Part shown: in pieces, positions 1-64,000 of the stretch
Layout: each line of letters begins with the position of its first letter
Numbering within the stretch: position 1 is the first letter of the stretch
Assembly: GCA_963726285.1 (NCBI GenBank)
Contig: CAVSBV010000004.1
Coordinates: 18,659-82,658 of the forward strand
Length of the DNA: 64,000 nt
Reading direction: 5' to 3'
Source of the DNA: Vulcanimicrobiota bacterium
GTDB taxonomy: Bacteria; Vulcanimicrobiota; Vulcanimicrobiia; Vulcanimicrobiales; Vulcanimicrobiaceae
Position numbers and translations under genes: made by a program
The notes under the pieces: generated by a model
What the model saw: only the letters and a program-made list of their open reading frames with translations
Database searches by the model: none
What the model was told of the DNA's origin: nothing

Positions 1-91
1 CCGTTGGTATACGCTCGAAATAAAGATTCTCCGCAAGCATCTCCGCGAGCGTCTTCTCGTCGCTCACCGGGGATGCGATAACGCCCCGCAT
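1..91 (-). CDS. hypothetical protein, N-terminal 30 codons only (gene runs off the left edge)
   Basis: Minus-strand ATG at 91-89, open to position 1: MRGVIASPVSDEKTLAEMLAENLYFERIPT. No family recognised. Confidence 0.3.
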   Translation of the reverse strand, partial: MRGVIASPVSDEKTLAEMLAENLYFERIPT

Positions 92-277
92 ATGCACGTC
101 TCATAGACCCTACCCATGCGCGCACCGTTCGCTTGCTTACTGCGCGCCCCTTCGCTGGCGGCGAGAAAACGGGAATCGGGACGCGCAAGGTTTGCGCGAT
201 TGCGGATGTGTCCACGTGTACGGAGTCGCTCGCATCCTTACGTTCGCGTCGATGCACATTGTAGAAACCTCGCGCTG

Positions 278-315
278 AAAAATCAAACCGCGGGGCGCTT
301 ACGCGATCCCCGCGG
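278..315 (-). terminator. rho-independent terminator candidate
   Basis: 8-bp GC stem ccgcgggg (288-295) / ccccgcgg (308-315). On the minus strand it is followed by tttgattttt (287-278). Confidence 0.5.
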
Positions 316-466
316 CACCGCGGAATGAGTTTCGGGCTTGCGCCTTGCGTTGCTACGTCCGCGGAGGTCTTCATCGTTCCGCACGGGCGCCGCCGCACGC
401 GAGTACGGCGACGTCGAGCGTCGCTTCTACAAAAGCAATTCTTTACAAATACCAAGGCGGATTTTG

Positions 467-495
467 TTGCCCGAATTATCACGCCGTGATATACT
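467..495 (+). promoter_or_regulatory. sigma70-like promoter candidate
   Basis: TTGCCC (467-472), 17-nt spacer, TATACT (490-495), with TG at 487-488 as an extended -10. Confidence 0.35.
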
Positions 496-605
496 AGTGG
501 TACGCAGGAATAGCGTTAAAATCCCCCCGTAGAGGTACGCCGGTGCTTGACGCCGGCCGCAGGGCCGCCTCCTAATAACACCGCAGCGCCGCACGGCCGC
601 GCACG

Positions 606-950
606 TTAGGAGCCCGCGATATGGAACACTGCAACTTCGGCGCCCTCGTCCTCGATTTCGTAGAACAGATTTACGACGTGCGCGGCCGCGAGCTTCATCC
701 TCCGGTCGGCGGCATGGCGCTTGCGCTTGAACACGGCTTCCGCGTATCTGCTGCAGCGCACGTGTTCGTAATGGTCACCCGGATAGGCCGGCCGCGTTCC
801 GCGCGCGAGCGCCTGGCCGAACTCTCGGTCGTAACCCAGCGCTTTTGCGAATGCGCAGACGCACAGCGGGAACTCTACGGGCTTCGTGCCGGTGGCTGCG
901 TAAGATGCGGAATTTCGCAAAACTCGCAACCCTTGCGCTGCTCGCTGCAA
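606..950 (-). CDS. hypothetical protein (C-terminal end faintly RelE/ParE-like)
   Basis: 114-aa ORF. The composition from TKPVEF onward is protein-like and it ends NLFYEIEDEGAEVAVFHIAGS. A minus-strand terminator lies downstream at 278-315. The start is uncertain (the first ~18 codons have poor GC3). It competes with the antisense ORF 621-1031. Confidence 0.35.
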   Translation of the reverse strand: MQRAAQGLRVLRNSASYAATGTKPVEFPLCVCAFAKALGYDREFGQALARGTRPAYPGDHYEHVRCSRYAEAVFKRKRHAADRRMKLAAAHVVNLFYEIEDEGAEVAVFHIAGS

Positions 951-1084
951 TCGGCGTCGGGTGCGCCGGCGGCAGCGGATCTTCTCCTCTCCCGGCCACA
1001 GCTTCGACAGCCGCCCCTTCGCCGATCGTAACCGCGGCGCCGGCGCAGACGACGCAACCGCTCACGATTTCATATAGTATATAA
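905..1084 (+). CDS. short lipoprotein-like ORF, possibly an N-terminal remnant of a larger lipoprotein
   Basis: MRNFAKLATLALLAAIGVGC (lipobox) then a Ser/Pro/Ala linker, ending TISYSI after 59 aa. It resembles the N-termini of the lipoproteins at 15493-16569 and 16566-17057. Confidence 0.3.
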   Translation: MRNFAKLATLALLAAIGVGCAGGSGSSPLPATASTAAPSPIVTAAPAQTTQPLTISYSI

Positions 1085-1161
1085 ATACAGCCCCAGCGAC
1101 CGGCTCGCAGGAGATTCTGAAAAATGCGTACCCGACCCATTGCGTCACCCCGACTCCGTAA

Positions 1162-1695
1162 ATGCCGCCTAGCATGACCTATCACAACTGTTGGGTTGAG
1201 ATTAAAATCGGAGCGGAAACGAAGTATTTCCGCGACGTGACCGTGATTCGTAAGGGACAGCAAAAGACGGCAATGGTAATCCTTCCAGGCGGTACTTCCG
1301 TGCGCAAGCGCGTTGGTGTTACATTGCGGTATGAAACGCAGGCTCAACGCCGTGAAAACGCGCGGCGGCAGAGGTCGAGCTTGAATGAGTCGCTACGCAA
1401 AGGATATTATCTCAAGATTCGCAAGCGTGATCTCCACGCTAAGTTCTCGGCCGTGCCCACGATGGACCAAAGGGCGTGGGTCGCGATCCAAGGCGTTGCG
1501 ATCGTTGGAATTATTCCGATGCGGCGCGATACTGGAGATTTTGAGGCTTACCGCGCACAGTCACGCGAAGCGCTCGCCAAATTGGGGACGGTAATCGGCG
1601 GCGAAGTCCGCTACGGCGGCGTGTTTCGGCCAAGCAAGCCGTTGGAATTGTCCGCACGAGACCGCCTCGCACTCGCCGCACTGTATCCCGCGTAA
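1162..1695 (+). CDS. hypothetical protein
   Basis: 177-aa ORF (alternative ATG at 1174) with protein-like, Lys/Arg-rich composition. No family recognised. Confidence 0.5.
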   Translation: MPPSMTYHNCWVEIKIGAETKYFRDVTVIRKGQQKTAMVILPGGTSVRKRVGVTLRYETQAQRRENARRQRSSLNESLRKGYYLKIRKRDLHAKFSAVPTMDQRAWVAIQGVAIVGIIPMRRDTGDFEAYRAQSREALAKLGTVIGGEVRYGGVFRPSKPLELSARDRLALAALYPA

Positions 1696-1838
1696 AACAC
1701 GGCCCCCACCACCTCCACCACGGCCGGGTGACATGATTCGCGACGTGCGCGTCGACGAATCCGTCGTCGTCGTTTGAGACCGGGAAACTATACCGGTGGA
1801 CGCAACAGAAAGGCCCGCCTGTGAAGTGGAGGCGAGCC

Positions 1839-1878
1839 CGTGGTCGCAAAACGAGCTAGCGACCACGCCTTTTATTTT
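1839..1878 (+). terminator. rho-independent terminator candidate
   Basis: 9-bp stem cgtggtcgc (1839-1847) / gcgaccacg (1859-1867), followed by ttttatttt (1870-1878). Confidence 0.5.
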
Positions 1879-2122
1879 CGACGCAACAGCACGCTGCGTC
1901 CCACGACCGACACGAAGTCGATACAGAATCTCTACGCGAAGGGCCCCTTAGAAAAGCAAACACCACCGTTCGAAGTTTCCAGGCCCTGACGGTGGTGCAT
2001 TGCTCTCGACTCGGGTTGTCGATGGCGATCTTACACGACCTTCTATGCGCGAGTCAACTCGACCGGGCCGCCTCGGAGGGCGCGTATGTGCGACTATGAT
2101 GCCGGTGCCGACGGGCGCAATG

Positions 2123-2548
2123 TCAGTGTCGTAGACGGCCAATGGTGCTCACGTCGAGCCTCGCCGCGTCCCGATAGTCCTTAGATTCGTCGCATTCGGC
2201 CGCGTTGCACCTATGCCGCTCCCACTGCGACGCCGTCGACGGCATTCCGCGATGGCGAGATAACGCAGCTTCTCTGCCTGTTGCATCCCGTCGAGCGCTT
2301 CCCGGGCCGACTTGGGGCACTCGCTCTCGCGGACCAACCGCTCCAGGTGCAGCCTGGATATCGAATAGACGCGAGCGTCGTCGTCGGCGAGCAAGGCGAA
2401 CTTGTCGCTCTCTTCGTCGTGCGCGATAAACGAGGGCGTCGGAGGTTATTCGCAACATCACGCGATGCCCGACGAGATCGCGCTGGCATATCGGGCAGAC
2501 GTTCCCGTTCGCGGACACGAGCTTACGCCGCCTCAACCGCATCGCCAT
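2123..2548 (-). pseudogene. small Cys-containing gene apparently disrupted by two compensating frameshifts
   Basis: High GC3 runs in the frame of ORF 2123-2548 from 2548 to ~2452 (KLVSANGNVCPICQRDLVGH). It switches to the frame of ORF 2149-2394 from ~2445 to ~2240 (FIAHDEESDKFALLADDDARVYSISRLHLERLV). It then returns to the first frame to 2123 (WERHRCNAAECDESKDYRD). Confidence 0.4.
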
Positions 2549-4526
2549 CGACGATGCCGAGGACTTCGTCCGTCAGCACCGGGAATGTGCAGATGTCGCG
2601 CATTTCGATGCCGTTGACTTTGGTGACGACGAGCGCCGTCGCTTCGATGCCCGAACCGTGGATATCGTCGTCGTCGGCGTACGTCTCGACCTGCGCCGCG
2701 CCGTCCTCGCTCGTCGAGTAGACGCCGAGCGAGGCCCACGCGTCGCCATCCATGATAGTCTCGTCGTGCTCTCCGTATTGCGTTCCGGCGCTGCCGAACC
2801 GCTGCACGACGAACTGCGTTGCGATGCTATGCGGATGAAACCCGCCCGAGAAAATGCTCATCGCGTTCCTCGTCATGTACGGCACCTTCGCGGTGCCGAG
2901 GTGCTTCGTGTAGAACTCGCGCGACGTCGGGTCTGAGAGACTGAAGCAAACGAAATTAGAAAACGAGTTCATTATATCGCGCATAGCGGCGGCTCCGACG
3001 GCTTGTTCGAGGCTCGACCGGCTCTGAATCGCGATAAGCCCCGCGCATTTCGATTCCCGGATTTCTCTCCAGGCTTTGCCGTGCTGCGCGCTGGCCATAC
3101 TAACGTACTCGTCGCATCCAACCACGACGAGGTTGTTGTGTTTGTCGAGACGTTCAGACGCGAACATCCCGATTTGCTGGAAGGTGATATTGTGCACTAG
3201 ACGGGCCGCGTCGGGGTAATCTTTTTCGTTGATTTCCACGATCAAAATCTTGCCGTCGTTGAGAACGTCGAGCGTTACGTCGTCCTTCGAGCCGAAGGCC
3301 TCGCAAATCTCAGCCGTCCCGATGAGGGCGTTGAGATACGGCTCGATAGTGTGGTAGATGCCCGCGGTGGTCTCATTGCCGCTGCTGCCCGAAGTCGCCT
3401 CGAACGTCAGCTTATAAGGGCCGTCGAAATACCGCAACGAAGACTTGATACTGTCGAGACGCTGTCTCGCCGCTCTGTCGGGGTTCGGAATCGCGGAGAG
3501 TTGGTCGTACACCGACGCGGCGTGCATGAGCATCGACTGCAGACCGTCCGACCCTGCGAAAAGCGCTTCGTACAGCCCATCGGGCGCGTACGAGCACTTC
3601 AACGAACGCGGGCGCTCCTGTTCTACGCCCGTAACCGGATCCTTGATTTTCAGCGGCGGGAGCGCGAGGATGACCGGGCCGATGCCTTTTAACAACGAGC
3701 AATAGTTTTTCACGAGATTAGACGGAGCCGTGCGCCAAAATTCGCTGCTGTCGTTGCCGATCGCGTCGCGGAAACCAGCGCCGATGGCGTTCGGCGTCAT
3801 CGTGCCGAAGAGGTTCATGGACCGCTTGCCAGGGCCGACGACGATAACATCGTCGGGCGAACGACCCGCGCGGCGCGCGACGGCGCGCACCTGCTTCGTC
3901 ATCGTCTTTTTCACGACGAAAACGACGGCACCCGTCGTCAAATCGCGGAGCGCATCTTCCAACGCCTTGAGCCACGCGCCGCGTGTCTTCGCTGAGCCAG
4001 GAGCACCTTCGACAAGAATCCCTTGACACGCCTGATGAGCGCCGATATAGATCGGCGTATTCGCAGCGGGAAAGCCGTGCTTCTTGTCCCAGCGCGCGCT
4101 ATGGAGATACGCGGTCGTCGCGCCGAGACCGACATGGAACTCTTTCTTCGCATCGGCGATATACGCTCGATGCTCGGCAGGCGTCAGCGTATGGCGACCC
4201 TGCGCCGCTTTCGCGTTGCGCCTCGCGAGCATCGGCAGGCAGTAGAGAACGATAACGACGCACCCGACGACGAGAAACACGATGCCCCATCCGTCAATGG
4301 AGCCGAACGCCCCGAGGAGCGAAACGCCCCACAGCGTGATCGCAAGGCCGATCCACGCCTGCACCATGTCGCCGAACTTCGCGGGAGTCGTAATGTGCCA
4401 CGCGTTCCACGAACGCAGCCTGAGCCGTTCGTAGTAGCAGCGGCCGTACACGAGCACTGACGCACGCGGACCTGTCGGCCCAAATGCAAGTGCTAGACCG
4501 ACGAGCATGACGATGATACCGAGCAT
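2523..4526 (-). CDS. traG: type IV secretion coupling protein (VirD4/TraG/TraD-family ATPase)
   Basis: 667 aa from ATG 4526, with AGGGGA about 8 nt upstream. The longer 744-aa ORF extension is Arg-rich and overlaps the preceding gene. N-terminal TM helices (MLGIIVMLVGLALAFG, WGIVFLVVGCVVIVLYCL), Walker A GAPGSAKT, Walker B-like LVVVGCDEY. Confidence 0.85.
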   Translation of the reverse strand: MLGIIVMLVGLALAFGPTGPRASVLVYGRCYYERLRLRSWNAWHITTPAKFGDMVQAWIGLAITLWGVSLLGAFGSIDGWGIVFLVVGCVVIVLYCLPMLARRNAKAAQGRHTLTPAEHRAYIADAKKEFHVGLGATTAYLHSARWDKKHGFPAANTPIYIGAHQACQGILVEGAPGSAKTRGAWLKALEDALRDLTTGAVVFVVKKTMTKQVRAVARRAGRSPDDVIVVGPGKRSMNLFGTMTPNAIGAGFRDAIGNDSSEFWRTAPSNLVKNYCSLLKGIGPVILALPPLKIKDPVTGVEQERPRSLKCSYAPDGLYEALFAGSDGLQSMLMHAASVYDQLSAIPNPDRAARQRLDSIKSSLRYFDGPYKLTFEATSGSSGNETTAGIYHTIEPYLNALIGTAEICEAFGSKDDVTLDVLNDGKILIVEINEKDYPDAARLVHNITFQQIGMFASERLDKHNNLVVVGCDEYVSMASAQHGKAWREIRESKCAGLIAIQSRSSLEQAVGAAAMRDIMNSFSNFVCFSLSDPTSREFYTKHLGTAKVPYMTRNAMSIFSGGFHPHSIATQFVVQRFGSAGTQYGEHDETIMDGDAWASLGVYSTSEDGAAQVETYADDDDIHGSGIEATALVVTKVNGIEMRDICTFPVLTDEVLGIVDGDAVEAA

Positions 4527-4528
4527 GA

Positions 4529-4834
4529 TCAGTTGTCCCCTGTGCGCGACGTATCCGCCACGTCCCGCCCCTTCGCCGCCCTGGGCCGCGGATTGAGATG
4601 CGGCAGCGGTCGGTCGTACTCGTCCTTGAGCATCGCACGCAGTTCCGCGGCGCTCGCGACTGCGAGATACCGCGAGAAGATGCGAACGTGGCGAACGTGG
4701 TCGACGTACCACGAGACCGTGACGATGACGAGCAGCACCAACATGACGCCAAAGCAAACGGAATAGTTGATGCTCGGGTCCGTTGTGAACGCGTCGGGTT
4801 GGAGCACGAACGGCGGGGGAGTAGGCGCGGTCAT
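4529..4834 (-). CDS. small membrane protein
   Basis: 101 aa with high GC3 and one TM helix (VCFGVMLVLLVIVTVSWYV). ATGA start/stop overlap with the upstream gene. Confidence 0.6.
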   Translation of the reverse strand: MTAPTPPPFVLQPDAFTTDPSINYSVCFGVMLVLLVIVTVSWYVDHVRHVRIFSRYLAVASAAELRAMLKDEYDRPLPHLNPRPRAAKGRDVADTSRTGDN

Positions 4835-5352
4835 CGTGGGCCTCCGTGATGGATGGAAAACCGATAATATTTCGTGTCGGACTGGCGCTGCTCGATCTCG
4901 CCCTGTGTCTTGCCCTGCGCGTACGCGAGCGTCGACGCAGTACGGATCTCCGCGATGCGCGTCGACGGCGAAAGTGCGATTACCGTCACGATAAAGAGCG
5001 GAATGAGGATGTATGTGTGAAGGATCGATGAAAACTCGATGCGCGTATGCGCGGTCTTCGCGTTCCGCTCCACGCCGGTGATGACGGCCGCAGCAATCGG
5101 CTGGGCGATCTCGTCGCTCTTGCCGGCGACCGTATCCGTCGCCTTGCGAATCTCGGCGAGCGCTTCATCGATGCGTCGTTCCGTTTCCGCGAGGCGCTGC
5201 TCCATCGGAATCGTTCCGACGGATGACAGCACGGAGATGACCCATTCGGGCGCTTCGGGCGTTAGGCCAAGCGCCGCGTTTAAGTCCGCGAGCTTGCCCT
5301 CAAGCTGCGTGCCTTCGAGCGCCTTCCGCAAGGTTTCGTACGCTGCGCTCAT
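4831..5352 (-). CDS. coiled-coil membrane protein
   Basis: 173 aa from ATG 5352 (ATGA overlap with the parA stop). Helical N-half and a C-terminal TM helix (ILIPLFIVTVIALS). The longer 262-aa ORF overlaps parA. Confidence 0.55.
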   Translation of the reverse strand: MSAAYETLRKALEGTQLEGKLADLNAALGLTPEAPEWVISVLSSVGTIPMEQRLAETERRIDEALAEIRKATDTVAGKSDEIAQPIAAAVITGVERNAKTAHTRIEFSSILHTYILIPLFIVTVIALSPSTRIAEIRTASTLAYAQGKTQGEIEQRQSDTKYYRFSIHHGGPR

Positions 5353-6128
5353 CGTGGCTGCGTCACCGCAGACTTCGTTGTCGCGCCGACGGGTAACGCG
5401 AGGACGTCCGCGACCTGCGCGACCGCGCCCTTCGCCGCCGTCAGCCATTTGGTCGCACGTCCGCGGTCGAGCACCTTCAGGTGCGGCGAATTGCCAGCGT
5501 CGTGAAAGCGCAGACGATGATAGGCGATCTCCGCCGCCACGCCGCTCTTGAGTAGCGGCAACTCGATCTCGCGGCTTCCGCCGGCGAGAAGGTCTGCCCG
5601 CGTCTTCGATGCGTTCCACTTTTCGAAGTCCTCGTCGTCGCCGAAGTCATGATTGACGACGAGCACATGTTGCGCGGCGGGGAAGTTTTTGCGGACCTTC
5701 GTCGCGTCGGACCACGTTTCGACCCACGGCGTAATCATGCTGACGAACGTCGTCGAGAAGCCGGCTGCAGCGACGATGGCGAACAGTCCGGCCTCGTCGT
5801 CGAGCGCCTTTAGCCCGCCGAGCGAGCCACCGGGCATGTCCACGATGAGATCGCGCCCGTGTGAGAGGTAGTTCGCAATCGCGTCTCGGGCCCGCACATC
5901 GTTGTGCCAATCGAGAGCCTGTACCCCGTCGAGCGGCTGCGGTTCAACCATGCGGCCTTCGGCGTCGCGGAGGCCGAGATGCTTGATGAACTGCCCGACC
6001 GAAAGGTCCGCGTCCACGAGGATCGCGCCCGTCTCCGCTTCGCGGTGGAGTTCGCCGATCAGGCGTGCGAACTTCGTCTTCGTTACGCCGCCTTTGGACG
6101 AGCTTATGATAATCGCTCGGGCACTCAT
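5349..6128 (-). CDS. parA: ParA/MinD-type partition ATPase
   Basis: 259 aa with the deviant Walker A SSSKGGVTKTK near the N-terminus. Confidence 0.8.
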   Translation of the reverse strand: MSARAIIISSSKGGVTKTKFARLIGELHREAETGAILVDADLSVGQFIKHLGLRDAEGRMVEPQPLDGVQALDWHNDVRARDAIANYLSHGRDLIVDMPGGSLGGLKALDDEAGLFAIVAAAGFSTTFVSMITPWVETWSDATKVRKNFPAAQHVLVVNHDFGDDEDFEKWNASKTRADLLAGGSREIELPLLKSGVAAEIAYHRLRFHDAGNSPHLKVLDRGRATKWLTAAKGAVAQVADVLALPVGATTKSAVTQPR

Positions 6129-6658
6129 CGTGGATCCTCCTCGAAGCCTGCGTGCTTCTGTGCGGTAGCTGGCGCCGTGCTCGGCGGCATTGGGGGCGGA
6201 ATTACTCTCTGCGCTTGCGTCGGCCGCGGCGGTGTATTAGTCCTCGATTGCTCGCACACGCGCTCGGGCGTTGCGCCGCCCTTACGCTCGTCGTGGTCGT
6301 GTCGATCCGCCCGGTCGCCCGCCCGGTGCGCTCTCGACGCCTTGCGCGGCGCCTTGCGCGCCTTCGGCTTGCCGACGATTTCGAGAATCGCAGCACGGAT
6401 GGTCTCGGTAGAAACCGTGCGGCCTTCCTCGTCGGCGACCGTGAACGCTTTCGCAATCGTGCCGGCCTGGATTCCGGCGTTATACTCGGCGATGATTCGC
6501 TCGCGTACCGGTTCCAGCGCTCGAAGCGTCGCGTTGTGCTTCTTCCGTTGCGTAAGTGTCGGAAGAATCTCGAAAGCTCTTGACGCAAGGCTCGTCAGCA
6601 GCGCCGCGTCTCCACGCGTACGCCGCTCGTTGCTCTTCGCAGTATTTGTCTCGCTCAT
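6125..6658 (-). CDS. hypothetical basic protein, first gene of the parA-T4CP operon (possible DNA-binding accessory)
   Basis: 177 aa with ATGA overlap onto parA. The C-terminal half is Arg/Lys/Pro-rich. No family recognised. Confidence 0.55.
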   Translation of the reverse strand: MSETNTAKSNERRTRGDAALLTSLASRAFEILPTLTQRKKHNATLRALEPVRERIIAEYNAGIQAGTIAKAFTVADEEGRTVSTETIRAAILEIVGKPKARKAPRKASRAHRAGDRADRHDHDERKGGATPERVCEQSRTNTPPRPTQAQRVIPPPMPPSTAPATAQKHAGFEEDPR

Positions 6659-7099
6659 CGACGCGGATCATACGAATCCGACGACCCGTTGGCAAGCGAA
6701 ATCCCGCGATCGATCACTATTCGATCAAAAGCTCGTCGTCCGTTTGTTTTCCCGTCCTTCGAAATACTCGATGAAAATGCCCAATAAACAAAGGCCGAAT
6801 CCGGTTCGCAGTCTCGTTCTATCGTCCGATGAACCGCTCGACGACGATAGCGTTCCTCTCCGTTATATTTTTCTCGTCTTCGTTATCGGCGAAGGGCAGA
6901 GGTGGTTCGTTCGCTTTTGCTCTTATGTTCGATGCCGGGCTCGGTGATATTCGTCGTTTCGCAAGTTGAGTGTCGGCACTAATCATCGTATTCTCGGCAA
7001 GAGCCTGGAAACGTTTGAAAACCCTAGTACAGGTTGGTTTGCAAGCAAAAACCTGCGCCTGCGGCGGGCCTCGCAGACGCGAGAGGAGAGACGACGACG
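6659..7099. promoter_or_regulatory. divergent promoter region and candidate oriT
   Basis: 441-bp comparatively AT-rich gap between the divergent parA-T4CP and mobC-traA operons. Inverted repeats: ctatcgtc (6819-6826) / gacgatag (6843-6850), and caggttggtttgc (7030-7042) / gcaaaaacctg (7045-7055). Confidence 0.35.
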
Positions 7100-7558
7100 A
7101 TGGAAGTGATGAAGGCCGAGGACCAGCCGGCGAGCGATGCGGCGCGTACGCTGCTCGACGGCTCCGTACGGGACGGAACGAAGACCGTGCGTGGCGCACG
7201 CCATGCTACGGAATCGATCCAGGCCCGCGTAACGAAGGAAGAGTTCGCCATCGTCGAGCGGCACCAGAAGAACGCCGGCTATGAGTCTCTCGCCGAATAC
7301 GTGCGTGCGGTCTGCGTGGCGCCGAAGGCCGTCGTGAATACGTCGGGAGCCGCCGATTATGCGCCCCTTGCGCCGATTCTCTACCTGTTCACACGTGCAG
7401 TAAACGCGACCGATGCGACGGCGAAAGACGAGGCGCTCGCGAAGGCCCATCGTGCGCTCACGGACTTTGTCTGCGACACGGGTAAGACGCATAAGCGCGA
7501 GGTCGCGGAGCGCGGCGTAGACCCTGAAGATTGGGAACGCGGCGGGCTTCGGCGATGA
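7100..7558 (+). CDS. mobC: MobC/TraJ-like ribbon-helix-helix relaxosome accessory protein
   Basis: 152 aa from ATG 7100, with GAGAGGAGAG 10 nt upstream. IQARVTKEEFAIVERHQKNAGYESLAEYVRAV matches the MobC-type RHH pattern. ATGA overlap with the relaxase start. Confidence 0.6.
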   Translation: MEVMKAEDQPASDAARTLLDGSVRDGTKTVRGARHATESIQARVTKEEFAIVERHQKNAGYESLAEYVRAVCVAPKAVVNTSGAADYAPLAPILYLFTRAVNATDATAKDEALAKAHRALTDFVCDTGKTHKREVAERGVDPEDWERGGLRR

Positions 7559-10500
7559 TTGCGAAGTTCTGCGAGGGTCCGAAGGGAGGCGCGGGGAGCG
7601 CTTCGCTCTCGGTCTATCTGACCGTTTACGCAATCGCGGGCAAGGATGCCACGCCCGAAGAGCGAGAGGCGGCGATCGCCGCGCTCTACGCGGAGGCGGA
7701 GGCGCGAACGGATCGCGGTGCCGGTGCGATTTGGAGACCCGCCGTCGGACATGGAACGAGACCGAGCAGCGTCCTCGTCACGAACGCAAGCTCGTACACG
7801 ACTTTCGATCTCGAAGTAGATTATCTCGCGAGCCTGAACCCCGGCGTGCGTCATTCCTCGATGCACATGGTCCTCTCGTTCCAGACTTCCGAGACGGGCG
7901 GGATGACCGATGAGCGGGCGCATGACGCGGCGCAGGATTGGCTCAAGCTTATGGGCCTAGACGAGCATCTCTCGCAGGTCGTCATTCATCGCGACACAAT
8001 CGTTTACGACCGCGATGCTGACGGGAATATCAAGCTCGACATCGCCGGAAATCCCATCGTCAAAGACGGCAACCTACACGCGCACATCAACGTCTCGACC
8101 GTAGACCCAAAGACGTTGCTCGCGTACGACCGGACGGGCCTCCACAAGAAAATGGCGCGGTGCGCCCGCGAAGTCGAGATCGACCACGAGCTAAACCACG
8201 ACAACGGTCTGTACGTCGTACGCTTCAAGGACGGCAAAAAAGTCGCCCAGGAGGCCTCGCCCGAAGAACTCGCGGCGTGGCGCACGGAGCGTAAGGACGA
8301 ACGCTTGGCGCGTCTTGAGGTCAAAAGCGCCGAAGGTTTCGTGAGGCGGGACAAGGACTTCACTCGGTTCGCCGACTCGACGGTCGCGCCGCGTCTCGCG
8401 CAACGGATCGGCATGGCGCAGGTGCGCGGTCGCACGGCGACCTGGGCCGATGCCCATGCCGAAGCGGCCCGCTACGGATGCATCCTCCAACAGAACGACA
8501 ACGGCGAGATAGTGCTGCGCGACGTCGGCGCCCTTGAAATGAAAGTGAAGCACGCGCGCGAGCGCAACGATCTCCGCGCAAAACTTGAGAATGAGGGTGC
8601 CGAGCGCGATGTCATCGACGAGAAAGTCGCCGAAATGAAGGCCGAGCGCACGAAGGTCGAGGCCGACGAACGCGCGCTCAAGATGACGACCGGAGCTACA
8701 GTGAAACTCGATGCGGTGCTGCGCGTGGATCGACGTGACCTTGGTCCGTTCCTCGAAGTCGACGCGGCCGAGCAGCAACTCATAGTACAGATCGAAAAGG
8801 ACCCGGCGCTCGTGCTGCGCGAGGTGACGTCGAGCAGTTCGACATTCGACCGCAGCGAAATCGATATGTTCATCGCTCGTCGGATCTCCGATCCCGATAC
8901 GATTCAGCGCCTCGGCGACCTCGTGATGCAACACGAAAGCATTCGCATCGTCAATGTCGACGCGCGCTGGCCGGTGATGACGACGACCGAGGTGTTGGCC
9001 GTCGAAGATCGACTGCTCGACGATGCTACGACGCTTGCGCGGCGGGCTTCCGGCATCTCCGCCGAATCGGTCGAAGCCGGTATCGTGCGCTACGAGCGAG
9101 AGATGACCGCAGAGAAGCGCGCGAGCGGCGAGTTCGCTGCGACGCAATCCTTCAAACTGTCTGGCGAGCAAAAGGACGCATTGCGGATGGTGACGCGCGG
9201 ATCGCTGTGCGAACTCGAGGGTCTTCCCGGCACGGGAAAAACTTGCATCATGGCGGCGCTGCGATGCGTGGCCGAGGAAGCGAAAAACCGCCGGGAGATT
9301 CGTGGCGACGTGTTCGGTGTATCGCTCGCGCAGATCGCCGCCGAACGATTGGCTGTCGAAGCGGGCTTCGAGACGGTGAACTGCGCGCGGGCGCGGATCC
9401 TCGAAGAGAACGGGACCGCCGTCGTTCCGTACAACGGGGTCCTAGTCATCGAAGAGGCGTCGATGATTGACAGCCGCATGATGCAGGGCCTCATTCAAAC
9501 CGCGAAGGAGCGCGACACGCTGGTCTACGTCATCCTCGATGACCGGCAGATGAGCAGCATCGACTACGGCCAGTCCAGCAAATTCCTCAAGGACGCGACG
9601 AAGGGCGCCGGCACGTACGGCGAGATGCGCGAGATTCAGCGACAGAAGCGCGAGTGGCATCGCGAAGCCATCTACATGTACGCCAAAGCGTTCAACGAAA
9701 AGGACGAGACCAAGCGAACGGCGCTCATCGAAAAATCTCTGCAGGCGTTCGAGGCTCACGGCGAACTCGTCTTCGAGGCGAAGCGCGACGACGTGATTGA
9801 CCGCGCCGTCGCCGATACGCGCGCGTTCGAAGCCACAGCCGAAAAGAATGGATGGAAGAAAGGCGTGCTGCTTAACGCGCCCGACAACGATCTAGTCCGC
9901 CATCTCGCCGAGGAGAGCCGTCGGCAAAACGGGCTCGAGAAGCGCGGCTTCGTCTTCGAGACGGTGTACGGCGAACGTGAGGTCGCCGTCGGTGATGCCA
10001 TCATGTTCCGCGAGAACAACGCGGGCAAGAAGGGTAGGCTCGGTGTGCTGAACGGAGAGGTCGGCACGGTGCTTGACGTGACGAAGCACGGTATCACTGT
10101 CGAGATAACGGACCCGAAGAACGGTGCGAAGCGCACGGTTTGTTTCGATCCTAAGAAGTACGACACGTACGACCACGCCAACGCCATGACGACGACGAAG
10201 ACGCAGGGCGCGTCAGTCAATGCCAGCGTCGATACGCCGACACGGGCCACGGGCATGCAGCAGATGTTTGTAATGATTTCCCGCGCGATGCACGAGAGCC
10301 GTCACGTCGTCAACGGCATGGAGTTCCAAGACACTCACGCGATGGCGGAGCACTTGTCCAAGAGTTACGAGCGCGCGAAGACGACCTCGCACCACTTCGA
10401 GCATGTCGTGCAGCGAACCGGCGGCAAAGAGACGATGCGAGTGCTCAACATGAGCGAGCAGGCCGAAGCGGCGAACTCGCCGCTCCGTCGCTTGTGGGAA

Positions 10501-11055
10501 GAGGAGCAGAAAGTGCCGGCCGACCTGCTGCGGGCGAAACGAGTGGACGAGGCGCGTGCAACCTATAAGGACCGGCTCGCTGCGCTCGACGCGGACGCGA
10601 CGCTTTCCGTCGAGCAACGCATCGACGCGCGCAAGGACGCGTTCAAGACGATGAGCGCGGGCGTCGCGGGTTTGCGCGAGAAGGCATGGCAGCCGCAGTC
10701 CTATCTCGATTGGCTTCACGAGCGGGAGTATGCGCACGACGTCGCTCGCGAGGTGCAGATGAAGCGCGACCTCGGACGCGAGAAGATCGCGCAGCGCGAA
10801 GCGCAACGGACGACCGACCGTCCGCGCGAAGCGACCTCTTCGCCCGTCGAGACTCGGGAGATGACCATCGCCGAGAAGTTGCGCAACGCGGCCGGCGACA
10901 TAAAAGAAAAGGCCGAACGCGAGCTACGGCGCGCGGGAGAAATCCGCAGGACGCAAGAGGCTCTGCGTTCAGAGTCTGATCCGAAAAAGATCGCAGTCCT
11001 CAACAAAACGCTCGCCGATCTCGGCTACTCTCAGAAGAGAGGCATGAGCCAGTGA
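7555..11055 (+). CDS. traA: TraA-type conjugative relaxase fused to a RecD-like helicase
   Basis: 1166 aa from ATG 7555. The N-terminal relaxase has SVYLTVYA (Tyr) and the His cluster HRDT...NLHAHINVS. The helicase has GLPGTGKT, VLVIEEASMID and TTTKTQGASV. The tail is a charged coiled coil. Confidence 0.9.
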   Translation: MIAKFCEGPKGGAGSASLSVYLTVYAIAGKDATPEEREAAIAALYAEAEARTDRGAGAIWRPAVGHGTRPSSVLVTNASSYTTFDLEVDYLASLNPGVRHSSMHMVLSFQTSETGGMTDERAHDAAQDWLKLMGLDEHLSQVVIHRDTIVYDRDADGNIKLDIAGNPIVKDGNLHAHINVSTVDPKTLLAYDRTGLHKKMARCAREVEIDHELNHDNGLYVVRFKDGKKVAQEASPEELAAWRTERKDERLARLEVKSAEGFVRRDKDFTRFADSTVAPRLAQRIGMAQVRGRTATWADAHAEAARYGCILQQNDNGEIVLRDVGALEMKVKHARERNDLRAKLENEGAERDVIDEKVAEMKAERTKVEADERALKMTTGATVKLDAVLRVDRRDLGPFLEVDAAEQQLIVQIEKDPALVLREVTSSSSTFDRSEIDMFIARRISDPDTIQRLGDLVMQHESIRIVNVDARWPVMTTTEVLAVEDRLLDDATTLARRASGISAESVEAGIVRYEREMTAEKRASGEFAATQSFKLSGEQKDALRMVTRGSLCELEGLPGTGKTCIMAALRCVAEEAKNRREIRGDVFGVSLAQIAAERLAVEAGFETVNCARARILEENGTAVVPYNGVLVIEEASMIDSRMMQGLIQTAKERDTLVYVILDDRQMSSIDYGQSSKFLKDATKGAGTYGEMREIQRQKREWHREAIYMYAKAFNEKDETKRTALIEKSLQAFEAHGELVFEAKRDDVIDRAVADTRAFEATAEKNGWKKGVLLNAPDNDLVRHLAEESRRQNGLEKRGFVFETVYGEREVAVGDAIMFRENNAGKKGRLGVLNGEVGTVLDVTKHGITVEITDPKNGAKRTVCFDPKKYDTYDHANAMTTTKTQGASVNASVDTPTRATGMQQMFVMISRAMHESRHVVNGMEFQDTHAMAEHLSKSYERAKTTSHHFEHVVQRTGGKETMRVLNMSEQAEAANSPLRRLWEEEQKVPADLLRAKRVDEARATYKDRLAALDADATLSVEQRIDARKDAFKTMSAGVAGLREKAWQPQSYLDWLHEREYAHDVAREVQMKRDLGREKIAQREAQRTTDRPREATSSPVETREMTIAEKLRNAAGDIKEKAERELRRAGEIRRTQEALRSESDPKKIAVLNKTLADLGYSQKRGMSQ

Positions 11056-11122
11056 CGAGTATGGACAGAATGAAATCGCGCGCGCGCCATCCGACGAACG
11101 CTCGTTAAGGAGTAAGGAGACC

Positions 11123-12703
11123 ATGCACCAAGACCTCGAACAAGTGCGGAACGACGCACGTCAGGAGAGGGACCCGGCGAAGCGCGCAGCGCTGCTCGCC
11201 GACGAAGCGCGCCTCACCGCCGACGCCAACCTCGAGCGTATCATCGCGGAACGCGAGCGAATTGAAACCGCCCCTCAGAAGCCCGTAGAAGGAAAAGACG
11301 ACCACAAGAAGCGCGAGAGCCACGGCCACCACGAAAAATCGTCTGTGGAGCGTCCTGGAGGCGAACACGAGCCCTCGTGGTATGCCGACGGCCAGCGCGA
11401 AGCGCAGGCGGCCGGGCTCCGCGACCACCACGACGCCGTCGAAAACCAAATCGGCATGGAGTCCGCAATCCACGCGAGCGGGCTGGGCGTGCGCGCGCGC
11501 GGGCCGCAGGAAGACTTCGCACTTCATGCCTATGGCAGCAATGCGCGCACCGTAGCCGAAGCAGAGAGACACACGAAGTGGATCGACGCGACACCGACGT
11601 TCCGCGAAGTCTACCGGACAACGATGCAGCTTCGCGCGCAAGGCCAACACCCGCACCCGAACGCCGTGGCGGACGCTCTTCGCACGGACTATGCAGCGCA
11701 GCTAGGCGGGACGTTCGAGAAGACCGAGCGCGAGACCGGAGCACCGAGTTACAAGCAGGTCGCAGATCTGCGTAAGATGCACGTCGAGCACGCACGTGCT
11801 GGCGGAGCGAAGGCATGGGAGGCGGTCGAGATCGACGAGGTGCTGCACGAGCAAGGCGTCTCGAACGCGACCCCAGGGCGCTTTGACGCGTACGTCGAGC
11901 GCTGGAAGAAGGACGTCGGCTATCAAGAGCCGGCCCGAATCGTCAACGATCGCGATCCGCATCGAACGCCCCAGCCCGACGATGCACTCGCCGAAAAGTA
12001 CGGATTGACGGTCGCCATCGACGCCGACGAGCAGACAATTTCGTACGCGCACAAGCAACGTGGGGTGCAGATGACCGACCGCGGCGATTTTATCACGCTC
12101 CATGACGAGCGCAGCGCCGCCGCGGCTGTCGAACTCGCCGCAAAGAACTTCGCGCAAGACGGAATCTCTCTAGGGTCTCACCTCGCGCCTGAAAAACGCG
12201 ATGCGATTCTCAATGCGGCTGTTGTGCAAGGGGTGAGGGTGATAAATCCCGAGCTTGCAGAACGCTACGAACAGATCGTCGGTGAACGCAAGAACTCGCA
12301 ACAGAAGGCGCAGACGCAATCTGCGAGCCCCACCCTCGAACCCGAACATGGGCGCGATGCGTCCGAAGTCAATGAGCAGATCGCAAAGGACGGACCGGCG
12401 CGGCCGGCCCCTTCGCCGCAGCCGTATCAAGGCGAAAGTCTCGCCGCGCTCCAGTTCGTGCGTCCCGAATCCCTAGGCACGAGCAACGTGCCTGCGGTTC
12501 GCGGCGAACACGCAGAGATCGAGCGCGCGAGCTTCCACGGACCTCGCGTCGTAGGCAAAGCCGAAGTGTCGGACGTCAAGGAACCGAGCGTTGCCGATCG
12601 GCTACGCAATTGCGTGGCCGAAATGCAGTCGCGCTCAGCAGAGCACGCGGAAAAACTCGAACAAGGGATCGCGCAGGGCATTACGCGCGCGATGCATCTG
12701 TGA
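11123..12703 (+). CDS. LPD7-like domain protein of conjugative elements
   Basis: 526 aa with AAGGAG 6 nt upstream. MTDRGDFITLHDERSAAAAVELAAKNFAQDGISLGSHLAPEKRDAILNAAVVQGVRVINPEL fits my recollection of the LPD7 pattern that accompanies relaxases. Confidence 0.5.
   Translation: MHQDLEQVRNDARQERDPAKRAALLADEARLTADANLERIIAERERIETAPQKPVEGKDDHKKRESHGHHEKSSVERPGGEHEPSWYADGQREAQAAGLRDHHDAVENQIGMESAIHASGLGVRARGPQEDFALHAYGSNARTVAEAERHTKWIDATPTFREVYRTTMQLRAQGQHPHPNAVADALRTDYAAQLGGTFEKTERETGAPSYKQVADLRKMHVEHARAGGAKAWEAVEIDEVLHEQGVSNATPGRFDAYVERWKKDVGYQEPARIVNDRDPHRTPQPDDALAEKYGLTVAIDADEQTISYAHKQRGVQMTDRGDFITLHDERSAAAAVELAAKNFAQDGISLGSHLAPEKRDAILNAAVVQGVRVINPELAERYEQIVGERKNSQQKAQTQSASPTLEPEHGRDASEVNEQIAKDGPARPAPSPQPYQGESLAALQFVRPESLGTSNVPAVRGEHAEIERASFHGPRVVGKAEVSDVKEPSVADRLRNCVAEMQSRSAEHAEKLEQGIAQGITRAMHL
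12578..12625 (+). repeat. copy 1 of the KEPxVADRLRNCVAEM module
   Basis: aaggaaccgagcgttgccgatcggctacgcaattgcgtggccgaaatg, near the C-terminus of the 526-aa protein. Confidence 0.8.
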
Positions 12704-13089
12704 TGGGGAAGGGTACGTGGGAGCGTTCCGAAGACGGTAAGTCGTGGATTCGGATTCCCGACGGCAGGACTGGACCGGCGCTTGATGGTGAAGGCGCAAT
12801 TACTGTGGAAATGTTTGGCGAATCGGAATCTCCGCCGCCTGAACCCGCTCCTGGACCGAGCTATTCACATCATACCTTCGTGTACGAAACCGTCGAAAGC
12901 ATGGCTAGCTTGCGCGTTGCAATCGAGGGTAAGGACGGCGCTTCGATGAGCATCGACCCAAAGGCGCCAGCAGCCGACCCGAAAGAACCGACCGTTGCCG
13001 ACCGTCTACGAAACTGCGTGGCCGAGATGAAATCGTGCGCTTCCGAACGCGCGGAGAACCCGGAACGGCGGCCGACGATGCACCGCTGA
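12703..13089 (+). CDS. hypothetical protein sharing a C-terminal motif with the upstream gene
   Basis: 128 aa from ATG 12703 (TGATG overlap with the upstream stop): MGKGTWERSEDGKSW... It ends with KEPTVADRLRNCVAEMKS. Confidence 0.55.
   Translation: MGKGTWERSEDGKSWIRIPDGRTGPALDGEGAITVEMFGESESPPPEPAPGPSYSHHTFVYETVESMASLRVAIEGKDGASMSIDPKAPAADPKEPTVADRLRNCVAEMKSCASERAENPERRPTMHR
12982..13029 (+). repeat. copy 2 of the KEPxVADRLRNCVAEM module
   Basis: aaagaaccgaccgttgccgaccgtctacgaaactgcgtggccgagatg. It has the same reading frame context as copy 1. Confidence 0.8.
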
Positions 13090-13110
13090 CACCAGCTACG
13101 AGACAAAGAG

Positions 13111-13149
13111 AAGAGCCCGGCAAAGGATCGCCCGGGCTCTTTCGTTTTC
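13111..13149. terminator. bidirectional rho-independent terminator candidate between convergent operons
   Basis: Perfect 10-bp stem aagagcccgg (13111-13120) / ccgggctctt (13132-13141) followed by tcgtttt. On the other strand it is followed by a T-rich run. Confidence 0.6.
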
Positions 13150-13172
13150 CGACGCAGGCTTGCGACGGAAAT

Positions 13173-13370
13173 CTATTTGTAGCGGTCACGGTTGAACCAC
13201 CACCGCAGTGCGTCTCGCGACGCGAACAGGTCCGTCCATCGGCCGCCGAAGAGAAAGTCAGCTACGATAAGAAAAACGTTCATACCATCGTACCGCCGTA
13301 ACTGCCGACGATTCTCGCCGGGCGTGCGCTCCGCGAGTGCGCGCGATAGTCGATCTTCGTACTCTCCCAT
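13173..13370 (-). CDS. small hypothetical protein, last gene of the 18.7-13.2 kb operon
   Basis: 65 aa. The start lies 3 nt after the stop of the upstream gene. One hydrophobic segment (VFLIVADFLFGG). Confidence 0.4.
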   Translation of the reverse strand: MGEYEDRLSRALAERTPGENRRQLRRYDGMNVFLIVADFLFGGRWTDLFASRDALRWWFNRDRYK

Positions 13371-13373
13371 ACG

Positions 13374-14354
13374 CTACATCTCTCCGAACATGTTGCCGCC
13401 GATGGACGGACCGCCGCCATAACCGCCACCGCCGCGATTCGGGAAGATGTGGCGCATGATGACCACCCCGAAGAACATGAAGATTGCGACGATGATCAGG
13501 AGCACCATGAAGATGCCACGAAACACGTTCTCCCCGACCGACCGGCGGTAGACGCCCGTATAGGGACCGGCGAATTGCCACTCGCCCGTCTGTTTATCGA
13601 GGTCGAGCATCGACGTAAACGACACCGTCTTGCCGACGAGCGCCGCGTAGTCACCGTACTTTGCGGCGCCCTGCGCGAAGACGTCGTACGTAGGCAGCGG
13701 TTCGATGGTGCCGTGCCACTTCACGACCGCGACGTCCTTATCTGCGGGCGTCAGCGCTGCAGAGTCGATCACCGGCAAGAGGTCGAGCAGGCGGACAGAT
13801 GAGAACACGGTCGCGCTTCCCGGCTTGCATGACATCACTGCGTAATTTACCGTACCGAGGGCCTGCGCATCGTAACGAGCAGTTCCGAACTTCGATGGAC
13901 AGATCACCGCATATTGCGCGTAGTCAAGGGCCAGGGCGCTGCGCTGCGACGTGTGTGTCTGCATCACGCCGTTGCTGTCGGTACTTTGCGAGGCCTGCGT
14001 GGTCGAGACGAAGAGCTTAGCTCCGTATTTGTCCACCGAAAGGTGGTCGAAGTCGTCGCAAAGCTGCCGCGCGAACGCGTCTGAACATTTCGTAGCCTGG
14101 TAGATGACATCGGCCGCCGTGTTCGTGCTGAACGCCTGCGGCTTCGCGTCGGGCTTCGTTGATACGTGCATGCCGACCAATTCGGCGACCCCGCCGGCGA
14201 ACACGAGCAAAACGAGCATGGAAAAAGACCACGCCGGGATACGCCACCATGTGCCACCGCGTTGCTTGTCGCGAACGATGCCGATGACGCCACGAATCCA
14301 GAGGACGAATACTGCGATCTCGACGATGAGTATGAGTATTTCCGAAGGCGACAT
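13374..14354 (-). CDS. membrane protein with a Gly-rich C-terminal tail
   Basis: 326 aa with AGGTGG upstream. Two N-terminal TM helices, a ~200-aa extracytoplasmic domain, a C-terminal TM helix (IFMVLLIIVAIFMFFGVVIM), then NRGGGGYGGGPSIGGNMF. Confidence 0.65.
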   Translation of the reverse strand: MSPSEILILIVEIAVFVLWIRGVIGIVRDKQRGGTWWRIPAWSFSMLVLLVFAGGVAELVGMHVSTKPDAKPQAFSTNTAADVIYQATKCSDAFARQLCDDFDHLSVDKYGAKLFVSTTQASQSTDSNGVMQTHTSQRSALALDYAQYAVICPSKFGTARYDAQALGTVNYAVMSCKPGSATVFSSVRLLDLLPVIDSAALTPADKDVAVVKWHGTIEPLPTYDVFAQGAAKYGDYAALVGKTVSFTSMLDLDKQTGEWQFAGPYTGVYRRSVGENVFRGIFMVLLIIVAIFMFFGVVIMRHIFPNRGGGGYGGGPSIGGNMFGEM

Positions 14355-14441
14355 TATTTCACCACCTGCACCGGATTCGGCGTACGCGTGGACTTCGAAT
14401 GCGCAGCAACGACTGCGGCGAGGACTGCGGAGGTTAGCATG

Positions 14442-14813
14442 TTACTGGCCTCCGGCGCGGCCCGTCGCCAGACAGTTCATCATGCGCTGCGCTTGTTCGT
14501 CCGCGGTCCGATCCGCTGTGACGTTGAAAGCGGTTGATGCAACCGTGGATGTCGATGAAGGGGCGCCTCGTGACGATTGGAACAGAAACGCAGCGAATGT
14601 CAGCGCCGTCGAAACGAAGACGTAGAGCGCGATTGCGCAGATGCTGACGAGGAGAAATGCTGGGAGACGCTTCTTGACGTAGGTCCATGCGTCCGCGTCC
14701 TCGGCTTTCTCGAACGAACGCTCGCGCTCGAACCACTCCGCGGAGAAGGGCGTTACGTCCCCGGTGCTGCGTTCGCGGATACGCTCGATCGCGTTCATGT
14801 AGGCGCTGCTCAT
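14442..14813 (-). CDS. membrane protein
   Basis: 123 aa from ATG 14813, with GGAGGA 10 nt upstream. One or two TM helices (LPAFLLVSICAIALYVFVSTALTFAAFLF). Confidence 0.55.
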   Translation of the reverse strand: MSSAYMNAIERIRERSTGDVTPFSAEWFERERSFEKAEDADAWTYVKKRLPAFLLVSICAIALYVFVSTALTFAAFLFQSSRGAPSSTSTVASTAFNVTADRTADEQAQRMMNCLATGRAGGQ

Positions 14814-14814
14814 G

Positions 14815-15288
14815 TTAGTGATTTCCTCCGTCCCAGCCGTTTGCGACCGGATTTGCACCGGCGAGAAGAGCGGTGTCTGTGGCGTTGCCGAGCGCGTGGC
14901 CCGCGGCCGAACCGAACACCCAATCTACGAACTTGCTCGCGCCCTCGACGAAGCGCACCGCAACTGGAAGCGTTTGATTGACACCGCTCGTGAACGAGCT
15001 TTGTGCCTTCGCCTCGGTATTGCGACAGGACAGATAAACCGTCGGCCCTCCGAGGACGAGTACGGCGAGCGCCGCGAGTTTCAAGTAATACATCTTTGTG
15101 TTTGTCCTTTGTGTCTTTGCTACGCGATGCGATGCGTTCGCATCCGTCGATGGATCGATCACATTTTTCAGGTCAAAAGTCAAGTAAAAGACCGTGTTGC
15201 TGGCCTGCATCGCGTCGGGGACGGCGAGCGTGTATGCCGTAAAGCGCGCGTCAATCACGATTCCGCTCCCGATCACCGAGGCTTTCAT
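14815..15288 (-). CDS. hypothetical protein with an internal hydrophobic/signal-like segment
   Basis: 157-aa ORF with high GC3 throughout. An alternative start at ATG 15093 would give MYYLKLAALAVLVLGGPTVYLSC (signal/lipobox-like). It overlaps the upstream gene by 38 nt if the long form is real. Confidence 0.45.
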   Translation of the reverse strand: MKASVIGSGIVIDARFTAYTLAVPDAMQASNTVFYLTFDLKNVIDPSTDANASHRVAKTQRTNTKMYYLKLAALAVLVLGGPTVYLSCRNTEAKAQSSFTSGVNQTLPVAVRFVEGASKFVDWVFGSAAGHALGNATDTALLAGANPVANGWDGGNH

Positions 15289-15487
15289 GGGCCATGTTCG
15301 TTCGGAACGCGAATCTCCAATCGTAGATACAGACCATGAGAGCTGTGACGATAATCCCGATGGTCTCGGGCCATGAGATGCTCGGGTTCGCGTAGACGCA
15401 GATGAGCGCCGCCGGGAGCCCGACGTACGTCAACGCTCGAAACGGCCAAAGGGCTTTTGCCATTTCTTCGAGTCTGTCGCCGGGCAT
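15251..15487 (-). CDS. small two-TM membrane protein
   Basis: 78 aa from ATG 15487, 5 nt after the upstream stop: MPGDRLEEMAKALWPFRALTYVGLPAALICVY...IGIIVTALMVCIY. Confidence 0.45.
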   Translation of the reverse strand: MPGDRLEEMAKALWPFRALTYVGLPAALICVYANPSISWPETIGIIVTALMVCIYDWRFAFRTNMAHESLGDRERNRD

Positions 15488-15492
15488 CGCGC

Positions 15493-16569
15493 TCACCAGT
15501 TGATGGAGGGCGCGATGGAACCCGGAGCGGGCGTCGGCAGCGTGACCGAAAGGGTCGGACTGGGAACGAACGGATTGATGGTGTAGCCCGGTCCGCGAGC
15601 GTACACGGACCCCGTAGCCGCGTTCGTGCTGACCACCTGGGCGTTGAGCGTATCCGTGCCCGTGCCCGTATAGCTTACGGTCTGATTGCACGCTGGCCAC
15701 GAATAGATCATCCAATACGACGACGACGGATTCGTCGACGCGCACGTCGTTCCAGAACCCGGGCCATCCTGCATCGAAAGCGTCGCCGTCGTGTTTGATG
15801 CCGTGGCGATGACGACGCCGTACTGATCGCCGTTTCCGTCTTGGTATGCTTCGGAGCAGTTGCCGATGTCGGAACCATTTGGTTGCGACGGGTTGCCGCA
15901 GCCCGAATAATCGCTCGCCGCTCCGACGATCTGATAGCCCTCCGCATCGTATGCCGCGAGCGAAAGCGTGCCGCTTCCGCCAGTGCCCGGCGTGAACACC
16001 CCGGATTCAGTCAGTTGGAAACCGTACGGAATGCCGCCGAGCGAAAGTTGAAGCGTATTCGCGTTGCCGATATTCCCGCTCGTCGAAAAGCCGTAACCGC
16101 TCGCATAGTCAAGCAAATTGCTGCTGAGAGCCGGCCCCGTACCATTCGCACCGGCGTACGTCGTCATGAGCGCTTCGAACGCCGTGTTCGTGAGGTATGG
16201 AAAGAAGATGCTCTCGACGCAGTATGTCGCGCCGTTGCTTTGCGAACAGCCCGGGGCGGTCGGCGTGAGGTTCCATGCGATGAGGCTGCCGTACGGCGTG
16301 TACGTCGTGCCGGGTGCTGGAAGCTGGCCGTTACTCATCGGCGCGGTCAGAATCTGCAACGTCGCCGATTCAGTCGCCGGCGAAATGTATGCGGGACGCT
16401 TGAGGGCGCCCGAAGACGACGATGCTTTCGATGGTATTTTGATGGTCAGCGTCTTCGTCGAGCCCGAAGTTTTCGCGCTCGATGTCGGAGGAACCGAGGG
16501 AGCCCCGCTGCCTCCAGAGCACCCCGCGATGAGAGCCGCGAACGACACGATTGCGAGATAGTGCTTCAT
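15493..16569 (-). CDS. secreted lipoprotein, function unknown
   Basis: 358 aa. MKHYLAIVSFAALIAGC lipobox, a Ser/Gly/Pro linker, then a Thr/Ser/Gly/Asn-rich beta-type body. ATGA overlap with the upstream gene. Confidence 0.7.
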   Translation of the reverse strand: MKHYLAIVSFAALIAGCSGGSGAPSVPPTSSAKTSGSTKTLTIKIPSKASSSSGALKRPAYISPATESATLQILTAPMSNGQLPAPGTTYTPYGSLIAWNLTPTAPGCSQSNGATYCVESIFFPYLTNTAFEALMTTYAGANGTGPALSSNLLDYASGYGFSTSGNIGNANTLQLSLGGIPYGFQLTESGVFTPGTGGSGTLSLAAYDAEGYQIVGAASDYSGCGNPSQPNGSDIGNCSEAYQDGNGDQYGVVIATASNTTATLSMQDGPGSGTTCASTNPSSSYWMIYSWPACNQTVSYTGTGTDTLNAQVVSTNAATGSVYARGPGYTINPFVPSPTLSVTLPTPAPGSIAPSINW

Positions 16570-17057
16570 GGCTTCCGTCCTTTCTCGTTCGGAACGACGA
16601 CTGTCGTTGTGTTGATAATTTCCAATTGCGCCGAATTACCGAAGCTGTCCGAGACCGTGGCATAGCAGGTTCCACCGTTCACGCTCGATCCTAAAATTGT
16701 CGAGTTCAAAATCGCGTAAGTCGCGACGCCCGAGCATCCCGATGCGGTGAATGCGCCGCTGTATCCGGGGTCCGAAATCGTCGCCGTGAAGGTTGCCGGC
16801 GCAGGCGCACCTGCGGCCGTCTGGTTCAAGTACACCACTGACCGAGAAATCGAGATCGGTCCGGGCGTCGGGACGCTCGTTGGCAAAGGGCCGGGTGTCG
16901 GTGAGTTTGTAGGCTGCGGTGAAGGCGACGATGTCGGTGCGCTGGTCGGATCGACGTTTGGCGTGATCGCGGTCGCGCCGGGAGCGAATGGCGACATGCC
17001 GCCGCCGCTGCACGCCGTGAGCGAAAGGATAGCGAAAAGCACGAAATGTTTACGCAT
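16566..17057 (-). CDS. secreted lipoprotein, function unknown
   Basis: 163 aa from ATG 17057 (GAGG upstream). MRKHFVLFAILSLTAC lipobox, then a Pro/Thr/Ser linker. Confidence 0.65.
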   Translation of the reverse strand: MRKHFVLFAILSLTACSGGGMSPFAPGATAITPNVDPTSAPTSSPSPQPTNSPTPGPLPTSVPTPGPISISRSVVYLNQTAAGAPAPATFTATISDPGYSGAFTASGCSGVATYAILNSTILGSSVNGGTCYATVSDSFGNSAQLEIINTTTVVVPNEKGRKP

Positions 17058-17379
17058 CTTCAACCTCGCGATCTACGCGGATGCAGCGCTTGTGTAGCCC
17101 GTGGACCTTTAGTGTTCGGGGAAAGTGTGGATTGAACGGGGCGATCTCGATGAGCGCCTCTAATCCGTCGTTGGCGCAACCGACGCGAAACGTCGCTTCG
17201 CCCTTCTCAATATCGTAGAGGGTGATCGTGCCGTTCGGATTGTAAGTCACTGCGCCGCCCGGCGACGTACTAGTCGGCGTCGCCCGCGGATTTTGCGGCA
17301 CGTGAGACTCGCACGCCGTCGAAGACATCAGCGCGAACAGCGCAGCGGCGATCTGCCTAAGCGCCAGCATTTGTTTCAT
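17050..17379 (-). CDS. small lipoprotein, function unknown
   Basis: 109 aa from ATG 17379 (ATGA overlap with the upstream stop). MKQMLALRQIAAALFALMSSTAC lipobox. Confidence 0.6.
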   Translation of the reverse strand: MKQMLALRQIAAALFALMSSTACESHVPQNPRATPTSTSPGGAVTYNPNGTITLYDIEKGEATFRVGCANDGLEALIEIAPFNPHFPRTLKVHGLHKRCIRVDREVEDA

Positions 17380-18131
17380 GGTTTGCCACCAGTCAATGGA
17401 ATCGAAGAGAAGTCTTGGCACGCCTTTATCGATGATGCGGAAACGTCGGGAGCGAACCAGATGTTGTTGAGCGACGACGTGCTGGCGTTGAGCATTCCGT
17501 ATTGCGAGACGAGCAACGAGCAATGTGCGTACTCGCGCGCGACGACGCGCTGGCCCGCGAGCCGACCGAACCACGTCGCCGCGCCCACGAGATGTGTGCC
17601 GGCTTCGAGGTAGTCGTAGCTCACCCGAGTCGCGACGGGCGCGCGATGCAGTGTGCTCGCGATGATCGCGTCCCACGCAAGACCACCGGCTACGAGTGTC
17701 GGCAAACCGCCGTGCGCACTAACCGCCGCCAGAGGGTCAATCTCAAATGAGTGGGGAGCGCCGAAGGAAAACGTGACGACGTTCGCCGGAACGTATGTCG
17801 GCGGAGCCGACCAACACTCTTGCATGCCCTGCCACGTTGTGCATCCTGTTTCGAGCGGGTGGACTGCATGCGTCCAGAGATCGGCGTACTGCGCGCGCGA
17901 GCCACGAAGCCCCACCGCCGTAATCACGCCATCTAGAAACTGCGTGCCGAGCTTCATGTAGAATGCGCGGCGTTCGACGGGATCGCGCGGCACGAAAGCG
18001 ATTCGACCGCAAAATACGCGATGCTTGCACGGGTCTTCCGGCCCCTTCGCCGAGATGTACGAAACGGTCGATGAAGGGGCGGGTGACGGCGTAGCGGTAA
18101 TTGCCGCGGCCGCTATGATTGCGCCCAGCAC
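17376..18131 (-). CDS. exported protein, function unknown
   Basis: 251 aa if started at GTG 18131 (TAGTG overlap with the upstream stop), giving VLGAIIAAAAITATPSP as a signal/anchor. The Arg-rich extension of the 280-aa ORF overlaps the upstream gene. Confidence 0.55.
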   Translation of the reverse strand: MLGAIIAAAAITATPSPAPSSTVSYISAKGPEDPCKHRVFCGRIAFVPRDPVERRAFYMKLGTQFLDGVITAVGLRGSRAQYADLWTHAVHPLETGCTTWQGMQECWSAPPTYVPANVVTFSFGAPHSFEIDPLAAVSAHGGLPTLVAGGLAWDAIIASTLHRAPVATRVSYDYLEAGTHLVGAATWFGRLAGQRVVAREYAHCSLLVSQYGMLNASTSSLNNIWFAPDVSASSIKACQDFSSIPLTGGKP

Positions 18132-18742
18132 TATTTCGGAAACTCTGTGTTGGCGGCGTTTTCGAGTTCGATTACGCCGTGCGCAGCGTTGCCGCCGGCG
18201 CGGTATCCGCACGGCCAACGGCGTGTGAGTTCATACCACGCATACGAAATCACGAGGTTCTCACCGACGTACGCGGCGGATGATTGGGAACCGAAGACGC
18301 GGATGCCGATGCTGCCGTGTCGAACGGCGTTACCTACCGACAGCCCGTTTGCAACGTCAGAGAGGCCGTCGAAACCGAGCGCGGCCTTATCGGGACACGC
18401 ATGCGACTTCGAGCCAATCTGCTCGACGTTTTGCGCAGCATCGTACGTCCACGACGTCGATCCGTTGCGACCGTCAAATGCGGCATTCGGATCGCCGCCG
18501 ACTGCCCACGAGAATTTCCATGGCGAGAACGGCTTCGGCGACGGGGTGACGAGGGCGCGGATCGTCGCTGCGTCAAACGCGAGGCCCGCGGGAAGCTGCG
18601 TGCCGGCTTGCGGTAACGAGCCGCTCGGCATCGAGACGTTCCCGAGCGTGGAGGTTACGGTTTGCGGAGGTAGCTGTACCGGCGTCGGTGAGGGAGAAGG
18701 CGATACTATTACGATCGCTGCGAGTGCAAAGGAAGCGAACAT
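18131..18742 (-). CDS. exported protein, first gene of the operon, function unknown
   Basis: 203 aa. Hydrophobic N-terminus MFASFALAAIVIVSPSPSP with a G-rich SD-like run upstream. Confidence 0.6.
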   Translation of the reverse strand: MFASFALAAIVIVSPSPSPTPVQLPPQTVTSTLGNVSMPSGSLPQAGTQLPAGLAFDAATIRALVTPSPKPFSPWKFSWAVGGDPNAAFDGRNGSTSWTYDAAQNVEQIGSKSHACPDKAALGFDGLSDVANGLSVGNAVRHGSIGIRVFGSQSSAAYVGENLVISYAWYELTRRWPCGYRAGGNAAHGVIELENAANTEFPK

Positions 18743-19094
18743 TATTCGTCGCCCCCGCCGACGCCGATGTTACAGACGCCGACGAAGTCCCCGCTGATAT
18801 CGGATGTGAATGGAGCCATGCTCGAGACGCTACCCCGCGATTGTGAAAAGAGCCGGCCGTCGCGTCGTAGCGACCTCCGCTTGCTGCTCTCTACGCGGAG
18901 CGGTGCGGCCCGCGAACTTGGGCGCGCATATTCGTTTAGTAATTGCGGCGAACGGGTCGCCGCGCTTCGTGAGTCTAGTTTACGGGATCATTGCGATGGA
19001 TCGCAACCTGCGGATCGATACTTTAACGCATTGCCACGCATCGTTGCGCAGCGGTCGTGCTATATTTCGATCCGATTATGACTGCGAAAAGTAA

Positions 19095-19271
19095 ATCGGC
19101 GAAGGGGGCCGGGCGAAGAGCATCATCCTCGATTCCGAGACCGACGCGATGCTGGACGAACTCGTTGGTGTGCTCTATATGCCAAGAGAAAGACGTGCGG
19201 CTCTCAGCCGCTCCGAGGTCGTGCGGCGACTCATCCGCGACGCGCACGGGAACGTGGCCCGCAAGAGGTAA
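19095..19271 (+). other. ribbon-helix-helix (CopG/antitoxin-like) reading frame without a canonical start codon
   Basis: The frame after TAA 19092-19094 reads IGEGGRAKSIILDSETDAMLDELVGVLYMPRERRAALSRSEVVRRLIRDAHGNVARKR, stop 19269-19271. The first ATG/GTG/TTG (at MLDEL) falls after the predicted beta-strand. Confidence 0.3.
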
Positions 19272-19359
19272 GGTCCTGCGCGGGATCCGATGAAAGGCGG
19301 GCCGTACGGCTCATCTTCGTGAGCAGGTCGACAGGCGCCGCGGAAAGCATTTTCACAAA

Positions 19360-19815
19360 ATGACTAGACGTACTAAAGGGCTCTTATTGCTTGTGGCGAT
19401 AGCGTGCGTCACTTTCCCTTCGAGACTTCTCGCGCAGACTGTTCCGATGGAGAAGTTTACCGCCGACGAAAAGGCGTATCCGTCCAGCGTTGTAGCCGCC
19501 GACCGGAAATGCATCCTCACCGATCCTTCGCAGCACGACGAAGTAATCAAGGCGTGCGCGACGGCCGCGAATCTCATCGCGAAATTCGCCGTCGACCATC
19601 ATGGTAGCTTGTCGAATGACCAGATGGCTTGGGGTGTCATGCAGGAGGCGGAGAACAACTCCCAGGCCAGCAGCGCGGCGTGTCAGGCCGGAGCGGCGGA
19701 TATAGCGAACCGATTCATGAGTCGCGTACAGTACGAATATCAAACTGTCGCTGCGACGAAATCGGCCTACAGCGCGGAAGCGCAACAACGCTTGACCCAC
19801 CTGCAGTCCTGTTGA
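19360..19815 (+). CDS. secreted Cys-containing protein, function unknown
   Basis: 151 aa with the signal peptide MTRRTKGLLLLVAIACVTFPSRLLAQ. Confidence 0.6.
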   Translation: MTRRTKGLLLLVAIACVTFPSRLLAQTVPMEKFTADEKAYPSSVVAADRKCILTDPSQHDEVIKACATAANLIAKFAVDHHGSLSNDQMAWGVMQEAENNSQASSAACQAGAADIANRFMSRVQYEYQTVAATKSAYSAEAQQRLTHLQSC

Positions 19816-20513
19816 TCGACGCGAAGGCACTTGCCGCCGAGCGTTGGTTCGGGTACGGCCGATGGGATGCGCCTTATTGGTTCGTTGGAATGGAACCTGG
19901 CGGCGACGACACGCATGCGTCATACGACGCCTGGCTCGCGCTAGGCGCCGGTGAACTCATCGATTGCCGCTCGCATCACCAATGGGAACTTGAAACCAAA
20001 GGAATCGATAACCCCGATTGGACGAAATGGCACCGACGCGAGAGGCCGAACGTCACGCAGTCGACGTGGAGGTCGCTGATACAAGCCCTGCTCGCCTTCA
20101 AAGGCGAGCCTTCCGATCTCGAATCGGTGCGAGTCTATCAGCGCGATCGCTGGGGGATGCTTGCCGACGAGACGGCGGTCATCGAATTGAACGCACTCCA
20201 CGCGCCGAGCAGCGCGGCGAGAGTTGATCGTGAAACGCATCGCCCGCAGCGCATTCGTACGATCCGTGAACGCATGGCGCAGTTTCGACCGACGTTTGCC
20301 GTTTTCTACGGCAACGGCTACCGGCCGTCCTACGAGCAGATCGTCGGCGGGCCATTTGGTGAGGACGGGTTCGCGCGTAGCGGCAATACGATTTGCGCTC
20401 TCGTGCCGCACCCCGCGCGATCTGGAAAGAGTAGAGAGTGGTGGGACGAATTCGGGCAGCGTTTGCATTCGACGTCTTTGATTCACACGTCGTCGAATGC
20501 GTCGTCTGAATAG
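19812..20513 (+). CDS. hypothetical protein with uracil-DNA-glycosylase-superfamily-like motifs
   Basis: 233 aa if started at TTG 19812 (TTGA overlap with the upstream stop). The alternative start is the ATG of VGMEPGG. YWFVGMEPGG resembles UDG motif A (GExPG). ALVPHPARSG resembles motif B (HPS). Spacing and the intervening hydrophobic strands fit the fold. Confidence 0.5.
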   Translation: MIDAKALAAERWFGYGRWDAPYWFVGMEPGGDDTHASYDAWLALGAGELIDCRSHHQWELETKGIDNPDWTKWHRRERPNVTQSTWRSLIQALLAFKGEPSDLESVRVYQRDRWGMLADETAVIELNALHAPSSAARVDRETHRPQRIRTIRERMAQFRPTFAVFYGNGYRPSYEQIVGGPFGEDGFARSGNTICALVPHPARSGKSREWWDEFGQRLHSTSLIHTSSNASSE

Positions 20514-22363
20514 ATGATTTGCCAGGGCTGGACCTGATCGACCAGTCCTTCTCTGAATCGCTCGGGCTTCATCGCGTCACGCATTCTGACTGGAATCTCC
20601 GTGATCGTCAGCGGCGCAGTCATTGCTGCTTGTATCGAACGAATGAGAACCTCTTCGATGAAGCGATTCAAGCGATTCAGAATAGCCGGAATGAAGAAGG
20701 TCAACGGCAGCCCGAACACCTCGGGCTCCCTGACATCGAACTGATCCCCGGGTTTGCGCACGTACTGAATACGTGGCGCGACGAACGGCTTGTGCTCTAA
20801 GTTGTTGCGAGCCACCGTGAGGGGCTGCAACCACTTCCGCGTCTCGCGCAGATAGTCGGAGAGCATCGGATCCGTCGTTTCAAGCGCCGTCGCGCCCGCT
20901 TCGAAGTTCTTATCCTCCTGGAACATGAACCCGATGTCGATTCCAAGGAGTTTGGTGAGGCCCTGAAACTGCTTTGCCGTGTTGGCGCCGTCTCGAATAA
21001 TGATCTCGATATTGTGCGAGAGCGCGTCGTCGATGGTCTCATCGACGTGAATTGCGTTCTGATAGCGGATGATCTCTCCACGAGAAATGCGGCCGACGTG
21101 ATCGTTCCAGAGGTCTAGCGTTTCCCGACCGATGCGTCGAAGCGTCGCCAGGTCGTTCAAGGCGGAGTGATACGCGGTGTTAAACGCTTCGACGTCGGCT
21201 GGCTTACTGAGAACTAGATCGCGCAGGTGGAGCGGCGTCATCCACAGTCGGGAGACGAACGGCGTCGACGTGCCTTCGTCCGCAAGATGAGCTATCGTAA
21301 ATTCCTGGTGCGGCTGTCGAACCGTCAGATTGCTACGCTTGGCGATCTGCTCGGCGAACGTCTCGAAGTCATCGAACGACATGGGTAACACCGAGGAAAT
21401 CTGCTGGTCGTTCTTGAGTTGGGTCGTCATCGTCGAAACGCGGATCGGTGCGAAGGTCAGCAGGCCTTCGAGCGGCAAGGGACCTTCGAGGATCACGATG
21501 CCGCCGTCTTGCCATCGTTGATAGAACAGCTTGCCGAGAAGCTCTTTTTCCGACGATTCGATGAGGAAGGGCGGCGTCGCTACCGGCTCGGTCTTTTGAA
21601 GTTCGACGAGACGACCCGCGAGGTCGAACTGATAAAGAATGACCACATCCTTGTTCGGGGGAACGCCCACGACAGCGGCGTTCATGTCGGGACGTTCGAA
21701 TGAAGGCGCGTAGAACGCCAACTGGCCGATGATGAAGCCAATCAGCCGGTTCAATGAAAACGCGCTCGTCGACGTCGTCACCATGTGCAACAGCGCGGGC
21801 GAAACGAAATCACGCTTTCCTCGCGCGGGAGGTAGCCAGTCGCCTGGCATCGTCAGATCCGGCCCGAACGTCACGAGATAGTTGATCGTGCCTCGGTTCA
21901 GCACGGCTACCATGTCCGGCCACAGATCGGCTGACCTCTCGCTATTGAAGCGCCGCATCATCTGAGCTATTGAGTCCAACGATTGCGCGGAACTCGCGGC
22001 TATGACCGCTCCGAGCGTGACGGTCGAACCACTCGGGTCCTTGCTCAGCGTCTTTTCCAACGCTTTGACTTGCGCGATGCATTCGTAGCCGGCGCGGAGA
22101 TTCGCCTCGTCCAACTGCACGCATGCGAACGCAGCAACCGCGACGGCGTCAGCATCGATTTCGCCGTCTTGAATCGGCGAAGTCGCGATGACCGTGACGG
22201 GACCGACGCGCGTTCCCTTTGCATCGCGAATCGTCGCTCGACCGACGTGAAACGACGTCAGCCGGTCGGCGAGAGTCTTAGTAAGTCCCTCGATGAAATC
22301 GTCGCCGGTAAGAGTGCTAAGGTTTCGGCCGGCGTCCCGTATGATCTCGTGCAGTGCCAGCAT
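20483..22363 (-). CDS. large orphan protein with a C-terminal HEPN-like Rx4H motif
   Basis: 626 aa. There are no NTPase motifs and I recognise no family. RNNLEH is encoded at 20809-20792 within a helical C-terminal region. It sits directly upstream of, and divergent from, the type I R-M operon. Confidence 0.75.
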   Translation of the reverse strand: MLALHEIIRDAGRNLSTLTGDDFIEGLTKTLADRLTSFHVGRATIRDAKGTRVGPVTVIATSPIQDGEIDADAVAVAAFACVQLDEANLRAGYECIAQVKALEKTLSKDPSGSTVTLGAVIAASSAQSLDSIAQMMRRFNSERSADLWPDMVAVLNRGTINYLVTFGPDLTMPGDWLPPARGKRDFVSPALLHMVTTSTSAFSLNRLIGFIIGQLAFYAPSFERPDMNAAVVGVPPNKDVVILYQFDLAGRLVELQKTEPVATPPFLIESSEKELLGKLFYQRWQDGGIVILEGPLPLEGLLTFAPIRVSTMTTQLKNDQQISSVLPMSFDDFETFAEQIAKRSNLTVRQPHQEFTIAHLADEGTSTPFVSRLWMTPLHLRDLVLSKPADVEAFNTAYHSALNDLATLRRIGRETLDLWNDHVGRISRGEIIRYQNAIHVDETIDDALSHNIEIIIRDGANTAKQFQGLTKLLGIDIGFMFQEDKNFEAGATALETTDPMLSDYLRETRKWLQPLTVARNNLEHKPFVAPRIQYVRKPGDQFDVREPEVFGLPLTFFIPAILNRLNRFIEEVLIRSIQAAMTAPLTITEIPVRMRDAMKPERFREGLVDQVQPWQIIYSDDAFDDV

Positions 22364-22410
22364 CGGTAGCCAGGAGATGCGCCAGGGATTCTCCGAACAC
22401 CTGTTCGCCT

Positions 22411-22644
22411 ATGAGCAGGCGGTACCAGGAGATCGAAGAGCGACGCGCGCGCGACATCGCTGGGGCGAAGACGACGCTCAAGGCGCTGGGTGATCGGGAG
22501 CGAGCCTATCTAATGATGTGGCTCCTTAAATATTTCGAGGATTCGGGGACGATGCGGTCACCGCAGGCGGGGAAGGCGCGGCGGACCATCGTCCTCGATG
22601 GCGAGGAGTTTTGGCTCGTGCGTATGCCTGACCGGCAACGCTAA
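22411..22644 (+). CDS. small hypothetical protein upstream of hsdR
   Basis: 77 aa from ATG 22411: MSRRYQEIEERRARDIAGAKTTLKALGDRERAYLMMWLLKYF... No family recognised. Confidence 0.45.
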   Translation: MSRRYQEIEERRARDIAGAKTTLKALGDRERAYLMMWLLKYFEDSGTMRSPQAGKARRTIVLDGEEFWLVRMPDRQR

Positions 22645-22738
22645 GACTTCGACCCACTTCGGAGCGTTGCTACAATACGGGACGACGTGATCCGAATGTC
22701 CCGGAAGCGTTCCGCGTCGACCGAGGAGAACTTGGGCC

Positions 22739-25700
22739 GTGATGTCGCTACCCGGGTCGGCGAATTTCGCTTTTCTCACGCGCTATGATGAGGCATTAGT
22801 CAGGGTTGCAGCCCTGGCCGAGCGCTATTTTCCGGACGATCCCGTGACCTCTGTCATGAAGGTTCGCCAATTCGGGGAACTGCTCGCGCGCGAGACCGCG
22901 GCGCGGCTCGGAGTCTTTCTCTCGGGCGAGGAATCGCAGGTCGATCTCCTCGCGCGCCTCAGTCGCGAGAGCGGCGTGCCCCCTGAGGTGACGGATCTCT
23001 TTCACTATATACGCCGGATGGGCAACGTCGCGATCCACGAGCATCGGGGTGACCATACTGTATCTCTTGCAGCGTTGAAGATGGCTTGGCAGCTTGCGGT
23101 TTGGTTTCATCGCACGTTCGGCGACCGCAGTTTCAAATCGGGTGCATTCGCTCCGCCCAAACCGCCGCCGGATCCGACCGTTACTCTTCGGGAACAGTTG
23201 GAGGCACTTCGCAAGGAGCGCGATGCAAGTATGTCCGCCGCCGAGTTGGCCGAAGCGCGTGCAGCCGAAGCGGAGGCTGCGCGTCTCGGTGCCGAGGAGC
23301 GCGCGCGAAAAGAAGCTGAGGAGCGCGCGTTTTGGGAGCAATATGCGGCGGAAGCTGAAGCGAAGGCGGCGCCGAAGTTCGCCATGCTGCAAGCAGAGAC
23401 TATGGCGTTGCCTCTTGCGCAACGATCCGAGCGGCGCTCCGCTGTACTCCAAGCCGCGAGTGGCATCGTTCTGGACGAAGCGGAAACCCGCGTGCTTATC
23501 GATGAACAGTTGCGTTTACGTGGCTGGGAAGCCGATACGCAACGGATCCGATACTCCGCGGGCGTACGTCCGGCGAAGGGGCGGAATCTCGCCATTGCGG
23601 AGTGGCCTACCGAAAGCGGTCCTGCGGATTACGCGCTGTTCATAGGCACGACGTGCGTCGGGGTAATCGAAGCGAAGCGAAAGCGTAAGAACGTTTCTGC
23701 TGCAATTGATCAAGTCGCGAGGTACGCTCAATGCTTCCGCGCAGAAGCTGGGATCGATTTCGCTCGGGGCTCACCGTGGCCGGCGGAATCTAGTGCGGAA
23801 TCACAGCTTCCGTACCGGATTCCGTTCCTCTTCGCGACGAATGCGCGACCGTATCTGAAGCAGATCGAAACAGAATCCGGCATCTGGTTTCGCGATGTCC
23901 GTCAACCGACGAACCTACGTCGACCGCTCGTCGATTGGTTCACGCCGCAGGGTCTGGAAGAACTCATTGGCACGGATAAGGCGAAGGCGCATGCCGACCT
24001 CGAAGCGATGCCATTCGACTTCGGCTTTCAACTGCGCGATTATCAGGAACGCGCCATTCGAGCAGTCGAGGACGCCGTTTCGGACGATGCCGCACGGGCG
24101 GCGCTTCTTGCGATGGCGACCGGCACTGGCAAGACGAAACTCGCGATCGCGATGCTTTACCGACTGCTAGCCTCGAAGCGATTCCGCCGCATCTGCTTCA
24201 TCGTGGATCGTCGCGCTCTCGGAGAGCAAGCGGAAGGCGAATTCACGACGACGCGCGTCGTCGGAGTTCGCACGTTCGCAGACATCTTTGGTTTGAAGGG
24301 GCTTGACGATATCGGTATCGACCCCTCGACCAAGGTGCATATCTGTACCATTCAAGGACTCGTAAAACGCGTGTTGTTCGCGGCCGATCCGAAGGACGTG
24401 CCGTCGGTCGACCAATACGACCTCATGGTCGTCGACGAATGTCACCGCGGATACCTTCTGGATCGCGAGATGTCCGAGACTGAACTCGTCTTCCGCGACG
24501 AGGCGGACTACGTCAGCAAGTATCGCCGCGTATTGGAACACTTCGACGCGGTGAAGATCGGCCTCACGGCGACGCCGGCGCTGCACACCACGGAGATATT
24601 CGGCGACCCGATCTTCACGTATTCATATCGTGAAGCCGTCGTCGACGGTTGGCTCATCGACAGCGAGCCACCGATTCGCATACAGACCGCGCTCTCCGCC
24701 GACGGGATCCACTTCAAGCGCGGTGAGGAACTTCGGCTCTTCGATCCCAAGACGGGGGATCTCGATCTGGCGCATGCGCCCGACGATCTGGACTTTGACA
24801 TCGCCGAGTTCAACAAGCGCGTCTTGACTCGCGAGTTCAACCGCGTAGTGGCTGAGGAGTTGGCAAAGCACATCGACCCTAGTCTGCCGGGAAAGACGCT
24901 CGTGTTCGCGGCAACGGATGGTCACGCCGACATCCTCGTCGACGAATTGAAGAAAGCGTTCGAAGTTCAGTACGGCTCCATCGATGACGCGGCAGTGAAG
25001 AAGATTACCGGCAGCATCGACGCGCCCGGAAAGGCGATCAAGCGCTTCCGCAATGACGCTAATCCCAAGGTCGCAGTCACCGTGGACCTGCTGACGACGG
25101 GCGTTGACGTCCCGTCCATCATGAACCTCGTCTTCGTCCGCCGAGTGAATAGCCGCATTCTCTTCGAGCAGATGCTCGGGCGAGCCACGCGCAGGTGTGA
25201 CGAAATCGGGAAGGAGACGTTCCGCATCTTCGATGCTGTGGGGATCTACGACGCGTTAAGAGACTTCACGACGATGAGGCCTGTGGTCGTAAATCCGTCG
25301 ATCTCATTCGAGACGCTTTTCCACGAATTGACGGAAGTCTCCGACGAGAAGCACCGTGTGCTCGTTCGCGACCAAATTCTCGTGAAGCTCCGCCGCCGAA
25401 TCAGTCGGCTTCATGAAAAGGCCCTGGAACAGTATGAGGCCCTGGCCGGCGAAACGCCGCAAGACACGTTGAAGCGAATCGCGGGCGCGACTCCAGAGGA
25501 CCTTGCAAAGTGGGCACAGGCGAAGACTGGACTGGGTAAGATTCTGGATTGGGAACCGGAGGGCGCCGGCGCTGCGAGCGTTTCTTTGGTCGTCTCCACG
25601 CATCGCGACGAGCACCGCTCGACGACTGTCGGTTACGGTGGTGCGGAACGTCCCGAAGACTACCTCGTAGCCTTCGCAGCGTTCGTTCGGGACAACGAAA

Positions 25701-26155
25701 ACAAGATCGCGGCGCTGCGCATCGTAATGCAGCGGCCGCGCGATCTCTCACGCGAGTCGCTGAAGGAACTGGCGATGGCGCTCGACGCCAACGGTTTTCC
25801 GGAAGCCATGATACGTGCAGCGTTTCGCGACGCGCGCAACGAGGACATCGCCGCATCTCTGGTGGGATTCGTGCGACGGGCCGCGCTCGGCGACGCGCTC
25901 GAGCCGTGGGCGGACCGCGTCCATCGCGCGGTTGCGCGCATCCTAAAGCGACAGGCCTGGACTCAACCGCAGCGCCAATGGCTTGAGCGGATAGCCCGAC
26001 GAGTGGCGGAGATGGGCGTCGCTGACCGGACGGCTCTGGATGAAGAGCAATTCAAAGTGGCCGGCGGCTTCGCGCGACTCAACAAGATCTTCGATGGTAA
26101 GCTTGAGATGATTCTTGCCGACATCAACGACGAAGCATGGAAGGAAGCAGGTTGA
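22739..26155 (+). CDS. hsdR: type I restriction enzyme R subunit with an extra N-terminal DUF4145-like domain
   Basis: 1138 aa. N-terminal FHYIRRMGNVAIHEH (DUF4145/HEPN-like R..GN..aH), then an Ala/Glu coiled coil. PD-(D/E)xK nuclease ADYALFIG...GVIEAKRK. Helicase motifs MATGTGKT and VVDECHRG. EcoEI-type C-terminal helical domain. Confidence 0.9.
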   Translation: MMSLPGSANFAFLTRYDEALVRVAALAERYFPDDPVTSVMKVRQFGELLARETAARLGVFLSGEESQVDLLARLSRESGVPPEVTDLFHYIRRMGNVAIHEHRGDHTVSLAALKMAWQLAVWFHRTFGDRSFKSGAFAPPKPPPDPTVTLREQLEALRKERDASMSAAELAEARAAEAEAARLGAEERARKEAEERAFWEQYAAEAEAKAAPKFAMLQAETMALPLAQRSERRSAVLQAASGIVLDEAETRVLIDEQLRLRGWEADTQRIRYSAGVRPAKGRNLAIAEWPTESGPADYALFIGTTCVGVIEAKRKRKNVSAAIDQVARYAQCFRAEAGIDFARGSPWPAESSAESQLPYRIPFLFATNARPYLKQIETESGIWFRDVRQPTNLRRPLVDWFTPQGLEELIGTDKAKAHADLEAMPFDFGFQLRDYQERAIRAVEDAVSDDAARAALLAMATGTGKTKLAIAMLYRLLASKRFRRICFIVDRRALGEQAEGEFTTTRVVGVRTFADIFGLKGLDDIGIDPSTKVHICTIQGLVKRVLFAADPKDVPSVDQYDLMVVDECHRGYLLDREMSETELVFRDEADYVSKYRRVLEHFDAVKIGLTATPALHTTEIFGDPIFTYSYREAVVDGWLIDSEPPIRIQTALSADGIHFKRGEELRLFDPKTGDLDLAHAPDDLDFDIAEFNKRVLTREFNRVVAEELAKHIDPSLPGKTLVFAATDGHADILVDELKKAFEVQYGSIDDAAVKKITGSIDAPGKAIKRFRNDANPKVAVTVDLLTTGVDVPSIMNLVFVRRVNSRILFEQMLGRATRRCDEIGKETFRIFDAVGIYDALRDFTTMRPVVVNPSISFETLFHELTEVSDEKHRVLVRDQILVKLRRRISRLHEKALEQYEALAGETPQDTLKRIAGATPEDLAKWAQAKTGLGKILDWEPEGAGAASVSLVVSTHRDEHRSTTVGYGGAERPEDYLVAFAAFVRDNENKIAALRIVMQRPRDLSRESLKELAMALDANGFPEAMIRAAFRDARNEDIAASLVGFVRRAALGDALEPWADRVHRAVARILKRQAWTQPQRQWLERIARRVAEMGVADRTALDEEQFKVAGGFARLNKIFDGKLEMILADINDEAWKEAG

Positions 26156-27615
26156 ACCTGAACAGCAACGGTACGCGCGAAATCGTCACGAAGCTCTGGA
26201 ATCTCTGTCATATTTTGCGTGACGGTGGAATTACGTATCAGGCGTACGTCACCGAACTCACTTATCTGCTTTTTCTGAAAATGATGCAAGAGACGGAACG
26301 CGAGGCGGCGCTACCAAAAGGCTTTCGGTGGAACGACCTGATATCGCGCGAAGGCGAAGACCTTTTGACGTTCTACCGCACTTTGCTCCTCAAACTGGGT
26401 ACTGAAACAAAAGGCATAGTCCGAGAAATATTTGCTGATGCTCAGACCGGTTTGAAGCGGCCCACAGATCTTAAGGAACTCGTCACGCAAATCAATCGCC
26501 TGGATTGGTTCTCGGCGAAACAAGACGGCCTCGGCGATCTCTATGAGGGGTTGCTGGAGAGGAACGCAAACGAAAAGAAGTCGGGTGCCGGGCAATACTT
26601 CACGCCCCGCCCCTTGATTGATTGCATGGTGCGGGTACTAAGGCCCGAGCCTGGTGAGATCGTCCAAGACCCCGCTGCCGGAACAGGCGGATTTCTAATT
26701 GCCGCGGATCGCTTCATTAAGGAACGCACGGATGATCTCTTCGCTTTAAAGGCTTCAGAACAGCGCTTTCAACGTGAAGATGCGTTTCGCGGTTTGGAAC
26801 TCGTGCCCGACACGCATCGGATGCTTCTGATGAATTTAATGCTTCACGACATCGGCGGAAGTCACGTGCTCGGCGGCGATGCACTGAGTCCCGCTGGTGA
26901 GGCTCTCGGAAAAGCTGATTTAATACTTACAAATCCACCTTTTGGGACAAAAAAGGGCGGAGGTCGCCCAACTCGGACCGACTTCAGTATCACGGCTGAT
27001 TCCAGCAATAAGCAGCTCGCGTTTATTGAGCACGTAGTGCGCGCATTGAGGCCTGGGGGTCGCGCGGGGGTTGTTGTCCCTGACAACGTTCTCTCGGGCG
27101 AAGTCGGGCATGAATTACGTTCATGGCTAATGGAATTATGCGACGTCCACACCATTCTACGATTACCGCTAGGGTTGTTCTATGCCCAAGCAGTGAGAAC
27201 CAACGTCGTTTTCTTCTCTCGTGGGCAATCCGAAAAACGAAACACGTCGACAGTGTGGGTGTACGACCTTCGGGCTGGCCAACCGGCATATGGCAAGAAG
27301 CGCCCATTCAGCGCAGCGGACCTGGCTGAGTTTGTGAAATGCTACGGCGACGATCCTCTCGGAAAAGCTGCGAGAAGTGACTTGGGGATAGACGGTCGTT
27401 TCAAAGCATTTTCGCGCGACGAAATCGCTCGCCTTGGAGACGAGCTTCACTTGACGTGGCTCCGTAGCAACGATGAAGAGGCTGAATACTCGCTAGAAGA
27501 GCCTGAGGATATCGCCGAAGCGATGTTAGAACACTTGAATCAGGCAACCACAGAAATCGAGAAACTGGCAGCTTCGATCCGCGAAATGCCGCTGGAGTTG
27601 CTTGATGAACACTGA
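26137..27615 (+). CDS. hsdM: type I R-M N6-adenine DNA methyltransferase subunit
   Basis: 492 aa. HsdM N-terminal helical domain (KLWNLCHILRDGG), SAM motif DPAAGTGGFL, catalytic NPPFG. An alternative TTG start at 26152 would give a TTGA overlap with hsdR. Confidence 0.9.
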   Translation: MEGSRLNLNSNGTREIVTKLWNLCHILRDGGITYQAYVTELTYLLFLKMMQETEREAALPKGFRWNDLISREGEDLLTFYRTLLLKLGTETKGIVREIFADAQTGLKRPTDLKELVTQINRLDWFSAKQDGLGDLYEGLLERNANEKKSGAGQYFTPRPLIDCMVRVLRPEPGEIVQDPAAGTGGFLIAADRFIKERTDDLFALKASEQRFQREDAFRGLELVPDTHRMLLMNLMLHDIGGSHVLGGDALSPAGEALGKADLILTNPPFGTKKGGGRPTRTDFSITADSSNKQLAFIEHVVRALRPGGRAGVVVPDNVLSGEVGHELRSWLMELCDVHTILRLPLGLFYAQAVRTNVVFFSRGQSEKRNTSTVWVYDLRAGQPAYGKKRPFSAADLAEFVKCYGDDPLGKAARSDLGIDGRFKAFSRDEIARLGDELHLTWLRSNDEEAEYSLEEPEDIAEAMLEHLNQATTEIEKLAASIREMPLELLDEH

Positions 27616-28795
27616 TGCGGTCCCGTTAGAGGTCGCGTTGAGTGATGTCGCCACGCCCATCAATGAGCGAGCATCGCCGCGTGAAGCACCGGACATCCCC
27701 TTTATCGGATTAGAGCACATCACCTCTTATTCCGGTCAGCTTATCGGCACTGGGACGACGGCTGACGTTTCAAGTAGCGTAGCAAGATACTCCGAAGGAG
27801 ACCTTCTTTATGGTCGCTTACGGCCATATCTTAATAAGGTGGTTGTGGCTCCGTTTGATGGCGCGGCGTCGGCTGAGTTTATTGTGCTGAGACCCATGTC
27901 CGAAAACGTGTCCACGGAATACCTTAGGCTCGTTCTCCGATCGCCGATGTTTCTTGCGTTCACGTCGCAATTGGATCGTGGCGACAGACCACGGGTTAAG
28001 TGGGAGCAGATCAATAGATTTCGCTTCGAGTTGCCGTCGCCTTCAGATCAAAGGGCGATAGTCGACACAACTGCTCAAATGATGGAGCGGGTTAAATCTG
28101 CTTCTTGCGAGGTCAAGAAGTCAGTGGATCTATCAAGGCTACTTCTTGCACGGTTTACAGCGAACATTTTCGAGACGGCTAGCGAGGAGCATTGGCCAGA
28201 GATTCCTTTCGGACAATTGATTGCTGAGATGCGAAATGGGCTAGCGACGAAGCCGGCAAATGAGCCGCCTGGAATTCCAATTCTGAGGATTTCATCTGTA
28301 CGTTCCTTTACCGTCAACCTCGCCGACGTGCGTTACCACACGCTACTAAACGGCGACGCAAAGTATTTGCTGCGCAATAGAGATTTGCTGTTCGTGCGCT
28401 TCAACGGAAATGCGGAACTGGTTGCTGGATGCGGGATGGTGAGAGAAATTACGGGGGATATCGTATACCCAGATAAACTGATTCGCGTACGTGTTGATGA
28501 ATCGAGGGTCTTGCCGGAATACATCGAGTTGATATTCGCTGGCGAGAAAATGCGTCAGGATGTGTCAGTATTCGTTCGCACTGCCGCTGGTCAGCATGGT
28601 ATCTCGGGAGGCGATCTAAAGCGCGTGTCCCTCCCAATCCCTCCGATTGGAACGCAGCGAAGGATCGTGAAGCGCTTTGCCGTGGTCCGAGACGGAATAC
28701 TGCGTGTGTTGCATCAATGCGACCGCGCTGCTGCTCTTGCTTCAAAGATGGAAGGCGCGATCCTTGCCAGAGTCGTGACCGTGGCAAGCATTTAA
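27605..28795 (+). CDS. hsdS: type I R-M specificity subunit
   Basis: About 396 aa from ATG 27605 (TTG at 27602 also possible), overlapping the hsdM end. Two target-recognition halves each carry the GDLLYGRLRPYLNKV / RDLLFVRFNGNAELVG type motif. Confidence 0.85.
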   Translation: MNTDAVPLEVALSDVATPINERASPREAPDIPFIGLEHITSYSGQLIGTGTTADVSSSVARYSEGDLLYGRLRPYLNKVVVAPFDGAASAEFIVLRPMSENVSTEYLRLVLRSPMFLAFTSQLDRGDRPRVKWEQINRFRFELPSPSDQRAIVDTTAQMMERVKSASCEVKKSVDLSRLLLARFTANIFETASEEHWPEIPFGQLIAEMRNGLATKPANEPPGIPILRISSVRSFTVNLADVRYHTLLNGDAKYLLRNRDLLFVRFNGNAELVAGCGMVREITGDIVYPDKLIRVRVDESRVLPEYIELIFAGEKMRQDVSVFVRTAAGQHGISGGDLKRVSLPIPPIGTQRRIVKRFAVVRDGILRVLHQCDRAAALASKMEGAILARVVTVASI

Positions 28796-30111
28796 GAGCC
28801 TAGGTCTTCGTCCGCGAACGTTATCACGTAGCTTTCGGACATGTGCCGGCGCGAAATGTTGTTGTCGGCCAGCGGCATGAACTCGCCGCGCTCAACGCTG
28901 ACGACACGCATATCGTATGCGAGTATTCGTAAGGCGTCCTGGTAATTCTTAATCGTAAAAGGCGTTGACTCGTTGTGCGCCGCGTATATCGACGCGACGG
29001 TTAGACGCTGGCCCCGAAACGCCGATGGTAGCTCCTTCGTTAGACGCTGCATTGGCGTCTCGCCACTTAAAGGTAGTTTAAGACCGCCCTCGCCGGGGTT
29101 GAACTCAAAACTCGCAACGCCGTCTTGGTCGACGTCAGACGAGGCTCGGGCCATAATGCCTTTCATGATCTTTTGCGCCGGATCTAGATTCTTGGTCGCA
29201 AACATGATGTGATGATCGACTGCGCCCGTCGGCTTGCGAAACCGGTACTGAAGCACGTGTTTCGCTCCGATGTCGTATAGCGCGTCCCGCATCCCACCGA
29301 GCAATATCCGCTCTCTCGCTTCTTCGTCGGCGCTTCGAGTAAGCTCAGTCCGTGCCGCCTCGACGCGCTCGGCACCGAAGAGTGCGTTCATGTGTGAGCG
29401 AACCTTAGAGTTGCGTACCGCCGCGTTGATTCTGTTGAAATTGAAATAGAAGGCGATTTCGCATCCCCAGTCCTTGAGGATCGCTTGCATTAAGTCGCGC
29501 GTGAGACCGGCGTACCCAAAGGGATCAAGAAACATGAACGTTGGAATGAGAGAGCGAGTTTTGAATAAGTCTTCGATTTGTTTGCGCGCAGACTCGCCAT
29601 GGGAGATCTTCGGGGCATACGCAAGTGAGTCGACGCCGTCGAGACCAGCGAGGGCCTTCGACAACGACTGAGCCGCATCGGGGTCCTTGTCCTCGAACAG
29701 CATGAGCGTGATCTTGCGCAGTTGCTCGTCGGCTAGCACGGTGCGTGCGATCTGAAGAGGCGTCGATTCTGTGCCGTCGGCGTAGATGCCGGGGCCCGCG
29801 AAGAAATCGAAGTAACCGATCTTACCGCTGCGCGTTTTCGTCTTCATCACTCTCGCCCACGCGGTGAAGTAGTCGACGACGATTTTACTCTTGACGGCCG
29901 AAGCTGTGCGCTGCGCGTTGAAGAAACCCCGAGCTTGGGGCTCGGAGTGAGGCTCGAGTGCCGCCGGCGTCTCGAAATCGGAGAAGAGTGCCGGGCTGTT
30001 GGGATCCGCCTTTCTCCTGCGCAAATAGGGTCTCCCGATGGCCTGTTCGCCGACATGTTCAAGGAACACAGGCGCGGCCCCGGCCTCCCTTTGCAGAGGG
30101 CGGCTCGACAT
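28792..30111 (-). CDS. tcmP: three-Cys-motif partner protein TcmP
   Basis: 439 aa. KSKIVVDYFTAWARVM...IGYFDFFAGPGIY matches my recollection of the TcmP (TIGR04474) N-terminal signature. It is adjacent to a Gp37/Gp68 gene, as that family typically is. Its stop overlaps the hsdS stop by 4 nt. Confidence 0.7.
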   Translation of the reverse strand: MSSRPLQREAGAAPVFLEHVGEQAIGRPYLRRRKADPNSPALFSDFETPAALEPHSEPQARGFFNAQRTASAVKSKIVVDYFTAWARVMKTKTRSGKIGYFDFFAGPGIYADGTESTPLQIARTVLADEQLRKITLMLFEDKDPDAAQSLSKALAGLDGVDSLAYAPKISHGESARKQIEDLFKTRSLIPTFMFLDPFGYAGLTRDLMQAILKDWGCEIAFYFNFNRINAAVRNSKVRSHMNALFGAERVEAARTELTRSADEEARERILLGGMRDALYDIGAKHVLQYRFRKPTGAVDHHIMFATKNLDPAQKIMKGIMARASSDVDQDGVASFEFNPGEGGLKLPLSGETPMQRLTKELPSAFRGQRLTVASIYAAHNESTPFTIKNYQDALRILAYDMRVVSVERGEFMPLADNNISRRHMSESYVITFADEDLGS

Positions 30112-30155
30112 GTCACACTACAAAACGGCCCGGAATGGGGGCCGGAGGAGCAACA

Positions 30156-30911
30156 GTGGCCGGCAAGAGCCAGATCGAGTGGACGGAAAACACCTGGAAC
30201 CCAGTTACGGGATGCACGCAGGTGTCGCCGGGGTGCGACCGGTGCTACGCCATGCGGCTCGTGAACGTACGGCAGGTCAACAATCCACGGAGCCCGCGTT
30301 ACGGACATCCCTTCGATGAGGTGATGCTACACGCGGATCGTCTCGATCAACCGTCCCGCTGGAAGTCGCCGAGGCGCATCTTCGTAAACAGCATGAGCGA
30401 TGTCTTTCATAAAGACGTGCCCGATGTTTTCATCGACCGCGTCTTCGGCGAAATGGAGCGATGCGGGCAGCACGTATTTCAGGTGCTCACCAAACGTGCC
30501 GAGCGGATGAAACGCTACGTCAATAAGCGCTACAAGGGATCGTCGTGCCCGCCACACATCTGGCTCGGCGTATCGGTCGAAAATATGGATTACGCATGGC
30601 GCGCAGAGATGCTCAGAGCGACCGCTGCAACCGTCCGCTGGGTTTCCGCGGAGCCGCTCATCGGCTCGGTATCGGGTCTGGAACTCGACGGCATTGACTG
30701 GCTCGTAGCCGGCGGCGAGTCCGGGCCAGGAGCGCGCCCGATGGACGCTCAGTGGGTCCGTGAGTTGCGCGACCAGTGCAAGATCGCCGGAGTGAAATTC
30801 TTCTTCAAGCAGTGGGGTGGCGAAACAAAGAAGGGCGGCGGCGAACAGGCCACGCTCGACGGCCGGCGCTGGACGCAATATCCGAGCAAGAAGACGAAGC
30901 GGGCCGCCTGA
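30156..30911 (+). CDS. phage Gp37/Gp68-family (DUF5131) three-Cys-motif protein
   Basis: 251 aa from GTG 30156, with GGAGGAG 5 nt upstream (ATG 30135 is an alternative). MAGKSQIEWTENTWNPVTGCTQVSPGCDRCYA is the family N-terminal signature with a Cx5Cx2C motif. Confidence 0.8.
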   Translation: MAGKSQIEWTENTWNPVTGCTQVSPGCDRCYAMRLVNVRQVNNPRSPRYGHPFDEVMLHADRLDQPSRWKSPRRIFVNSMSDVFHKDVPDVFIDRVFGEMERCGQHVFQVLTKRAERMKRYVNKRYKGSSCPPHIWLGVSVENMDYAWRAEMLRATAATVRWVSAEPLIGSVSGLELDGIDWLVAGGESGPGARPMDAQWVRELRDQCKIAGVKFFFKQWGGETKKGGGEQATLDGRRWTQYPSKKTKRAA

Positions 30912-31006
30912 TTCAGTCTTCTCGCGCGCTCCGTGGTAGCTAGCGAATTCATCTCATGGGGTTCCCGAACGAGTGAATCCGCTACTTACCCGTGCGCGGA
31001 GCGACG

Positions 31007-31155
31007 CTTTAGGTAACAAGCAATTTCACCTCATAGCCCTGGGCATGATGATGCTCAGCCCACCGGTCGTCTCGCTGCCCGTCAAGCTCCTGCTCTTCGT
31101 GATGGTCGACGGTTGGGCGCTGGTCTGCGGAGGCGTAGCCACGAGCTTTAGATGA
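31007..31155 (+). pseudogene. fliP: fliP 3'-terminal remnant, direct-repeat copy A
   Basis: Encodes [42 protein letters not shown]-stop. This aligns with the E. coli FliP C-terminus [42 protein letters not shown]. There is no FliP body upstream. Confidence 0.8.
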
Positions 31156-31213
31156 GTCTAGTGGAGACAGCGTTGACGGATGATAGTAGAACCACTATCA
31201 TCGTGAGGCTTGG

Positions 31214-31555
31214 ATGAAGCCCGTCCTTTGGGCCGGCAGCTCCGAGAAGGATCTCGAAGGTATGCCAGATGTTCCGCGACTCGAGATTCGCGCAGCGATA
31301 TTCGCCGCGCAGAGTGGCGGCAAGGTTGGATACTCGAAGCCGATGCGCGGCGACCTCAGATATGTCATGGAGGTCGTTGCTCACGATCGAGACGGCACGT
31401 TTCGAGGAATGTACTACGTCGGAAAAGAGTTTATCTATGCCCTCCACTTCTTCCAAAAGAAAAGCAAGCAAGGTATCAAAACGCCGCAAAGGGAGCTCGA
31501 TCTCATCCGCCGTCGGCTCGCGTGGGCGCGCCATCACGAAAAAACAGGCGGATGA
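31214..31555 (+). CDS. higB: HigB/RelE-superfamily toxin (Gp49/DUF891-like)
   Basis: 113 aa. YALHFFQKKSKQGIKTPQRELDLIRRRL is the characteristic F-x-KK-t-x-k-TP C-terminal pattern of Gp49-like toxins. Confidence 0.75.
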   Translation: MKPVLWAGSSEKDLEGMPDVPRLEIRAAIFAAQSGGKVGYSKPMRGDLRYVMEVVAHDRDGTFRGMYYVGKEFIYALHFFQKKSKQGIKTPQRELDLIRRRLAWARHHEKTGG

Positions 31556-31559
31556 GCCG

Positions 31560-31883
31560 ATGACCTATATCGTGACAGCAAGCGCTTGGGATGGGGAGCC
31601 CGACCAAGAAGAGTTGGAGGCGAAGTCGTTTCTCGCTCTTGAAATTCTTCGTCGCATCGAGGCCCTAGGTATCTCCCAGCGAGAGGCCGCAAAGCGGCTC
31701 GGCGTCGCTCAAGCCGATATCTCGAAGATCGTCAACTTCAAGGTGTGGGGATTCTCGCTCCCCCGGTTGTCACAACTACTATCGAAGCTCGGCGCTGACG
31801 TCGATATTCGCGTACGGGTACGATACACGGATGGCCTAGGTAGCCTTCGTATTGCAACGACGAAGGCTCGCCGAGCCGCATAG
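31560..31883 (+). CDS. higA: XRE-family HTH antitoxin (HigA-like)
   Basis: 107 aa from ATG 31560, 4 nt after the toxin stop. HTH: LGISQREAAKRLGVAQADISKIVN. Confidence 0.75.
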   Translation: MTYIVTASAWDGEPDQEELEAKSFLALEILRRIEALGISQREAAKRLGVAQADISKIVNFKVWGFSLPRLSQLLSKLGADVDIRVRVRYTDGLGSLRIATTKARRAA

Positions 31884-31921
31884 TGGATCGGCTGCTTTCT
31901 GGCACCTTAGGAAGATTGGGA

Positions 31922-32368
31922 TCAAACGGGCTTGTCGCTGCAGTGGTTGGTGTAGAAACTAATGCCATTGCCGTCGGGATCTTGCATCGAGAAATAATGA
32001 TGACCGTATAGTATGCCATCTGCGATAGATGATGGTGAATATCCATTATCAATCAGCCTGGCCCTGTAAATTTCCAGATCCGTTTTTGTGGGCCCGGCGA
32101 TCATCAGATCTAGTCTTTCGCTTCCAAAATCTGGTCTTTGGCCGACATGACTATTCTGCAGCGCGCTGCTCTGGTCGTCGCCCTTTTGAAAGAGCAGCAA
32201 ATGTGTGCCGCCGCGCAGTTCAACGATCGCCATTCCGGGGAATGTCGCGAATGCGCGGAGACCCAAGCCAATATAAAATTGATAACTCGCCTCGATGCTT
32301 TGCACGTGCATGACAAAGTGAGCAAGGGCCGCGGCGGGTAAAAGGTCTTCCATTTCGAGTCCTTTCAT
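31922..32368 (-). CDS. VOC (glyoxalase/bleomycin-resistance/dioxygenase) family protein
   Basis: 148 aa. It has the beta-alpha-beta-beta-beta module pattern LAHFVMHVQSIEASYQFYIGLGL ... HYFSMQDPDGNGISF. Confidence 0.6.
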   Translation of the reverse strand: MKGLEMEDLLPAAALAHFVMHVQSIEASYQFYIGLGLRAFATFPGMAIVELRGGTHLLLFQKGDDQSSALQNSHVGQRPDFGSERLDLMIAGPTKTDLEIYRARLIDNGYSPSSIADGILYGHHYFSMQDPDGNGISFYTNHCSDKPV

Positions 32369-32431
32369 GGAATTCGTTAGTGGTTACCTGAGGAGAGCAG
32401 TCTTGCCGCACTAGCGTCGCCGTGCTAATCT

Positions 32432-32469
32432 GACTAACCAGTCGGAAATTATTATGCGACTGTCCAGTC
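32432..32469. promoter_or_regulatory. candidate TetR operator pair
   Basis: Two similar small palindromes, each followed by ggaaa: gactaaccagtc (32432-32443) and gactgtccagtc (32458-32469). They lie in the gap between the divergent VOC and TetR genes. Confidence 0.35.
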
Positions 32470-32484
32470 GGAAAAGCAAGAGGG

Positions 32485-33063
32485 TTGTTGGTGACGCGGA
32501 AAAAGGAAATTGATAGGGACAGGGTCCTGGATGCCGCCGAGGCCGTCATCCTTGAATCTGGCGGCCGAAATTTCACGCTTGATGCTGTGGCGGAGCGCGC
32601 GGGGATTAGCAAGGGCGGGCTCGTCTATACCTTTGCGACTAAGGATGGATTAGTACACGCGGCGCTAGAGCGAGAAGTGGCCCGCTTTCAGGAGGCAGTG
32701 CGTCGGCGACTCGGCAGCAGGCCAACTGGGCCGGTCGAGTTGGTCCTCGCGCATATCGAGGAAGCACTGGACGAGGACGACGCCTCGACTCAACTGGCGT
32801 CTTTTCTCATTACCGCCCTGGTGCACGCCCCTGACATGCTGGGGCCGGTGCGACACCTTTACCGCGGACTACTCGATCCGCTTCGATCAGGGCATGGTGA
32901 GGTTGCTGAAATACGTCACGCACTACTGGCTGTTGAAGGCATATTTCTGCTCCGAGGACTCGGGTTTGCAGAGGTTTCAGCAGACGAGCTCAAGTCCGTC
33001 CTGCTTCACGCACGCAACATCGTTCTTGCGGCCTTGGATACATCGGCGTCCCGACCGCTCTGA
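32485..33063 (+). CDS. TetR/AcrR-family transcriptional regulator
   Basis: 192 aa (start among TTG 32485, TTG 32488, GTG 32491). N-terminal HTH: RDRVLDAAEAVILESGGRNFTLDAVAERAGISKGGLVYTF. Confidence 0.85.
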   Translation: MLVTRKKEIDRDRVLDAAEAVILESGGRNFTLDAVAERAGISKGGLVYTFATKDGLVHAALEREVARFQEAVRRRLGSRPTGPVELVLAHIEEALDEDDASTQLASFLITALVHAPDMLGPVRHLYRGLLDPLRSGHGEVAEIRHALLAVEGIFLLRGLGFAEVSADELKSVLLHARNIVLAALDTSASRPL

Positions 33064-33094
33064 GAATAAAAGCCTAACGATGAGTGCAGCGGCG

Positions 33095-33243
33095 CCTTAG
33101 GTACGTAACATTTTCATCTCATAGGCCTTGGGATGATGATGCTCAGCCCGCCGGTCGTCTCGCTACCGGTCAAGCTCTTGCTCTTCGTGATGGTCGACGG
33201 CTGGGCGCTGATCTGCGGAGGCGTTGCCGCCAGCTTTAGATAA
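33095..33243 (+). pseudogene. fliP: fliP 3'-terminal remnant, direct-repeat copy B
   Basis: Encodes [42 protein letters not shown]-stop, preceded by an in-frame TAA. By hand alignment 128 of 149 nt are identical to copy A. There is no FliP body upstream. Confidence 0.8.
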
Positions 33244-33255
33244 GGCAAGGTCATC

Positions 33256-34155
33256 GTGCGCATCTCCGAGGCCCTCGCAACGCAGCGTCCATTCTTTTCC
33301 TTCGAGTTCTTTCCACCAAAGGATGACGATGGCGCGCGCGCGCTTTTAGCCACGATCGAACTGCTTGCACCGCTCCGTCCGGCGTTCGTTTCGATCACCT
33401 ACGGTGCCGGTGGCTCGTCGCGTGAGCGCACGGTCGCGCTTGCCAAGCAGATCGAGCGCGACCTCGGGCTTACGGTGATGGCGCACGTGACGTGCGTGGG
33501 CTCGTCGCGCGCGGACCTGCGCGCGCTCTTTGACGATCTTGCTCGTGGCGGCATTCAAAACGTGCTGGCGCTTCGCGGAGACCCGCCCAAGGGGGCGAGC
33601 GCATTTGAAGTGGCACCCGGCGGCTTCGCGTACGCGAGTGACCTCGTCGCGATGTTGCGCCGCAATTACGATTTCTGCATCGGCGCTGCGTTCTATCCCG
33701 AGACGCATGCCGAAGCGGAAAGTCCCGAGGCCGATCTTGCGCACCTCAAAGAGAAGGTCGACGCCGGCGCGGATTTCTTGGTCAGCCAGCTCTTCTTCGA
33801 TAACGATCGCTATGCGGAGTTTCTCGCTCGCGCACAGCGGGCCGGCATCGATGTGCCGATGATCCCGGGGCTCATGCCGATTACCAACGCCTCGCAGATT
33901 TCACGCTTTACCTCGAGCATCGGCGCATCGATTCCTCCGAAACTTCTGCGCGAACTCGAGTTACGTCGCGAGGATTCGAAGGCGGTCGAGGATTTGGGTG
34001 TGGCGTACGCTGCGTTGCAAGCAACAGAGCTGCTCGGCCGCGGTTCGCCGGGGATTCATTTCTATACGCTCAATCGTTCGCCGGCGACGCGGGCGATTGT
34101 CTCTGCACTCATCGCCGGGAGCGCATGGCGCCCTAGTTTTGGAGCAGTACACTGA
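33256..34155 (+). CDS. metF: 5,10-methylenetetrahydrofolate reductase
   Basis: 299 aa: FSFEFFPPKDDDG, SITYGAGGS, LALRGDPP. Confidence 0.9.
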   Translation: MRISEALATQRPFFSFEFFPPKDDDGARALLATIELLAPLRPAFVSITYGAGGSSRERTVALAKQIERDLGLTVMAHVTCVGSSRADLRALFDDLARGGIQNVLALRGDPPKGASAFEVAPGGFAYASDLVAMLRRNYDFCIGAAFYPETHAEAESPEADLAHLKEKVDAGADFLVSQLFFDNDRYAEFLARAQRAGIDVPMIPGLMPITNASQISRFTSSIGASIPPKLLRELELRREDSKAVEDLGVAYAALQATELLGRGSPGIHFYTLNRSPATRAIVSALIAGSAWRPSFGAVH

Positions 34156-34817
34156 TGATCGAACGTGCCGAGGACGTCGACGCCTATCTCGCCGCGCAAT
34201 TCGTTGGTGATGATCCGGATTTGGAACAAGCGCTCGAGCGCAGCGAAGCCGCCGGCTTGCCGCCGATCGCCGTGTCTGCCGTGCAAGGAAAATTCTTGTA
34301 TCTGCTTGCGGATCTGCGCGGTGCGCGGCGCATCCTCGAGATCGGCACGCTCGGCGGCTACAGCGCGATCTGGCTCGCGCGGGCGCTCCCGGCCGATGGG
34401 TTGCTCCTCAGCCTCGAGATCGATCCCGAGCACGCAGATGTAGCGCGCGCGAATCTCGCCGCCGCCGGCCTCGATGCGGTGACGACGGTGGAAGTCGCGC
34501 CCGCGCTCGAGAGTCTCGATCGGCTGATCGCCGAAGGTGCGGCGCCGTTCGATTTGATCTTTATCGATGCAGACAAAGAAAACAATCCCAACTATCTCGA
34601 GCGCGCGCTCAAGCTCTCGCAGCCCGGCACGGTGGTCGTGGTCGACAACGTTGTCCGCGATGGCGCCGTCGCCGATCTTTCGAACGTGGATCCGATGGTT
34701 GTCGGCGCCCGGCGTGCCCTCGAAATCCTCGCCACGAACCCGCGATTTGAAGCCACGGCGCTGCAAACCGTTGGAGATAAGGGCCACGACGGCTTCGCCG
34801 TGGCGATCGTGCGGTAA
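34155..34817 (+). CDS. class I SAM-dependent O-methyltransferase (caffeoyl-CoA OMT-like family 3)
   Basis: 220 aa: RILEIGTLGGYSAIWLA and FDLIFIDADKENNPNY. One-nt TGATG overlap with metF. Confidence 0.85.
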   Translation: MIERAEDVDAYLAAQFVGDDPDLEQALERSEAAGLPPIAVSAVQGKFLYLLADLRGARRILEIGTLGGYSAIWLARALPADGLLLSLEIDPEHADVARANLAAAGLDAVTTVEVAPALESLDRLIAEGAAPFDLIFIDADKENNPNYLERALKLSQPGTVVVVDNVVRDGAVADLSNVDPMVVGARRALEILATNPRFEATALQTVGDKGHDGFAVAIVR

Positions 34818-34871
34818 CGGCGTTTCGATTCCGGCAACATTGAGGTAACGTCGGCTGCCTACTGTCGGCGG

Positions 34872-35141
34872 ATGGGCGCATTCGACGCGTTGCTGCGCGA
34901 AACGATGGTGCTGGCCGCGATCCTCTGCATTCCGGTCTTAGCGATAGCCGCGCTCGTCGGCACGTCGGTTGCGATCGTGCAGGCGGCAACGCAAGTGCAA
35001 GAGCAGACGCTCACGCTCCTGCCCAAAGTGATCGCGGTGGGGTTGACGTTGGCCCTCTTCGGGGCGTTTGGAATGCACGCATGCGCGCAACTCTTCAACG
35101 ATGCGCTCGCAGCGATTCCGGCACTGGTCTACGGATCGTGA
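34872..35141 (+). CDS. fliQ: flagellar-type export gate protein FliQ
   Basis: 89 aa: IVQAATQVQEQTLTLLPKV. Confidence 0.9.
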   Translation: MGAFDALLRETMVLAAILCIPVLAIAALVGTSVAIVQAATQVQEQTLTLLPKVIAVGLTLALFGAFGMHACAQLFNDALAAIPALVYGS

Positions 35142-35851
35142 CGGCGACGGCGTTGCTGGTCTTTGCACGCTGCGCCGGCTTTGCATCGCGCGCACCCGGG
35201 TTCTCGCACCCAAGCGTACCGCACGCAGTTCGCGTGGGAATCGCACTCTTCTTGACCATCGCGATCGTTCCGGGCGTGCGCACAGCGCACGCGGCCGGCG
35301 TTATTCTCGCTATCGCATTTCTGGTTGAGTTCTTGCTCGGAAGTGCGATAGGCATGGGCGCGTCGCTCCTATACGACGGGGCGTATGCGGGTGGGCGCAT
35401 GCTCGACGACTACGTTGGCGTCAAGGCGATGGCACCGAACGTGCAACTGGTTGCGCCGAGCGGCTTCGGACGCGTCTGGTCAATAGCATTTACCGGCGGA
35501 TACTTTTTGCTCGGTGCTTACCGCGTGACGCTCGTGGCCTTTGCGCGCAGCTTCGACCGTGTCACGCCGGGTGCACCGTTCGACCCGCATGCGTGGCTCG
35601 CGTTCGCGTGCACGCTCGCGAGCACGATCGTGCTGGTCGGCGTTGCCGTGGCCGCACCGGCAATTGCACTCGCATTCGTCGTGCAGGTTGCGGTCGCCGC
35701 ACTGACGCGTACGATTCCTCGTTTCGCCGGTTTCTCGCTCTCGTTTCCACTCGTTTTTGGTGCGGTGTTGCTCGTGACCGCGGTCTCGATTCCGCTCCTC
35801 TCTGCTCGTGCCGGCCATCCGCTGTTGCCGTTCCCGGGAAATATACCGTGA
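35138..35851 (+). CDS. fliR: flagellar-type export gate protein FliR
   Basis: 237 aa from GTG 35138 (GTGA overlap with the fliQ stop). Polytopic: LVFARCAGFASRAPGFSHPSVPHAVRVGIALFLT. Confidence 0.85.
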   Translation: MTATALLVFARCAGFASRAPGFSHPSVPHAVRVGIALFLTIAIVPGVRTAHAAGVILAIAFLVEFLLGSAIGMGASLLYDGAYAGGRMLDDYVGVKAMAPNVQLVAPSGFGRVWSIAFTGGYFLLGAYRVTLVAFARSFDRVTPGAPFDPHAWLAFACTLASTIVLVGVAVAAPAIALAFVVQVAVAALTRTIPRFAGFSLSFPLVFGAVLLVTAVSIPLLSARAGHPLLPFPGNIP

Positions 35852-36861
35852 GTAACGACAGCGGCGAGAAGACGTTCGATGCACCACCGTCACGCATAGC
35901 GAAGGCGCGTCGCGAGGGCAATCTCCCGCGCGCACAAGAGTTTAGCGGAAACCTCGCGTTCGTTGCCGCCGCTGCGGGCGTCTGCGCGATTGCCGCACCG
36001 CTGGGCGCTATTGGAAGAGAAGCCTTGCGGCACGCCGTACGCGGCACGCTCGATGTGGGAAGTCTTCTCGCAATCGTCGCGCTCGCGCTGGTTCCAGCGT
36101 GCCTGGCAGCGGTTGCGGGCGTCGCGGCCACACTCGTGCAAAGCGGCGGCCTCGTGCCCGTCGCCCCGGCGTTAAAGTTCGAGCGGCTGCAGCCGGTCGA
36201 GGGCATCAAGCGCATGCTTTCGCGCGAGGCACTCACCCATGGCGCGCGCGCGCTTTGCGCCTTTACGCTGGCGTCCGTGGCGATGCTTCCGGCGCTGCGC
36301 GACCTTGCACGTGCGGGAGCTGTCGCGTTAGCGCCGCAAAGTGTGGCGCTGATCGCCTGGAACGGGGCGCAGCGCGTGGTCTGGGCCGCAGCCGCAATAG
36401 GGTTGCTCTTTGCAATTGCAGAGTACGGTGTCGCTCGGCGAACATGGCTGCGCAAGTTGCGCATGAGCCTTGCCGAGCTCAAGCGCGAGCTGAAGGAGCA
36501 TGACGGCGATCCGATCGCGCGAGGCCGGCGTAAGGCGTTACATCGTAACCTTATGCGCGGTGCGCTCGCCAAAGTAAAAGAGGCGGCGTTCGTCGTCGTC
36601 AATCCGACGCACATTGCAATCGCGCTCGACTATCGGCCGCCGGCGGTTGCGGTGCCGACCGTGCTCGTGCGCGCTGCGGGCGAGATGGCCTTGCGCGTGC
36701 GCGAGTTTGCGACGGAAGAAGGCATCCCCGTGATCGAAAACGTGACGCTGGCCCGAGCGCTCTATCGCGACGGTGCCGTCGGTGAACCGATCGCCTACGA
36801 ACAGTACATCGCCGTCGCCGAGATCGTTGCCGCGTTGATCAAGAGCGGGGCGCTCCTATGA
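35848..36861 (+). CDS. flhB: flagellar-type export switch protein FlhB
   Basis: 337 aa from GTG 35848 (GTGA overlap). N-terminus SGEKTFDAPPSRIAKARREGNLPRAQE, NPTH autocleavage site (VVVNPTHIAIAL). Confidence 0.9.
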   Translation: MSNDSGEKTFDAPPSRIAKARREGNLPRAQEFSGNLAFVAAAAGVCAIAAPLGAIGREALRHAVRGTLDVGSLLAIVALALVPACLAAVAGVAATLVQSGGLVPVAPALKFERLQPVEGIKRMLSREALTHGARALCAFTLASVAMLPALRDLARAGAVALAPQSVALIAWNGAQRVVWAAAAIGLLFAIAEYGVARRTWLRKLRMSLAELKRELKEHDGDPIARGRRKALHRNLMRGALAKVKEAAFVVVNPTHIAIALDYRPPAVAVPTVLVRAAGEMALRVREFATEEGIPVIENVTLARALYRDGAVGEPIAYEQYIAVAEIVAALIKSGALL

Positions 36862-38915
36862 CGCGCGTGCCGGTGTACGCCTTTGCCGGCGTGCTGCTGG
36901 CGATAGTCGGCATCCTCATCGTGCCGCTCCCGCCGGCGCTGCTCGACATCTTACTCGGAATCAACATCTTCGGCTCGGCGCTCGTCCTGTTGCTCGCGGT
37001 GACGATCGACGACCCGCTGGAGTTCTCGGCCTTTGCGCCTGCGCTGCTGGTTGCCACGCTCTTTCGCCTCTCGCTCGACGTGTCGGCAACGCGCTTGATC
37101 CTGACGCAGGGCGCGACTCCGGGCGAGGTTGGCGCGATCATTCCCGCGTTCGGGGCATTTGTCGTACAGGGTAATCTCGTCGTGGGACTGATCGTTTTCG
37201 CGATCCTGATTACGATTCAGTTCGTGGTCATCGCCAGCGGTTCGCAACGCGTTGCAGAAGTTGCGGCCCGCTTCACGCTCGACGCGATGCCGGGCAAGCA
37301 GATGGCAATTGATGCCGACGTGCACGCCGGGGCGCTCGACGCGGAAGGCGCGCGTCGCAAGCGCGCGCTGGTCCAGCGCGAGGCCGATTTCTACGGTGCG
37401 ATGGATGGCGCCGGAAAGTTCGTCAAGGGCGATGCAATCGCAGCCCTTGTGATCGTTGCATTAAATATCGTCGGCGGCATCGTTGTCGGAATCGCCTATC
37501 ACGGTCTCTCGCCGCTGGATGCGATCGATACGTTCGCCTTGCTCTCGATCGGCAATGCGCTCGTGACGACGTTGCCCGCTTTCCTTATCTCTACGGCGAT
37601 GGGGATGATGGTTACGCGCGTCGCCTCCGACGGAGCACTCGGCGCGGACCTCGCGGCGCAACTCTTTGCTCGGCCCGACGTCCTGCGCAGCGCTGGGGCG
37701 ATGCTGCTCGTGCTCTCGTTCGTGCCGGCGCTTCCGCGACCGGTCTTCCTCGTACTCGGCGCGAGCGCGTTCGTGCTCGCACACGTGGCGGCAGCACGCA
37801 GGAAGCGCAGCGACGACGAGGCGCGGGCATCGAGCGAGCGTGCAAAGCGTCAGGCGTTGCGCCGGCCCGAACTTGCGCTCAATCTCGTCGGAGTCGACGC
37901 GATGTCGATCGATATCGGCGCGGATCTCGCACACCTGCTCGTGCCGCCGCTGGCCGACGCGTTACTCGATCGCATCGGCGAAGTACGGCGCGCGCTCGCC
38001 GGCGAGATTGGGCTCGTGCTACCCGGCGTGCGTCTGCGCGACGACCTTGCGCGCGATCCGCAAACCTATGCGATTCGCGTGCGCGACCGCGTCGTTGCGC
38101 AGGGGCGCTTGGAGCTCGGCCGCGTGATGGCCGTCGCGAATGCAGAACAGCTCGTGCGACTCGGGTTGCGCGTTGAAACAGAGCCGGTCTACGCATTGCC
38201 GGCGGCGTGGATCGATGCGAGCGAGAGTGAGCGCGCGGCTTCGGCCGGTGCGCTCGTCTTCGACCCGATCTCGATCGTCGGTTCGCACGTAGCGGAAACG
38301 GTACGTCGCTACGCGAGCGAACTGCTCGGTCGCCAAGAGCTCCAAACGCTGCTCGAACATCTGCGGGCAACCATGCCGGCACTTGTCCGGGACGTCGGAA
38401 CGGATGCATTTCCGCTGGGTGTGTTGCACAAAGCCTTCGGGCATTTACTGCGCGAGCAAGCGTGGCCGCGCGATCCCGTAGCGGTGCTGCAGGCGATGCT
38501 GGAGTCACCGTCGCGCGACTCGCGTGAGTTGGCCGAAATTGCGCGACGCGTGATTCTTCCCGATTTGGTGCGCCGCCGCACTATCGAGCAGTTGGAGCCG
38601 CTCGTCATCGACGCGGAATACGACCGCGAGCTCGTGCGTCAATGGGGTGGCTTTGGCGCCGACCTGGCTCCCGATCCGCAGCGTGCAATCGCGCTGCGCG
38701 ACGAGGTCGCGGCGTACGTCGCGAAAGTTCCGCGCGATCGCGCTGCTGTGTTGTGCAGCGCTGCGCTGCGACCGGTGCTCGCCGATCTGTTGCTACGCTC
38801 GGAGGTTCACGTCGACGTGCTCAGCTACGCCGAGCTGCCGCCGGAGTTGACACTGGCTCCGGTTGGCATGCTCGGCGCTACAGATGGAGCGCGCGTACCA
38901 GTAGGAGCAGGGTGA
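36858..38915 (+). CDS. flhA: flagellar-type export protein FlhA
   Basis: 685 aa with ATGA overlap onto flhB: FRLSLDVSATRLILTQG and MPGKQMAIDAD. Confidence 0.9.
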   Translation: MTRVPVYAFAGVLLAIVGILIVPLPPALLDILLGINIFGSALVLLLAVTIDDPLEFSAFAPALLVATLFRLSLDVSATRLILTQGATPGEVGAIIPAFGAFVVQGNLVVGLIVFAILITIQFVVIASGSQRVAEVAARFTLDAMPGKQMAIDADVHAGALDAEGARRKRALVQREADFYGAMDGAGKFVKGDAIAALVIVALNIVGGIVVGIAYHGLSPLDAIDTFALLSIGNALVTTLPAFLISTAMGMMVTRVASDGALGADLAAQLFARPDVLRSAGAMLLVLSFVPALPRPVFLVLGASAFVLAHVAAARRKRSDDEARASSERAKRQALRRPELALNLVGVDAMSIDIGADLAHLLVPPLADALLDRIGEVRRALAGEIGLVLPGVRLRDDLARDPQTYAIRVRDRVVAQGRLELGRVMAVANAEQLVRLGLRVETEPVYALPAAWIDASESERAASAGALVFDPISIVGSHVAETVRRYASELLGRQELQTLLEHLRATMPALVRDVGTDAFPLGVLHKAFGHLLREQAWPRDPVAVLQAMLESPSRDSRELAEIARRVILPDLVRRRTIEQLEPLVIDAEYDRELVRQWGGFGADLAPDPQRAIALRDEVAAYVAKVPRDRAAVLCSAALRPVLADLLLRSEVHVDVLSYAELPPELTLAPVGMLGATDGARVPVGAG

Positions 38916-39165
38916 GCACCGCGCCGACTTGGAGCGCGAGTACCTGGCGCGCCGGTTGCGGTTCGCGCGGCAACCACTTAAAAGCGAAGAACGCCATTAT
39001 CAACACTTCCAGCGGCAGCAGCAGTTGAAAGAGGTGGGCCCCAGTGCCCTCGTCGTGCTCGCGGGCAGCCCCCATGCGGACGACGTAGACCGCAAGGAGC
39101 ACGAGAAGCAGACCCGAGATCACCAGTGGGAGGAAGGCACTTGTGCGTTTGAGCAGTGGCCACAT
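38878..39165 (-). CDS. small membrane protein
   Basis: About 95 aa from ATG 39165 (TTG 39186 possible) with high GC3 and three hydrophobic helices. It overlaps the flhA 3' end convergently by 38 nt. Confidence 0.45.
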   Translation of the reverse strand: MWPLLKRTSAFLPLVISGLLLVLLAVYVVRMGAAREHDEGTGAHLFQLLLPLEVLIMAFFAFKWLPREPQPARQVLALQVGAVLTLLLLVRALHL

Positions 39166-39356
39166 GACGGTAACTTTGTACCACAAAGTTACGAGGGTCG
39201 CAAGTATTCCCAGCGTTTGACGAAGGCGCGGGAGGCTGATAGAGTCTCTAGGTTAAAGACCTGGCGGCCCCGCGTCGACTTTAGCCCGGCAAAGGTTGAG
39301 CTTTGACGGATAAAGTCACCTGGGCCCTTTCTTTGGTACCACTACCCGAAGGCCGC

Positions 39357-40733
39357 ATGAGCTGGAATTTTCTTCGACCCTTAGCCAAAGCGCTGGTAAT
39401 TGCCGGCGTTGTCGCATACTCGTTGTGGGCGTGTCTCCCGATCGATCAGAAGATCCATTTGGGTCTCGATCTGCAGGGCGGATCGCGCTTGTTGCTTCAG
39501 CTTTCGCCTACGTCGGACGTGAAGAGCATCACGCCCGAAATACAAGCGCAAACGCACCAGGTCATCGAGCAACGCATCGACTCGCTTGGCGTTACCGAGC
39601 CGCAGATCAGCAACGTCGGCAGCGATCGCCTCCTGGTCGAGATTCCGAATCTCAAGAATCCCGATCAAGCGGAGCAGTTGATCAAACAGGTCGCGGTGCT
39701 CGAGTACAAGATCATGCCGCAAGAGGTTGAAGCGAAGGCCGAGCAGGCGCTGCAGATCGTCAACAACCCCAAGCTGCCGGGCGTCAGCGCGAAAGCGCGC
39801 GCCGAGGCACAAGCCTACGTGCAGCAAGGCGCCTACGCCGCGAGCGGCGATGTCGTGTATACCGGCAAGGAATTGCAGTCCGCGACCGCCGGCTACGACC
39901 AGTCGAACAATCCCGACATTCAATTCGTAACCAAGAACCCGAGTAAGTTCTACAAGATGAGCAGCGAGAACTTGGGCAAGTTGCTCGCGATCTTCCTCGA
40001 TCATCGCTACGTCTCGGCGGCTACGCTCCAAGGGGCAATCTCGAGCAACGGCCAGATCACCGGTTCGTTCACGCAAGAGCAAACGGTAACGCTCGCTAAC
40101 GAACTCAATGCCGGCGCCCTTCCCGCCTCAATCTCGATTATCGAGAAAGAGTCGATCGGACCGACGCTCGGTAAGATCGATTTGATTCAGTCGTTAAAAG
40201 CATCGATGCTCGGCCTTGGGCTCGTCCTGCTCTTTATGATCGTCGTCTATCGCCTGCCCGGCCTCCTCGCCGATTTCGCGCTGGTCATCTACGTGATCGT
40301 CATGCTCGGCATTCTCGCACTCTCGCACGCGACGCTCACGCTGCCCGGCATCGCCGGTTTCGTGCTCTCGATCGGTATGGCGGTCGATGCGAACGTGCTG
40401 ATCTTCGAGCGCATCAAAGAAGAACTGTGGAACGGCAAGACGCTGCGTGCCTCGGTGCGCGTCGGCTTTGCGCGGGCCTTCTCGGCGGTCTTCGACAGTC
40501 ACTTCACCACGATCGTCGGCGCTGGCGTGCTCTTCATGCTCGGTACCGGCACGGTGAAGGGCTTCGCATTCACGCTCTTCTGGGGCACCGTGGTCTCGTT
40601 GGTCACGGCAGTCTTCATCACGCGCTTCTTCGTCGACGTGTTGGTCGACAACAATATTCTCACCGCTCCCGAACTCTATGGCGTCAAGTCCGACGACGTC
40701 GGGATCTTTGCCAAGCAGGGGGCGACGGCCTAA
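39357..40733 (+). CDS. secD: protein translocase subunit SecD
   Basis: 458 aa from ATG 39357: LGLDLQGGSRLLLQ and a C-terminal six-TM domain with AVDANVLIFERIKEE. Confidence 0.9.
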   Translation: MSWNFLRPLAKALVIAGVVAYSLWACLPIDQKIHLGLDLQGGSRLLLQLSPTSDVKSITPEIQAQTHQVIEQRIDSLGVTEPQISNVGSDRLLVEIPNLKNPDQAEQLIKQVAVLEYKIMPQEVEAKAEQALQIVNNPKLPGVSAKARAEAQAYVQQGAYAASGDVVYTGKELQSATAGYDQSNNPDIQFVTKNPSKFYKMSSENLGKLLAIFLDHRYVSAATLQGAISSNGQITGSFTQEQTVTLANELNAGALPASISIIEKESIGPTLGKIDLIQSLKASMLGLGLVLLFMIVVYRLPGLLADFALVIYVIVMLGILALSHATLTLPGIAGFVLSIGMAVDANVLIFERIKEELWNGKTLRASVRVGFARAFSAVFDSHFTTIVGAGVLFMLGTGTVKGFAFTLFWGTVVSLVTAVFITRFFVDVLVDNNILTAPELYGVKSDDVGIFAKQGATA

Positions 40734-40736
40734 GCG

Positions 40737-42011
40737 ATGTTCTTCCGCAGACTCAACTGGAATATCGTCGGCTGGTTCCGTACCGTCTCGGCGATCTCGT
40801 ATCTCATCATTGCACTTGGTCTTGGTGCGATGATCTACCACGGCTTCCAAGGCGGCCAGGGCTTCCAGCCCTCACACATGCTGCGCTTGGGGCTCACCTT
40901 CACCGGTGGTACGGAAGTCGACGTCACCTACACGAAGCCGGTGACGAGCGATCAGCTCAAGGAAGCCCTCGCGCCGCTCAACCTCGCCGACGAGCGAATC
41001 AACACAGCGGGCACCAACGGCACGCAGTTCACGATTGAGACGCAAACCTCGTTTGCCAACAACTCCGTGCCGCTCAAAGACGCCTTGAGCAAGGCAGCGC
41101 CGATTGATGCGAGCCAGCTCAGCATCACCGCAATCGGACCAACGCTCGGCGCCGAGTATCTGCGCGACGCGCTCTTGGCGCTGATCATTGCGCTCAGCAT
41201 CCAGTTCATCTATATCGCGTTCCGCTTCGGCTGGAACTACATCTTCGGGCTGGTCACGGTCATCGCACTGGTGCGCGACGCGCTCGTGATGATCGGCATC
41301 TACGCGATTGCCGACCGGCCGGCCGATGACGCGTTCCTGGCCGCCGTGTTGACCGTCATCGGTTACTCGGTCATGGACACGATCGTCATCTTAGACCGAA
41401 TCCGAGAGAATACGAAGCTGATGGTCGGCGTAGCTTACGACACGATTGTCAACGAGTCGATCAAACAGACGATGACGCGTTCGTTCAACACGCTCGCGAC
41501 CGTCGTCATCACGCTTGTTGCGCTGCTCGCGCTCGGTGGCGCAAGCCTGAAGAACTTCGCCTTCGCGCTGCTCGTCGGTATCCTCTCGGGCGGCTATCAC
41601 TCGATCTTCTTTTCGGCGCCGCTCGTGCTCAACTTCCGCAAACGGCAGCTCGAAGTGGCGGCGCGCAAGCGCCTTGCGGCTGCGAACGCTATAGGGCAGG
41701 CGCCGGCACGTGCCGATTCGGGCGGTCGCGTTTCGCGTGAAGATATCGTCGCGGCGCGCCGCGCGCGTCGCGAGCAGCAGAAGACCTCGGGTCGCGCTCC
41801 GCAAACTTCACCCGCACGTTACCGCCGCAAGCGCGATGAGAACGCGCCGGCATCCGTCGACACGATGGATCCGGTCGATCCGCTCGACGCGCAGACGACT
41901 GGCCTGCACGATGCGGCCTTCGACGCCGGGCACGAAACGATCAATTTGAATCTCGAAGGGTTCGAGGCTCCCGCTCCGGAGCATGAGCCGGACGCCACGC
42001 ACCAAGAGTAA
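40737..42011 (+). CDS. secF: protein translocase subunit SecF with a long low-complexity C-terminal extension
   Basis: 424 aa: LGLTFTGGTEV, VIGYSVMDTIVILDRIREN. Roughly the last 110 aa are Arg/Ala/Pro/Asp-rich. Confidence 0.9.
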   Translation: MFFRRLNWNIVGWFRTVSAISYLIIALGLGAMIYHGFQGGQGFQPSHMLRLGLTFTGGTEVDVTYTKPVTSDQLKEALAPLNLADERINTAGTNGTQFTIETQTSFANNSVPLKDALSKAAPIDASQLSITAIGPTLGAEYLRDALLALIIALSIQFIYIAFRFGWNYIFGLVTVIALVRDALVMIGIYAIADRPADDAFLAAVLTVIGYSVMDTIVILDRIRENTKLMVGVAYDTIVNESIKQTMTRSFNTLATVVITLVALLALGGASLKNFAFALLVGILSGGYHSIFFSAPLVLNFRKRQLEVAARKRLAAANAIGQAPARADSGGRVSREDIVAARRARREQQKTSGRAPQTSPARYRRKRDENAPASVDTMDPVDPLDAQTTGLHDAAFDAGHETINLNLEGFEAPAPEHEPDATHQE

Positions 42012-43959
42012 ATCGGCGCTTCCGCCGCCGACCGCGTCGGAAGCTGCCTTTGAGCGCGCGTTCGCCTCGTTTGTCGGTGACGTCACCGAGGGCGTCGCTC
42101 CGAGTGAGGTCACCTCGTTTGTCGATCGAGTCTTTGCCAAGGCCGATGAGTACGCGAAGGATCGCTACGCGACGATCGGCGGTGCATCGCAATTTCATAG
42201 CAAGCTCGTCGGCGTCTCGTTCGAGGGACGGCAAGACACGATTGCCGGCCTTCGCGTCGGCGCCGATCTCACGCTGCAGCGCCAACCCGAGAACCAATTC
42301 GATCCCAACGCGCTGGCCGTGTACTACGGCGCGCTGCAGCTCGGCTTCGTGCGCAAAGAGATCGCCAAGCACCTTGCGCCGTTGATCGATGCCGGCGCGC
42401 GCTACCGCGCACGCATCGAGTCGCTCACCGGTGGGGGTGAGAAAAATCGCGGTGTCAACATTTACATGTGGCGCGACGCGGAGGCGTCGCTCGCTGCCAC
42501 TCCCTCGACTACGCTTCGCTACGCTCGGGATGACAAAGAAGACATCGTGCGCCGGGCGCTGATCGGCGATGCGCAACCGCACGAGGCGCAGCGGCAGGCG
42601 CTCGAGCGCATCGAAGCCGGGCGCAACACGCTGGTCGTGCTCGGTACGGGGCGTGGTAAGTCGTTCTGTTTTCAATATCCGGCGGCGGTACGCGCGCTTG
42701 CAGGCGGTGCCAAGACGCTCGTGCTCTATCCGCTGCGCGCCCTCGCGAACGATCAATATGAAGCGTTGATCCGCAAGTTCGACCCGCTGGGCTTGCGCAT
42801 CTATCGTGCGAACGGCTCGATCTCGCACGACGAACGCGAAGAGCTGTTCGCCGCGCTTCGTGAAGGTGCGTGGGATATCGTGCTTGCGACGCCGGAGTTT
42901 CTCGAATTCCATCGCGAAACGTTCGCAGGCGCGAGCCTTCCGTCGTTCGTCGTGGTCGACGAGGCGCATCACTTGTACGAATCGCGTCATCGCGCGGCGT
43001 ACGGCCGCCTCGGCACGACGATCGCTGCACTCGGCGCGCCGCAAATCCTTGCGCTCACCGCGACGGCAAACGATGAAGCGTTCGCCCACATCGTGCGCGA
43101 GTTGCATATCGAGGCTTGGGTGATCGATCCGACCGTTCGCGAGAACCTGCGCGTCGTCGATGCGCGCGAGACCAAGGATCGGCTCGACTATCTCCTCGAT
43201 TTGCTTGCTGAAGAAGAGAAGGCGATCGTCTATTGCAATTCGCGCAAGGAGGCGACCAAGCTCGCACAAAGCTTGCGCAAGAAGCTCGGCGATGCGGTGA
43301 TGTTCTACCACGCGGGTATGCCCTCACCCGAACGCGCTGAAGTCGAACGCTTCTTTCGCGAGGGGGAGCTGCGCGTGATCGTTGCGACCTCGGCCTTTGG
43401 CGAGGGCATCGACCTTCCCGACGTCCGCCATGTCGTGCTCTACCACCTCAACTTCGATTTCACCGAGTTCAACCAGCAGTCGGGTCGGGCCGGACGCGAC
43501 GGCGCGCCGGCTCAAATACATCTGCTCTTCGGAGCGCACGATCGCACGATCAACGAATTCATCATCGATCGCGATGCGCCGACGCTCGCGGTGTTGCGGG
43601 CGGTATACAAGGGCGTGCGCGGTATCGCGCGCGACGGCATCGTGCGCATGAATTACACCGACATCGCGCGTACGCTCGAACTCGACAAAGTCAGCGACCG
43701 CACGGTGAGCCGCGCGCTGCACATCTTCGATGACGAAGGCCTGGTAGAGATCGGCGAGGATGACGAGGGGCGATACGTCCGATTTTTGAACGTCGACGGC
43801 AAGGTCGACCTCGAGCGCAACGAGCGCTTCGCCGAAGGCGAAGCGGAACGCGAGAGCTTCAAACGATTCTGCGAGCTCGTGTTGAGCGCACGCGCCGAGG
43901 ATCTCGAGCGCATTATCAATCGTCCGATCTATCCGCAGCGTACCGAGCTCGTGCGATGA
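41983..43959 (+). CDS. RecQ-family DNA helicase with an N-terminal HIRAN domain
   Basis: 658 aa. HIRAN-like: LVGVSFEGRQDTIAGLRVGADLTLQRQPENQFDPNALAVYYGALQLGFVRKEIA. Helicase: LGTGRGKS, VVVDEAHH, LALTATA, QQSGRAGRDG. Confidence 0.85.
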   Translation: MSRTPRTKSKSALPPPTASEAAFERAFASFVGDVTEGVAPSEVTSFVDRVFAKADEYAKDRYATIGGASQFHSKLVGVSFEGRQDTIAGLRVGADLTLQRQPENQFDPNALAVYYGALQLGFVRKEIAKHLAPLIDAGARYRARIESLTGGGEKNRGVNIYMWRDAEASLAATPSTTLRYARDDKEDIVRRALIGDAQPHEAQRQALERIEAGRNTLVVLGTGRGKSFCFQYPAAVRALAGGAKTLVLYPLRALANDQYEALIRKFDPLGLRIYRANGSISHDEREELFAALREGAWDIVLATPEFLEFHRETFAGASLPSFVVVDEAHHLYESRHRAAYGRLGTTIAALGAPQILALTATANDEAFAHIVRELHIEAWVIDPTVRENLRVVDARETKDRLDYLLDLLAEEEKAIVYCNSRKEATKLAQSLRKKLGDAVMFYHAGMPSPERAEVERFFREGELRVIVATSAFGEGIDLPDVRHVVLYHLNFDFTEFNQQSGRAGRDGAPAQIHLLFGAHDRTINEFIIDRDAPTLAVLRAVYKGVRGIARDGIVRMNYTDIARTLELDKVSDRTVSRALHIFDDEGLVEIGEDDEGRYVRFLNVDGKVDLERNERFAEGEAERESFKRFCELVLSARAEDLERIINRPIYPQRTELVR

Positions 43960-44501
43960 GTGAAGAGCGGCGTCCGGCAGCGGTCGTGCTCGGCATCTTC
44001 GAAGATCCGCCGCACGGTGTGATCTTCATTGAGCGCGCGGCGCATCTGCGCAATCACGCGGGCCAAATCGGGCTGCCCGGCGGCGGGATGGATGCGGGTG
44101 ACGAGGGTGACCTTCGCACGACCGCGCTGCGCGAGATGTGGGAAGAGGTCGCGGTTGCGCCCGAGCGCGTGACGATCGTCGGGGAATTGCCGGTGATCAA
44201 CGCGCGCGTGAACCGCTATGCGGTCACGCCGTTCGTGGCGACGATCGCGCCCGGCGACCTGCGGGTCGACGCGACCGAGACCGTCGGGGTTTTTACCGTG
44301 CCGCTCGTCAACGTCGTACGCGACCTGCACGAGGACAAGGTCGAGGTTGGCGCCTTCACGATCGAGACGCCCGTGCTGGATCATGCTAACAAGCGCATTT
44401 GGGGCCTCACCGGGCACATTCTGCGTGCCTTTGTTGCGGCATGGAACGACCCGGAGCACGAATTACGGCTGCGCGTCGAGACAAGGCTCTCCTCGAAATA
44501 A
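43956..44501 (+). CDS. Nudix hydrolase (CoA pyrophosphatase-like)
   Basis: 181 aa. Nudix box LPGGGMDAGDEGDLRTTALREMWEEVAV. Confidence 0.85.
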   Translation: MSEERRPAAVVLGIFEDPPHGVIFIERAAHLRNHAGQIGLPGGGMDAGDEGDLRTTALREMWEEVAVAPERVTIVGELPVINARVNRYAVTPFVATIAPGDLRVDATETVGVFTVPLVNVVRDLHEDKVEVGAFTIETPVLDHANKRIWGLTGHILRAFVAAWNDPEHELRLRVETRLSSK

Positions 44502-44536
44502 TGGCGAACGCGCCAAAATATTAACGGAGGACCACG

Positions 44537-46633
44537 ATGCGGAGAATTCTCGCGGCGACGCTTCTTGTCGCCCTAATTGGCGCTTCCACGACGACGATGG
44601 CACGTGCCTACGGCGTCGCAGATGTGCTGAGCGCCCCTTACCCGGATAATCTCGTAGCCTCGCCCGACGGCACCGTGCTGGTGTGGAAAGTCGATGCGAG
44701 CGGTGTGAAAAATCTCTACACCAATGCGGGCGGCAGCATACACGCTATCACGCACTACACGGCCGACGATGGGCAGAACATCGATACGCCGCAGATACTT
44801 CCGAGCAACGACGCCGTGGTCTATCTGTGGGGCGGCGTCGAAGACGAAGCCGCCGGCGCGAATCCGAATCCGCTGCAAAAAATTCCGCCGCCGCAGCGCG
44901 CGATCTTCATCGTGCCGATCGCCGGCGGCGATCCGGTGCAGGTCGCCGAAGGCAACGGCGTCGCTCTTTCACCGAAGGGTGATGCGGTCGCTTTTACGAC
45001 CGCGCAAGGGCAGCTCGGCGTCGTATCGCTGACCAAGAGCGATGCGACCTTCACCGCCGGCAAGCCGGATATGCTCCCGATTCGCGGCTCCGCATCGAGT
45101 CTGGTGTGGTCGCCGGATGGTAAAAAAATCGCCTTTACCAACGCGCGCGGCGATCACTCGTTCATCGTGATCTACACGCCGTCAACACATACGTACGTTT
45201 ATGCGACGCCCGACTTTACGCAGGACGACGCAGCAGCATGGTCGCCGGACAGTTCGCGCGTAGCCTTTGTGCGTATGCCGGGACAGAAGATCGGCGAAAC
45301 GGTTTACGACTATAGCACGTTCGAAACGAACGATTCATCGAAAACGCCTTGGGCGATTTGGGTCGCCAATGCGAACAGCGGTAGCGCGCATCGCGTGTGG
45401 ACGGCGCGCCCAGGCATGGGGCACGCGTTCTATCCGTCGTCGAGCGCCGCGCAACTGTGGTGGATGACCGGCAATCACATTGCGTTCACGTGGGAGGCCG
45501 ACGGCTGGCCCCATATCTATGTCGTTTCAGCCAACGGCGGTTCGGCGACGCGGTTGACCACCGGCAATTTTGAAGTCGAAACGGTGGTCGCGTCGCTCGA
45601 TCGCTCGCACCTCCTCTACGCGACCAACGAAGGCGCGATCGACGAACGCCACATCTTCAGCGTGGGACTCGACGGCCGGCCGAAGGCGATGACCCATGGC
45701 CCTGGCAATCAGTGGTTCCCCACGGCGCTGGCAAACGGCGGTGCGGCCTACGTCGACGCGTGGTATGCGGCGCCACCGGTCGTAACGATCGCCGGTAGTC
45801 CGCCCAAGACGCTCGTTGCGGTGCAAACGCCGGCGAACTATCCGCAATCGCAGATGGTGCGCCCGCAACTCATTACGTACAAAGCGCCCGACGGGTGGAC
45901 GATTCACGCGCAACTCATGGTACCGCGCGGCGCGAAGGGCAAGATGCCGGCGATCGTATTCGATCACGGCGGGCCGCCGCGTCAGATGCTCGGTGGCTAC
46001 CATTATATGGAGCCGTACACGCATCTCTACGAGATGAACCAGTACCTGGTCAACAAAGGCTTCGTCGTGCTCTCGATCAATTATCGGCTCGGCATCATGT
46101 ACGGGTACAAGTTCCGCAATCCGCCCAACGGCGGCTGGCACGGCGGTTCGGAGTATCAGGATGTACTCGCCGGCGCAAAGTGGTTGCAGAAGCAGTCCTA
46201 TGTCGATCCCAATCGCGTGGGCATCTACGGGCTTTCGTATGGCGGCCTCTTGACCGCGCTTGCGCTCGCCCGCAACTCCGACGTCTTCAAAGTCGGTGCC
46301 GACTTCGCCGGCGTGCACGATTGGGTATCATCGTTTGATAAAGACTACGGTCATCCGGTCGGGACACCGGCACAGCGAAAGATCGCGCACATGTCGACCG
46401 CCGAGGGCTATCTCGACACGTGGAAGTCGCCGGTCTTCATCGAGCAAGGCGACGACGATCGCAATGTCGCGTTCTCACAGAGCGTCGATCTTGCAACCAA
46501 GCTGCGCTCGCGCGGCGTAACCGTGGAGACGCAAGTCTTTCCGGACGAAGCGCACGAGAACTTGGTATGGGCGCACTTGGTCGAGCAGTATACGGCCGCC
46601 GAAGCGTTTATGGCGCAGTACTTGCGACCCTAA
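44537..46633 (+). CDS. secreted S9-family serine peptidase (beta-propeller plus alpha/beta hydrolase)
   Basis: 698 aa with a signal peptide. GLSYGG nucleophile elbow, QGDDDRNV, DEAHEN. Confidence 0.85.
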   Translation: MRRILAATLLVALIGASTTTMARAYGVADVLSAPYPDNLVASPDGTVLVWKVDASGVKNLYTNAGGSIHAITHYTADDGQNIDTPQILPSNDAVVYLWGGVEDEAAGANPNPLQKIPPPQRAIFIVPIAGGDPVQVAEGNGVALSPKGDAVAFTTAQGQLGVVSLTKSDATFTAGKPDMLPIRGSASSLVWSPDGKKIAFTNARGDHSFIVIYTPSTHTYVYATPDFTQDDAAAWSPDSSRVAFVRMPGQKIGETVYDYSTFETNDSSKTPWAIWVANANSGSAHRVWTARPGMGHAFYPSSSAAQLWWMTGNHIAFTWEADGWPHIYVVSANGGSATRLTTGNFEVETVVASLDRSHLLYATNEGAIDERHIFSVGLDGRPKAMTHGPGNQWFPTALANGGAAYVDAWYAAPPVVTIAGSPPKTLVAVQTPANYPQSQMVRPQLITYKAPDGWTIHAQLMVPRGAKGKMPAIVFDHGGPPRQMLGGYHYMEPYTHLYEMNQYLVNKGFVVLSINYRLGIMYGYKFRNPPNGGWHGGSEYQDVLAGAKWLQKQSYVDPNRVGIYGLSYGGLLTALALARNSDVFKVGADFAGVHDWVSSFDKDYGHPVGTPAQRKIAHMSTAEGYLDTWKSPVFIEQGDDDRNVAFSQSVDLATKLRSRGVTVETQVFPDEAHENLVWAHLVEQYTAAEAFMAQYLRP

Positions 46634-47682
46634 CGCGCGAGACTCGTCGCAACGTGGACGAGCGCATTCGCCTGTTCGCCGAACTCGCGAAAGCGCTCGT
46701 CATGCGTTTGTCCCGCGTCATAGCGTTTGTAGATCTGCTGCAGGATCGCAGCGAAACGAAAGATGTTGAACACGTGATACCAACCGGCGGCTGAGGTGTC
46801 GAAGCCGGTTGCCGCACCGTAATACGCCACGACCTCGGCGCGCGTCATGAAGCCTTCGCGCCAGGTCGGCATCCCCCACAGCCGAAATGCGGGCGGGTCG
46901 TGCGCTTCGGGCCACAGCGCGAGCACGTAGCCCAAATCCATCAGCGGATCGCCATACGTGCACATATCCCAATCCAGCAATGCCGTGATGCGCGCCGGAT
47001 CGGCGGGATCGAGCAGCATGTTGTCGAGCTTGAAGTCGTTGTGCACGAGCGTCGCAGCCGGCGAGTGCGGCCGATGCTCGCGCAGCCACTCGACGAGTAC
47101 CGCTGCGTTGGCGGTGTGCGCGGTGCGCGCGGCCTCCCACCGGTCGATCCAGCCATCGAGTTGTCGTGCGACGTAGCCCTCGGGGTGCCCGAGTTCGGCG
47201 AGGCCCGCGGCTGCGACGTCGACGCGATGCAGCATCGCAAGCGTGTCGATGAGTGCGCGGCCGAGGCGTTGCGCGAACGCGACGTCGCCCTGTAGTTTAG
47301 CGGGAAGATCGCGGCGCATCGCGATGCCCCACTTGCGCTCTTCGATTACGAAGTCCGCGCCGATGATCGCATGGTCGGTGCACAGCACATAACTTTGCGG
47401 CGCGAGCGGAAAGCTGGCATAGAGTTTCGAGAGCACCGCGTGTTCGCGGCGCATGTCGTGTGCGCGTTCGGGAACGGGCCCGAGCGGCGGACGGCGAAGG
47501 ACGTACTCGTCTTCGTCGAACGCGACGAGATAGGTGAGATTCGCATGGCCGCCGGCGAACTGCCGCAGCGTGAAGGTACCGCGCACGCTCGGAAGATGCT
47601 CGCGCAAATACGGCTCGAGGTTCGCGGTGTCGAGGCGCTCTTCGGGACGTACGTCGATAACCTCGGGATCGTTGCGCGTCAC
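46630..47682 (-). CDS. aminoglycoside-phosphotransferase-fold kinase (APH/ACAD10-11 N-terminal type)
   Basis: 350 aa from GTG 47682 (GTGA overlap with the upstream stop): HNDFKLDNMLL and LLDWDMCTYGDP. Confidence 0.8.
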   Translation of the reverse strand: MTRNDPEVIDVRPEERLDTANLEPYLREHLPSVRGTFTLRQFAGGHANLTYLVAFDEDEYVLRRPPLGPVPERAHDMRREHAVLSKLYASFPLAPQSYVLCTDHAIIGADFVIEERKWGIAMRRDLPAKLQGDVAFAQRLGRALIDTLAMLHRVDVAAAGLAELGHPEGYVARQLDGWIDRWEAARTAHTANAAVLVEWLREHRPHSPAATLVHNDFKLDNMLLDPADPARITALLDWDMCTYGDPLMDLGYVLALWPEAHDPPAFRLWGMPTWREGFMTRAEVVAYYGAATGFDTSAAGWYHVFNIFRFAAILQQIYKRYDAGQTHDERFREFGEQANALVHVATSLAR

Positions 47683-48299
47683 TTGAGCGCTTCCAAATGC
47701 GCGATATCGTTGATGCTCACGAGCAAGCGGCGTCCGTCTCTCGCGCGCACGGTCGAGATCGACGTATTGCCGGCGGGGAAGAAGAAGTCGCTCGTGAGTC
47801 CCAGGAGCGAGGCGAGGTAGGCATTGATGGCGCCGGCGTGACTGACGAGCGCAACGCGCGCGCCCGGATGCGCTGCCACGATTGCTTCGACTGCTTCTTG
47901 CATGCGCGCGCGAATCGCCGGTGACGACTCCGTCCCAGGCAGATGCGACCATCCTCCACTAGCCATCGCGATCTCTGCGAGGTCATGCAAGGCCACGGGA
48001 CCGACGCCGGCGATCTCAACCTCGCGCAATCGAGCGTCTTGCGTTACCGCTCGGCCCGTCGCGAGCGCGATTGCCTCCGCGGTTTCGCGCGTGCGCTGCA
48101 GTGGGCTTGCATAGAGCGCCGCGATGTCGCGCCGCGCGAGCCGCGTTGCGAGCGCCGCAGCTTGGGCGCGTCCACGCTGCGTCAGGGGGAGATCGACATC
48201 CTTGGGTTCGACCGCTTCGCTCAGCGTGATCCCCTCGGCCTCTGCATGGCGGATCAGGAGCAGTTCGGTGGCGCCGTGAGCGACGCGAAAATCACGCAT
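47679..48299 (-). CDS. histidine phosphatase family protein
   Basis: 206 aa from ATG 48299, overlapping the ACAD stop by 8 nt: [10 protein letters not shown] and VSHAGAI. Confidence 0.8.
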
Positions 48300-49479
48300 C
48301 GTATTTTGCAAGCTCCGCCTTGGCGATACTGCGCAGGTGCACTTCATCGGGACCATCGGCGATGCGCAGCGAGCGCGCGTTGATCCACGCGTGCGAAAGT
48401 CCCGTGTCGTCGAGGAGACCTTCCGCGCCGAAAGCTTGGATTGCGCGATCGACCACGTCTTGCGCGACGCGCGGCGTGGTGACCTTCGCCATTGCGATCG
48501 CCGTTGCGGCCCGCTTGTTGCCATGCTGGTCGAGTTGGCGCGCTGCATCATACACCAGGTGGCGAGCGCCGTCGATCTCGATGCGCGAGCGTGCGATCCA
48601 CTCGCGCACGATGCCTTGCTCTGCGAGCGGCCGGCCAAATGTTACGCGATCGCGCACGCGCAGACACAGCATGCGCATTACCCGTTCGCACAGTCCGAGC
48701 AAACGCAAACAATGATGCAAGCGCCCGGGGCCCAGACGCCCCTGCGCGATCTCAAAGCCGCGGCCTTCGCCCAAGATGATGTTCTCGATCGGCACGCGGA
48801 CATTTTCAAACGCCAACTCGGCATGTCCGAACGGCGCGTCATCGTATCCGAAGACCGGAAGGTGCCGCACGACACGCACGCCGGGATCGTGTATCGGCAC
48901 GAGAATCATTGACTGTTGCAGATGTGTCGCAGCGCGCGGATTGGTCTTGCCCATGAAGATCAACACCTGCGTGTGCGGATGCAACGCGCCGGTCGTCCAC
49001 CACTTGCGTCCGTTGAGGATGTACTGCTCGCCGTCGCGCACGATCGCCGCCTGGATATTTGTCGCGTCCGATGAGCCGACACCCGGTTCGGTCATTGCAA
49101 AGCCGCTGCGAATCTCGCCGCGAAGAAGGGGTTCGAGCCAGCGCTCGCGCTGTTGTGGCGAGCCATAGCGCGCCAACACTTCCATATTGCCCGTGTCGGG
49201 CGCGTTGCAGTTGAAGATCTCGGGCGCGATCGGTGAGGTCCCCATTAACTCACAAAGCGGCGCATATTCGCGATTGTCGAGTCCGGCGCCATACTGCGAG
49301 TCGGGGAGGAAGAGATTCCAAAGCCCTTGCGCGCGGGCATTGGACTTGAGCTCCTCCATGATGCCCGGCTGTGTCCAGCGCGTAGTGCCACTTTGCAGCT
49401 CTTGCGCATAACGCGACTCGTTCGGGTAAACGAACTCGTGCATAAACGCGTGCAATCGCTCGTGCAATGCCTGTGCCAT
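48292..49479 (-). CDS. acyl-CoA dehydrogenase family protein
   Basis: 395 aa: [15 protein letters not shown] and the C-terminal IADGPDEVH. Confidence 0.9.
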
Positions 49480-49555
49480 TGTCGCAGCACTTCCAGCCGG
49501 GCGGGAAAAGCGCCTTGCGTGCCCTAATCGACGACGTAACCTATTGGAGGGTTCA

Positions 49556-52111
49556 ATGCAACGTCGTTTTGCCGCGTGGTTGTTCGCCGCGAGTTTACTG
49601 CTTATTGCTCCGCCTGCTGCGCATGCGCAGTCGACCCCACCACGCGCGGCATCTCCCGTGCCGGGCGCCCCCGCCGGTGCGCCGGCTGCGGCCGCTGGTA
49701 ATCCGGCAGGCTACGACGCGTTCACGAAGGGCGCGACCGTTTCGCCCGGGTTGTTCCCGATCATCGAGAAGAATGGGACCTACTATCTCGAGGTGGCCAA
49801 GGCGCAATTCGGCCAGGACTTTATCGAGACGTCGATCCCCTCGAGCGGTTTTGGCGGGTTCGGGCCCGCGCCTGGCGAGCCGTACGTCGCGCCGGCGCGC
49901 ATCATGCGTTTCGAGCGGTATGGTAACGCACTCGTGTTGCGCTGGCCCAATACGTACGCGCGCGTGAATCCCAACTCACCCGAATCAGCCGGCGTCCACG
50001 AGAACCTTCCGGACTCGGTGATTGCAGTTACGCCGGTCGTCGCGCAGGACGACGCACGCGTCGTGATCGCGCTCTCCCCGTTCCTTGGCGACATCGCCGA
50101 TCTCGCGTCGAGCTTAGCAGACGCGTCGTCGAGTCCGCTGCACGCGTACCACATGGATAGCGCGAAGTCGTTTTTCATGAGCGCCAAGGCATTTGCGAAG
50201 AACGACGTGTTGCGTGTCGATCAAACCTGGACCAGCGCTACACCGGACCGGCTCGACAATGCGCCGGACGCGCGCAACGTCGAAGTGAAGATGACCTACA
50301 ATTTGATCGCGGCGCCAAACGACGGCTACACGCCGCGCATTGACGATCCTCGTATTGGATATTTCTCGCAACCGCTGCTCAACTTCTCGACAGACAGCGG
50401 CGAGATACGCCGCGACATCCATTACATCGCACGTTGGAACTTCGGTTCGCGGACGTCGGCTGCGCCCGTGAATGCCACCAATCCTATTGTCTTCTACTTG
50501 AGCAACGACATTCCGGTAGAATACCGCGACACGGTGCGTACCGCTCTGCTCACCTGGAACGACGCGTTCGCAAAAGTGGGGATTCTCGGCGCCGTCAAAG
50601 TCGAACAACAGCCGAGCGATCCGTCGTGGGATCCTGAAGACATCCAGCACAACATGATTCGCTGGATCGACACGAGCCAGCCACAATATGGTGCAGAAGC
50701 CTTGCTTGTCACCGATCCACGCACGGGCGAAGAGATCAACGTCGGCGTGAACTTCGACGCGATCGAGGGCATCGGGGGCCGTCTGACCTACAAATACGTC
50801 ATTGCGCCGGCACGTGGCCTGCAGGATTCGGCGACGCTCGAGCGAGCCTACGACGACGACTTCATTCGTTCGGTGATCCTGCACGAATCAGGCCACGACC
50901 TTGGATTGCAACACAACTTCATCGGCGAGCTTGCGTACACCGCGAAGAACATCCAGAGTAGGGCGTTCACACAGAAGTACGGCATCGCAACTTCGGTGAT
51001 GGAGTACAGCCCGACGAACATCTGGCCGAAGGGTACACCGCAGGGCGACTACAACCAAACCGTGCTCGGGCCGTACGACTACTACGCGATCAGGTATGGC
51101 TACGGCTACATTGCCAATGCGACGACGCCCGAGCAAGAGCTGCCGACGCTGCAAGCCTGGGCCTCGCGTTGGGCGGATCCAATGTATAGATTCGCAAGCG
51201 ATGAGGACGCTGACACGTTCGCCAGCGGACACGGGATCGATCCGCGCGTCGTGCAGTACGTGCTGACCAACAAACCGCTGCAATGGTGCGCGGGACAGAT
51301 GACGATGATGCACAACTTGCTCGACAACGTCAACGCGCGATTCCCCGAGCGCGGCATGCCGTACGACGAAGCGCGTTCTGCGTTCCTGACCCCGCTGCGC
51401 TTGGACCTTCGTTGCGCGGCGATGCCGGTCCACTGGATCGGTGGCGAGTATCTCTCGCGCGCGCGCAAAGGCGATCCCGGCGCCGGGCCTCCGCTTCAGC
51501 CGGTTGCGCTTGCAGATGAGCGCGCCGCGTGGGCGCAGCTTTCGAGCGGCCTCTTTGCTGACGCACCGTGGCGTTTCAATCCGCAGGTGCTCGATACGCT
51601 CACGTATTCTGAGGTCAGCTCACTTACCAACGGAGCATCGTGGTCGTACAATCCGACGCCGCGACACGACGTCTCGGTTGCCGCGTCGGTCGGCTCAGTT
51701 CAGCAAGCCGCACTGCGCGAGCTGTTCTCGCCGCTGCGTCTGCAGCGCATCGATGACCTCTCCAGTAAGTACGGCGTCGGGAAGACGATGTCGATGACCG
51801 ATCTCTTCGATTGGACACGCGCAAGCATTTTCGGCAGTATCGAAAGCGGAAGCGTTTCCAAGGAAGGACTCGTACGGCGCAATCTGCAGATGTCGTATGC
51901 GCGCCTCTTGGCGTTGATGGTAACGTTGCCGCCGACCGGGATGCCGAGCGACGCGCAAGCGCTCGCGCGGGTGAGCCTTGAGGATCTGCGTCACGATACG
52001 ACGGTGGCGCTGCAGCGCGGCGGCGTCGACGAACTGACGCGCGGTCATCTCGAGTTGTTGCAGACGGTTGCGGATCGTGCGCTGACCGCGCGCGCATTGA
52101 GCATCCCATGA
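49556..52111 (+). CDS. secreted zinc metalloprotease (HExxH)
   Basis: 851 aa from ATG 49556 (GGAGGG upstream). Signal peptide [24 protein letters not shown], active site [15 protein letters not shown]. Confidence 0.85.
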
Positions 52112-54180
52112 GGATCGTCGCGTTTCTCGCCGCGGTGGCGATGGCGCTCTCACCGCTGGTCGCTCGCGCCTATGCGGTCACCGATGTGATGAGTGCGCCC
52201 TTCGTCGACAACGTGACCGCGTCACTCGACGGCACGGTCCTGGTCTGGAAAGTGCACGCGCGCGGACAACGCAATCTCTTCACCAATGCCGGCGGAACGA
52301 TCCATCAAGTTACACACTATGACGTGGATGACGGTCAGGATCTCGCCGACGTGCAGATCTTACCGGCCAACGATGCGGTCGTATACATGCGGGGCGGTGT
52401 TGAGGACAATGCCGACGACGGAAACCTCAATCCGCTCTCGATCATTCCGCCACCGGAGCGCACGATCTTTATCGTTCCGCTCGCGGGCGGCGATCCGGTA
52501 CAGATCGGAATCGGGAACAGCGTGGCGCTCTCGCCGCGCGGTGACGCTGCAGCGTTCACGACCGTACAGGGTGTGCTCAATGTCGTGTCGCTGACAAAGA
52601 GCGGCGATACGTATGCCGTCGGCAAGCCTGAACCGCTGCCGATTCGTGGCACGGCGACCGGCGTGGTTTGGTCGCCGGATGGATCGCGCATCGCGTTTAG
52701 CAATGCGCGGGGCGATCACGCGTTCATCGTCATCTACACGCCGTCGAAGCATAGCTATGTCTACGCGACGCCGGATTTTTCGCGCGACCGCGATCTTTCA
52801 TGGTCACCCGACGGTAACCGCGTGGCCTTCGTTCGCGTACCGGGCGCACGTGAGAATGAATCGCCGTATCTCGATCCGCCGGCTGCGCCGTGGTCGATCT
52901 GGGTTGCCAATGCCGCAAGCGGCAACGCGCGCATGGTTTGGGAAGCGCGGCGCGGCATGGGAGCCACGTTTTATCCAACGGACAGCAGCGCGCAGTTGTG
53001 GTGGATGCGCGGCGACTCCATCGCATTTCCGTGGGAAGGTGATGGCTGGCGCCATCTCTATGCAGTATCCGCGAACGGCGGGGCTGCGACGCGACTCACC
53101 ACCGGATCGTTCGAGACCGAGACGGTCGCCGTTTCGCTCGACCGTACGCATCTGCTCTACGCAACCAACGAAGGCGACATCGACCGGCGGCATATCTGGA
53201 CGGTCGGCGTCGATGCGCATCCGCGTGCGCTCACTAGCGGCACGAGCGACCAGTGGGCGCCGACGCCGCTCGCGAATGGCGAGTATGCCTATGTCGACGC
53301 CGGTTATAACACGCCGCCTGTGCTGACGATCGCGGGCCAACCCGCGCGCACGCTGATCGGTGTTGCGACGCCGGAGAATTTCCCCGCGACACAACTCGTG
53401 CGGCCGCAGCTCGTGACGTTTCGGGCCCCCGACGGTTTGCTGATTCACGCGCAGCTCTTCGTGCCGCGGGTTGCGGGCACGCGCAAACTCCCGGCGATCA
53501 TCTTCGATCACGGCGGTTCGCGGCGCCAGATGTTGCCCGGCTTCCATTATATGGAGGCCTACAGCGAGCTCTACGAGATGAATCAATACCTCGTCAATCG
53601 TGGATTCGTCGTGCTCTCGATCAACTATCGTAGCGGCATCATGTACGGTCACAATTTCCGCCAGGCGCCGCACGTTGGCGCGCGTGGGGCGGCCGAGTAT
53701 CAGGACGTCGTGGCGGGTGCGCGCTGGCTGCAGAAGCAACCGCAGGTCGATCCGAAGCGTTTGGGCATCTACGGACTCTCCTATGGCGGCTACCTGACCG
53801 CGATGGGCCTGGCGCGCAACTCCGACATCTTCAAAGCCGGCGCAGACTTTGCCGGCGTGCACAACTGGGCAACACTCTACGATTGGTATGCGCACGGCAA
53901 AGTGCTCGGGACGCCCGCGCAACGCGCACTCGCCGAAGCCTCGTCACCCGTCGGTTCGATCGCTACGTGGCGCTCGCCGGTCTTTCTCTCACAAGGCGAC
54001 GACGATCGTAACGTCGCGTTCTCGCAGGGCGTCGATCTTGCGACGCGCTTGCGCAGTCACGGCGTGCACGTCGAGACGATGGTCTTTGCGAATGAGACGC
54101 ACGAGAATCAGGTTTGGGCGCAGCTTTCCGCGCAGTATGCTGCCGCGGCGGCGTTTCTCGTGAAGGAGCTGCAGCCGTGA
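52108..54180 (+). CDS. secreted S9-family serine peptidase, paralogue of 44537-46633
   Basis: 690 aa, collinear with the first S9 gene over its whole length: GLSYGG, QGDDDRNV. ATGA overlap with the metalloprotease gene. Confidence 0.85.
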   Translation: MRIVAFLAAVAMALSPLVARAYAVTDVMSAPFVDNVTASLDGTVLVWKVHARGQRNLFTNAGGTIHQVTHYDVDDGQDLADVQILPANDAVVYMRGGVEDNADDGNLNPLSIIPPPERTIFIVPLAGGDPVQIGIGNSVALSPRGDAAAFTTVQGVLNVVSLTKSGDTYAVGKPEPLPIRGTATGVVWSPDGSRIAFSNARGDHAFIVIYTPSKHSYVYATPDFSRDRDLSWSPDGNRVAFVRVPGARENESPYLDPPAAPWSIWVANAASGNARMVWEARRGMGATFYPTDSSAQLWWMRGDSIAFPWEGDGWRHLYAVSANGGAATRLTTGSFETETVAVSLDRTHLLYATNEGDIDRRHIWTVGVDAHPRALTSGTSDQWAPTPLANGEYAYVDAGYNTPPVLTIAGQPARTLIGVATPENFPATQLVRPQLVTFRAPDGLLIHAQLFVPRVAGTRKLPAIIFDHGGSRRQMLPGFHYMEAYSELYEMNQYLVNRGFVVLSINYRSGIMYGHNFRQAPHVGARGAAEYQDVVAGARWLQKQPQVDPKRLGIYGLSYGGYLTAMGLARNSDIFKAGADFAGVHNWATLYDWYAHGKVLGTPAQRALAEASSPVGSIATWRSPVFLSQGDDDRNVAFSQGVDLATRLRSHGVHVETMVFANETHENQVWAQLSAQYAAAAAFLVKELQP

Positions 54181-56201
54181 GCCTTCCGCGTAGACTCGGT
54201 GCTGCCGTCGCGGCGCTGTTGCTCACGACCGGCATTACCGCGCGCGGATTCACGCCGTCGCAACTTGACGCGCAGGCAAAATACGAAGCCATCGTGGCCG
54301 CCTCGCCGAGCGAGGCGCAAGCCAGGATCGATGAGCTCGCGCTGGCCGCCTACGTGCATCGCATGGGCACGCCCGGCGATCTGCGTAGCGCCCGGTACGT
54401 GCGCGATCAACTTGCGAAAGCCGGTTGGGACGCGCGGCTGGTAACCTACAACGTCGCGATCGCGTGGCCGTACGAACAGCGCTTGACCGTGCTCGGCAAG
54501 CATCCGCGCAACGTCGATCTCTACGAACCGGCCGTACCCGGCGATCCGTACTCGAACGACCACAAGGCGATCGGCATTCCGTATTCGGGCTACAGTGTCG
54601 ATGGCGACGTGACCGGCCCAATCGTGTACGCCAACCACGCAACGGCGGAAGACTTTGCGGCGCTCGCCTCGATGGGCGTCTCGGTGCGCAATGCGATCAT
54701 CATTGCGCGGCCTGGCGGCGGTGCGCTCACGATGAAGGCCTATGAAGCGGCAAAGCACGGTGCAAAAGCGGTACTCGTGTTTCCCGATCCGCTCAGCGGC
54801 GGCTACTTCAAGGGCGAAACGTATCCGAACGGTCCATGGCGTCCACTCGGCGGCGCGATGCGCAATACGATGACGTTCACCAACGACCCGGGCGATCCAA
54901 CGGCAGAAGGCATTCCGCTGCCGGGTGCGCCGCACAAACCATTCTCGGCGATCAAACTTCCGTCGATTCCGGAGATGCCGATCACCGGGCTCGTTGCAAA
55001 GCAACTGCTCGAAACGATCGGCGGCCCCGTCGGACCGTCGGATTGGCATCCGGGCTTTGCATTTCCGCTGCGCCTGGGCGGGAACGTGCAAGCGCACTTT
55101 GTGATCAAGAGCAAACGGTTCTACGGACCGATTTGGGATGTGATCGCGACAATGCCGGGTGTCGATACCAAACATCTCGTCGTGACCGGCGGCCATCGTG
55201 ACGCATGGACCTACGGTGCCGTCGATCCGATCAGCGGCACGGTCGACTTGCTGCAACTCGGGCGCGCGCTTGGGAAGCTCAAGGCGGAAGGCTGGAAGCC
55301 GCAACGCACGATCGTGATCGGTTCGTGGGACGGCGAAGAACTCAACCTCTTCGGCAGCGACGAGTGGGTCGAGCAACATGCCGCCGAGTTACGCGCCGGT
55401 TGCGTTGCGTATATTAACACCGATGAGGTCGCGTTCGGCCCGAGCTTCGGCGTTTATGCGACGCCCGAGCTGGGCGGTGCGCTGCTCGATGCTGCAAGCG
55501 CCGTCACCGCGCCCAATGGGCAACCGCTCACGGCCTATTGGAAAGCGCAAGACAAAAACATGGCGGTGAATCCGATCGGCGGCGGCAGCGACCACGAGCC
55601 GTTCGTCTTTCACGAAAATCTTCCGGCGGCGGGCGCGGGCTACGGCGGACCGTTCGGCACCTATCACTCCGCCTACGACGATCCGGCGTCGTTGCGCATC
55701 TTCGATCCGGGCATGCACGAAGCGGCCGCTGCGGCGCGCTATACCTCGATCGTCGTGCTGCGTCTGGCTGACGCAACGTATCCCGATCTGCGCCTCTCGC
55801 TGCTTGCACAAGCATTACAAACGCGCGTTACCTCGTTTGCAAAGGCGACCGGCACGAACGATGCGCGTCGCGCGACCGTCGTCGCAGCGTTGCAGCCGGA
55901 AGCCGATGCATACGTCGCCGCCGCCAAGGCACTTGATGGCAGAGCCGATACGGCGATTGCGCAAGGCAATGCGGCCGCGGCGAACGCCGCGTACGCGCAG
56001 CTGCGCGCCTCGGAAGATGCGTTCTTCCAGCCCGATTCAACCAAGTGGACTCGCACGCTGCTCTACAGCGTGAGCGGCTACGAGGGCACGGTGCTGCCGT
56101 CGCTCGACGATACGCTCGGTACGAATGGTGATGCGGTGCTCACGACGCTAACTGCGGCGTTTAAAGCCGCTACCGCTGCAGCGCAGCCGTCAGGGAGCTA
56201 G
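54177..56201 (+). CDS. M28-family peptidase with PA and transferrin-receptor-like dimerisation domains (glutamate carboxypeptidase II-like)
   Basis: 674 aa from GTG 54177 (GTGA overlap): GGHRDAWTYGAVDPISG and GSWDGEELNLFGSDEW. Confidence 0.8.
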   Translation: MSLPRRLGAAVAALLLTTGITARGFTPSQLDAQAKYEAIVAASPSEAQARIDELALAAYVHRMGTPGDLRSARYVRDQLAKAGWDARLVTYNVAIAWPYEQRLTVLGKHPRNVDLYEPAVPGDPYSNDHKAIGIPYSGYSVDGDVTGPIVYANHATAEDFAALASMGVSVRNAIIIARPGGGALTMKAYEAAKHGAKAVLVFPDPLSGGYFKGETYPNGPWRPLGGAMRNTMTFTNDPGDPTAEGIPLPGAPHKPFSAIKLPSIPEMPITGLVAKQLLETIGGPVGPSDWHPGFAFPLRLGGNVQAHFVIKSKRFYGPIWDVIATMPGVDTKHLVVTGGHRDAWTYGAVDPISGTVDLLQLGRALGKLKAEGWKPQRTIVIGSWDGEELNLFGSDEWVEQHAAELRAGCVAYINTDEVAFGPSFGVYATPELGGALLDAASAVTAPNGQPLTAYWKAQDKNMAVNPIGGGSDHEPFVFHENLPAAGAGYGGPFGTYHSAYDDPASLRIFDPGMHEAAAAARYTSIVVLRLADATYPDLRLSLLAQALQTRVTSFAKATGTNDARRATVVAALQPEADAYVAAAKALDGRADTAIAQGNAAAANAAYAQLRASEDAFFQPDSTKWTRTLLYSVSGYEGTVLPSLDDTLGTNGDAVLTTLTAAFKAATAAAQPSGS

Positions 56202-57621
56202 CCGCGGCCGCGATCTCGGCGTCGGTACCGTTGGTAAAACCGAGCGCAAACCCGTAACAATCGGTTCGTTTGAGGCAGAGGCTCGAGAGTGCAACGAGCC
56301 TTTGCCCATCGAGCGCTCGCGACAACGCGCGATCGTCGAAGGCCTTTCTCGCGATGAGCGCGATGTGGAGGCCGACTTGCATTGGGCCGAGTTCGAACGC
56401 TTCGAGGAGTGCAAGCGCACGCGCGAGCGTCGTGCGGCGTCGCTCGTAGATCGCATTCATGCGGCGGAGGTGCCGCGCAAAGTGCCCGCCGCTAATAAAG
56501 CTCGCGAGCGTCGCTTGCGCGTGCAGGGAAAGCCCGAGACTCGTGCTCGCGCGCGCGGTCCGGAAGATCGCAGCCAGATGGGGCGGAACGATGAGATAGC
56601 CGGTGCGAATTCCGGGCGCCAGCGTTTTGCTGAAGCTGCCGATGTATAGGACGCGTTCGTCACGATCGAGGCTCTGCAGCGCAGGCAGCGGGCGTGCGCG
56701 CGCGGTGAACTCGCTGTCGTAGTCGTCTTCGAGGATGTAGGCGTCGTGACGCTTCGCCCATGCGAGCAGCTCGAGGCGGCGAGCGAGCGAGAGCGTGCCG
56801 CCGAGCGGAAATTGATGCGTCGGCGTGACAAATGCACAGCGTGCGTCGCTCGGCAAGGCATGCGTTTGTAAGCCGTCGCTATCGACCGGTACGGCGGCAA
56901 GGCGCAGGTTGTGCGCTTCGAACGACGCACGCGCGAGCGCATAGCATGGATCTTCAATAGCGATTGTGTCGCCCGCGCGCGTGAGCACGAGGTTTGCGAG
57001 ATGCATGGCGGCTTGTGCGCCTTCCACAACGATGACTTGCTCCGGTCGCGTGTTGATGCCGCGGAACTGTCGCACGTGCATCGCAATCGCATCGCGCAAC
57101 GCGCGCAACCCGCTCGCGGGGCCGTAGCCGAGATCGAGTGCTTCCTCCGAGGCCCGTCGCTCGGCGCGGCGCCACGCGTTGACTGGAAACAGCGCAAGTG
57201 CCGGCATCCCGGGGCGCAGCGCGCCGTGGCCCGCCGCCGTCTTGAAGTGCGCGCGCACCGCCGCGATGCGCTGCGCTCCCGCGGGAGCGGGATGTCCTGC
57301 GGCCGCTTGCGGTTGTCGCCGTTCGAAGCCCGACGACGCAACAAACGTTCCCGATCCGCTTCGCGCTTCGAGATACCCCTCGGCGGTGAGCTGCTCGAAC
57401 GCAAGCGCGACCGTGTTGCGACCGAGCCCGAGACGTTTCGCGAGTTCTCGCGACCCGAGCATCTTCGTTCCCGGCGGGAGCGTGCCGGTCTCGATCGCGT
57501 CGCGAAGGCGGCGTACCAGCTGGACCGCAAGCGGCTCGCCGGTCGCGCGGTCGGGAAAGAGGGGTTCGAGAAGAAGCGGCTCCCTCATATTCGTCGCAAG
57601 TGGCACGTTACACGGAGCCAC
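56170..57621 (-). CDS. MocR-type regulator (GntR HTH fused to a PLP aminotransferase-like domain)
   Basis: 483 aa (GTG 57621; ATG 57588 alternative): LGSRELAKRLGLGRNTVALAFEQL and SFSKTLAPGIRTGYL. Confidence 0.85.
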   Translation of the reverse strand: MAPCNVPLATNMREPLLLEPLFPDRATGEPLAVQLVRRLRDAIETGTLPPGTKMLGSRELAKRLGLGRNTVALAFEQLTAEGYLEARSGSGTFVASSGFERRQPQAAAGHPAPAGAQRIAAVRAHFKTAAGHGALRPGMPALALFPVNAWRRAERRASEEALDLGYGPASGLRALRDAIAMHVRQFRGINTRPEQVIVVEGAQAAMHLANLVLTRAGDTIAIEDPCYALARASFEAHNLRLAAVPVDSDGLQTHALPSDARCAFVTPTHQFPLGGTLSLARRLELLAWAKRHDAYILEDDYDSEFTARARPLPALQSLDRDERVLYIGSFSKTLAPGIRTGYLIVPPHLAAIFRTARASTSLGLSLHAQATLASFISGGHFARHLRRMNAIYERRRTTLARALALLEAFELGPMQVGLHIALIARKAFDDRALSRALDGQRLVALSSLCLKRTDCYGFALGFTNGTDAEIAAAASSLTAALQR

Positions 57622-57641
57622 TCCTGCAATAGAATCGAGCC

Positions 57642-59135
57642 ATGCGGATTTTTGCTTTGCTCTTGGCCTTGCTCTTCACACAGGCCCGCGGCTTCGACTA
57701 TCAGTTTGGTACCTGGAACGTCCATGTCTCGCGCCTCGTGCACGATACGTCGGGCGCGACGAAGTGGGTTGCCTACGATGGCACGCATACGGTCACGCCA
57801 CTTTGGCACGGTCGTGCCAACGTTGGGGTCCTCGAGATCCATGGACCGGCGGGAAGGATCGAAGGCCTGCAGTTACGCCTCTTCAATCCCGCGACCGATC
57901 GCTGGAAGCTTCTGTTTGCCAGCAGCAGCGATGGTGAATTGCAGCCTCCATCGGTGGGTTCGTTTCACGACGGCGTCGGCGATTTTCGCGATACGGAAAT
58001 TGTCGGCGGAAAAGCGGTCATCGTGCGCACGCTCTCGACGGTGAACTCGCCGGCGTCATATCGCGACGTCATTGCGCGCTCCGACGACCATGGCAAGACA
58101 TGGACACCGCTGTGGATCGCGACCTACGAAAAGCCGGCGGTCGCCGCTGCGCCTGCGTCGCCTGATCCCGCGCGCGATTTCGATTTCAACGTTGGCACGT
58201 GGCATACGCATATCAAGCGTTTGCTTCGCCCGCTCAGTCATTCGAACGACTGGGTGCAGTACGACGGCACGGTAAGTGTGCGCAAAGCGCTAGGCGGCGC
58301 AGCGAACGTCGAGGAGGTCGAAGCGAGCGGCCCAAATCACCTCGAATTCCTCAACGTGCGCCTATATAACGAAAAATCGCGTCAGTGGAGCCTCAACGGC
58401 GCGAGCAGTGCGGTCGGAACCCTCGGCACGCCGATGTACGGCGGGTTCACAGATGGGCGCGGCGTGTTCTACGATCAGGAGCCGTTTGACGGGCGCATGA
58501 TCCTCGAGCGCCAGACGTTTTTCGATATTACTGCCTCGTCGTATGCATTCGAGCAAGCCTTCTCCGATGACGGCGGTAAGACGTGGGAGCCGAATTTTGT
58601 TGCGCATCTCACGCGTACGAGCGCGACTGCGCCTTCGGAAGGGTCGCAGACGGCTACGAATCCGTCGCACGACTTCGATTTCAATTACGGTACGTGGTCG
58701 ACACATATTACGTCCTACGCCATCGCGGCTAACGGATCGAGCGCATCGACAGCCTATACAGGTACCGTCGCGGTGCGCAAGATTTGGGGCGGACGCGCGT
58801 TCATGGAAGAGATCAAAGCCTCGAATCCATCCGGCGGCTTTGCGGGTCTTACGCTCTTCCTCTATAACCCGCAAGCACGCCAGTGGAGTCAAACCTTCGC
58901 CGGTAAAGGAGATGGATCGTTCGAGCGTTCGATGGTCGGTTCGTTTGACCGTGGCCGAGGTGAGCTCGTTGCCTTCCCCGATGCAAACGGCGGCTCACTC
59001 ACGTTCGTCCGTGAGGTGTGGTCGGAGATTCGCAGCAATACGCATCATTTCGAAATACAATTCTCACGCGATGGCGGCAAGACGTGGCAGCCGTCCTTTG
59101 TCGCGAATCTCGCACGTATCGGGCCGGGGTTGTAG
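57642..59135 (+). CDS. secreted protein built from three tandem ~150-aa repeats, function unknown
   Basis: 497 aa with a signal peptide. Repeat starts: FDYQFGTWNVHVSRL (aa 18), DFDFNVGTWHTHIKRL (aa 179), DFDFNYGTWSTHITSY (aa 344). Each repeat ends D(D/G)GKTW(T/E/Q)P. Confidence 0.75.
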   Translation: MRIFALLLALLFTQARGFDYQFGTWNVHVSRLVHDTSGATKWVAYDGTHTVTPLWHGRANVGVLEIHGPAGRIEGLQLRLFNPATDRWKLLFASSSDGELQPPSVGSFHDGVGDFRDTEIVGGKAVIVRTLSTVNSPASYRDVIARSDDHGKTWTPLWIATYEKPAVAAAPASPDPARDFDFNVGTWHTHIKRLLRPLSHSNDWVQYDGTVSVRKALGGAANVEEVEASGPNHLEFLNVRLYNEKSRQWSLNGASSAVGTLGTPMYGGFTDGRGVFYDQEPFDGRMILERQTFFDITASSYAFEQAFSDDGGKTWEPNFVAHLTRTSATAPSEGSQTATNPSHDFDFNYGTWSTHITSYAIAANGSSASTAYTGTVAVRKIWGGRAFMEEIKASNPSGGFAGLTLFLYNPQARQWSQTFAGKGDGSFERSMVGSFDRGRGELVAFPDANGGSLTFVREVWSEIRSNTHHFEIQFSRDGGKTWQPSFVANLARIGPGL

Positions 59136-60362
59136 CTATGCGACAGCGCGGACAAACTTCGCTTGATCGACGGCGTCGTAAAAAGCGTTGTGCGTTTCAC
59201 TGATCTTCGGCGCCCACGGATCGAGCGCTTTGGGCGAGAGTGGGGCGTGGATGGTTGGGCCCGCGGCGTCGGCATAGCTTGCGCCGCCGAACGGTTCGAA
59301 CTCGCGCGATTCTTTGTGGGCGAGGACGAGCGCGCGCGTCGCATCGGCCGCGGTACGCGCAACATCGCGTAGTTGCGACGACACATTGGTGTCGGCAGCG
59401 ATCCTATCGTACATCGCGATCGCTGGGCGATCGGCGTGCCACGGCATGTCGGGCGTGGCTTCAGGAAAGCGCACCATGCCTTTCACTGAGGCAATGTCAC
59501 GGCGGAGCGCAGCGCGATCGGCGGTGTCGCTCGCCACTATGTCGTTGAACGTCTTGATCGCGCGTTCAACATTGGCAAGTTTCTCCGGCGAGCAATCGAG
59601 GACGTCGAAGGCGGCCGCTGTGCCGAACGACCCGCCGAACGGCGTTGCGGAGCGGGCCTGCATTACCGCGTTGACAACGCCGCTTGCCATTGCGTTTGGG
59701 TCGTCGATGTTACGTGCAATTGCGTCGGCGGCTCCCGTCGGGACGCCCGGCGAGAGCATCGTCTCCGGGGATGCGGCCAGATATTTCACACCGGTACGCG
59801 AAAGTGCGTCGGCGAAACCGAGCGTCGACATCAGGCACTGATTGGCCACGACGCCGTCGATTTTGCGGCCTGCATCCTCGGGATGCTCTTTTGCGTGCAG
59901 CGCGACGCCGTCCGCGATCGCTCGCGCCATGTCCGGCATCGACATCACTGCGCCGGTGTGCGTTTCCAAGCCGCCGCCGTCGCCACCGCCGTGGTCGACC
60001 AGATCGATCCAGGTTTGCTTCACGTCGGATCGCTCGGCGTTATCCAACGTGCGCGCGACGAACGCCGCGAGGTTCGTCTCGCTCGCCATATTTTGCGCCT
60101 TGCCGACCTGCGGATCGACGACCTTGCCGTCGGCGATGGTGAACGTATCGGTGCGCCTGCGGCCTTCAACGATATCGCCGTCATCGGCCTTGAGCCCGGT
60201 CGTGTCCTCGACGGTGTACTCGACCGCGTCGTCCGTTCGGCTGCTCTGGAACGCTTGCGCGACGGTAAGTGACTGGGATGCGTCCAAATTGTTATCGCCG
60301 TCGCGATAGATGCCAAACTCGAGCGCGCGACGAGTTGGGGTTGCGGAAACGGAAAGCTGCAC
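59136..60362 (-). CDS. clostripain-like (C11 family) cysteine peptidase candidate
   Basis: 408 aa. WIDLVDHGGGDGGG (His-Gly) and GVVANQCLMSTLGF (Cys) have the order and spacing of C11 catalytic dyads. Confidence 0.55.
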   Translation of the reverse strand: MQLSVSATPTRRALEFGIYRDGDNNLDASQSLTVAQAFQSSRTDDAVEYTVEDTTGLKADDGDIVEGRRRTDTFTIADGKVVDPQVGKAQNMASETNLAAFVARTLDNAERSDVKQTWIDLVDHGGGDGGGLETHTGAVMSMPDMARAIADGVALHAKEHPEDAGRKIDGVVANQCLMSTLGFADALSRTGVKYLAASPETMLSPGVPTGAADAIARNIDDPNAMASGVVNAVMQARSATPFGGSFGTAAAFDVLDCSPEKLANVERAIKTFNDIVASDTADRAALRRDIASVKGMVRFPEATPDMPWHADRPAIAMYDRIAADTNVSSQLRDVARTAADATRALVLAHKESREFEPFGGASYADAAGPTIHAPLSPKALDPWAPKISETHNAFYDAVDQAKFVRAVA

Positions 60363-60483
60363 TTCGATCCTCCGTATAGTTGAGAAGTGCTGCTCTACTG
60401 CGCCGTTAGCGCCTCGCGACGATAGGTGGAATTACGGGTTTTCGCAGGAAGCACCAAGCGGAAAGAGTGAACGTCACCCGGCC

Positions 60484-62304
60484 GTGGACCTGCTGCGCTT
60501 TTCCGACCTCGATTGCCATTATGGCGCCCGCGAAATCTTCGCGGGCCTTAGTGGTGTTTTACAAGACGGGGAGCGTGTAGGGCTCGTCGGGCCGAATGGC
60601 GCGGGAAAATCTTCGCTCTTGCGATTGCTCGCCGGCGTTGATGCGCCGTTCGGAGGCACCGTCGTGCGCGCGCGCGACGCAACGTTCGCCTATCTCGCGC
60701 AAAGCGTCGCCGACGAAACGGAATCGACCCTGCAAGAGCTCGTCGATGCTGCGTTGGCTCGCGTTACCCCCGACATGTACGGTCTACGTAACAAGACGCT
60801 ACGCATCATGCTCGCCTCGTTTGGATTCCGCGAGGAGGCATTCGCCCGTCCGCTACGCGAATTTTCGGGCGGCCAACGCGCAAAAGCCGCGCTTGCCCAC
60901 ATCTTGATCGACGAACCGGACTACTGCATTTTCGACGAACCGACCAACCATCTGGATATCGAGACGGTCCGTTGGCTCGAGTCGTACATTGCCTCCGATA
61001 AGCGCGCCTACCTCATCGTTTCCCACGATCGCTACTTTCTGAACCGGGTGGCAACACGCATCTGGGAGATCGAAGCGGGGCGACTTCATGTGTATCCGCC
61101 GGCCATCAATGCGTACGACGCGTTCGTCGAGCAGCGTGCTTCGCGGCACGCCGAGGAACGTCGAGCGTACGAAACGTTTGTTAGCGAGCGAGATAAGCGC
61201 CGTGCGACGATCGCCGGCCTGCGCGCCACACATACGTCATCCGATTACAGTCAGGTACGCAGCCGCGAGAAACAGCTCGCGCGCGCCGAAGCGTCCCTTA
61301 CAGTTAACGCACCGGTCGCGCCGGCGGCTGCCATTGCCGTGAATCTTCAGTCAACGCGACGAGCCGCCAACGCATTCGCGCTGGAGCTGAGCGGACTTTC
61401 AAAAGCGTATGCGCATCCCCTTTTTAAAGATCTCGAAGTCGATGTGCTACGCGGGGAACGCTTGGCAATCGTCGGGCCGAACGGCTCCGGGAAATCGACG
61501 CTCTTGAAAATCGTAAGTGGCGAACTTGCCGCAGATCGCGGAACCATTCGCATCAATCCCGCATCGCAGATCGCGTATTTCGCGCAGAATTCACACGAGC
61601 AACTCGATCCCGCAGCAAGCGCGGTGGAAGCAGTGCGCGCAGCGGCCGATATCTCCGATGAGAACGCCCGTAACCTGTTGGGACGTATGCGCATCAGCGG
61701 CGAAGCTGCCGACAAGGCGGTGCGGACATTTTCCGGCGGCGAGCGACGGCGGATCATGCTCGCGTCGCTGATGGCGAAGGCTGCGGACGTACTGCTCCTG
61801 GACGAACCCACCAACGACCTCGATATCGATAGCCGCGAAGCGCTCGAATCCGTGCTCGCCGAGTACGAAGGCGCGATTCTTATCGTGTCGCACGATCGTT
61901 ATCTGCTCTCGCGTCTGTGCGATCGGGTGCTCTGGATCGACGACGGTGCGTGGGGTACGGTCGAGGGCGGCTATGATGCCTACGAAGCGAGCCAGACCGA
62001 GCGCGAGCGATTGGCGCTCGAGGCGCAAACCGCATCAGCCGGTCGTGCGAAAACCACGCGCCAGACACCGATGAAGGTCCGCTCGCAACTCGAAACGCGG
62101 ATAGCCAGCCTCGAACGCGAGATTGTCAAGCTCGACGCGCGCAAGCTCGAGATCGATCGGCTCTTTACGCTGACCGAGACCTACGACGACCGCAAGCGCG
62201 TTGCCGAATTGGAATCGGAACGCACGCGTGTGGCCGCGCAGAGCGCGGAACACCTCGCTGCGTGGGAACGTATGCATATGCAGTTGGAAGAACTCATCGG
62301 CTAA
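60484..62304 (+). CDS. ABC-F family ATPase (two ABC domains, no TM domain)
   Basis: About 606 aa from GTG 60484. The 664-aa ORF extension overlaps the divergent gene. GPNGAGKSSLL / FSGGQRAK and GPNGSGKSTLL / FSGGERRR, with a coiled-coil C-terminus. Confidence 0.85.
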   Translation: MDLLRFSDLDCHYGAREIFAGLSGVLQDGERVGLVGPNGAGKSSLLRLLAGVDAPFGGTVVRARDATFAYLAQSVADETESTLQELVDAALARVTPDMYGLRNKTLRIMLASFGFREEAFARPLREFSGGQRAKAALAHILIDEPDYCIFDEPTNHLDIETVRWLESYIASDKRAYLIVSHDRYFLNRVATRIWEIEAGRLHVYPPAINAYDAFVEQRASRHAEERRAYETFVSERDKRRATIAGLRATHTSSDYSQVRSREKQLARAEASLTVNAPVAPAAAIAVNLQSTRRAANAFALELSGLSKAYAHPLFKDLEVDVLRGERLAIVGPNGSGKSTLLKIVSGELAADRGTIRINPASQIAYFAQNSHEQLDPAASAVEAVRAAADISDENARNLLGRMRISGEAADKAVRTFSGGERRRIMLASLMAKAADVLLLDEPTNDLDIDSREALESVLAEYEGAILIVSHDRYLLSRLCDRVLWIDDGAWGTVEGGYDAYEASQTERERLALEAQTASAGRAKTTRQTPMKVRSQLETRIASLEREIVKLDARKLEIDRLFTLTETYDDRKRVAELESERTRVAAQSAEHLAAWERMHMQLEELIG

Positions 62305-63497
62305 TTGAAGCCGCTGCACGGCGTCGGCAGCGGACTGGGAACCGGCGTCGTCGTCGGGACGGGCGCGAAGAATTGCGCTTGCAACGACTGCACTTCCGGC
62401 CCGGTGAGCGTGGTGAAGCCCTGGTACTTTGCCTCCGGCCACAGTTCTATGGCGCGTGCCCCGAGGATCAAGCCTTGTGTGATCGTCTCGGGCCAGATGC
62501 ATCCCATGCCCATGGGCGCCTGCGTTTGGAAGTTGATCAAGCCGCCCATGCTTTGGATCGAGGTATACGTCGTTTGATCACCGGTGATCGGCGTCGACAA
62601 TGCGTGATTGTCGAGCACGCAACGCGAGCCCGCCACCGAACGACATTGCTGCATCACCGAGGCGGTGAATGTTGGGTCCAGGCCGCCGCTGAGCTTGCTG
62701 TATTCGTTGAACGTGTAGTCGATGTCGGTGTTCGCCCAGGCCGCGTAGTCGCTTACCGCTCCCATCAAACACGACTCCTGCAACGTGTCGGTCAACCCGG
62801 CTGCCGTCAGGTTCGATTTGCTGATCGGACCGCTCGATGGAACGAACGGCTCGTCGGTCTGCTCGGCGCACGAGGTCACCGCGACCGCGATGATGAGCGG
62901 GTTGGTGTCGTACTTCGCGGCGACTTGCGCTTGAAAGGCGCGCCACGCGGTGATGTAGGGCGCGGTCCAATACGGCCCGAGCGTGAGCGGACACACGTCG
63001 GTTTGCCCGTTGCACCCCGCGGGATTGCGATAGACCGTGACCGGACCGCCGGTTAAATGTTTGGCCCATTGCGGCGCGTTGCTTCCCGCATAGATGCGCA
63101 ACTTCACGCCGACCGGCGACGACTGCGTCACGTTCGATAAACTGTTGTACATTTGAACTGCTTGGAGATCGTTGTCGACCGCAGTGGTGACGATCGTGCC
63201 GCCCTGCGTCGGCTGTAAGTCGGCCCAGGTTTCGTTGATGACGATCCCGCCGAAACTCCCCGGATATTTCGTGATGTATTGCGTCGTGAACGGAGCGGGC
63301 GTCGCGTTGTCCGTATCGTGCCAGGAGATATCTTGCATGTCGATCAGGCCGCGAAGCGGGATCTTCGGTGGGGAGATCGTCACCGAGCCCGGCCCCGATG
63401 GCGACGGAATCGGCGGATAGGGGTAGGTGGTGCTCGGTGCACCGCCGCCGCACGCCACGAACATCAGGCAGGCGAGTACGAGAAATCCGTAGCGCAT
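62301..63497 (-). CDS. secreted lipoprotein, function unknown (possibly TIM-barrel hydrolase-like)
   Basis: 398 aa with the lipobox MRYGFLVLACLMFVAC. Its C-terminal half resembles the upstream partial gene. Confidence 0.7.
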   Translation of the reverse strand: MRYGFLVLACLMFVACGGGAPSTTYPYPPIPSPSGPGSVTISPPKIPLRGLIDMQDISWHDTDNATPAPFTTQYITKYPGSFGGIVINETWADLQPTQGGTIVTTAVDNDLQAVQMYNSLSNVTQSSPVGVKLRIYAGSNAPQWAKHLTGGPVTVYRNPAGCNGQTDVCPLTLGPYWTAPYITAWRAFQAQVAAKYDTNPLIIAVAVTSCAEQTDEPFVPSSGPISKSNLTAAGLTDTLQESCLMGAVSDYAAWANTDIDYTFNEYSKLSGGLDPTFTASVMQQCRSVAGSRCVLDNHALSTPITGDQTTYTSIQSMGGLINFQTQAPMGMGCIWPETITQGLILGARAIELWPEAKYQGFTTLTGPEVQSLQAQFFAPVPTTTPVPSPLPTPCSGFN

Positions 63498-64000
63498 TAG
63501 TGCTGTGCTCCTACCATTAGCGCGGTGGCATTAAAAGCGGATTTCCAGGTGGCGCTGTCGCCGCCGCCGCCGGGGAACATTTGGGTCGGCGAATCCGCTT
63601 CCAGCCAATCCTGCGGATAGATCTCGAACAGTTGTGTGTTGTTGTCGAGCGCGAATTGCAGCAGATTGGGGAAACTGATGTTATAGTTCGGCTGCGGATT
63701 GGCGACCGATTCGATCGGCTGAAACTCAAAGGGAACGACCCCGACATGACGGGTGAAGGCTTCGCACCAATAGACGCTGCCGTCGGTTCCCTGTGGATTG
63801 CAGGGCGCGGGTTTTGTGCCCGCATCGGCGACATGGCCGATGCCTAGGTTTTCAGTGCCGAATCCAACGGAGTTGTTCGCGGCGACCTCGGCAGCGTCGT
63901 TCGGGTAATCGTAGAAGCTGTTGGGATAGCCGGCGATCTCATTGAGCGCGATCATCAACTGCTTTCCGTTTGTGTTCAGCGAGCCCATGTAGTTGACGAT
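63497..64000 (-). CDS. hypothetical secreted protein, C-terminal part (gene runs off the right edge)
   Basis: The frame stays open to position 64000 (IVNYMGSLNTNGKQ...). One-nt TAATG overlap with the downstream gene. Confidence 0.55.
   Translation of the reverse strand: MVNYMGSLNTNGKQLMIALNEIAGYPNSFYDYPNDAAEVAANNSVGFGTENLGIGHVADAGTKPAPCNPQGTDGSVYWCEAFTRHVGVVPFEFQPIESVANPQPNYNISFPNLLQFALDNNTQLFEIYPQDWLEADSPTQMFPGGGGDSATWKSAFNATALMVGAQH

Follow-up and report, generated by a model that had tools for sequence, protein, structure and literature searches.

The eleven coupled minus-strand open reading frames that span positions 13173-18742 of the window (the whole 64,000-nucleotide stretch of DNA analysed here) form an operon that we lean towards interpreting as accessory envelope cargo of a family of mobilisable elements, not as a mating pore, its products acting at the envelope to change surface display. 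The first-pass annotation had offered two options, a novel apparatus and lineage-specific cargo, of which the second fits better. Three of the genes recur in the order O1→O4→O5 in seven loci, never in another order. The recurring set is limited to these three, and the ten-gene block originally described is conserved as a whole nowhere.

Coordinates, products, and junctions are collected in Table 1. Every junction listed in the first-pass annotation is present in the sequence, and its proposal of a coupled operon stands, but the genes number eleven rather than ten, the 28-amino-acid O8b being included. GC3 is 0.66-0.78 in all annotated operon frames, equal to that of the relaxase and T4CP genes, and is 0.68 in O8b; in the O7 frame, for which two starts are given in Table 1, GC3 climbs from about 15350 downstream. 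The sequence GGAGGA precedes the O8 start. At the 3' end of the operon, a terminator-like stem at 13111-13141 has a folding energy of -36.4 kcal/mol (z = -3.55), which was equalled by none of 200 shuffles. The divergent gene on the other side, for a putative ribbon-helix-helix (RHH) regulator, contains an in-frame stop codon (TAA, 19092-19094); the predicted RHH fold lies in the part at 19095-19271. Its match to Pfam RHH_1 (E 0.011, 16.2 bits) lies under the 20.5-bit cut-off. Its strand-helix-helix segment can be aligned with the divergent upstream RHH regulators in L021, L023, and G205, and the RHH regulator probably controls the eleven-gene operon.

Table 1. Features of the operon and its flanks, in window coordinates
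Feature	Coordinates	Strand	Junction with next gene	Basis or remark
Divergent putative RHH regulator gene, 5' side of operon	18810..19271	+		Translation
O1, 203 aa	18131..18742	-	TAGTG at 18131	ORF and sequence
O2, 251 aa, GTG start over O1 stop (TAGTG)	17376..18131	-	ATGA at 17376-17379	Predicted secreted or anchored
O3, 109-aa predicted lipoprotein, lipobox ..SSTAC	17050..17379	-	8-nt overlap, 17050-17057	Lipobox rule; orphan
O4, 163-aa predicted lipoprotein	16566..17057	-	ATGA at 16566-16569	Lipobox at residue 16
O5, 358-aa predicted lipoprotein	15493..16569	-	5-nt gap, 15487/15493	Lipobox at residue 17
O6, 78-aa predicted small membrane protein	15251..15487	-	38-nt overlap (ATG 15288), or O7 begins later (ATG 15093)	Hydrophobicity; orphan
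O7, 157 aa, one hydrophobic segment	14815..15288	-	TAACATG at 14813/14815	Orphan; start at 15093 gives 92 aa
O8, 123 aa, charged N-terminus then one predicted membrane helix	14442..14813	-	TAACATG at 14440/14442	Orphan
O8b, 28 aa, hydrophobic N-terminus	14354..14440	-	TAATG at 14354	Shine-Dalgarno GGAGG 9 nt upstream
O9, 326 aa	13374..14354	-	3-nt gap, 13370/13374	Topology prediction; orphan
O10, 65 aa, basic	13173..13370	-		Orphan
Terminator-like hairpin (GAGCCCGG...CCGGGCUC) with U-rich run	13098..13141	-		Directly after O10, ends operon
LPD7-domain protein	11123-12703	+		Convergent with operon
Relaxase, MobA/VirD2-type with AAA_30 helicase domain	7531-11055	+		Convergent with operon

The element that carries the operon is of the mobilisable type: it encodes a relaxase together with a coupling protein and lacks mating-pore genes. 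The relaxase/LPD7 module lies on one side of the operon and the defence island on the other, as previously annotated. The T4CP is a 744-aa protein with a TraG-D_C domain, and a NikA-like accessory protein is also encoded. In this genome (G000), whose assembly is 92.6% complete, neither PF03135 (VirB4) nor TIGR00929 finds anything, and AAA_10 gives one weak match, on a different contig; across the class, TIGR00929 detects VirB4 in 50 of 385 genomes. Within the window no integrase was found, and visual inspection of the ORFs that lie upstream revealed none; a related element in G006 has an integrase and an excisionase. Integrative mobilisable elements are a class defined by transfer genes, with a relaxase and a coupling protein and without mating-pair-formation genes. 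The window element resembles them in its helicase-domain MobA/VirD2-type relaxase, NikA-like protein, ParA and T4CP operon, lack of VirB4, and cargo downstream of the relaxase, but an envelope operon of this kind is not part of the description of that class.

Four of the seven triad loci are relaxase/T4CP elements of the same layout (the window, L021, L023, and G205). In the window, L021/L022, L023/L024, and G205, an RHH gene is followed by the operon, which is convergent with the genes for the LPD7 protein and the relaxase; the G205 element additionally shows ParA and T4CP. The fifth triad, in G267, lies on a 68-kb contig that also bears a complete VirB-type T4SS, and the remaining two, G250 and G367, are chromosomal and have no transfer genes in their vicinity. 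The L021 and G205 sister operons include SLT genes, an SLT-like ORF without a Pfam match lies near the G267 triad, and a prepilin-type protein is encoded in L021. The O5 copies of the four elements separate from those on chromosomes, with weak support (76/80). The related G006 element and a second element in G205 have the relaxase/T4CP backbone without the operon, and defence genes in its place.

Relatives were found for four of the products. O1 starts with a short, uncharged, hydrophobic segment, from which a Pro/Ser/Thr linker leads to a domain of about 90 residues at the C-terminus; this domain has two invariant cysteines and ends in ...NAANTEFPK. An exhaustive HMMER search of 1.8 billion proteins returned 16 relatives: in two (P0009 and P0014) a Pro-rich linker joins an SLT lytic transglycosylase domain to a small C-terminal O1 domain, and elsewhere the domain is a stand-alone secreted protein. 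A shallow model, largely of low confidence, gives the domain as a three-helix bundle (pLDDT 70-85), which has no match in the PDB; O1 is probably a secreted, disulfide-bonded helical protein. VirB1 of Agrobacterium-type T4SSs consists of an SLT domain and a secreted C-terminal part, VirB1*. P0009 and P0014 are similar to it in domain layout, but the O1 of the window has no SLT part and O1-type genes are also present at chromosomal sites. O2 contains six cysteines, shows two conserved motifs, VPRDPxERRAF...DG and CQxF, and has no match in Pfam or the PDB. Homologues with 29-37% identity occur in G040, within an integrase/ParA element, and in G019, as a singleton labelled hypothetical protein of Candidatus Baltobacteraceae. 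The start codons of O1 and O2 are supported because homologues share the same N-terminal beginning. In both, the short, uncharged, hydrophobic N-terminus runs into SPSPSP/TPSPAP and is not a classical signal peptide, which corrects the first-pass annotation.

O3 (at residue 23), O4, and O5 pass a PROSITE PS51257-type lipobox rule, in agreement with the three lipoboxes noted previously, and are predicted to be acylated bacterial lipoproteins. In O4 a linker rich in Pro, Thr, and Ser separates the lipobox from a C-terminal domain of about 90 residues (..SDPGYSGAFTA..C..). The O4-type genes of L023 and L021 are 44% and 33% identical to O4, respectively; a profile search detected at least eight paralogues in this genome, the domain lying nearly always at the extreme C-terminus. 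O5 has the conserved motif R-[RT]-P-x-Y-I-S-P-x-T, and identity to it as the first sequence is 40-41% for L023 and 19-24% for L021, G205, and G267. Residues 37-153 were modelled as a seven-strand β-sandwich (pLDDT 65-81) and the remainder with low confidence; the O1 and O5 models are both shallow (6 and 12 sequences) and largely of low confidence. Fold searches returned only generic, non-significant Ig-like matches, and there was no match to the Pfam Big domains. In many O5-type proteins there is also a β-propeller head, of the Vgb-lyase family.

No relatives were obtained for O3, O6, O7, O8, O8b, O9, and O10, seven of the eleven genes, and most of the operon is therefore explained by position alone. 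O3 has no relative in sister operons or related genomes. The hydrophobic segments previously assigned to O6-O9 fit, including that of O9, in which two N-terminal membrane helices precede a four-cysteine domain of about 215 residues, a C-terminal helix, and a Gly-rich GGGGYGGG tail; a word-seeded search of 5.8 billion proteins retrieved only O9 itself, and phage records gave no match. Neither a convincing export signal nor a membrane segment is present in O10, for which the suggestion that all of the products are exported does not hold.

That the products could not be recognised was borne out: none matched Pfam, PHROGs, NCBIfam, PADLOC, PLSDB plasmids, or phage records. ATPase, VirB4, and pilin are absent from the operon, as had also been stated, and the window copy includes no lytic transglycosylase (SLT), recognisable wall hydrolase, or pilin-like gene. 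Homologues of VirB6, VirB8, VirB9, and VirB10 were absent among the ten products scanned against Pfam and NCBIfam, a search method that does recognise VirB8, TrbI, and CagX in G267. Type V pili (FimA/Mfa) were rejected on the basis of no Pfam match and no FimA/Mfa among the PDB fold matches, and a filamentous-phage morphogenesis module was rejected on the basis of no PHROG match below E 0.01, no ATPase, and no phage match for O9. The only feature that the operon shares with type V pilins is the lipoprotein precursor.

O4/O5-type lipoproteins form a large family that is mostly chromosomal. O5-type genes are present in 20 of 22 genomes tested, with up to 21 per Baltobacteraceae genome, and O4→O5 pairs are found on the chromosome of this genome itself. 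Here two of the three O4→O5 clusters directly follow a cell-wall hydrolase gene, an SLT gene in the case of C3 and an NlpC/P60 gene in the case of C5. Scattered core-genome homologues without synteny had been named as an outcome contrary to the original proposal; homologues do occur in core genomes, but synteny is kept in the O4→O5 pairs. The other such outcome, a structural match to a metabolic enzyme, did not appear in the fold searches.

With a relaxase and a T4CP on the element, VirB4 nowhere in the 92.6% complete genome, and envelope-like products throughout except for O10, the operon might be thought to supply a new, VirB4-independent channel for the element. We regard this as highly improbable and close to refuted, given the sister backbones without the operon, the VirB4-type T4SSs of the class that could serve as helpers, and the presence of the G267 triad on the same contig as a complete VirB-type T4SS; in addition, the operon encodes no ATPase and no polytopic VirB6-like protein, and no gene set is conserved past the triad. 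A further reading, in which O4/O5-type lipoproteins and the O1 domain partner or regulate peptidoglycan hydrolases and the element copy tunes wall turnover instead of surface display, is consistent with the hydrolase genes directly upstream of C3 and C5 and with the fusion of the O1 domain to SLT. E. coli LpoA/LpoB and NlpI are lipoprotein partners of peptidoglycan enzymes. The O4→O5 clusters are like them in encoding lipoproteins beside wall hydrolases, but there is no homology and the resemblance is one of gene neighbourhood only. We consider this reading improbable, since the window operon encodes no recognisable hydrolase and the Vgb-lyase β-propeller heads suggest ligand binding or other enzymatic activity, not control of wall enzymes.

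Doubtful, but with more in its favour, is an accessory role in transfer, in which the triad, together with SLT where present, would aid conjugation through a helper T4SS as an adhesin or stabiliser, a VirB1-like wall opener, or a surface-exclusion factor, and would be kept since it improves spread of the element. In four elements the operon keeps its position and its putative RHH control, SLT lies in or is fused to sister operons, L021 adds its prepilin-type protein, and the O5 copies of the elements cluster by themselves. Moreover, Ig-like (Big-domain) proteins encoded on IncHI, IncA/C, and IncP2 plasmids are needed for conjugation (PMC6764697, PMC8730810). The operon products are similar to these in their predicted export, in coming from genes of a transfer element that lie apart from its core transfer set, and in the predicted β-sandwich of O5. 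However, the plasmid proteins are very large and secreted, whereas the lipoproteins here are of 163-358 aa, have no Big-domain Pfam match, and belong to a family that is mainly chromosomal and reaches many copies per genome. Related relaxase/T4CP backbones wholly without the operon, triads at chromosomal sites without nearby transfer genes, and the lack of an SLT or pilin-like gene in the window operon also argue against a transfer role.

If the operon is accessory envelope cargo, the triad would be its core, representing an element-borne lineage of an envelope cassette native to, and heavily expanded in, the bacterial family, and O2, O3, and O6-O10 would be strain-specific membrane or exported proteins added in the window copy. 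The host is an uncultured member of the Baltobacteraceae/Vulcanimicrobiaceae (Eremiobacterota), a soil lineage in which the cassette is common. The products may be exported through Sec, and O3-O5 may be acylated and anchored in a diderm envelope, the sole cultured member of the phylum being a diderm (PMC9758169) and the family having homologues of VirB9 and VirB10. O4 and O5 would be held on their Pro/Thr/Ser-rich linkers, O5 with its predicted β-sandwich domain. The anchored proteins would act where the peptidoglycan meets the outer membrane, a site suggested by the SLT or NlpC/P60 hydrolases that stand at the start of sister cassettes, within them, or fused to them, and the net effect would be altered display on or beneath the surface of the carrier cell.

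A role of the operon in mating contact is possible. The four of seven triad loci beside a relaxase, the fifth that shares a contig with a T4SS, and the regular association with lytic transglycosylases also fit a role in transfer. We think it rather unlikely that the triad, with a lytic transglycosylase where present, is an Eremiobacterota-specific transfer-accessory module that opens the wall and makes or stabilises cell contact, the chromosomal copies being its source or remnants. Were this so, elements limited to a relaxase and a coupling protein could make more efficient use of a helper T4SS.

Positions 13173-18742 of the window are occupied on the minus strand by an unbroken chain of open reading frames (ORFs), as read from the sequence, running from O1 (18131..18742) to O10 (13173..13370). 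All of the coupled junctions proposed in the first-pass annotation are present (TAGTG at 18131, ATGA at 17376-17379 and 16566-16569, and an 8-nt overlap at 17050-17057), as are the short-gap junctions of 1 to 5 nt at 15487/15493, 14813/14815, and 13370/13374, but the count of ten genes rises to eleven with an extra small ORF, O8b. The operon is closed by a terminator-like hairpin and contains no mating-pore genes. Third-position GC content (GC3) is 0.66 to 0.78 in every frame of the operon, and the neighboring relaxase and coupling protein (T4CP) genes have the same values. O7 starts either at 15288, overlapping O6 by 38 nt, or at 15093, and the GC3 trace slightly favors the longer form. Three lipoboxes satisfy a PROSITE-type rule and the hydrophobic segments of O6 to O9 match the membrane segments described for them, but the claim that every product is exported fails at O10, which has no export signal. 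The products had been called unrecognizable, and indeed Pfam, PHROGs, NCBIfam, and PADLOC gave no match for the ten ORFs scanned (O1 to O10). The N termini of O1 and O2 consist of a short uncharged hydrophobic stretch followed at once by SPSPSP or TPSPAP, and their start codons are supported by homologues that begin alike. The family-wide form is unusual, with M-[I/L/F]-A and some 10 to 12 uncharged hydrophobic residues, none of them basic, leading into [S/T]-P-[S/T]-P-x-P, and it may represent a lineage-specific export or anchor signal.

Features of the operon, its surroundings, and related loci (window coordinates unless a contig or locus is named)
Feature	Position	Strand	Remarks
O8b	14354-14440	-	28 aa, between O8 and O9; TAACATG and TAATG junctions; GGAGG 9 nt upstream
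Terminator-like hairpin and U-rich run	13111-13141		Closes the operon; -36.4 kcal/mol; z = -3.55
O1/O2-type N terminus	18680-18742, 18070-18131; relatives P0004-P0018; L015:8949-9707		
MobA/VirD2-type relaxase with AAA_30 helicase domain	7531-11055		Convergent with operon, lower-coordinate side
LPD7 protein	11123-12703		Convergent with operon, lower-coordinate side
Ribbon-helix-helix (RHH) reading frame	19095-19271	+	Divergent from O1
Split RHH gene	18810-19271	+	One in-frame TAA at 19092-19094
O5-type family regions	Own genome C3:773869-778998, C5:734217-737568, C1:41050-45265; G216:C27:3135-12871		
Compact relaxase/T4CP backbone of genome G006	L112:545-13682 (G006:C1)		Includes a membrane protein between T4CP and ParA; AbiE-type genes directly after the relaxase

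The operon lies, as had been noted, between a transfer module and a defence island. The relaxase and LPD7 genes are followed, toward lower coordinates, by a NikA-like accessory gene and then, divergently, by genes for a basic protein, ParA, two small membrane proteins, and the T4CP; on the other side, past the RHH gene, the island includes a type I restriction-modification system. Across the transfer module from the operon, some 1.7 kb before the window begins (C4:16121-16933), the same genome encodes a lipoprotein built like O4, with the lipobox LLAAC-SGGGGG, a Pro/Ser/Thr linker, and a small C-terminal domain, and BLAST found no significant similarity between the two. The window belongs to a 108-kb contig of a 3.2-Mb genome (92.6% complete) from the lineage formerly called Candidatus Baltobacteraceae and now Vulcanimicrobiaceae, within the Eremiobacterota, a phylum whose sole cultured member has a typical diderm envelope (PMC9758169). 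The regulator-operon intergenic region contains repeats that are not distinctive. The regulator gene itself looks split, because the RHH frame continues across a single TAA from a 94-codon ORF (18810-19094) in the same frame, and for this reason the operon may be de-repressed in this genome; the intact counterparts in sister elements encode 98 to 141 aa.

The relatives of O1 reveal what is conserved. An exhaustive HMMER search found 16 of them among 1.8 billion representative proteins. They have in common a C-terminal domain, about 90 residues long, that contains two invariant cysteines and ends in ...NAAxTEFP[RK]; in two of the 16, this domain follows a lytic transglycosylase (SLT) domain and a Pro-rich linker. 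The contigs of two relatives (in L021 and L023) place the O1-type gene in a coupled operon of small unannotated genes, where lipoprotein genes of the O4 type and then the O5 type come after it, and both operons are convergent with LPD7 and relaxase genes, as the window operon is. The arrangement recurs in genome G205, in which ParA, a small protein, and a T4CP lie past the relaxase, and each of these sister operons is preceded by a divergent RHH gene alignable with that of the window. Identity to the L023 counterpart is 44% for O4 and 40 to 41% for O5; O4 shares 33% with its L021 counterpart, and O5 shares 19 to 24% with the others. The first-pass annotation had asked whether the ten genes co-occur as a block with relaxase and T4CP genes; in these sister elements the triad of O1, O4, and O5 does so, but O2, O3, and O6 to O10 do not. 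For these, relaxed BLAST against the small proteins of the sister operons returned nothing below an E value of 0.01, and we rejected kinship between the two sets. The sister operons carry genes of their own that are absent from the window, namely, SLT genes and, in L021, also a gene for a prepilin-type protein.

Other searches returned little. A word-seeded search through 5.8 billion proteins recovered nothing beyond the query when run with O9 or O2, and the O2 profile added one Baltobacteraceae protein from another genus of the family. No match was obtained by tblastn of O5 and O1 against PLSDB plasmids or of O9 against phage records, by PDB sequence-profile searches with the O1 and O2 families, or by a related-locus search with the relaxase as the query. 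An O2 homologue is found in a small integrative element (L014:5914-12099; G040:C213), alongside an integrase, a MerR-like gene, a winged-helix protein, ParA, and a protein with a long alanine-rich hydrophobic N terminus. Structure prediction and fold searching, which the first-pass annotation had proposed, gave models of the O1 domain and O5 but no specific match: the O1 domain was modeled as a three-helix bundle (pLDDT 70 to 85) without a PDB match, and residues 37 to 153 of O5 as a seven-strand β-sandwich (pLDDT 65 to 81), the remainder being β-rich and of low confidence, with generic, nonsignificant Ig-like matches. Both models are weak evidence because the alignments are shallow.

The two lipoproteins have abundant relatives on the chromosome. 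A profile of the O4 C-terminal domain detected at least 8 paralogues in the same genome, where the O4→O5 order is repeated in three chromosomal clusters, one directly after an SLT gene (C3) and another after an NlpC/P60 gene (C5). The O5 profile matched proteins in 20 of 22 Baltobacteraceae genomes, with as many as 21 copies in a genome and some of them in tandem arrays, including arrays of six; in several long members the C-terminal part is a β-propeller of the Vgb-lyase family. These paralogues, clusters, and copy numbers identify O4 and O5 as proteins that are carried on the element but belong to a large envelope family native to these bacteria. A tree was built from the N-terminal regions of 13 O5-type proteins; in it, the four copies carried by relaxase/T4CP elements grouped together with weak support (76/80), apart from the chromosomal copies of the window's genome, and the G267 copies grouped with a chromosomal gene of G250. 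This grouping suggests that the cassette has long traveled with the element family and is not a recent acquisition from its present host. The O4-type domain (16566-16850 in the window) forms the C-terminal end of nearly every protein that contains it, the own-genome matches included, and relatives in other genomes often end in ..T-T-T-G-G-[V/I]-[I/V]-[H/S/Q]; a conserved terminal β-sandwich of this sort could be a sorting signal.

Is the operon a transfer machine? Four results argue that it is not. Relaxase/T4CP backbones exist without such an operon, in G006 (integrase, excisionase, T4CP, ParA, a small gene in the MobC position, relaxase, and then Abi-type and other defence genes) and in a second G205 element, with a type I restriction system after the relaxase; the defence genes directly after the G006 relaxase mark this position as a cargo hot spot. 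VirB4-type type IV secretion systems (T4SSs) occur in 50 of 385 genomes of the class, so helper systems are available to mobilizable elements; none was found in the window's own genome (92.6% complete). In G267 the triad shares a 68-kb contig with a complete T4SS (VirD4, VirB11, VirB4, VirB8, VirB10, and VirB9), an SLT-like ORF upstream of the triad having no Pfam match. Finally, in G250 and G367 the triad lies amid ordinary chromosomal genes, and in G363 the O1-type gene is a chromosomal singleton. A mating pore that dispenses with VirB4 is accordingly nearly excluded. The T4SS element of G267 also encodes an unusual 1,721-aa fusion (L118:4811-9973; G267:C11:36810-41972) of a MobA/MobL relaxase, LPD7, an AAA_30 helicase, and a telomere-resolvase (ResT/TelK) catalytic domain (E value of 2e-43).

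Most likely, a family of mobilizable elements carries the operon as accessory envelope cargo, the lineage-specific cargo offered as one option at first pass; the triad belongs to a native envelope family and is found both on mobilizable elements and at chromosomal sites. The conserved triad would act at the boundary between wall and outer membrane, with strain-specific additions alongside; the products would be Sec exported and the lipoproteins acylated and placed there. The carrier cell could thereby change what its surface displays, and the benefit might lie in adhesion, exclusion, or receptor masking. The main alternative, a role in mating contact, would suit the four triad loci adjacent to a relaxase, the fifth that shares its contig with a T4SS, and the SLT link, and we regard it as unlikely; the operon-less backbones and chromosomal triads lower the chance of a novel mating machine. 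A role as partner of wall enzymes, to which the hydrolase genes ahead of two chromosomal clusters might point, seems to us quite improbable. The operon resembles, by analogy only, lipoprotein partners of wall enzymes, VirB1/VirB1*, and the Ig-like proteins that plasmids encode and that IncHI conjugation requires (PMC6764697, PMC8730810). Its membership of these groups found no support, and the defining features that could be tested seem to be missing. Two further candidates were rejected. A filamentous-phage module would suit the layout of O9, which is like that of phage pIII, but neither a Zot ATPase nor a PHROG match is present; a type V pilus shares lipoprotein precursors, but no family or fold matched.

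The backbone conforms to a known class, the mobilizable elements with a relaxase and T4CP, and the operon products are of a familiar kind, exported accessory proteins on a transfer element, from undescribed families. Our literature search found no paper devoted to mobile elements of the Eremiobacterota (Vulcanimicrobiota), which are almost unstudied. The chance that a new mating machine lies hidden here is lowered. A recurrent element layout for the phylum is now defined (RHH, envelope operon, LPD7, relaxase, NikA-like protein, ParA, and T4CP), together with three families absent from libraries: the O1 two-cysteine helical domain, the O4 C-terminal domain, and the O5 lipoprotein stalk. Few envelope families in these genomes are as expanded as the O5-type lipoproteins, some of whose genes are linked to those of wall hydrolases, and this makes them a sensible first target for studying the surface of an abundant soil phylum.

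Follow-up and report, generated by a model that had tools for sequence, protein, structure and literature searches.

Genes and mobile setting of the locus

The window, which is the whole stretch of DNA analysed here, comprises 64,000 nucleotides of a contig from a Vulcanimicrobiota bacterium. The gene under study, referred to below as the target, encodes a 626-aa protein and is flanked by a type I restriction-modification (R-M) operon on one side and by an overlapping convergent gene on the other. The features of this neighbourhood are as follows:

19629..20513, (+) strand, convergent gene with a 31-nt overlap with the 3' end of the target; frame conserved at homologous locus L012
20483..22363, (-) strand, target gene, 626-aa three-domain protein (open reading frame and translation), assigned to clade A of an uncharacterised NucC-derived family
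22411..22644, (+) strand, 77-aa gene in the gap next to the target, with the same orientation as hsdR (Logan gene call; copy at homologous locus L011)
22739..28795, (+) strand, type I R-M operon hsdR-hsdM-hsdS (Pfam), context only and no conserved partner

An earlier note on this DNA had described the target as a well-supported reading frame with consistent codon bias. The frame indeed begins with an ATG, the same methionine starts the close homologues, and its GC content by codon position (0.61/0.41/0.72) resembles that of hsdR and the relaxase gene. A protein identical to the target is present in public data, where it is unnamed. The divergent adjacency to hsdR, hsdM and hsdS and the 77-aa gene in the gap, both pointed out in that note, were recovered as well, and the small gene was also called on the Logan assembly of the same sequence. 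The 77-aa protein has no match in Pfam, and a 68% identical copy lies beside the L011 homologue of the target. The mobile-element setting likewise holds, with a TraG/TraD-like protein encoded at 2526-4757 and a relaxase at 7531-11052; the chromosomal gene flhA appears only from approximately 36.9 kb in the window.

The convergent gene had been called UDG-fold-like. The overlapping frame does look like a real gene, with its start probably near 19812, and the corresponding (+) frame in L012 retains 62-81% amino acid identity versus 41% for the frame on the opposite strand. It is conserved only in L012 and is absent from the other loci examined. The UDG fold was rejected, as searches of Pfam, NCBIfam, PADLOC and the PDB gave the gene no match and the proposed fold no support. 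A co-directional 175-aa gene called downstream in the Logan assembly was also rejected as a partner of the target, since it is the frame on the other strand that shows conservation.

Direct searches with the target gave no match in Pfam, NCBIfam, PADLOC-DB v2.0 (at E<=1) or the sequences of the PDB. Profile searches retrieved 1433 relatives at E<=1e-3, with 374 of these at E<=1e-30. These form hundreds of sequence clusters scattered over at least eight phyla, mainly Acidobacteriota, Eremiobacterota, Planctomycetota and Proteobacteria, with soil and peat as sources. The family consists of a majority clade A, which includes the target, and a minor clade B. No relatives were found in IMG/VR, the INPHARED phages or the PLSDB plasmids, and a phage or plasmid origin of the family was rejected on these grounds.

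The surroundings of approximately 50 homologous loci were compared by all-against-all clustering of their neighbours. No neighbour family is shared by more than four of these loci, and the idea of a conserved partner gene was therefore rejected. A conserved linkage to type I R-M genes, for which the earlier note had suggested surveying homologues, did not materialize, R-M adjacency being found only in the window. Homologues occur beside AbiE together with an SNF2 helicase, a relaxase and TraG at one locus, beside BREX/WYL genes, beside TrbI and Mrr_cat genes, and beside serine recombinases and an IS200 transposase. SoFic, AbiE, RmrA, QatC and one CD-NTase are also among the neighbours. Several homologues sit among housekeeping genes, and many copies form chromosomal islets without conjugation genes. 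These loci support the view that the target is an accessory, horizontally mobile single gene, often located near mobile-element or defence genes.

The same comparison bears on the alternative that the target is an RNase-type toxin that stabilizes its conjugative element in the manner of a toxin-antitoxin system, with the convergent gene or the 77-aa gene as antidote and no anti-phage role. The target lies in conjugative-element cargo here and at two homologous loci, the conservation of the small neighbours is restricted to the closest relatives, L012 having the convergent gene and L011 the 77-aa gene, and two close relatives, P0005 and P0007 (the latter at L012), carry frameshifts or truncations of the kind seen in toxic genes. 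Against this, no small gene that could serve as a toxin-antitoxin partner is found family-wide among the approximately 50 loci, where at most four share any neighbour family, and the many islet copies lack conjugation genes. An addiction role is thus considered unlikely.

The N-terminal NucC-like domain and the middle domain

The first 367 residues of the target contain the following features:

21668..22363, (-) strand, N-terminal domain, aa ~1-232, restriction-endonuclease fold of the NucC/DUF6602 type, catalytically degenerate
22196..22198, (-) strand, V56 at the position of NucC catalytic Asp73, Asp lost (HMMER alignment to NucC, column counts)
22121..22129, (-) strand, F79-A80-C81 at the position of NucC E104-x-K106, both catalytic residues lost (HMMER alignment, column counts)
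21311..21667, (-) strand, middle beta-rich domain, aa ~233-351 (secondary structure of the model)
21263..21310, (-) strand, linker, aa 352-367, with 'ADEGTS' and an invariant E363-G364 (pLDDT <50)

NucC is the cyclic-triadenylate-activated DNase of CBASS and type III CRISPR systems. When the full target model was compared with the PDB by Foldseek, only NucC was significant, accounting for the top 14 matches, all with probability 1.0. These alignments had E values of 8e-9 to 8e-7 and TM scores (normalized on the target) of 0.58-0.66 over approximately 254 columns. A profile of the N-terminal domain also matched NucC chains in the PDB at E 1.9e-6. The N-terminal ~230 aa of the target therefore have both the fold, a restriction-endonuclease fold with the embellishments specific to NucC, and detectable sequence homology in common with NucC (PDB 6p7o, 6q1h, 6uxf, 7zgw), and the earlier statement that the protein could be placed in no family fails. 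The target is 2.6 times the length of NucC, with two extra domains, and, unlike NucC, its gene accompanies neither a CD-NTase nor a CRISPR locus.

A second relative of this domain is DUF6602 (PF20247), an RmuC-related PD-(D/E)xK domain found, for example, in the integron-cassette defence gene 'Damona'. It is matched over aa ~20-105 by some family members, with P0111 scoring 33.5 bits and P0015 26.2 bits relative to a Pfam gathering threshold of 27; the target itself scores below the reporting thresholds. The DUF6602 domain covers approximately 100 aa, compared with the 626 aa of the target. A distant relationship of DUF6602 to RmuC has been reported (bioRxiv 10.1101/2024.07.02.601686).

The catalytic motif of NucC is IDx30EAK (bioRxiv 10.1101/694703). 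In the HMMER alignment the Asp, Glu and Lys of this triad (Asp73, Glu104 and Lys106) are replaced in the target by V56, F79 and C81, and the equivalent of the cA3-binding R53 is S37, a position that is mostly Pro or Ala across clade A. Y81 and T226, two further residues of the cA3 pocket, gave no reliable alignment. The earlier note had listed a PD-(D/E)xK nuclease among the things that the protein lacks. This is correct for the motif and incorrect for the fold, as a restriction-endonuclease fold is present in degenerate form.

The NucC ancestry would allow the target to be a second-messenger effector, in which the N-terminal domain, on binding a cyclic oligonucleotide from a CBASS or type III CRISPR cyclase that acts in trans, switches on the site in the C-terminal domain. 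At locus L013, a CdnC/CdnD-like CD-NTase is encoded ~1.5 kb upstream of the homologue and divergently from it (PDB 6p8u/6p82, E 3e-9; PADLOC cyclase, 4.8e-128); two downstream reading frames, examined as candidate effectors of the CD-NTase operon itself, have no PDB relatives. This is the one CD-NTase among 149 neighbours of the approximately 50 loci, so that a cyclase accompanies the family at a single locus, and no CD-NTase or cyclase was identified in the window. In addition, the R53 equivalent is kept in clade B and replaced in clade A. Second-messenger control of the target is accordingly held to be highly improbable.

Several polar residues of the N-terminal domain remain conserved despite the loss of the triad. 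Both clades conserve D47, K100 and N140, and among 65 full-length cluster representatives D150 is conserved in 94% and K100 in 92%. The persistence of D47, K100 and N140 would permit a residual, non-canonical nuclease site. The N-terminal domain could still be the effector, with a rearranged DNase site built from residues such as D47, D72, K100, N140 and D150; the C-terminal domain would then be regulatory, and its R/H site would have no catalytic function and would instead bind nucleic acid or a ligand. PD-(D/E)xK enzymes are well known for the migration of their catalytic residues, and most of clade A outside the subclade of the target keeps an Asp at position 79. Opposed to this are the absence of all three canonical residues from the target and the nature of D47 and K100, which look structural or DNA-binding, not like a replacement site, because they are conserved in clade B too and have equivalents in true NucC. 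Furthermore, conservation specific to the N-terminal domain collapses in clade A, where a new polar cluster appears in the C-terminal domain, and the C-terminal domain exists on its own with the R/H pair at 100%. A surviving DNase activity in the target is therefore judged distinctly unlikely.

The middle domain has no match in Pfam. Its near-invariant residues (Y244, Q245, W284, D286-G287-G288, G294, P297 and S323) are common to both clades.

The C-terminal helical domain and its conserved R/H site

The remainder of the protein forms a single domain with the following features:

20486..21262, (-) strand, C-terminal helical domain, aa 368-626, bundle of long helices interrupted by beta-hairpins
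20963..20974, (-) strand, K464..Q467 on the preceding long helix (family conservation and clade comparison)
20792..20809, (-) strand, R519-N-N-L-E-H524, a HEPN-like R-N-x-x-[ED]-H motif, where helix 499-522 ends and the following loop begins
20672..20677, (-) strand, N563-R564 on the following long helix (clade-specific conservation)

The helical nature of this region, proposed in the earlier note, is borne out by an AF2 model of the domain with pLDDT 92.5 and pTM 0.88. The helices span residues 388-427, 445-472, 499-522, which ends in R519..H524, and 554-580, with a helical insert at 478-497. Foldseek found no structural relative of this model, the best E values being 0.64 in the PDB and 0.56 in BFVD. 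The domain also occurs alone, as a self-sufficient unit, in proteins of ~280 aa, which begin at the linker with 'M..K.xDEGTSxPF'. The genes for these stand-alone proteins adjoin Abi_C and HEPN_Swt1 genes, a Mu-type transposase gene and UvrD.

The RNNLEH hexamer lies where the earlier note had placed it, at aa 519-524. Both R519 and H524 are kept in 18 of 18 close homologues that cover the site. Among the 65 full-length cluster representatives, R519 is present in 63 (97%), H524 in 61 (94%) and N520 in 82%, and the R/H pair is found in all 28 stand-alone C-domain proteins. The caution that so short a motif may be a chance match does not survive these counts. By its conservation, RNNLEH is predicted to be a functional site. 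R564 shows 100% conservation across clade A and has been lost from clade B, which makes it a likely part of the R519/H524 site. Conservation of K464 across the family reaches 92%, three clade-B representatives being without it, and Q467 is specific to clade A.

The motif had been read as that of a HEPN RNase, a superfamily whose abortive-infection and toxin proteins include AbiD/F, AbiJ, AbiU2, RloC/PrrC, DUF4145, Swt1-like and HepT proteins. An acidic residue on helix 2 is usual in HEPN domains; the target has a conserved Lys and Gln on this helix in its place. Its helices (24-40 residues) are also much longer than those of HEPN domains, and beta-hairpin inserts are present. The HEPN motif is Rx4-6H; in the family its spacing varies from 3 to 5, three close homologues and a single genome locus having Rx3H and a few other sequences Rx5H. 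Similarities are equally evident. As in HEPN RNases, where the residue after the Arg is polar (N, H or D) and usually Asn, there is a conserved R-N-x3-H with Asn after the Arg, and an insert separates the first helical hairpin from the motif helix. The Rx4-6H motif of HEPN proteins lies where a core helix gives way to the following loop (PMC3710099), and so does the motif of the target. Two traits typical of HEPN proteins (PMC3710099), fusion to a restriction-endonuclease fold and proximity to R-M genes, are found in the target as well.

Of the HEPN reading, the position of the motif and the Asn after the Arg are upheld, and membership in the HEPN fold is not, as no search returned a match. 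The C-terminal domain has no HEPN match in Pfam, NCBIfam or PADLOC, and PDB profile searches with two alignments found none either. No HEPN protein is among the top 50 Foldseek matches in the PDB and BFVD, a weak test for divergent helical bundles. Comparison by hhalign with three single HEPN sequences (a Swt1-like HEPN, an Abi_C protein and the DUF4145 of the neighbouring HsdR) gave probabilities below 1%, and such single-sequence comparisons are again weak for divergent bundles. When 21 stand-alone C domains were scanned against Pfam, HEPN_Apea was matched at E 0.064 by one of the 21, which is within noise, and a match to 23S_rRNA_IVP at E 0.052 is likewise scattered noise. By profile and by structure, the C-terminal domain thus shows no similarity to a known HEPN family, and its membership in the superfamily is putative. 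The domain has a confident predicted fold with no match in the PDB or BFVD; once solved, its structure would either add a member to the HEPN superfamily or establish a new RNase-like fold.

Reciprocal sites in two clades and a candidate mechanism

The two clades differ in which of the two sites they retain. In clade B the NucC motif is intact (D..EVK), the cA3-binding Arg is kept in 100% and the R/N/H residues are absent. Fourteen clade-B sequences have D56/E79/K81; all 12 that reach the C-terminal site are without R/N/H, and the other two are truncated before it. Used as a single query, the clade-B protein P0088 matches NucC at E 1.8e-14, and the alignment includes D..EVK and the Arg of LPxR[YF]. 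Clade-B relatives keep the NucC motif, as IDx30E[AV]K, together with this Arg. In clade A, K81 is absent from all loci that reach the motif, and R-N-xxx-H is present in all but two degenerate copies among the loci reaching that site. The residues conserved specifically in clade A lie in the C-terminal domain (R519, N520, E523, H524, R564, Q467 and D498), and those specific to clade B lie in the N-terminal domain. This reciprocal retention of the DNase site and of R/N/H, the strongest evidence obtained, suggests a relocation of the effector site, out of the DNase domain and into the helical one. The reciprocity represents essentially one phylogenetic split and not many independent events.

A purely structural role may also be considered, in which the protein is a structural or DNA-binding accessory with no catalytic or conflict function and R..H is conserved only for folding or binding. 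The C-terminal domain matches no defence or nuclease model, and housekeeping genes surround some of the loci, as this explanation would lead one to expect. The clade-specific co-loss of R519, N520, E523, H524 and R564 is hard to explain for structural residues, because it is coupled to regain or retention of the full DNase triad. The patchy phyletic spread and the association with mobile elements are, in addition, typical of conflict genes. Such a role appears very unlikely.

As judged from fold and sequence homology, the target is a NucC-derived three-domain protein in a horizontally mobile accessory family of ~630-aa members. It is a candidate for a defence or toxin protein of the RNase type that works as a single gene. 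The explanation that accounts best for the data combines this NucC-derived family with a dead DNase site and a C-terminal R/H constellation that works as a HEPN-type RNase in a defence or toxin role; its chances are put at just under even. The active site of a metal-independent HEPN-type RNase would then consist of R519-N520-x-x-E523-H524 together with R564 and Q467. The dead NucC-like domain and the middle domain would serve as a nucleic-acid-binding, oligomerizing or sensing scaffold and would hold the RNase inactive until triggered, for example by an invading phage or plasmid. Activation would lead to RNA cleavage and growth arrest of the abortive-infection or toxin-like kind, to the benefit of the integrative mobile element that carries the gene. 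The target would act alone, and its position beside hsdRMS would reflect defence-island clustering with no functional partnership.

The more specific evolutionary proposal, of a new single-gene immune or toxin family in which the NucC DNase was retired to a sensor or oligomerization scaffold and a new R-N-x3-H RNase site arose or was unmasked in the helical domain while sister clades still use the DNase, is put forward tentatively, as it seems possible but not probable. Under this proposal the C-terminal domain would belong to a new and very divergent HEPN family, or else its HEPN-like site would be convergent. If it is true, the sister clades would be a natural example of effector-site swapping in one protein scaffold. 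They constitute a natural experiment, with an intact DNase without R/H in one clade and a dead DNase with R/H in the other, and would let the exchange of effector activities during the evolution of defence proteins be tested directly. If the RNase assignment is confirmed, an uncharacterised family would join the nuclease-based conflict systems, and the NucC scaffold would be seen to be reused outside cyclic-nucleotide signalling.

A split two-gene version of the protein, with a gene for the N-terminal and middle domains followed by a gene for the C-terminal domain, was also considered and rejected, as the stand-alone C-domain genes at L068-L070 have no such gene upstream. Most database entries that contain only the N-terminal and middle domains look like truncated or frameshifted fragments.

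Target gene, family and domain architecture

The target gene and its HEPN-like RNNLEH motif (aa 519–524, nt 20792–20809) were confirmed where the earlier note had placed them:

20483–22363 (−), target gene, ATG start, 626 aa

The start methionine is the same as in close homologues, and the codon-position GC (0.61/0.41/0.72) is like that of neighbouring genes certain to be real. Direct queries against Pfam, NCBIfam, PADLOC and PDB sequences gave no matches, hence the earlier verdict that the protein is an orphan. That verdict failed once deeper profiles were used, which placed the protein by NucC. A word-indexed search returned only 23 relatives; a profile built from these and run against 1.84 billion cluster representatives yielded 1433 proteins at E ≤ 1e-3 (793 at ≤ 1e-10 and 374 at ≤ 1e-30), many of them full length at about 640 aa. 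Scanning one genome per species located 57 loci, distributed over Eremiobacterota (75–77% identity; probably also the phylum of the window), Acidobacteriota, Planctomycetota, Desulfobacterales, Nitrospirota, alpha- and beta-proteobacteria, one archaeal MAG and a Peribacteria candidate. IMG/VR, INPHARED phages and PLSDB plasmids yielded no relatives, and literature searches on DUF6602, 'NucC-like' and related topics turned up no description of the family. The family is mobile and patchily distributed. Two of the closest relatives look damaged: in P0005 (L080:2356–4230) a frameshift has left the last ~45 aa unrelated, and P0007 (L012:9977–11882) is broken near the 5' end, giving two ORFs. Such damage is possibly pseudogenisation, which is frequent for toxic genes.

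NucC is a cyclic-triadenylate (cA3)-activated DNA endonuclease found in CBASS and type III CRISPR systems. The family alignment gave a confident AlphaFold2 model (mean pLDDT 83.6), in which disorder is confined to aa 183–185 and 352–367. All 14 significant Foldseek matches of this model in the PDB are NucC (E 8e-9 to 8e-7, probability 1.0, TM normalised to NucC 0.58–0.66, ~254 columns), the best other match having E 0.07, and a profile of aa 1–235 matches NucC chains by sequence (E 1.9e-6, 2.8e-5 and 4e-4). The target is of NucC ancestry. Several family members also match Pfam DUF6602, one of them exceeding the gathering score; DUF6602 is described as a distant relative of RmuC (bioRxiv 10.1101/2024.07.02.601686). 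The middle domain (aa ~233–351) is beta-rich and includes Y244, Q245, W284, G287, G294, P297 and S323, which are among the most conserved residues of the family. The C domain, modelled alone with very high confidence (aa 366–626; pLDDT 92.5, pTM 0.88), is built of long helices, interrupted by two beta-hairpin inserts and followed by a small sheet at the C terminus. Foldseek found no significant neighbour for it in either the PDB (lowest E 0.64) or BFVD (lowest E 0.56), and profile searches with it gave no match. Stand-alone proteins of ~280 aa consist of this domain only, beginning just before an invariant DEGTS. This architecture of the target, a NucC-like N domain followed by a beta-rich middle domain and a helical C domain, is highly probable.

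Predicted catalytic sites in two clades

The active site of NucC, IDx30EAK, comprises Asp73, Glu104 and Lys106, and a D73N mutant is inactive (bioRxiv 10.1101/694703). These residues align by HMMER with V56, F79 and C81 of the target, and the cA3-binding Arg (R53) aligns with S37.

Residues at the NucC catalytic positions in 65 full-length representatives
Position 56 (NucC Asp73): Asp or Glu in 26%
Position 79 (NucC Glu104): Asp or Glu in 58%
Position 81 (NucC Lys106): Lys in 5%

The earlier note had reported no PD-(D/E)xK nuclease; the motif is indeed absent, but a domain of that fold is present by Foldseek and profile. As aligned, the target has neither the DNase triad nor the cA3-binding Arg. 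That the N domain is a non-canonical DNase is judged unlikely.

Conservation of R519 and H524, on which the earlier reading of the motif depended, was borne out. Both occur in 18 of 18 close homologues covering the site and in 28 of 28 stand-alone C-domain proteins; among the 65 representatives, R519 is present in 97%, H524 in 94% and N520 in 82%. H524 is the sole histidine conserved at 90% or more in the family. Spacing varies: one genome locus and three close relatives have Rx3H, and a few sequences have Rx5H. The two models agree in placing the motif at the C-terminal end of helix 499–522, with the histidine in the first residues of the next loop. The modelled order is helices 388–427 and 445–472, an insert at 478–497, and helices 499–522 and 554–580; HEPN domains typically have inserts between helices 2 and 3 (PMC3710099). 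Helix order and motif position in the model are consistent with the HEPN scheme, short of proving it, but Foldseek gave no HEPN structural match, and no search run recovered a HEPN family. On balance, the R/H pair is favoured as a catalytic site.

Genome-locus proteins were aligned together with the representatives. Clade B, a minor sister clade (n = 14: P0087, P0088, P0110, P0127, L046, L050, L051, L053, L056–L059, L061 and L062), comprises proteins of ~630–700 aa that combine an intact NucC motif and cA3-binding Arg with the middle and C-terminal domains found in the target. Their N domain is unmistakably NucC-like ('..HQDVIIYD..(x27)..(I/M)EVK(S/A)..LNK..'), and P0088 alone matches NucC (E 1.8e-14), both the R53 Arg and the catalytic residues being aligned. 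R519, N520 and H524 are absent from all 12 clade-B sequences reaching the site, which have F/A/L-R/K-x-x-R-Y/V/G there; P0127 and L062 end ahead of it through truncation. In clade A, the majority clade of the target, Lys81 is absent from every locus reaching the C-domain motif, and R-N-x-[LIVM]-[ED]-H is present in all loci reaching it except L037 and L055, which are degenerate copies.

Proteins of clade A (34) and clade B (12) were contrasted at each position. Positions conserved in clade B only lie almost all within aa 3–229, including R37, D56, D61, E79, K81 and K86, whereas the polar C-domain residues conserved in clade A only are Q467, D498, R519, N520, E523, H524, D563 and R564. Common to both clades are D47, K100, N140, the middle-domain motifs, E363-G364, R372, R409, Y504, R509, E570, E589, R595, R602 and F603. 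Because the conserved residues divide between the N domain (clade B) and the C domain (clade A), each clade is read as keeping exactly one predicted catalytic site intact, on a scaffold that both share. The clade-specific R-N-x3-H/R564 cluster lies in a confidently modelled helical domain. This reciprocity, which rests on essentially one phylogenetic split, is the strongest argument to hand that R519/H524 would be catalytic rather than structural, together with R564 and Q467 on flanking helices; that the target is a non-catalytic protein is quite unlikely. No cyclase family adjoins clade-B genes and is shared among their loci. These proteins would be NucC-type DNases outside CBASS/CRISPR operons. 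The apparent swap of effector site between clades of one scaffold offers a hypothesis open to direct testing.

Proposed mechanism and relation to known systems

The C domain may be a HEPN-type, metal-independent RNase, while nucleic-acid binding, oligomerisation or the sensing of a trigger might fall to the middle domain and the dead NucC-like domain. Trimers and hexamers are the working forms of NucC (bioRxiv 10.1101/694703). Once activated, the protein would cleave RNA and arrest growth, acting in abortive infection or as a toxin. The chain as a whole is a tentative proposal that falls just short of being probable.

By analogy, the target resembles a HEPN Abi/toxin protein fused to a restriction-endonuclease-fold domain, a fusion known as an architecture type in the HEPN survey (PMC3710099). 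It was not filed as a HEPN member, since the tests for similarity to known HEPN families came out negative. The target is homologous to NucC, but the catalytic motif, the cA3-binding Arg and the operon context were each tested and found missing, which rules it out as a NucC. No PADLOC model was matched by the target.

Genomic context

Clustering of neighbours within 6 kb at ~50 non-redundant loci revealed no partner gene, any neighbour family occurring in at most four loci. The target gene therefore acts alone, in a single-gene organisation. The type I R-M linkage is particular to the window; the conserved linkage that the earlier note envisaged was not found elsewhere in these loci. The two nearest genes per side (149 proteins in all) mix mobile-element and defence genes (resolvases, Fic/SoFic, AbiEi/AbiEii, RmrA, QatC, one CD-NTase and a terminase) with ordinary metabolic genes.

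Surroundings of individual homologues
P0003: AbiE, SNF2 helicase, relaxase, TraG
P0008: BREX BrxC, WYL regulator
P0005: TrbI, SLT, 1279-aa Mrr_cat protein
P0009: serine-recombinase islet, housekeeping genes either side
P0020: RadC, DNA ligase
P0017: IS200 transposase adjoining rpoBC
P0023, P0014: plain housekeeping surroundings
Stand-alone C-domain genes (~280–320 aa, R/H intact, no N-terminal partner):
L068:2958–3821: Mu-type transposase, UvrD helicase
L069:2804–3763: Abi_C protein
L070:4234–5103: Swt1-like HEPN protein

The defence context that the earlier note called typical thus holds in part: AbiE, BREX, SoFic and QatC lie near some homologues, but others have housekeeping surroundings. 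The family has the signature of a mobile accessory gene, often but not always in defence or mobile-element neighbourhoods. The proposed toxin activity might serve element addiction, not phage defence, a reading considered fairly unlikely.

One clade-A homologue (L013:9875–11920) has a CD-NTase gene (L013:7291–8358, −; PDB 6p8u/6p82 E 3e-9, PADLOC cyclase 4.8e-128) ~1.5 kb upstream and divergent, with a 365-aa repeat protein between. The CD-NTase is related to CdnC/CdnD, the cyclases of NucC-type CBASS operons; two ORFs downstream of it have no PDB relatives. This cyclase is the only pointer to a cyclic-nucleotide-activated effector working in trans, which is highly unlikely.

Features of the window
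2526–4757, TraG/TraD-like coupling protein
7531–11052, MobA/VirD2-AAA_30 relaxase
11123–12703, 526-aa protein, weak LPD7 (polyvalent-protein) match
13374–14354, 15493–16569, 16566–17063, 17050–17676, 18131–18742, unmatched ORFs
19629–20513 (+), convergent ORF overlapping the target's stop by 31 nt
22411–22644 (+), 77-aa ORF in the gap between target and hsdR
22739–28795, hsdR, hsdM and hsdS, divergent to the target
28792–30111 (−), TcmP 'three-Cys-motif partner' (TIGR04474, E 1e-41; GMT-wHTH; PADLOC candidates PDC-M30A/M41A)
29958–30911 (+), DUF5131 (phage Gp37/Gp68-like), adjoining and overlapping the TcmP gene

The mobile setting, the divergent hsdRMS genes and the 77-aa gene described earlier were all recovered. 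The coupling protein and relaxase mark a conjugative or mobilisable element, and chromosomal genes such as flhA start near 36.9 kb. Apart from the LPD7 match, the ~8-kb run between relaxase and target (11123–19300) has no Pfam, NCBIfam or PADLOC matches and is element cargo. The 77-aa ORF is also called in an independent assembly of this sequence, and a 68%-identical copy adjoins the homologue in L011.

The convergent gene and its overlap hold, but Pfam and further searches give no support for the UDG fold suggested earlier. At 19384–20513 a public assembly calls a 175-aa gene (19941–20468, −), co-directional with the target; it was rejected on conservation in L012 (62–81% aa identity for the convergent + frame vs 41% for the opposite strand), and the convergent ORF is probably real. 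Codon-position GC is atypical for both frames.

The N-terminal part of HsdR (aa 27–107, 22817–23059) matches DUF4145 (PF13643; 25.8 bits vs a cut-off of 23.1), which the HEPN survey counts as a HEPN family and which is frequently joined to R-M helicases (PMC3710099), and two HEPN-type modules may thus lie side by side. The TcmP and DUF5131 genes, directly after hsdS, may form a further candidate pair for defence within the island. In the chromosomal part, outside the mobile element, 41983–43959 (+) encodes a DEAD/ResIII helicase carrying a HIRAN domain and a Cdc6-like winged helix.

Follow-up and report, generated by a model that had tools for sequence, protein, structure and literature searches.

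Probable tandem accretion of a transfer element and a toxin-antitoxin islet at a fliP-tail attachment site in an uncultured member of the Eremiobacterota

The region of the flagellar export-gate gene fliP in the DNA analyzed here (the window, 64,000 nucleotides of contig CAVSBV010000004.1, positions 18,659 to 82,658) probably records the tandem accretion of an ICE-like element and a CIME-like islet at a single attachment site in the tail of fliP. Two direct repeats would be attR-type right junctions of successive site-specific insertions at the start of the last 40 fliP codons. Each element would bring a conserved arm at one end and its own copy of the fliP tail at the other; because it carries that tail, integration would restore a full-length FliP from the chromosomal body and the incoming tail, and the old tail would become a scar on the far side. 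In the first step, a 2-kb islet encoding a toxin-antitoxin pair, a glyoxalase, and a TetR regulator and no recombinase would have inserted, leaving copy B of the tail, and in the second, a transfer element of at least 38 kb would have entered the left junction of the islet, leaving copy A.

A repeat finder applied to the window returned direct repeats at 30993-31161 and 33081-33249 that are 169 nt long and 85% identical. The 149-bp repeats at 31007-31155 and 33095-33243 that a preliminary description of this DNA had reported are real, with 129 of 149 positions identical by recount (128 in the earlier hand count), and a 33-nt core pattern of the repeat occurs exactly twice in the window, compared with 0 occurrences in 100 shuffles. 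Each repeat is composed of approximately 43 nt of element end and the final 40 codons of FliP. Both copies had been read as the FliP 3' end (~42 residues); this holds for the final 40 codons, whereas the left 29 to 43 nt are an element-end motif shared by the two. Copy A (31036..31155, + strand) and copy B (33124..33243, + strand) each contain FliP codons 179-218 and the stop codon, match Pfam FliP (PF00813) over profile positions 156-189 of 191 (E = 4.5e-13 and 1.1e-12, respectively), and align with residues 178-218 of the 218-aa FliP from a conspecific contig. A tblastn search of the window found no part of FliP beyond these two tails, in line with the earlier statement that no FliP body lies upstream of either. 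The left arms of the repeats are identical at 32 of 43 positions. The coding parts (31036-31155 and 33124-33243; 120 nt) have 13 differences, 8 of them at third codon positions, where most had been said to fall; by codon, there are 8 synonymous changes, 3 amino acid changes (A/G, V/I, and T/A), and 1 stop codon change (TGA versus TAA).

Conspecific contigs present the site in three states. At the empty site, found in two relatives lacking the island (L001 and L003), an intact fliP is followed by 12 nt and metF, and the gene order is fliP-metF-OMT-fliQRflhBA. In the islet-only state (L089 and L002, the latter carrying frameshift/indel errors), a 218-aa FliP is intact through copy A, with the islet, copy B, and metF next in order. 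The window represents the third state, in which the transfer and defense element lies to the left of copy A and the islet. In its flanks, the window is 99.1% identical to L001 and 98.1% identical to L002. This series of empty, islet-only, and islet-plus-element sites bears out the proposal that an insertion at the 3' end of the gene had brought a replacement tail. Look-ups of the FliP variants P0001 and P0014 and of the islet toxin returned empty-site and islet-only contigs only.

Each of the two tails could be traced by identity. Copy B differs from the tail of the intact fliP at the empty site (L001/L003) at 2 of 120 nt and has the same 12-nt spacer and then metF downstream; by this comparison, it is evidently the original chromosomal fliP tail. 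From its position 3 onward and on through the next 68 nt, into the islet, copy A matches at 188 of 188 nt the sequence in L089 in which an islet tail completes FliP, and its differences from the L089 attL are confined to the upstream arm and position 2. Judged by that match, the islet supplied copy A as a replacement tail, which is now apparently severed from fliP by the large element; tails of this type presently complete FliP in L089 and L012. The assignment of copy B as native and copy A as islet borne agrees with the earlier view that two tails imply tandem or successive insertions, and it explains the pattern of synonymous differences as had been proposed, namely, that each copy had evolved as functional coding sequence and not as a recent duplication.

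The islet (31156..33123) contains genes for a Gp49/HigB-like toxin (31214-31555, + strand; Pfam PF05973, E = 2.6e-14) and an HTH_37/HigA-like antitoxin (31560-31883, + strand; PF13744, E = 1.7e-19), followed by a glyoxalase/VOC gene (31922-32368, - strand) that is divergent from a TetR regulator gene (32485-33063, + strand), both assigned by Pfam. Upstream of the toxin gene, a promoter-like site (31173..31201, + strand; 10/12 matches in a consensus scan) overlaps a palindrome, GATGATAGT-N6-ACTATCATC, that was read directly from the sequence, and this site may function as a promoter. No recombinase, integration, or transfer genes were found at 31156-33123 among five scanned open reading frames that included all four called genes, and the lack of integration and transfer genes is shared with CIMEs. 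The islet also has the att flanks of a CIME, being located in L002, L089, and L012 between fliP with copy A on one side and the arm motif with the native tail on the other, and its arm motif is common to the large element. It is 99 to 100% identical to the islet in L002 and L089, 99.5% identical to that in L012, which is from a different species, and 98% identical over the first 830 nt to that in L009. The FliP, MetF, and FlhA proteins of the L012 host are only 85 to 89% identical to those of the window, and on these identities, horizontal spread of the islet between species can be regarded as shown. Diverged islet versions (75 to 82%) follow fliP at six further loci.

According to Pfam, NCBIfam, and PADLOC annotation, positions 1..31035 are the right part (31 kb) of a transfer element, an ICE or IME, that has integrated here. 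For window open reading frame 1162-1695, a homologue search gave the 173-aa protein P0016, the Logan contig of which, L171, adds 7.3 kb; the element runs at least 7.3 kb past the left window edge, for a total of at least 38 kb. Compared with the element from -7340 to 31035 in window coordinates, Logan contigs L171, L008, and L007, which place this element in sample ERR11594406, had 0 mismatches in the covered DNA (-7340 to 14171 and 16137 to 31035, with 14172-16136 uncovered), and the sole 3 mismatches of these contigs are at 31041-31062, inside the tail. The large element was absent from all of the approximately 160 other fliP loci compared.

The transfer genes include one for a coupling-protein-like T4CP of 667 aa (2523..4526, - strand) that has weak NCBIfam matches to the TraD and VirD4-like families and only a self match among 5.8e9 proteins; another protein of the large element was likewise without a relative among 5.8 billion database proteins, which marks the element as highly unusual. 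A relaxase-helicase gene (7555..11055, + strand; Pfam Relaxase and AAA_30) matched the NCBIfam TraA_Ti model TIGR02768 with an E value of 1.2e-62 and 212 bits, which is below the curated cutoff of 590, so the match is family-like and does not denote an equivalog. The relaxase and coupling protein that characterize an ICE are both present, the coupling protein by a weak match only (Pfam TraG-D_C, E = 3.4e-5). Defense genes include the type I restriction-modification genes hsdR, hsdM, and hsdS (22739..28795, + strand; Pfam and PADLOC, with PADLOC E values of 3e-247 for REase_I, 5e-193 for MTase_I, and 4e-50 for Specificity_I). The final genes of the element are a divergent pair (28792..30911), composed of a TcmP-like gene (28792-30069, - strand; NCBIfam TIGR04474) and a DUF5131 gene (30156-30911, + strand; Pfam DUF5131), with limits from the L007 gene calls, that PADLOC lists as candidate defense systems PDC-M30 and PDC-M41. 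With the relaxase, the coupling-like protein, the restriction system, and this pair, the cargo to the left is indeed of the transfer and defense type that had been described. The element also encodes many unassigned lipoproteins and secreted proteins.

No Phage_integrase, Resolvase/Recombinase, DDE, or excisionase match was found by Pfam, NCBIfam, or PADLOC in the larger open reading frames of the window element and the genes called on L171, a set that takes in all but a few short called genes, an absence that holds for the 38 kb scanned, which stops short of the left end of the element. Nor did these 38 kb yield a VirB4, TrbE, or TraC match; the element may therefore be mobilizable (an IME) rather than self-transmissible, or the genes in question may lie further to the left. 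Extension of the contig to the left showed that the element continues, but the added 7.3 kb, like the window, contained no fliP body, third tail, or recombinase, and a 47-aa fragment at the edge of L171 gave no match in a search. An intact fliP with a third tail would be located at the left junction. The same end of the large element, outside the DNA covered, would also encode the recombinase, most likely a tyrosine recombinase, which could move the recombinase-less islets as well, in trans or in cis.

The native block to the right (33256..38915) consists of metF (33256-34155), an O-methyltransferase gene (34155-34817), fliQ (34872-35141), fliR (35138-35851), flhB (35848-36861), and flhA (36858-38915), all assigned by Pfam, intact, and on the + strand. 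The fliQ-fliR-flhB-flhA cluster is present downstream on the same strand as first described, but metF and the O-methyltransferase gene are situated between copy B and fliQ, an arrangement that is native to this phylum and is also that of L001. The host is an uncultured soil bacterium of the phylum Eremiobacterota (Vulcanimicrobiota). In this genome, an element of more than 31 kb would part the fliP body from fliQRflhBA; we infer this separation rather than see it, as the left junction lies beyond the DNA covered.

The right-end arm of the large element (P arm of attR; 30993..31035, + strand), ending in ...TTTCACCTCATA, corresponds to the right-end arm of the islet (P arm of attR; 33081..33123, + strand), which ends in ...TTTCATCTCATA and is identical in L002 and L012. 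An end motif of approximately 24 nt (…TCATCTCATA) is common to seven independent islets, adjoining G(G/C)CCTNGGN-ATGATGATG, and in seven independent elements the arm motif is directly 5' of the distal tail, with no likeness further upstream. The conserved arm, of approximately 24 to 43 nt, has the form ...GGTAGCnAGnAAATTCATCTCATA. The arm of the large element can also be written ...CTCATAGC, joining CCTNGGN, and the target core adjoining the arm motif can be written G(G/C)CCTNGGNATGATGATG.

The attR of the large element is seen in two contexts, at 30993-31155 of the window and in L007 (Logan sample ERR11594406), where the right end runs into a tail of the native type, CATA-GCCCTTGGG...CCCG; there was no record of the exact toxin protein of the islet in ERR11594406. 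Comparison of the junctions, with the limits set by the clean L089 and L007 junctions, gave a strand-exchange interval of 31037..31041 (+ strand), within G(C)|CCT|G. Position 2 (31037, C) is the element's own in both of its junctions, and position 6 (31041) is the target's, being G in the window and T in L007. Strand exchange accordingly appears to map within G(G/C)|CCT|NGGN, just 5' of three invariant Met codons, ATGATGATG. L012 and L089 have 3 differences among the first 9 tail positions, corresponding to 3 of the 7 nt of CCTNGGN, and then 0 differences in more than 160 nt. Positions 3 to 9 behave as a swappable segment. The tail of L009 is a mosaic, native for approximately 105 nt and islet type only near the stop codon; the uneven left junctions of L012 and L009 indicate that homologous exchange between tails also occurs.

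An imperfect inverted repeat, CATCTCAT / ATGATGATG, around AG(G/C)CCTNGGN flanks the exchange region. The single-strand folds of both att regions were no better than those of shuffled sequences (z = 0.35 and 0.77), and integron attC-type sites were rejected on this basis; the adjacent intI of an integron was likewise not found, no integrase gene being recognized in the fliP loci with examined inserts, the open reading frames of which were read mostly by eye. A tRNA target was also rejected, the window containing no tRNA gene. The att core, scanned for as an exact pattern, had no match in IMG/VR.

Inserts of more than 300 bp were present in 26 of the 122 loci with fliP and metF, and extra FliP tails were present in 11 of the 122 (~10%), some with up to three tails. 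The cargo of the extra-tail loci in the Eremiobacterota is mostly toxin-antitoxin genes. L011, L047, L060, and L093 retain only parts of a tail, which vary in length. The fliP-metF gaps of L018 (9 kb) and L027 were considered as elements and rejected, as they contain chromosomal genes (encoding a solute-binding protein, regulators, PrpD, and TctA).

Other explanations of these loci were considered. It is unlikely that the fliP tail anchors an undescribed cassette-like system in which recombinase-less modules are moved by a recombinase of a new family or one supplied in trans. The modules would be mostly toxin-antitoxin pairs, each with a functional version of the final 40 codons and an arm of approximately 24 nt, that are stacked and swapped and that spread between species. 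A core fixed by three nondegenerate Met codons, ATGATGATG, and invariant in the loci examined could then allow phylum-wide spread.

We regard as quite unlikely a related explanation in which the islets are a cassette system of their own instead of decayed relatives of the large element, inserted and stacked by an outside recombinase (chromosomal Xer-like, as for IMEX elements or pdif modules, or integron-like), and the large element merely shares the hot spot. No recombinase was recognized in approximately 20 islets, most open reading frames of which were read by eye, or among the scanned open reading frames in 38 kb of the large element; the cargo of toxin-antitoxin pairs, GNAT, and glyoxalase genes is like that of cassette arrays, up to three tails occur in tandem, and modules are shuffled between genomes. 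The imperfect inverted repeat about the exchange region would also suit such a system. However, the right end of the large element has the arm motif of the islets (32/43) and the same exchange point, which places it in the same site family; moreover, the att regions fold no better than shuffles, which argues against attC-type sites, the site is by reading unlike the dif consensus, and the toxin-antitoxin genes have a promoter-like site of their own.

Homologous recombination is very unlikely to be the main process behind the tails. The islets would then have spread between strains by exchange within the homologous fliP and metF flanks after DNA uptake, with the duplicated tails persisting as homology patches and not as att sites. 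The mosaic tail of L009, with its crossover near the stop codon, the restriction of the differences between the L012 and L089 tails to the first 9 nt, and the partial remnants in L011, L047, L060, and L093 are consistent with such exchange, but it could neither create the first duplication nor explain why the conserved non-fliP arm abuts every distal tail at the same nucleotide. In addition, the islet in L012 is 99.5% identical despite flanking proteins that are only 85 to 89% identical, the junctions there are reciprocal and precise, and the boundary of the large element is the same in two contexts. It is extremely improbable that the contig is an assembly artifact or chimeric bin joined through the repeated tail, with the large element not truly beside the flagellar locus: the source is a metagenome-assembled contig, short-read assemblies break at repeated tails (L007, L006, and L089 end inside or near them), and L002 has frameshift errors, but the junction of the element end with a fliP tail recurs in the independent Logan assembly L007, the fliP-copy A-islet junction is present in L089 and the islet-copy B-metF junction in L002 and L012, and copy A has both the element-specific C at position 2 and islet-specific sequence, a combination that a shared-repeat chimera would not yield.

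Tandem site-specific accretion, the preferred explanation, is a process that is already well known; a literature search found no report of fliP as a mobile-element attachment site, and this target is the novel aspect. In the accretion-mobilization model, ICESt1, ICESt3, and related CIMEs occupy the 3' end of fda in Streptococcus thermophilus, and attR is the usual entry site of an incoming element (PMC5704250, citing Pavlovic et al. 2004 and Bellanger et al. 2011). The fliP loci are similar in that the 3' end of a protein-coding gene is targeted and the element supplies a replacement end, in that decayed elements lacking genes for integration and transfer persist between att sites, and in that a second element enters an att site of the resident, resulting in a tandem array with repeated gene ends. 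They differ in the target and host (fliP in Eremiobacterota, compared with fda in Firmicutes), in the lack of an integrase in the 38 kb scanned, in transfer proteins without detectable close relatives, and in islets that are mostly toxin-antitoxin modules. In addition, the incoming element here used attL, the junction that keeps the gene body.

Islands and ICEs at the 3' ends of tRNA and tmRNA genes are inserted by tyrosine integrases at a fixed crossover within the gene, with the element carrying the 3' part of the gene; gene-end direct repeats form the flanks, and islands can occur in tandem at one gene. The fliP loci share the fixed crossover, the element-borne 3' part, the flanking direct repeats, and the tandem insertion. 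In contrast, the repeat here is protein coding and diverges mainly at synonymous sites, and conservation in the target is strongest at three Met codons instead of at an RNA stem. The att site of a tyrosine recombinase generally consists of two inverted core-type binding sites flanking a 6- to 8-bp overlap with staggered cuts. Tn916/CTnDOT-type tyrosine recombinases tolerate heterologous 6- to 7-bp overlaps ("coupling sequences"), and these elements have low target specificity and rebuild no gene. The 7-nt CCTNGGN is similarly variable between otherwise identical islets, as if swapped at each transfer, although the positions that vary are also no more than the places where Gly-Leu-Gly codons can change synonymously. 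IMEX elements, pdif modules, and integron cassettes are small, stacked, recombinase-less modules, often with toxin-antitoxin genes, that are moved by an enzyme acting in trans. The islets resemble them in size, stacking, toxin-antitoxin cargo, and repeated recombination sites as bounds but differ in that the site is not dif-like and has no significant single-strand fold, no IntI or Xer gene was seen nearby, and the repeats are functional gene ends.

To our knowledge, almost no mobile genetic elements have been described in the Eremiobacterota. A single species of this uncultured phylum provides a time series of empty site, islet, and islet plus transfer element, which gives att sites and an exchange interval at the nucleotide level without experiment. 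An essential flagellar export-gate gene would serve as the attachment site, with its C terminus routinely swapped for element-borne sequence. Orphan "FliP" mini-open reading frames and contig breaks at this locus are a warning for annotation and binning, and the site offers a handle for finding mobile elements and their recombinase in the Eremiobacterota.

The two repeats at the fliP 3' end form a direct repeat of 169 nt with 85% identity (30993 to 31161 and 33081 to 33249, as returned by a repeat finder), and the shorter 149-bp pair of the preliminary description (31007 to 31155 and 33095 to 33243) is real, with 129 of 149 positions identical. A search for a 33-nt core pattern gave two occurrences in the window and none in 100 shuffles. 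Each repeat consists of about 43 nt of non-fliP sequence (32/43 identical between copies) followed by 120 nt encoding FliP residues 179 to 218 and the stop codon; these coding parts are referred to here as copy A (31036 to 31155) and copy B (33124 to 33243). Both match the Pfam FliP profile at positions 156 to 189 of 191 (E values of about 1e-12 to 1e-13). They differ by eight synonymous codon changes, three amino acid changes, and one stop codon (TGA versus TAA), and the third-position bias noted earlier is present in 8 of the 13 coding differences. Neither copy had been seen to have a FliP body upstream, and the 64 kb contains none at all: tblastn with the full-length conspecific FliP recovered only residues 178 to 218, twice.

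The region left of copy A, termed the large element, includes genes for a coupling-protein-like protein (2523 to 4526, minus strand), a ParA-like protein, a TraA_Ti-like relaxase-helicase (7555 to 11055), and a type I restriction-modification system (22739 to 28795), along with many lipoprotein and secreted-protein genes without family assignment. At its right end is a divergent pair encoding TcmP (three-Cys-motif partner protein) and DUF5131 (28792 to 30911), which correspond to PADLOC candidate defense systems PDC-M30 and PDC-M41; this content agrees with the reading of this side as transfer and defense cargo. The 2-kb islet between the copies encodes, according to Pfam, a Gp49/HigB-like toxin, an HTH_37/HigA-like antitoxin, a glyoxalase (opposite strand), and TetR. 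Directly upstream of the toxin gene, a promoter-like site (TTGACG-17-TATCAT; 31173 to 31213) overlaps the palindrome GATGATAGT-N6-ACTATCATC, plausibly a predicted autoregulated toxin-antitoxin operator. A 12-nt spacer separates copy B from metF, which begins a series of intact genes that continues with an O-methyltransferase gene, fliQ, fliR, flhB, and flhA; secD and secF come next. The fliQ-fliR-flhB-flhA genes are therefore present downstream as described but not immediately so, since metF and the O-methyltransferase gene intervene. Because fliQ, fliR, flhB, and flhA are intact, fliP is likely kept intact in this genome as well. The window contains no tRNA genes. Farther to the right, two genes of ~690 aa lying 7.5 kb apart (44537 to 46633 and 52108 to 54180) share 71 to 75% nucleotide identity over several stretches and are chromosomal paralogues (repeat families D1, D2, and D4).

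Public contigs encoding the exact MetF protein of the window were used for comparison. The right flank of the window over 10.9 kb is 99.1% identical to L001 (ENA, 84 kb) and 98.1% identical to L002 (ENA, 486 kb), and the three sources are strains of one species. The uninterrupted site, for which the preliminary description had suggested looking in related genomes, was found in the conspecific contigs L001 and L003, which read fliN-fliP(218 aa)-metF-OMT-fliQ-fliR-flhB-flhA. L002 carries an islet-only state: between fliP and metF it has the 2-kb islet known from the window and, next to metF, a FliP tail of 36 codons. Single-base indels split its fliP (7800 to 7900, called as 200 aa) and flhA (13600 to 15700); the indels are artifacts of long-read assembly, and the clean short-read contig L089, also islet-only, has an intact 218-aa FliP whose C terminus is the copy A sequence.

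These states indicate an order of insertion. Copy B differs from the native tail of L001 at 2 of 120 nt, and copy A, from position 3 (position 1 being 31036) through the next 68 nt, is identical to the L089 junction (188/188), with differences limited to the upstream arm, the element end directly 5' of a FliP tail, and position 2. Because copy B is the native tail and copy A matches the islet junction, the islet inserted into fliP first and the large element then inserted into the islet's fliP-proximal junction. The empty, islet-only, and window states, with these tail identities, agree with the successive insertions that two tails had been taken to imply. A chimeric assembly joining unrelated segments is unlikely because each junction type recurs in an independent assembly.

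A second occurrence of the large element is in Logan sample ERR11594406, whose contigs L171, L008, and L007 match window positions -7340 to 14171 and 16137 to 31035 with 0 mismatches (14172 to 16136 not being covered). The right end of L007 reads ...CTCATA GCCCTTGGG ATGATGATG CTCAGCCCG..., a native-type tail (GCCCTTGGG...CCCG), where the window has GCCCTGGGC...CCCA; L007 14905 to 14931 corresponds to window 31041 to 31067, and the contig stops 32 nt into the tail. Because the window has copy A and L007 a native-type tail, the large element has two different right-hand partners. The L007 junction would reflect either insertion in an islet-free strain or a contig that runs on into the attP of the element itself. 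For this sample there is no record of the exact islet toxin protein.

Within the large element, a perfect 33-nt inverted repeat (1741 to 1773 and 15717 to 15749, 13.9 kb apart) encloses the genes for the coupling protein, the ParA-like protein, and the relaxase and may delimit a segment that is invertible or nested; each arm is a point at which the Logan contigs break. Another repeat, of 111 nt (84% identical; window 418 to 527 and L171 4250 to 4360) lies near two small lipoprotein genes sharing the motif SPLPAT...PLTISYS (window 905 to 1084; L171 ~5143 to 5616), which looks like a duplicated module. The 7.3 kb left of the window (L171) encodes a sigma factor of the ECF type and an HTH protein, besides small uncharacterized genes. 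Neither the window nor these 7.3 kb contain the fliP body with a third tail that had been predicted leftward, and no VirB4-type gene was seen in the element over the same span. Most of its genes lack Pfam matches, and the coupling protein and a 173-aa ORF (1174 to 1695) found only themselves among 5.8 billion proteins, so that related elements could not fill the left-end gap. The transfer machinery is highly divergent.

Immediately 5' of the distal tail, a ~24-nt consensus, GGTAGCnAGnAAATTCATCTCATA, is common to seven independent elements and is followed by G(G/C)CCTNGGN ATGATGATG; intact fliP has GCGATGCTGATG GGCCTNGGN ATGATGATG at the corresponding place. The seven are the large element, the islet common to the window, L002, and L012, and the islets of loci L013, L021, L102, L119, and L137, and they show no similarity to one another upstream of the motif. 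This shared arm and tail at a fixed nucleotide, together with the empty site, supports the earlier reading of att-like scars of element insertion. Position 2 is the large element's C in both of its contexts, and position 6 tracks the partner (G in the window, T in L007), which places the probable strand exchange between positions 2 and 6 (31037|31038 to 31040|31041). Positions 3, 6, and 9 distinguish the left junction of L012 from that of L089, and the >160 positions that follow are all the same, suggesting that positions 3 to 9 may be a short swappable segment, e.g., a recombinase overlap region. Integron-type sites were considered and rejected, as the att regions fold no better than shuffles. 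No recombinase was found among the scanned ORFs of the 31-kb in-window element and the 7.3 kb to its left, and none was recognized in the islets, whose ORFs were mostly read by eye with a minority run through Pfam; it is possible that the host supplies the recombinase in trans.

The islet itself moves between species: it is 99.5% identical in L012, whose host FliP, MetF, and FlhA are 85 to 89% identical to those of the window. L009 matches the first 830 nt of the islet at 98% identity, and the islet's toxin-antitoxin end follows fliP at 75 to 82% identity in L013, L021, L093, L095, L133, and L137. The L012 islet has a 262-bp internal deletion (11864|11865) that removed the glyoxalase-TetR intergenic region, and L009 (10538 to 10657 and 11488 to 11609) retains only the toxin-antitoxin end, with a mosaic fliP tail in which ~105 nt are native and the part close to the stop codon is of the islet type. 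These changes point to islet decay and gene conversion between tails. The L009 mosaic makes clear that homologous exchange between tails occurs, but such exchange can neither create the duplications nor account for a conserved arm, foreign to fliP, that always meets the tail at one nucleotide.

When a single genome from each species was scanned, the host was identified as a member of the Eremiobacterota/Vulcanimicrobiota, its closest FliP being 93% identical. The phylum as a whole conserves the gene order fliP-metF-...-fliQ-fliR-flhB-flhA. The presence of metF, often with the O-methyltransferase gene, inside a flagellar export operon (window 33256 to 34817; L001 10001 to 11562; most of L009 to L169) is an odd, conserved gene order without obvious rationale. 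Among 122 loci with both fliP and metF, from genomes and JGI metagenomes, the two genes are adjacent (within 300 bp) in 96 and more than 300 bp apart in 26; 11 of the 122 carry one or two extra FliP tails, and a few further loci have tail remnants at the DNA level. Judged from their ORFs, the islets carry mainly toxin-antitoxin pairs (Gp49/HTH_37, DUF4160/DUF2442-like, BrnT-like with MqsA-like antitoxin, and RelE-like), in addition to genes for GNAT, glyoxalase, aldo-keto reductase with AraC, and Fic.

In Streptococcus thermophilus, ICESt1 and ICESt3 integrate at the 3' end of fda, with tandem accretion of an ICE and a decayed att-flanked island, or CIME (PMC5704250). The pattern at fliP matches that system in its tandem accretion of ICE and CIME at a gene 3' end. 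In a full-text literature search, no paper combined fliP with integrative conjugative element and attB. The process is a known one; new are its target, fliP, and its occurrence in this phylum. The fliP attachment site is unusually well resolved, and the transfer element shows very high divergence. The variable positions 3, 6, and 9 coincide with the synonymous sites of Gly-Leu-Gly codons, and they are followed by three Met codons, in which any variation would change the protein. This constraint may explain how one site serves the whole phylum.
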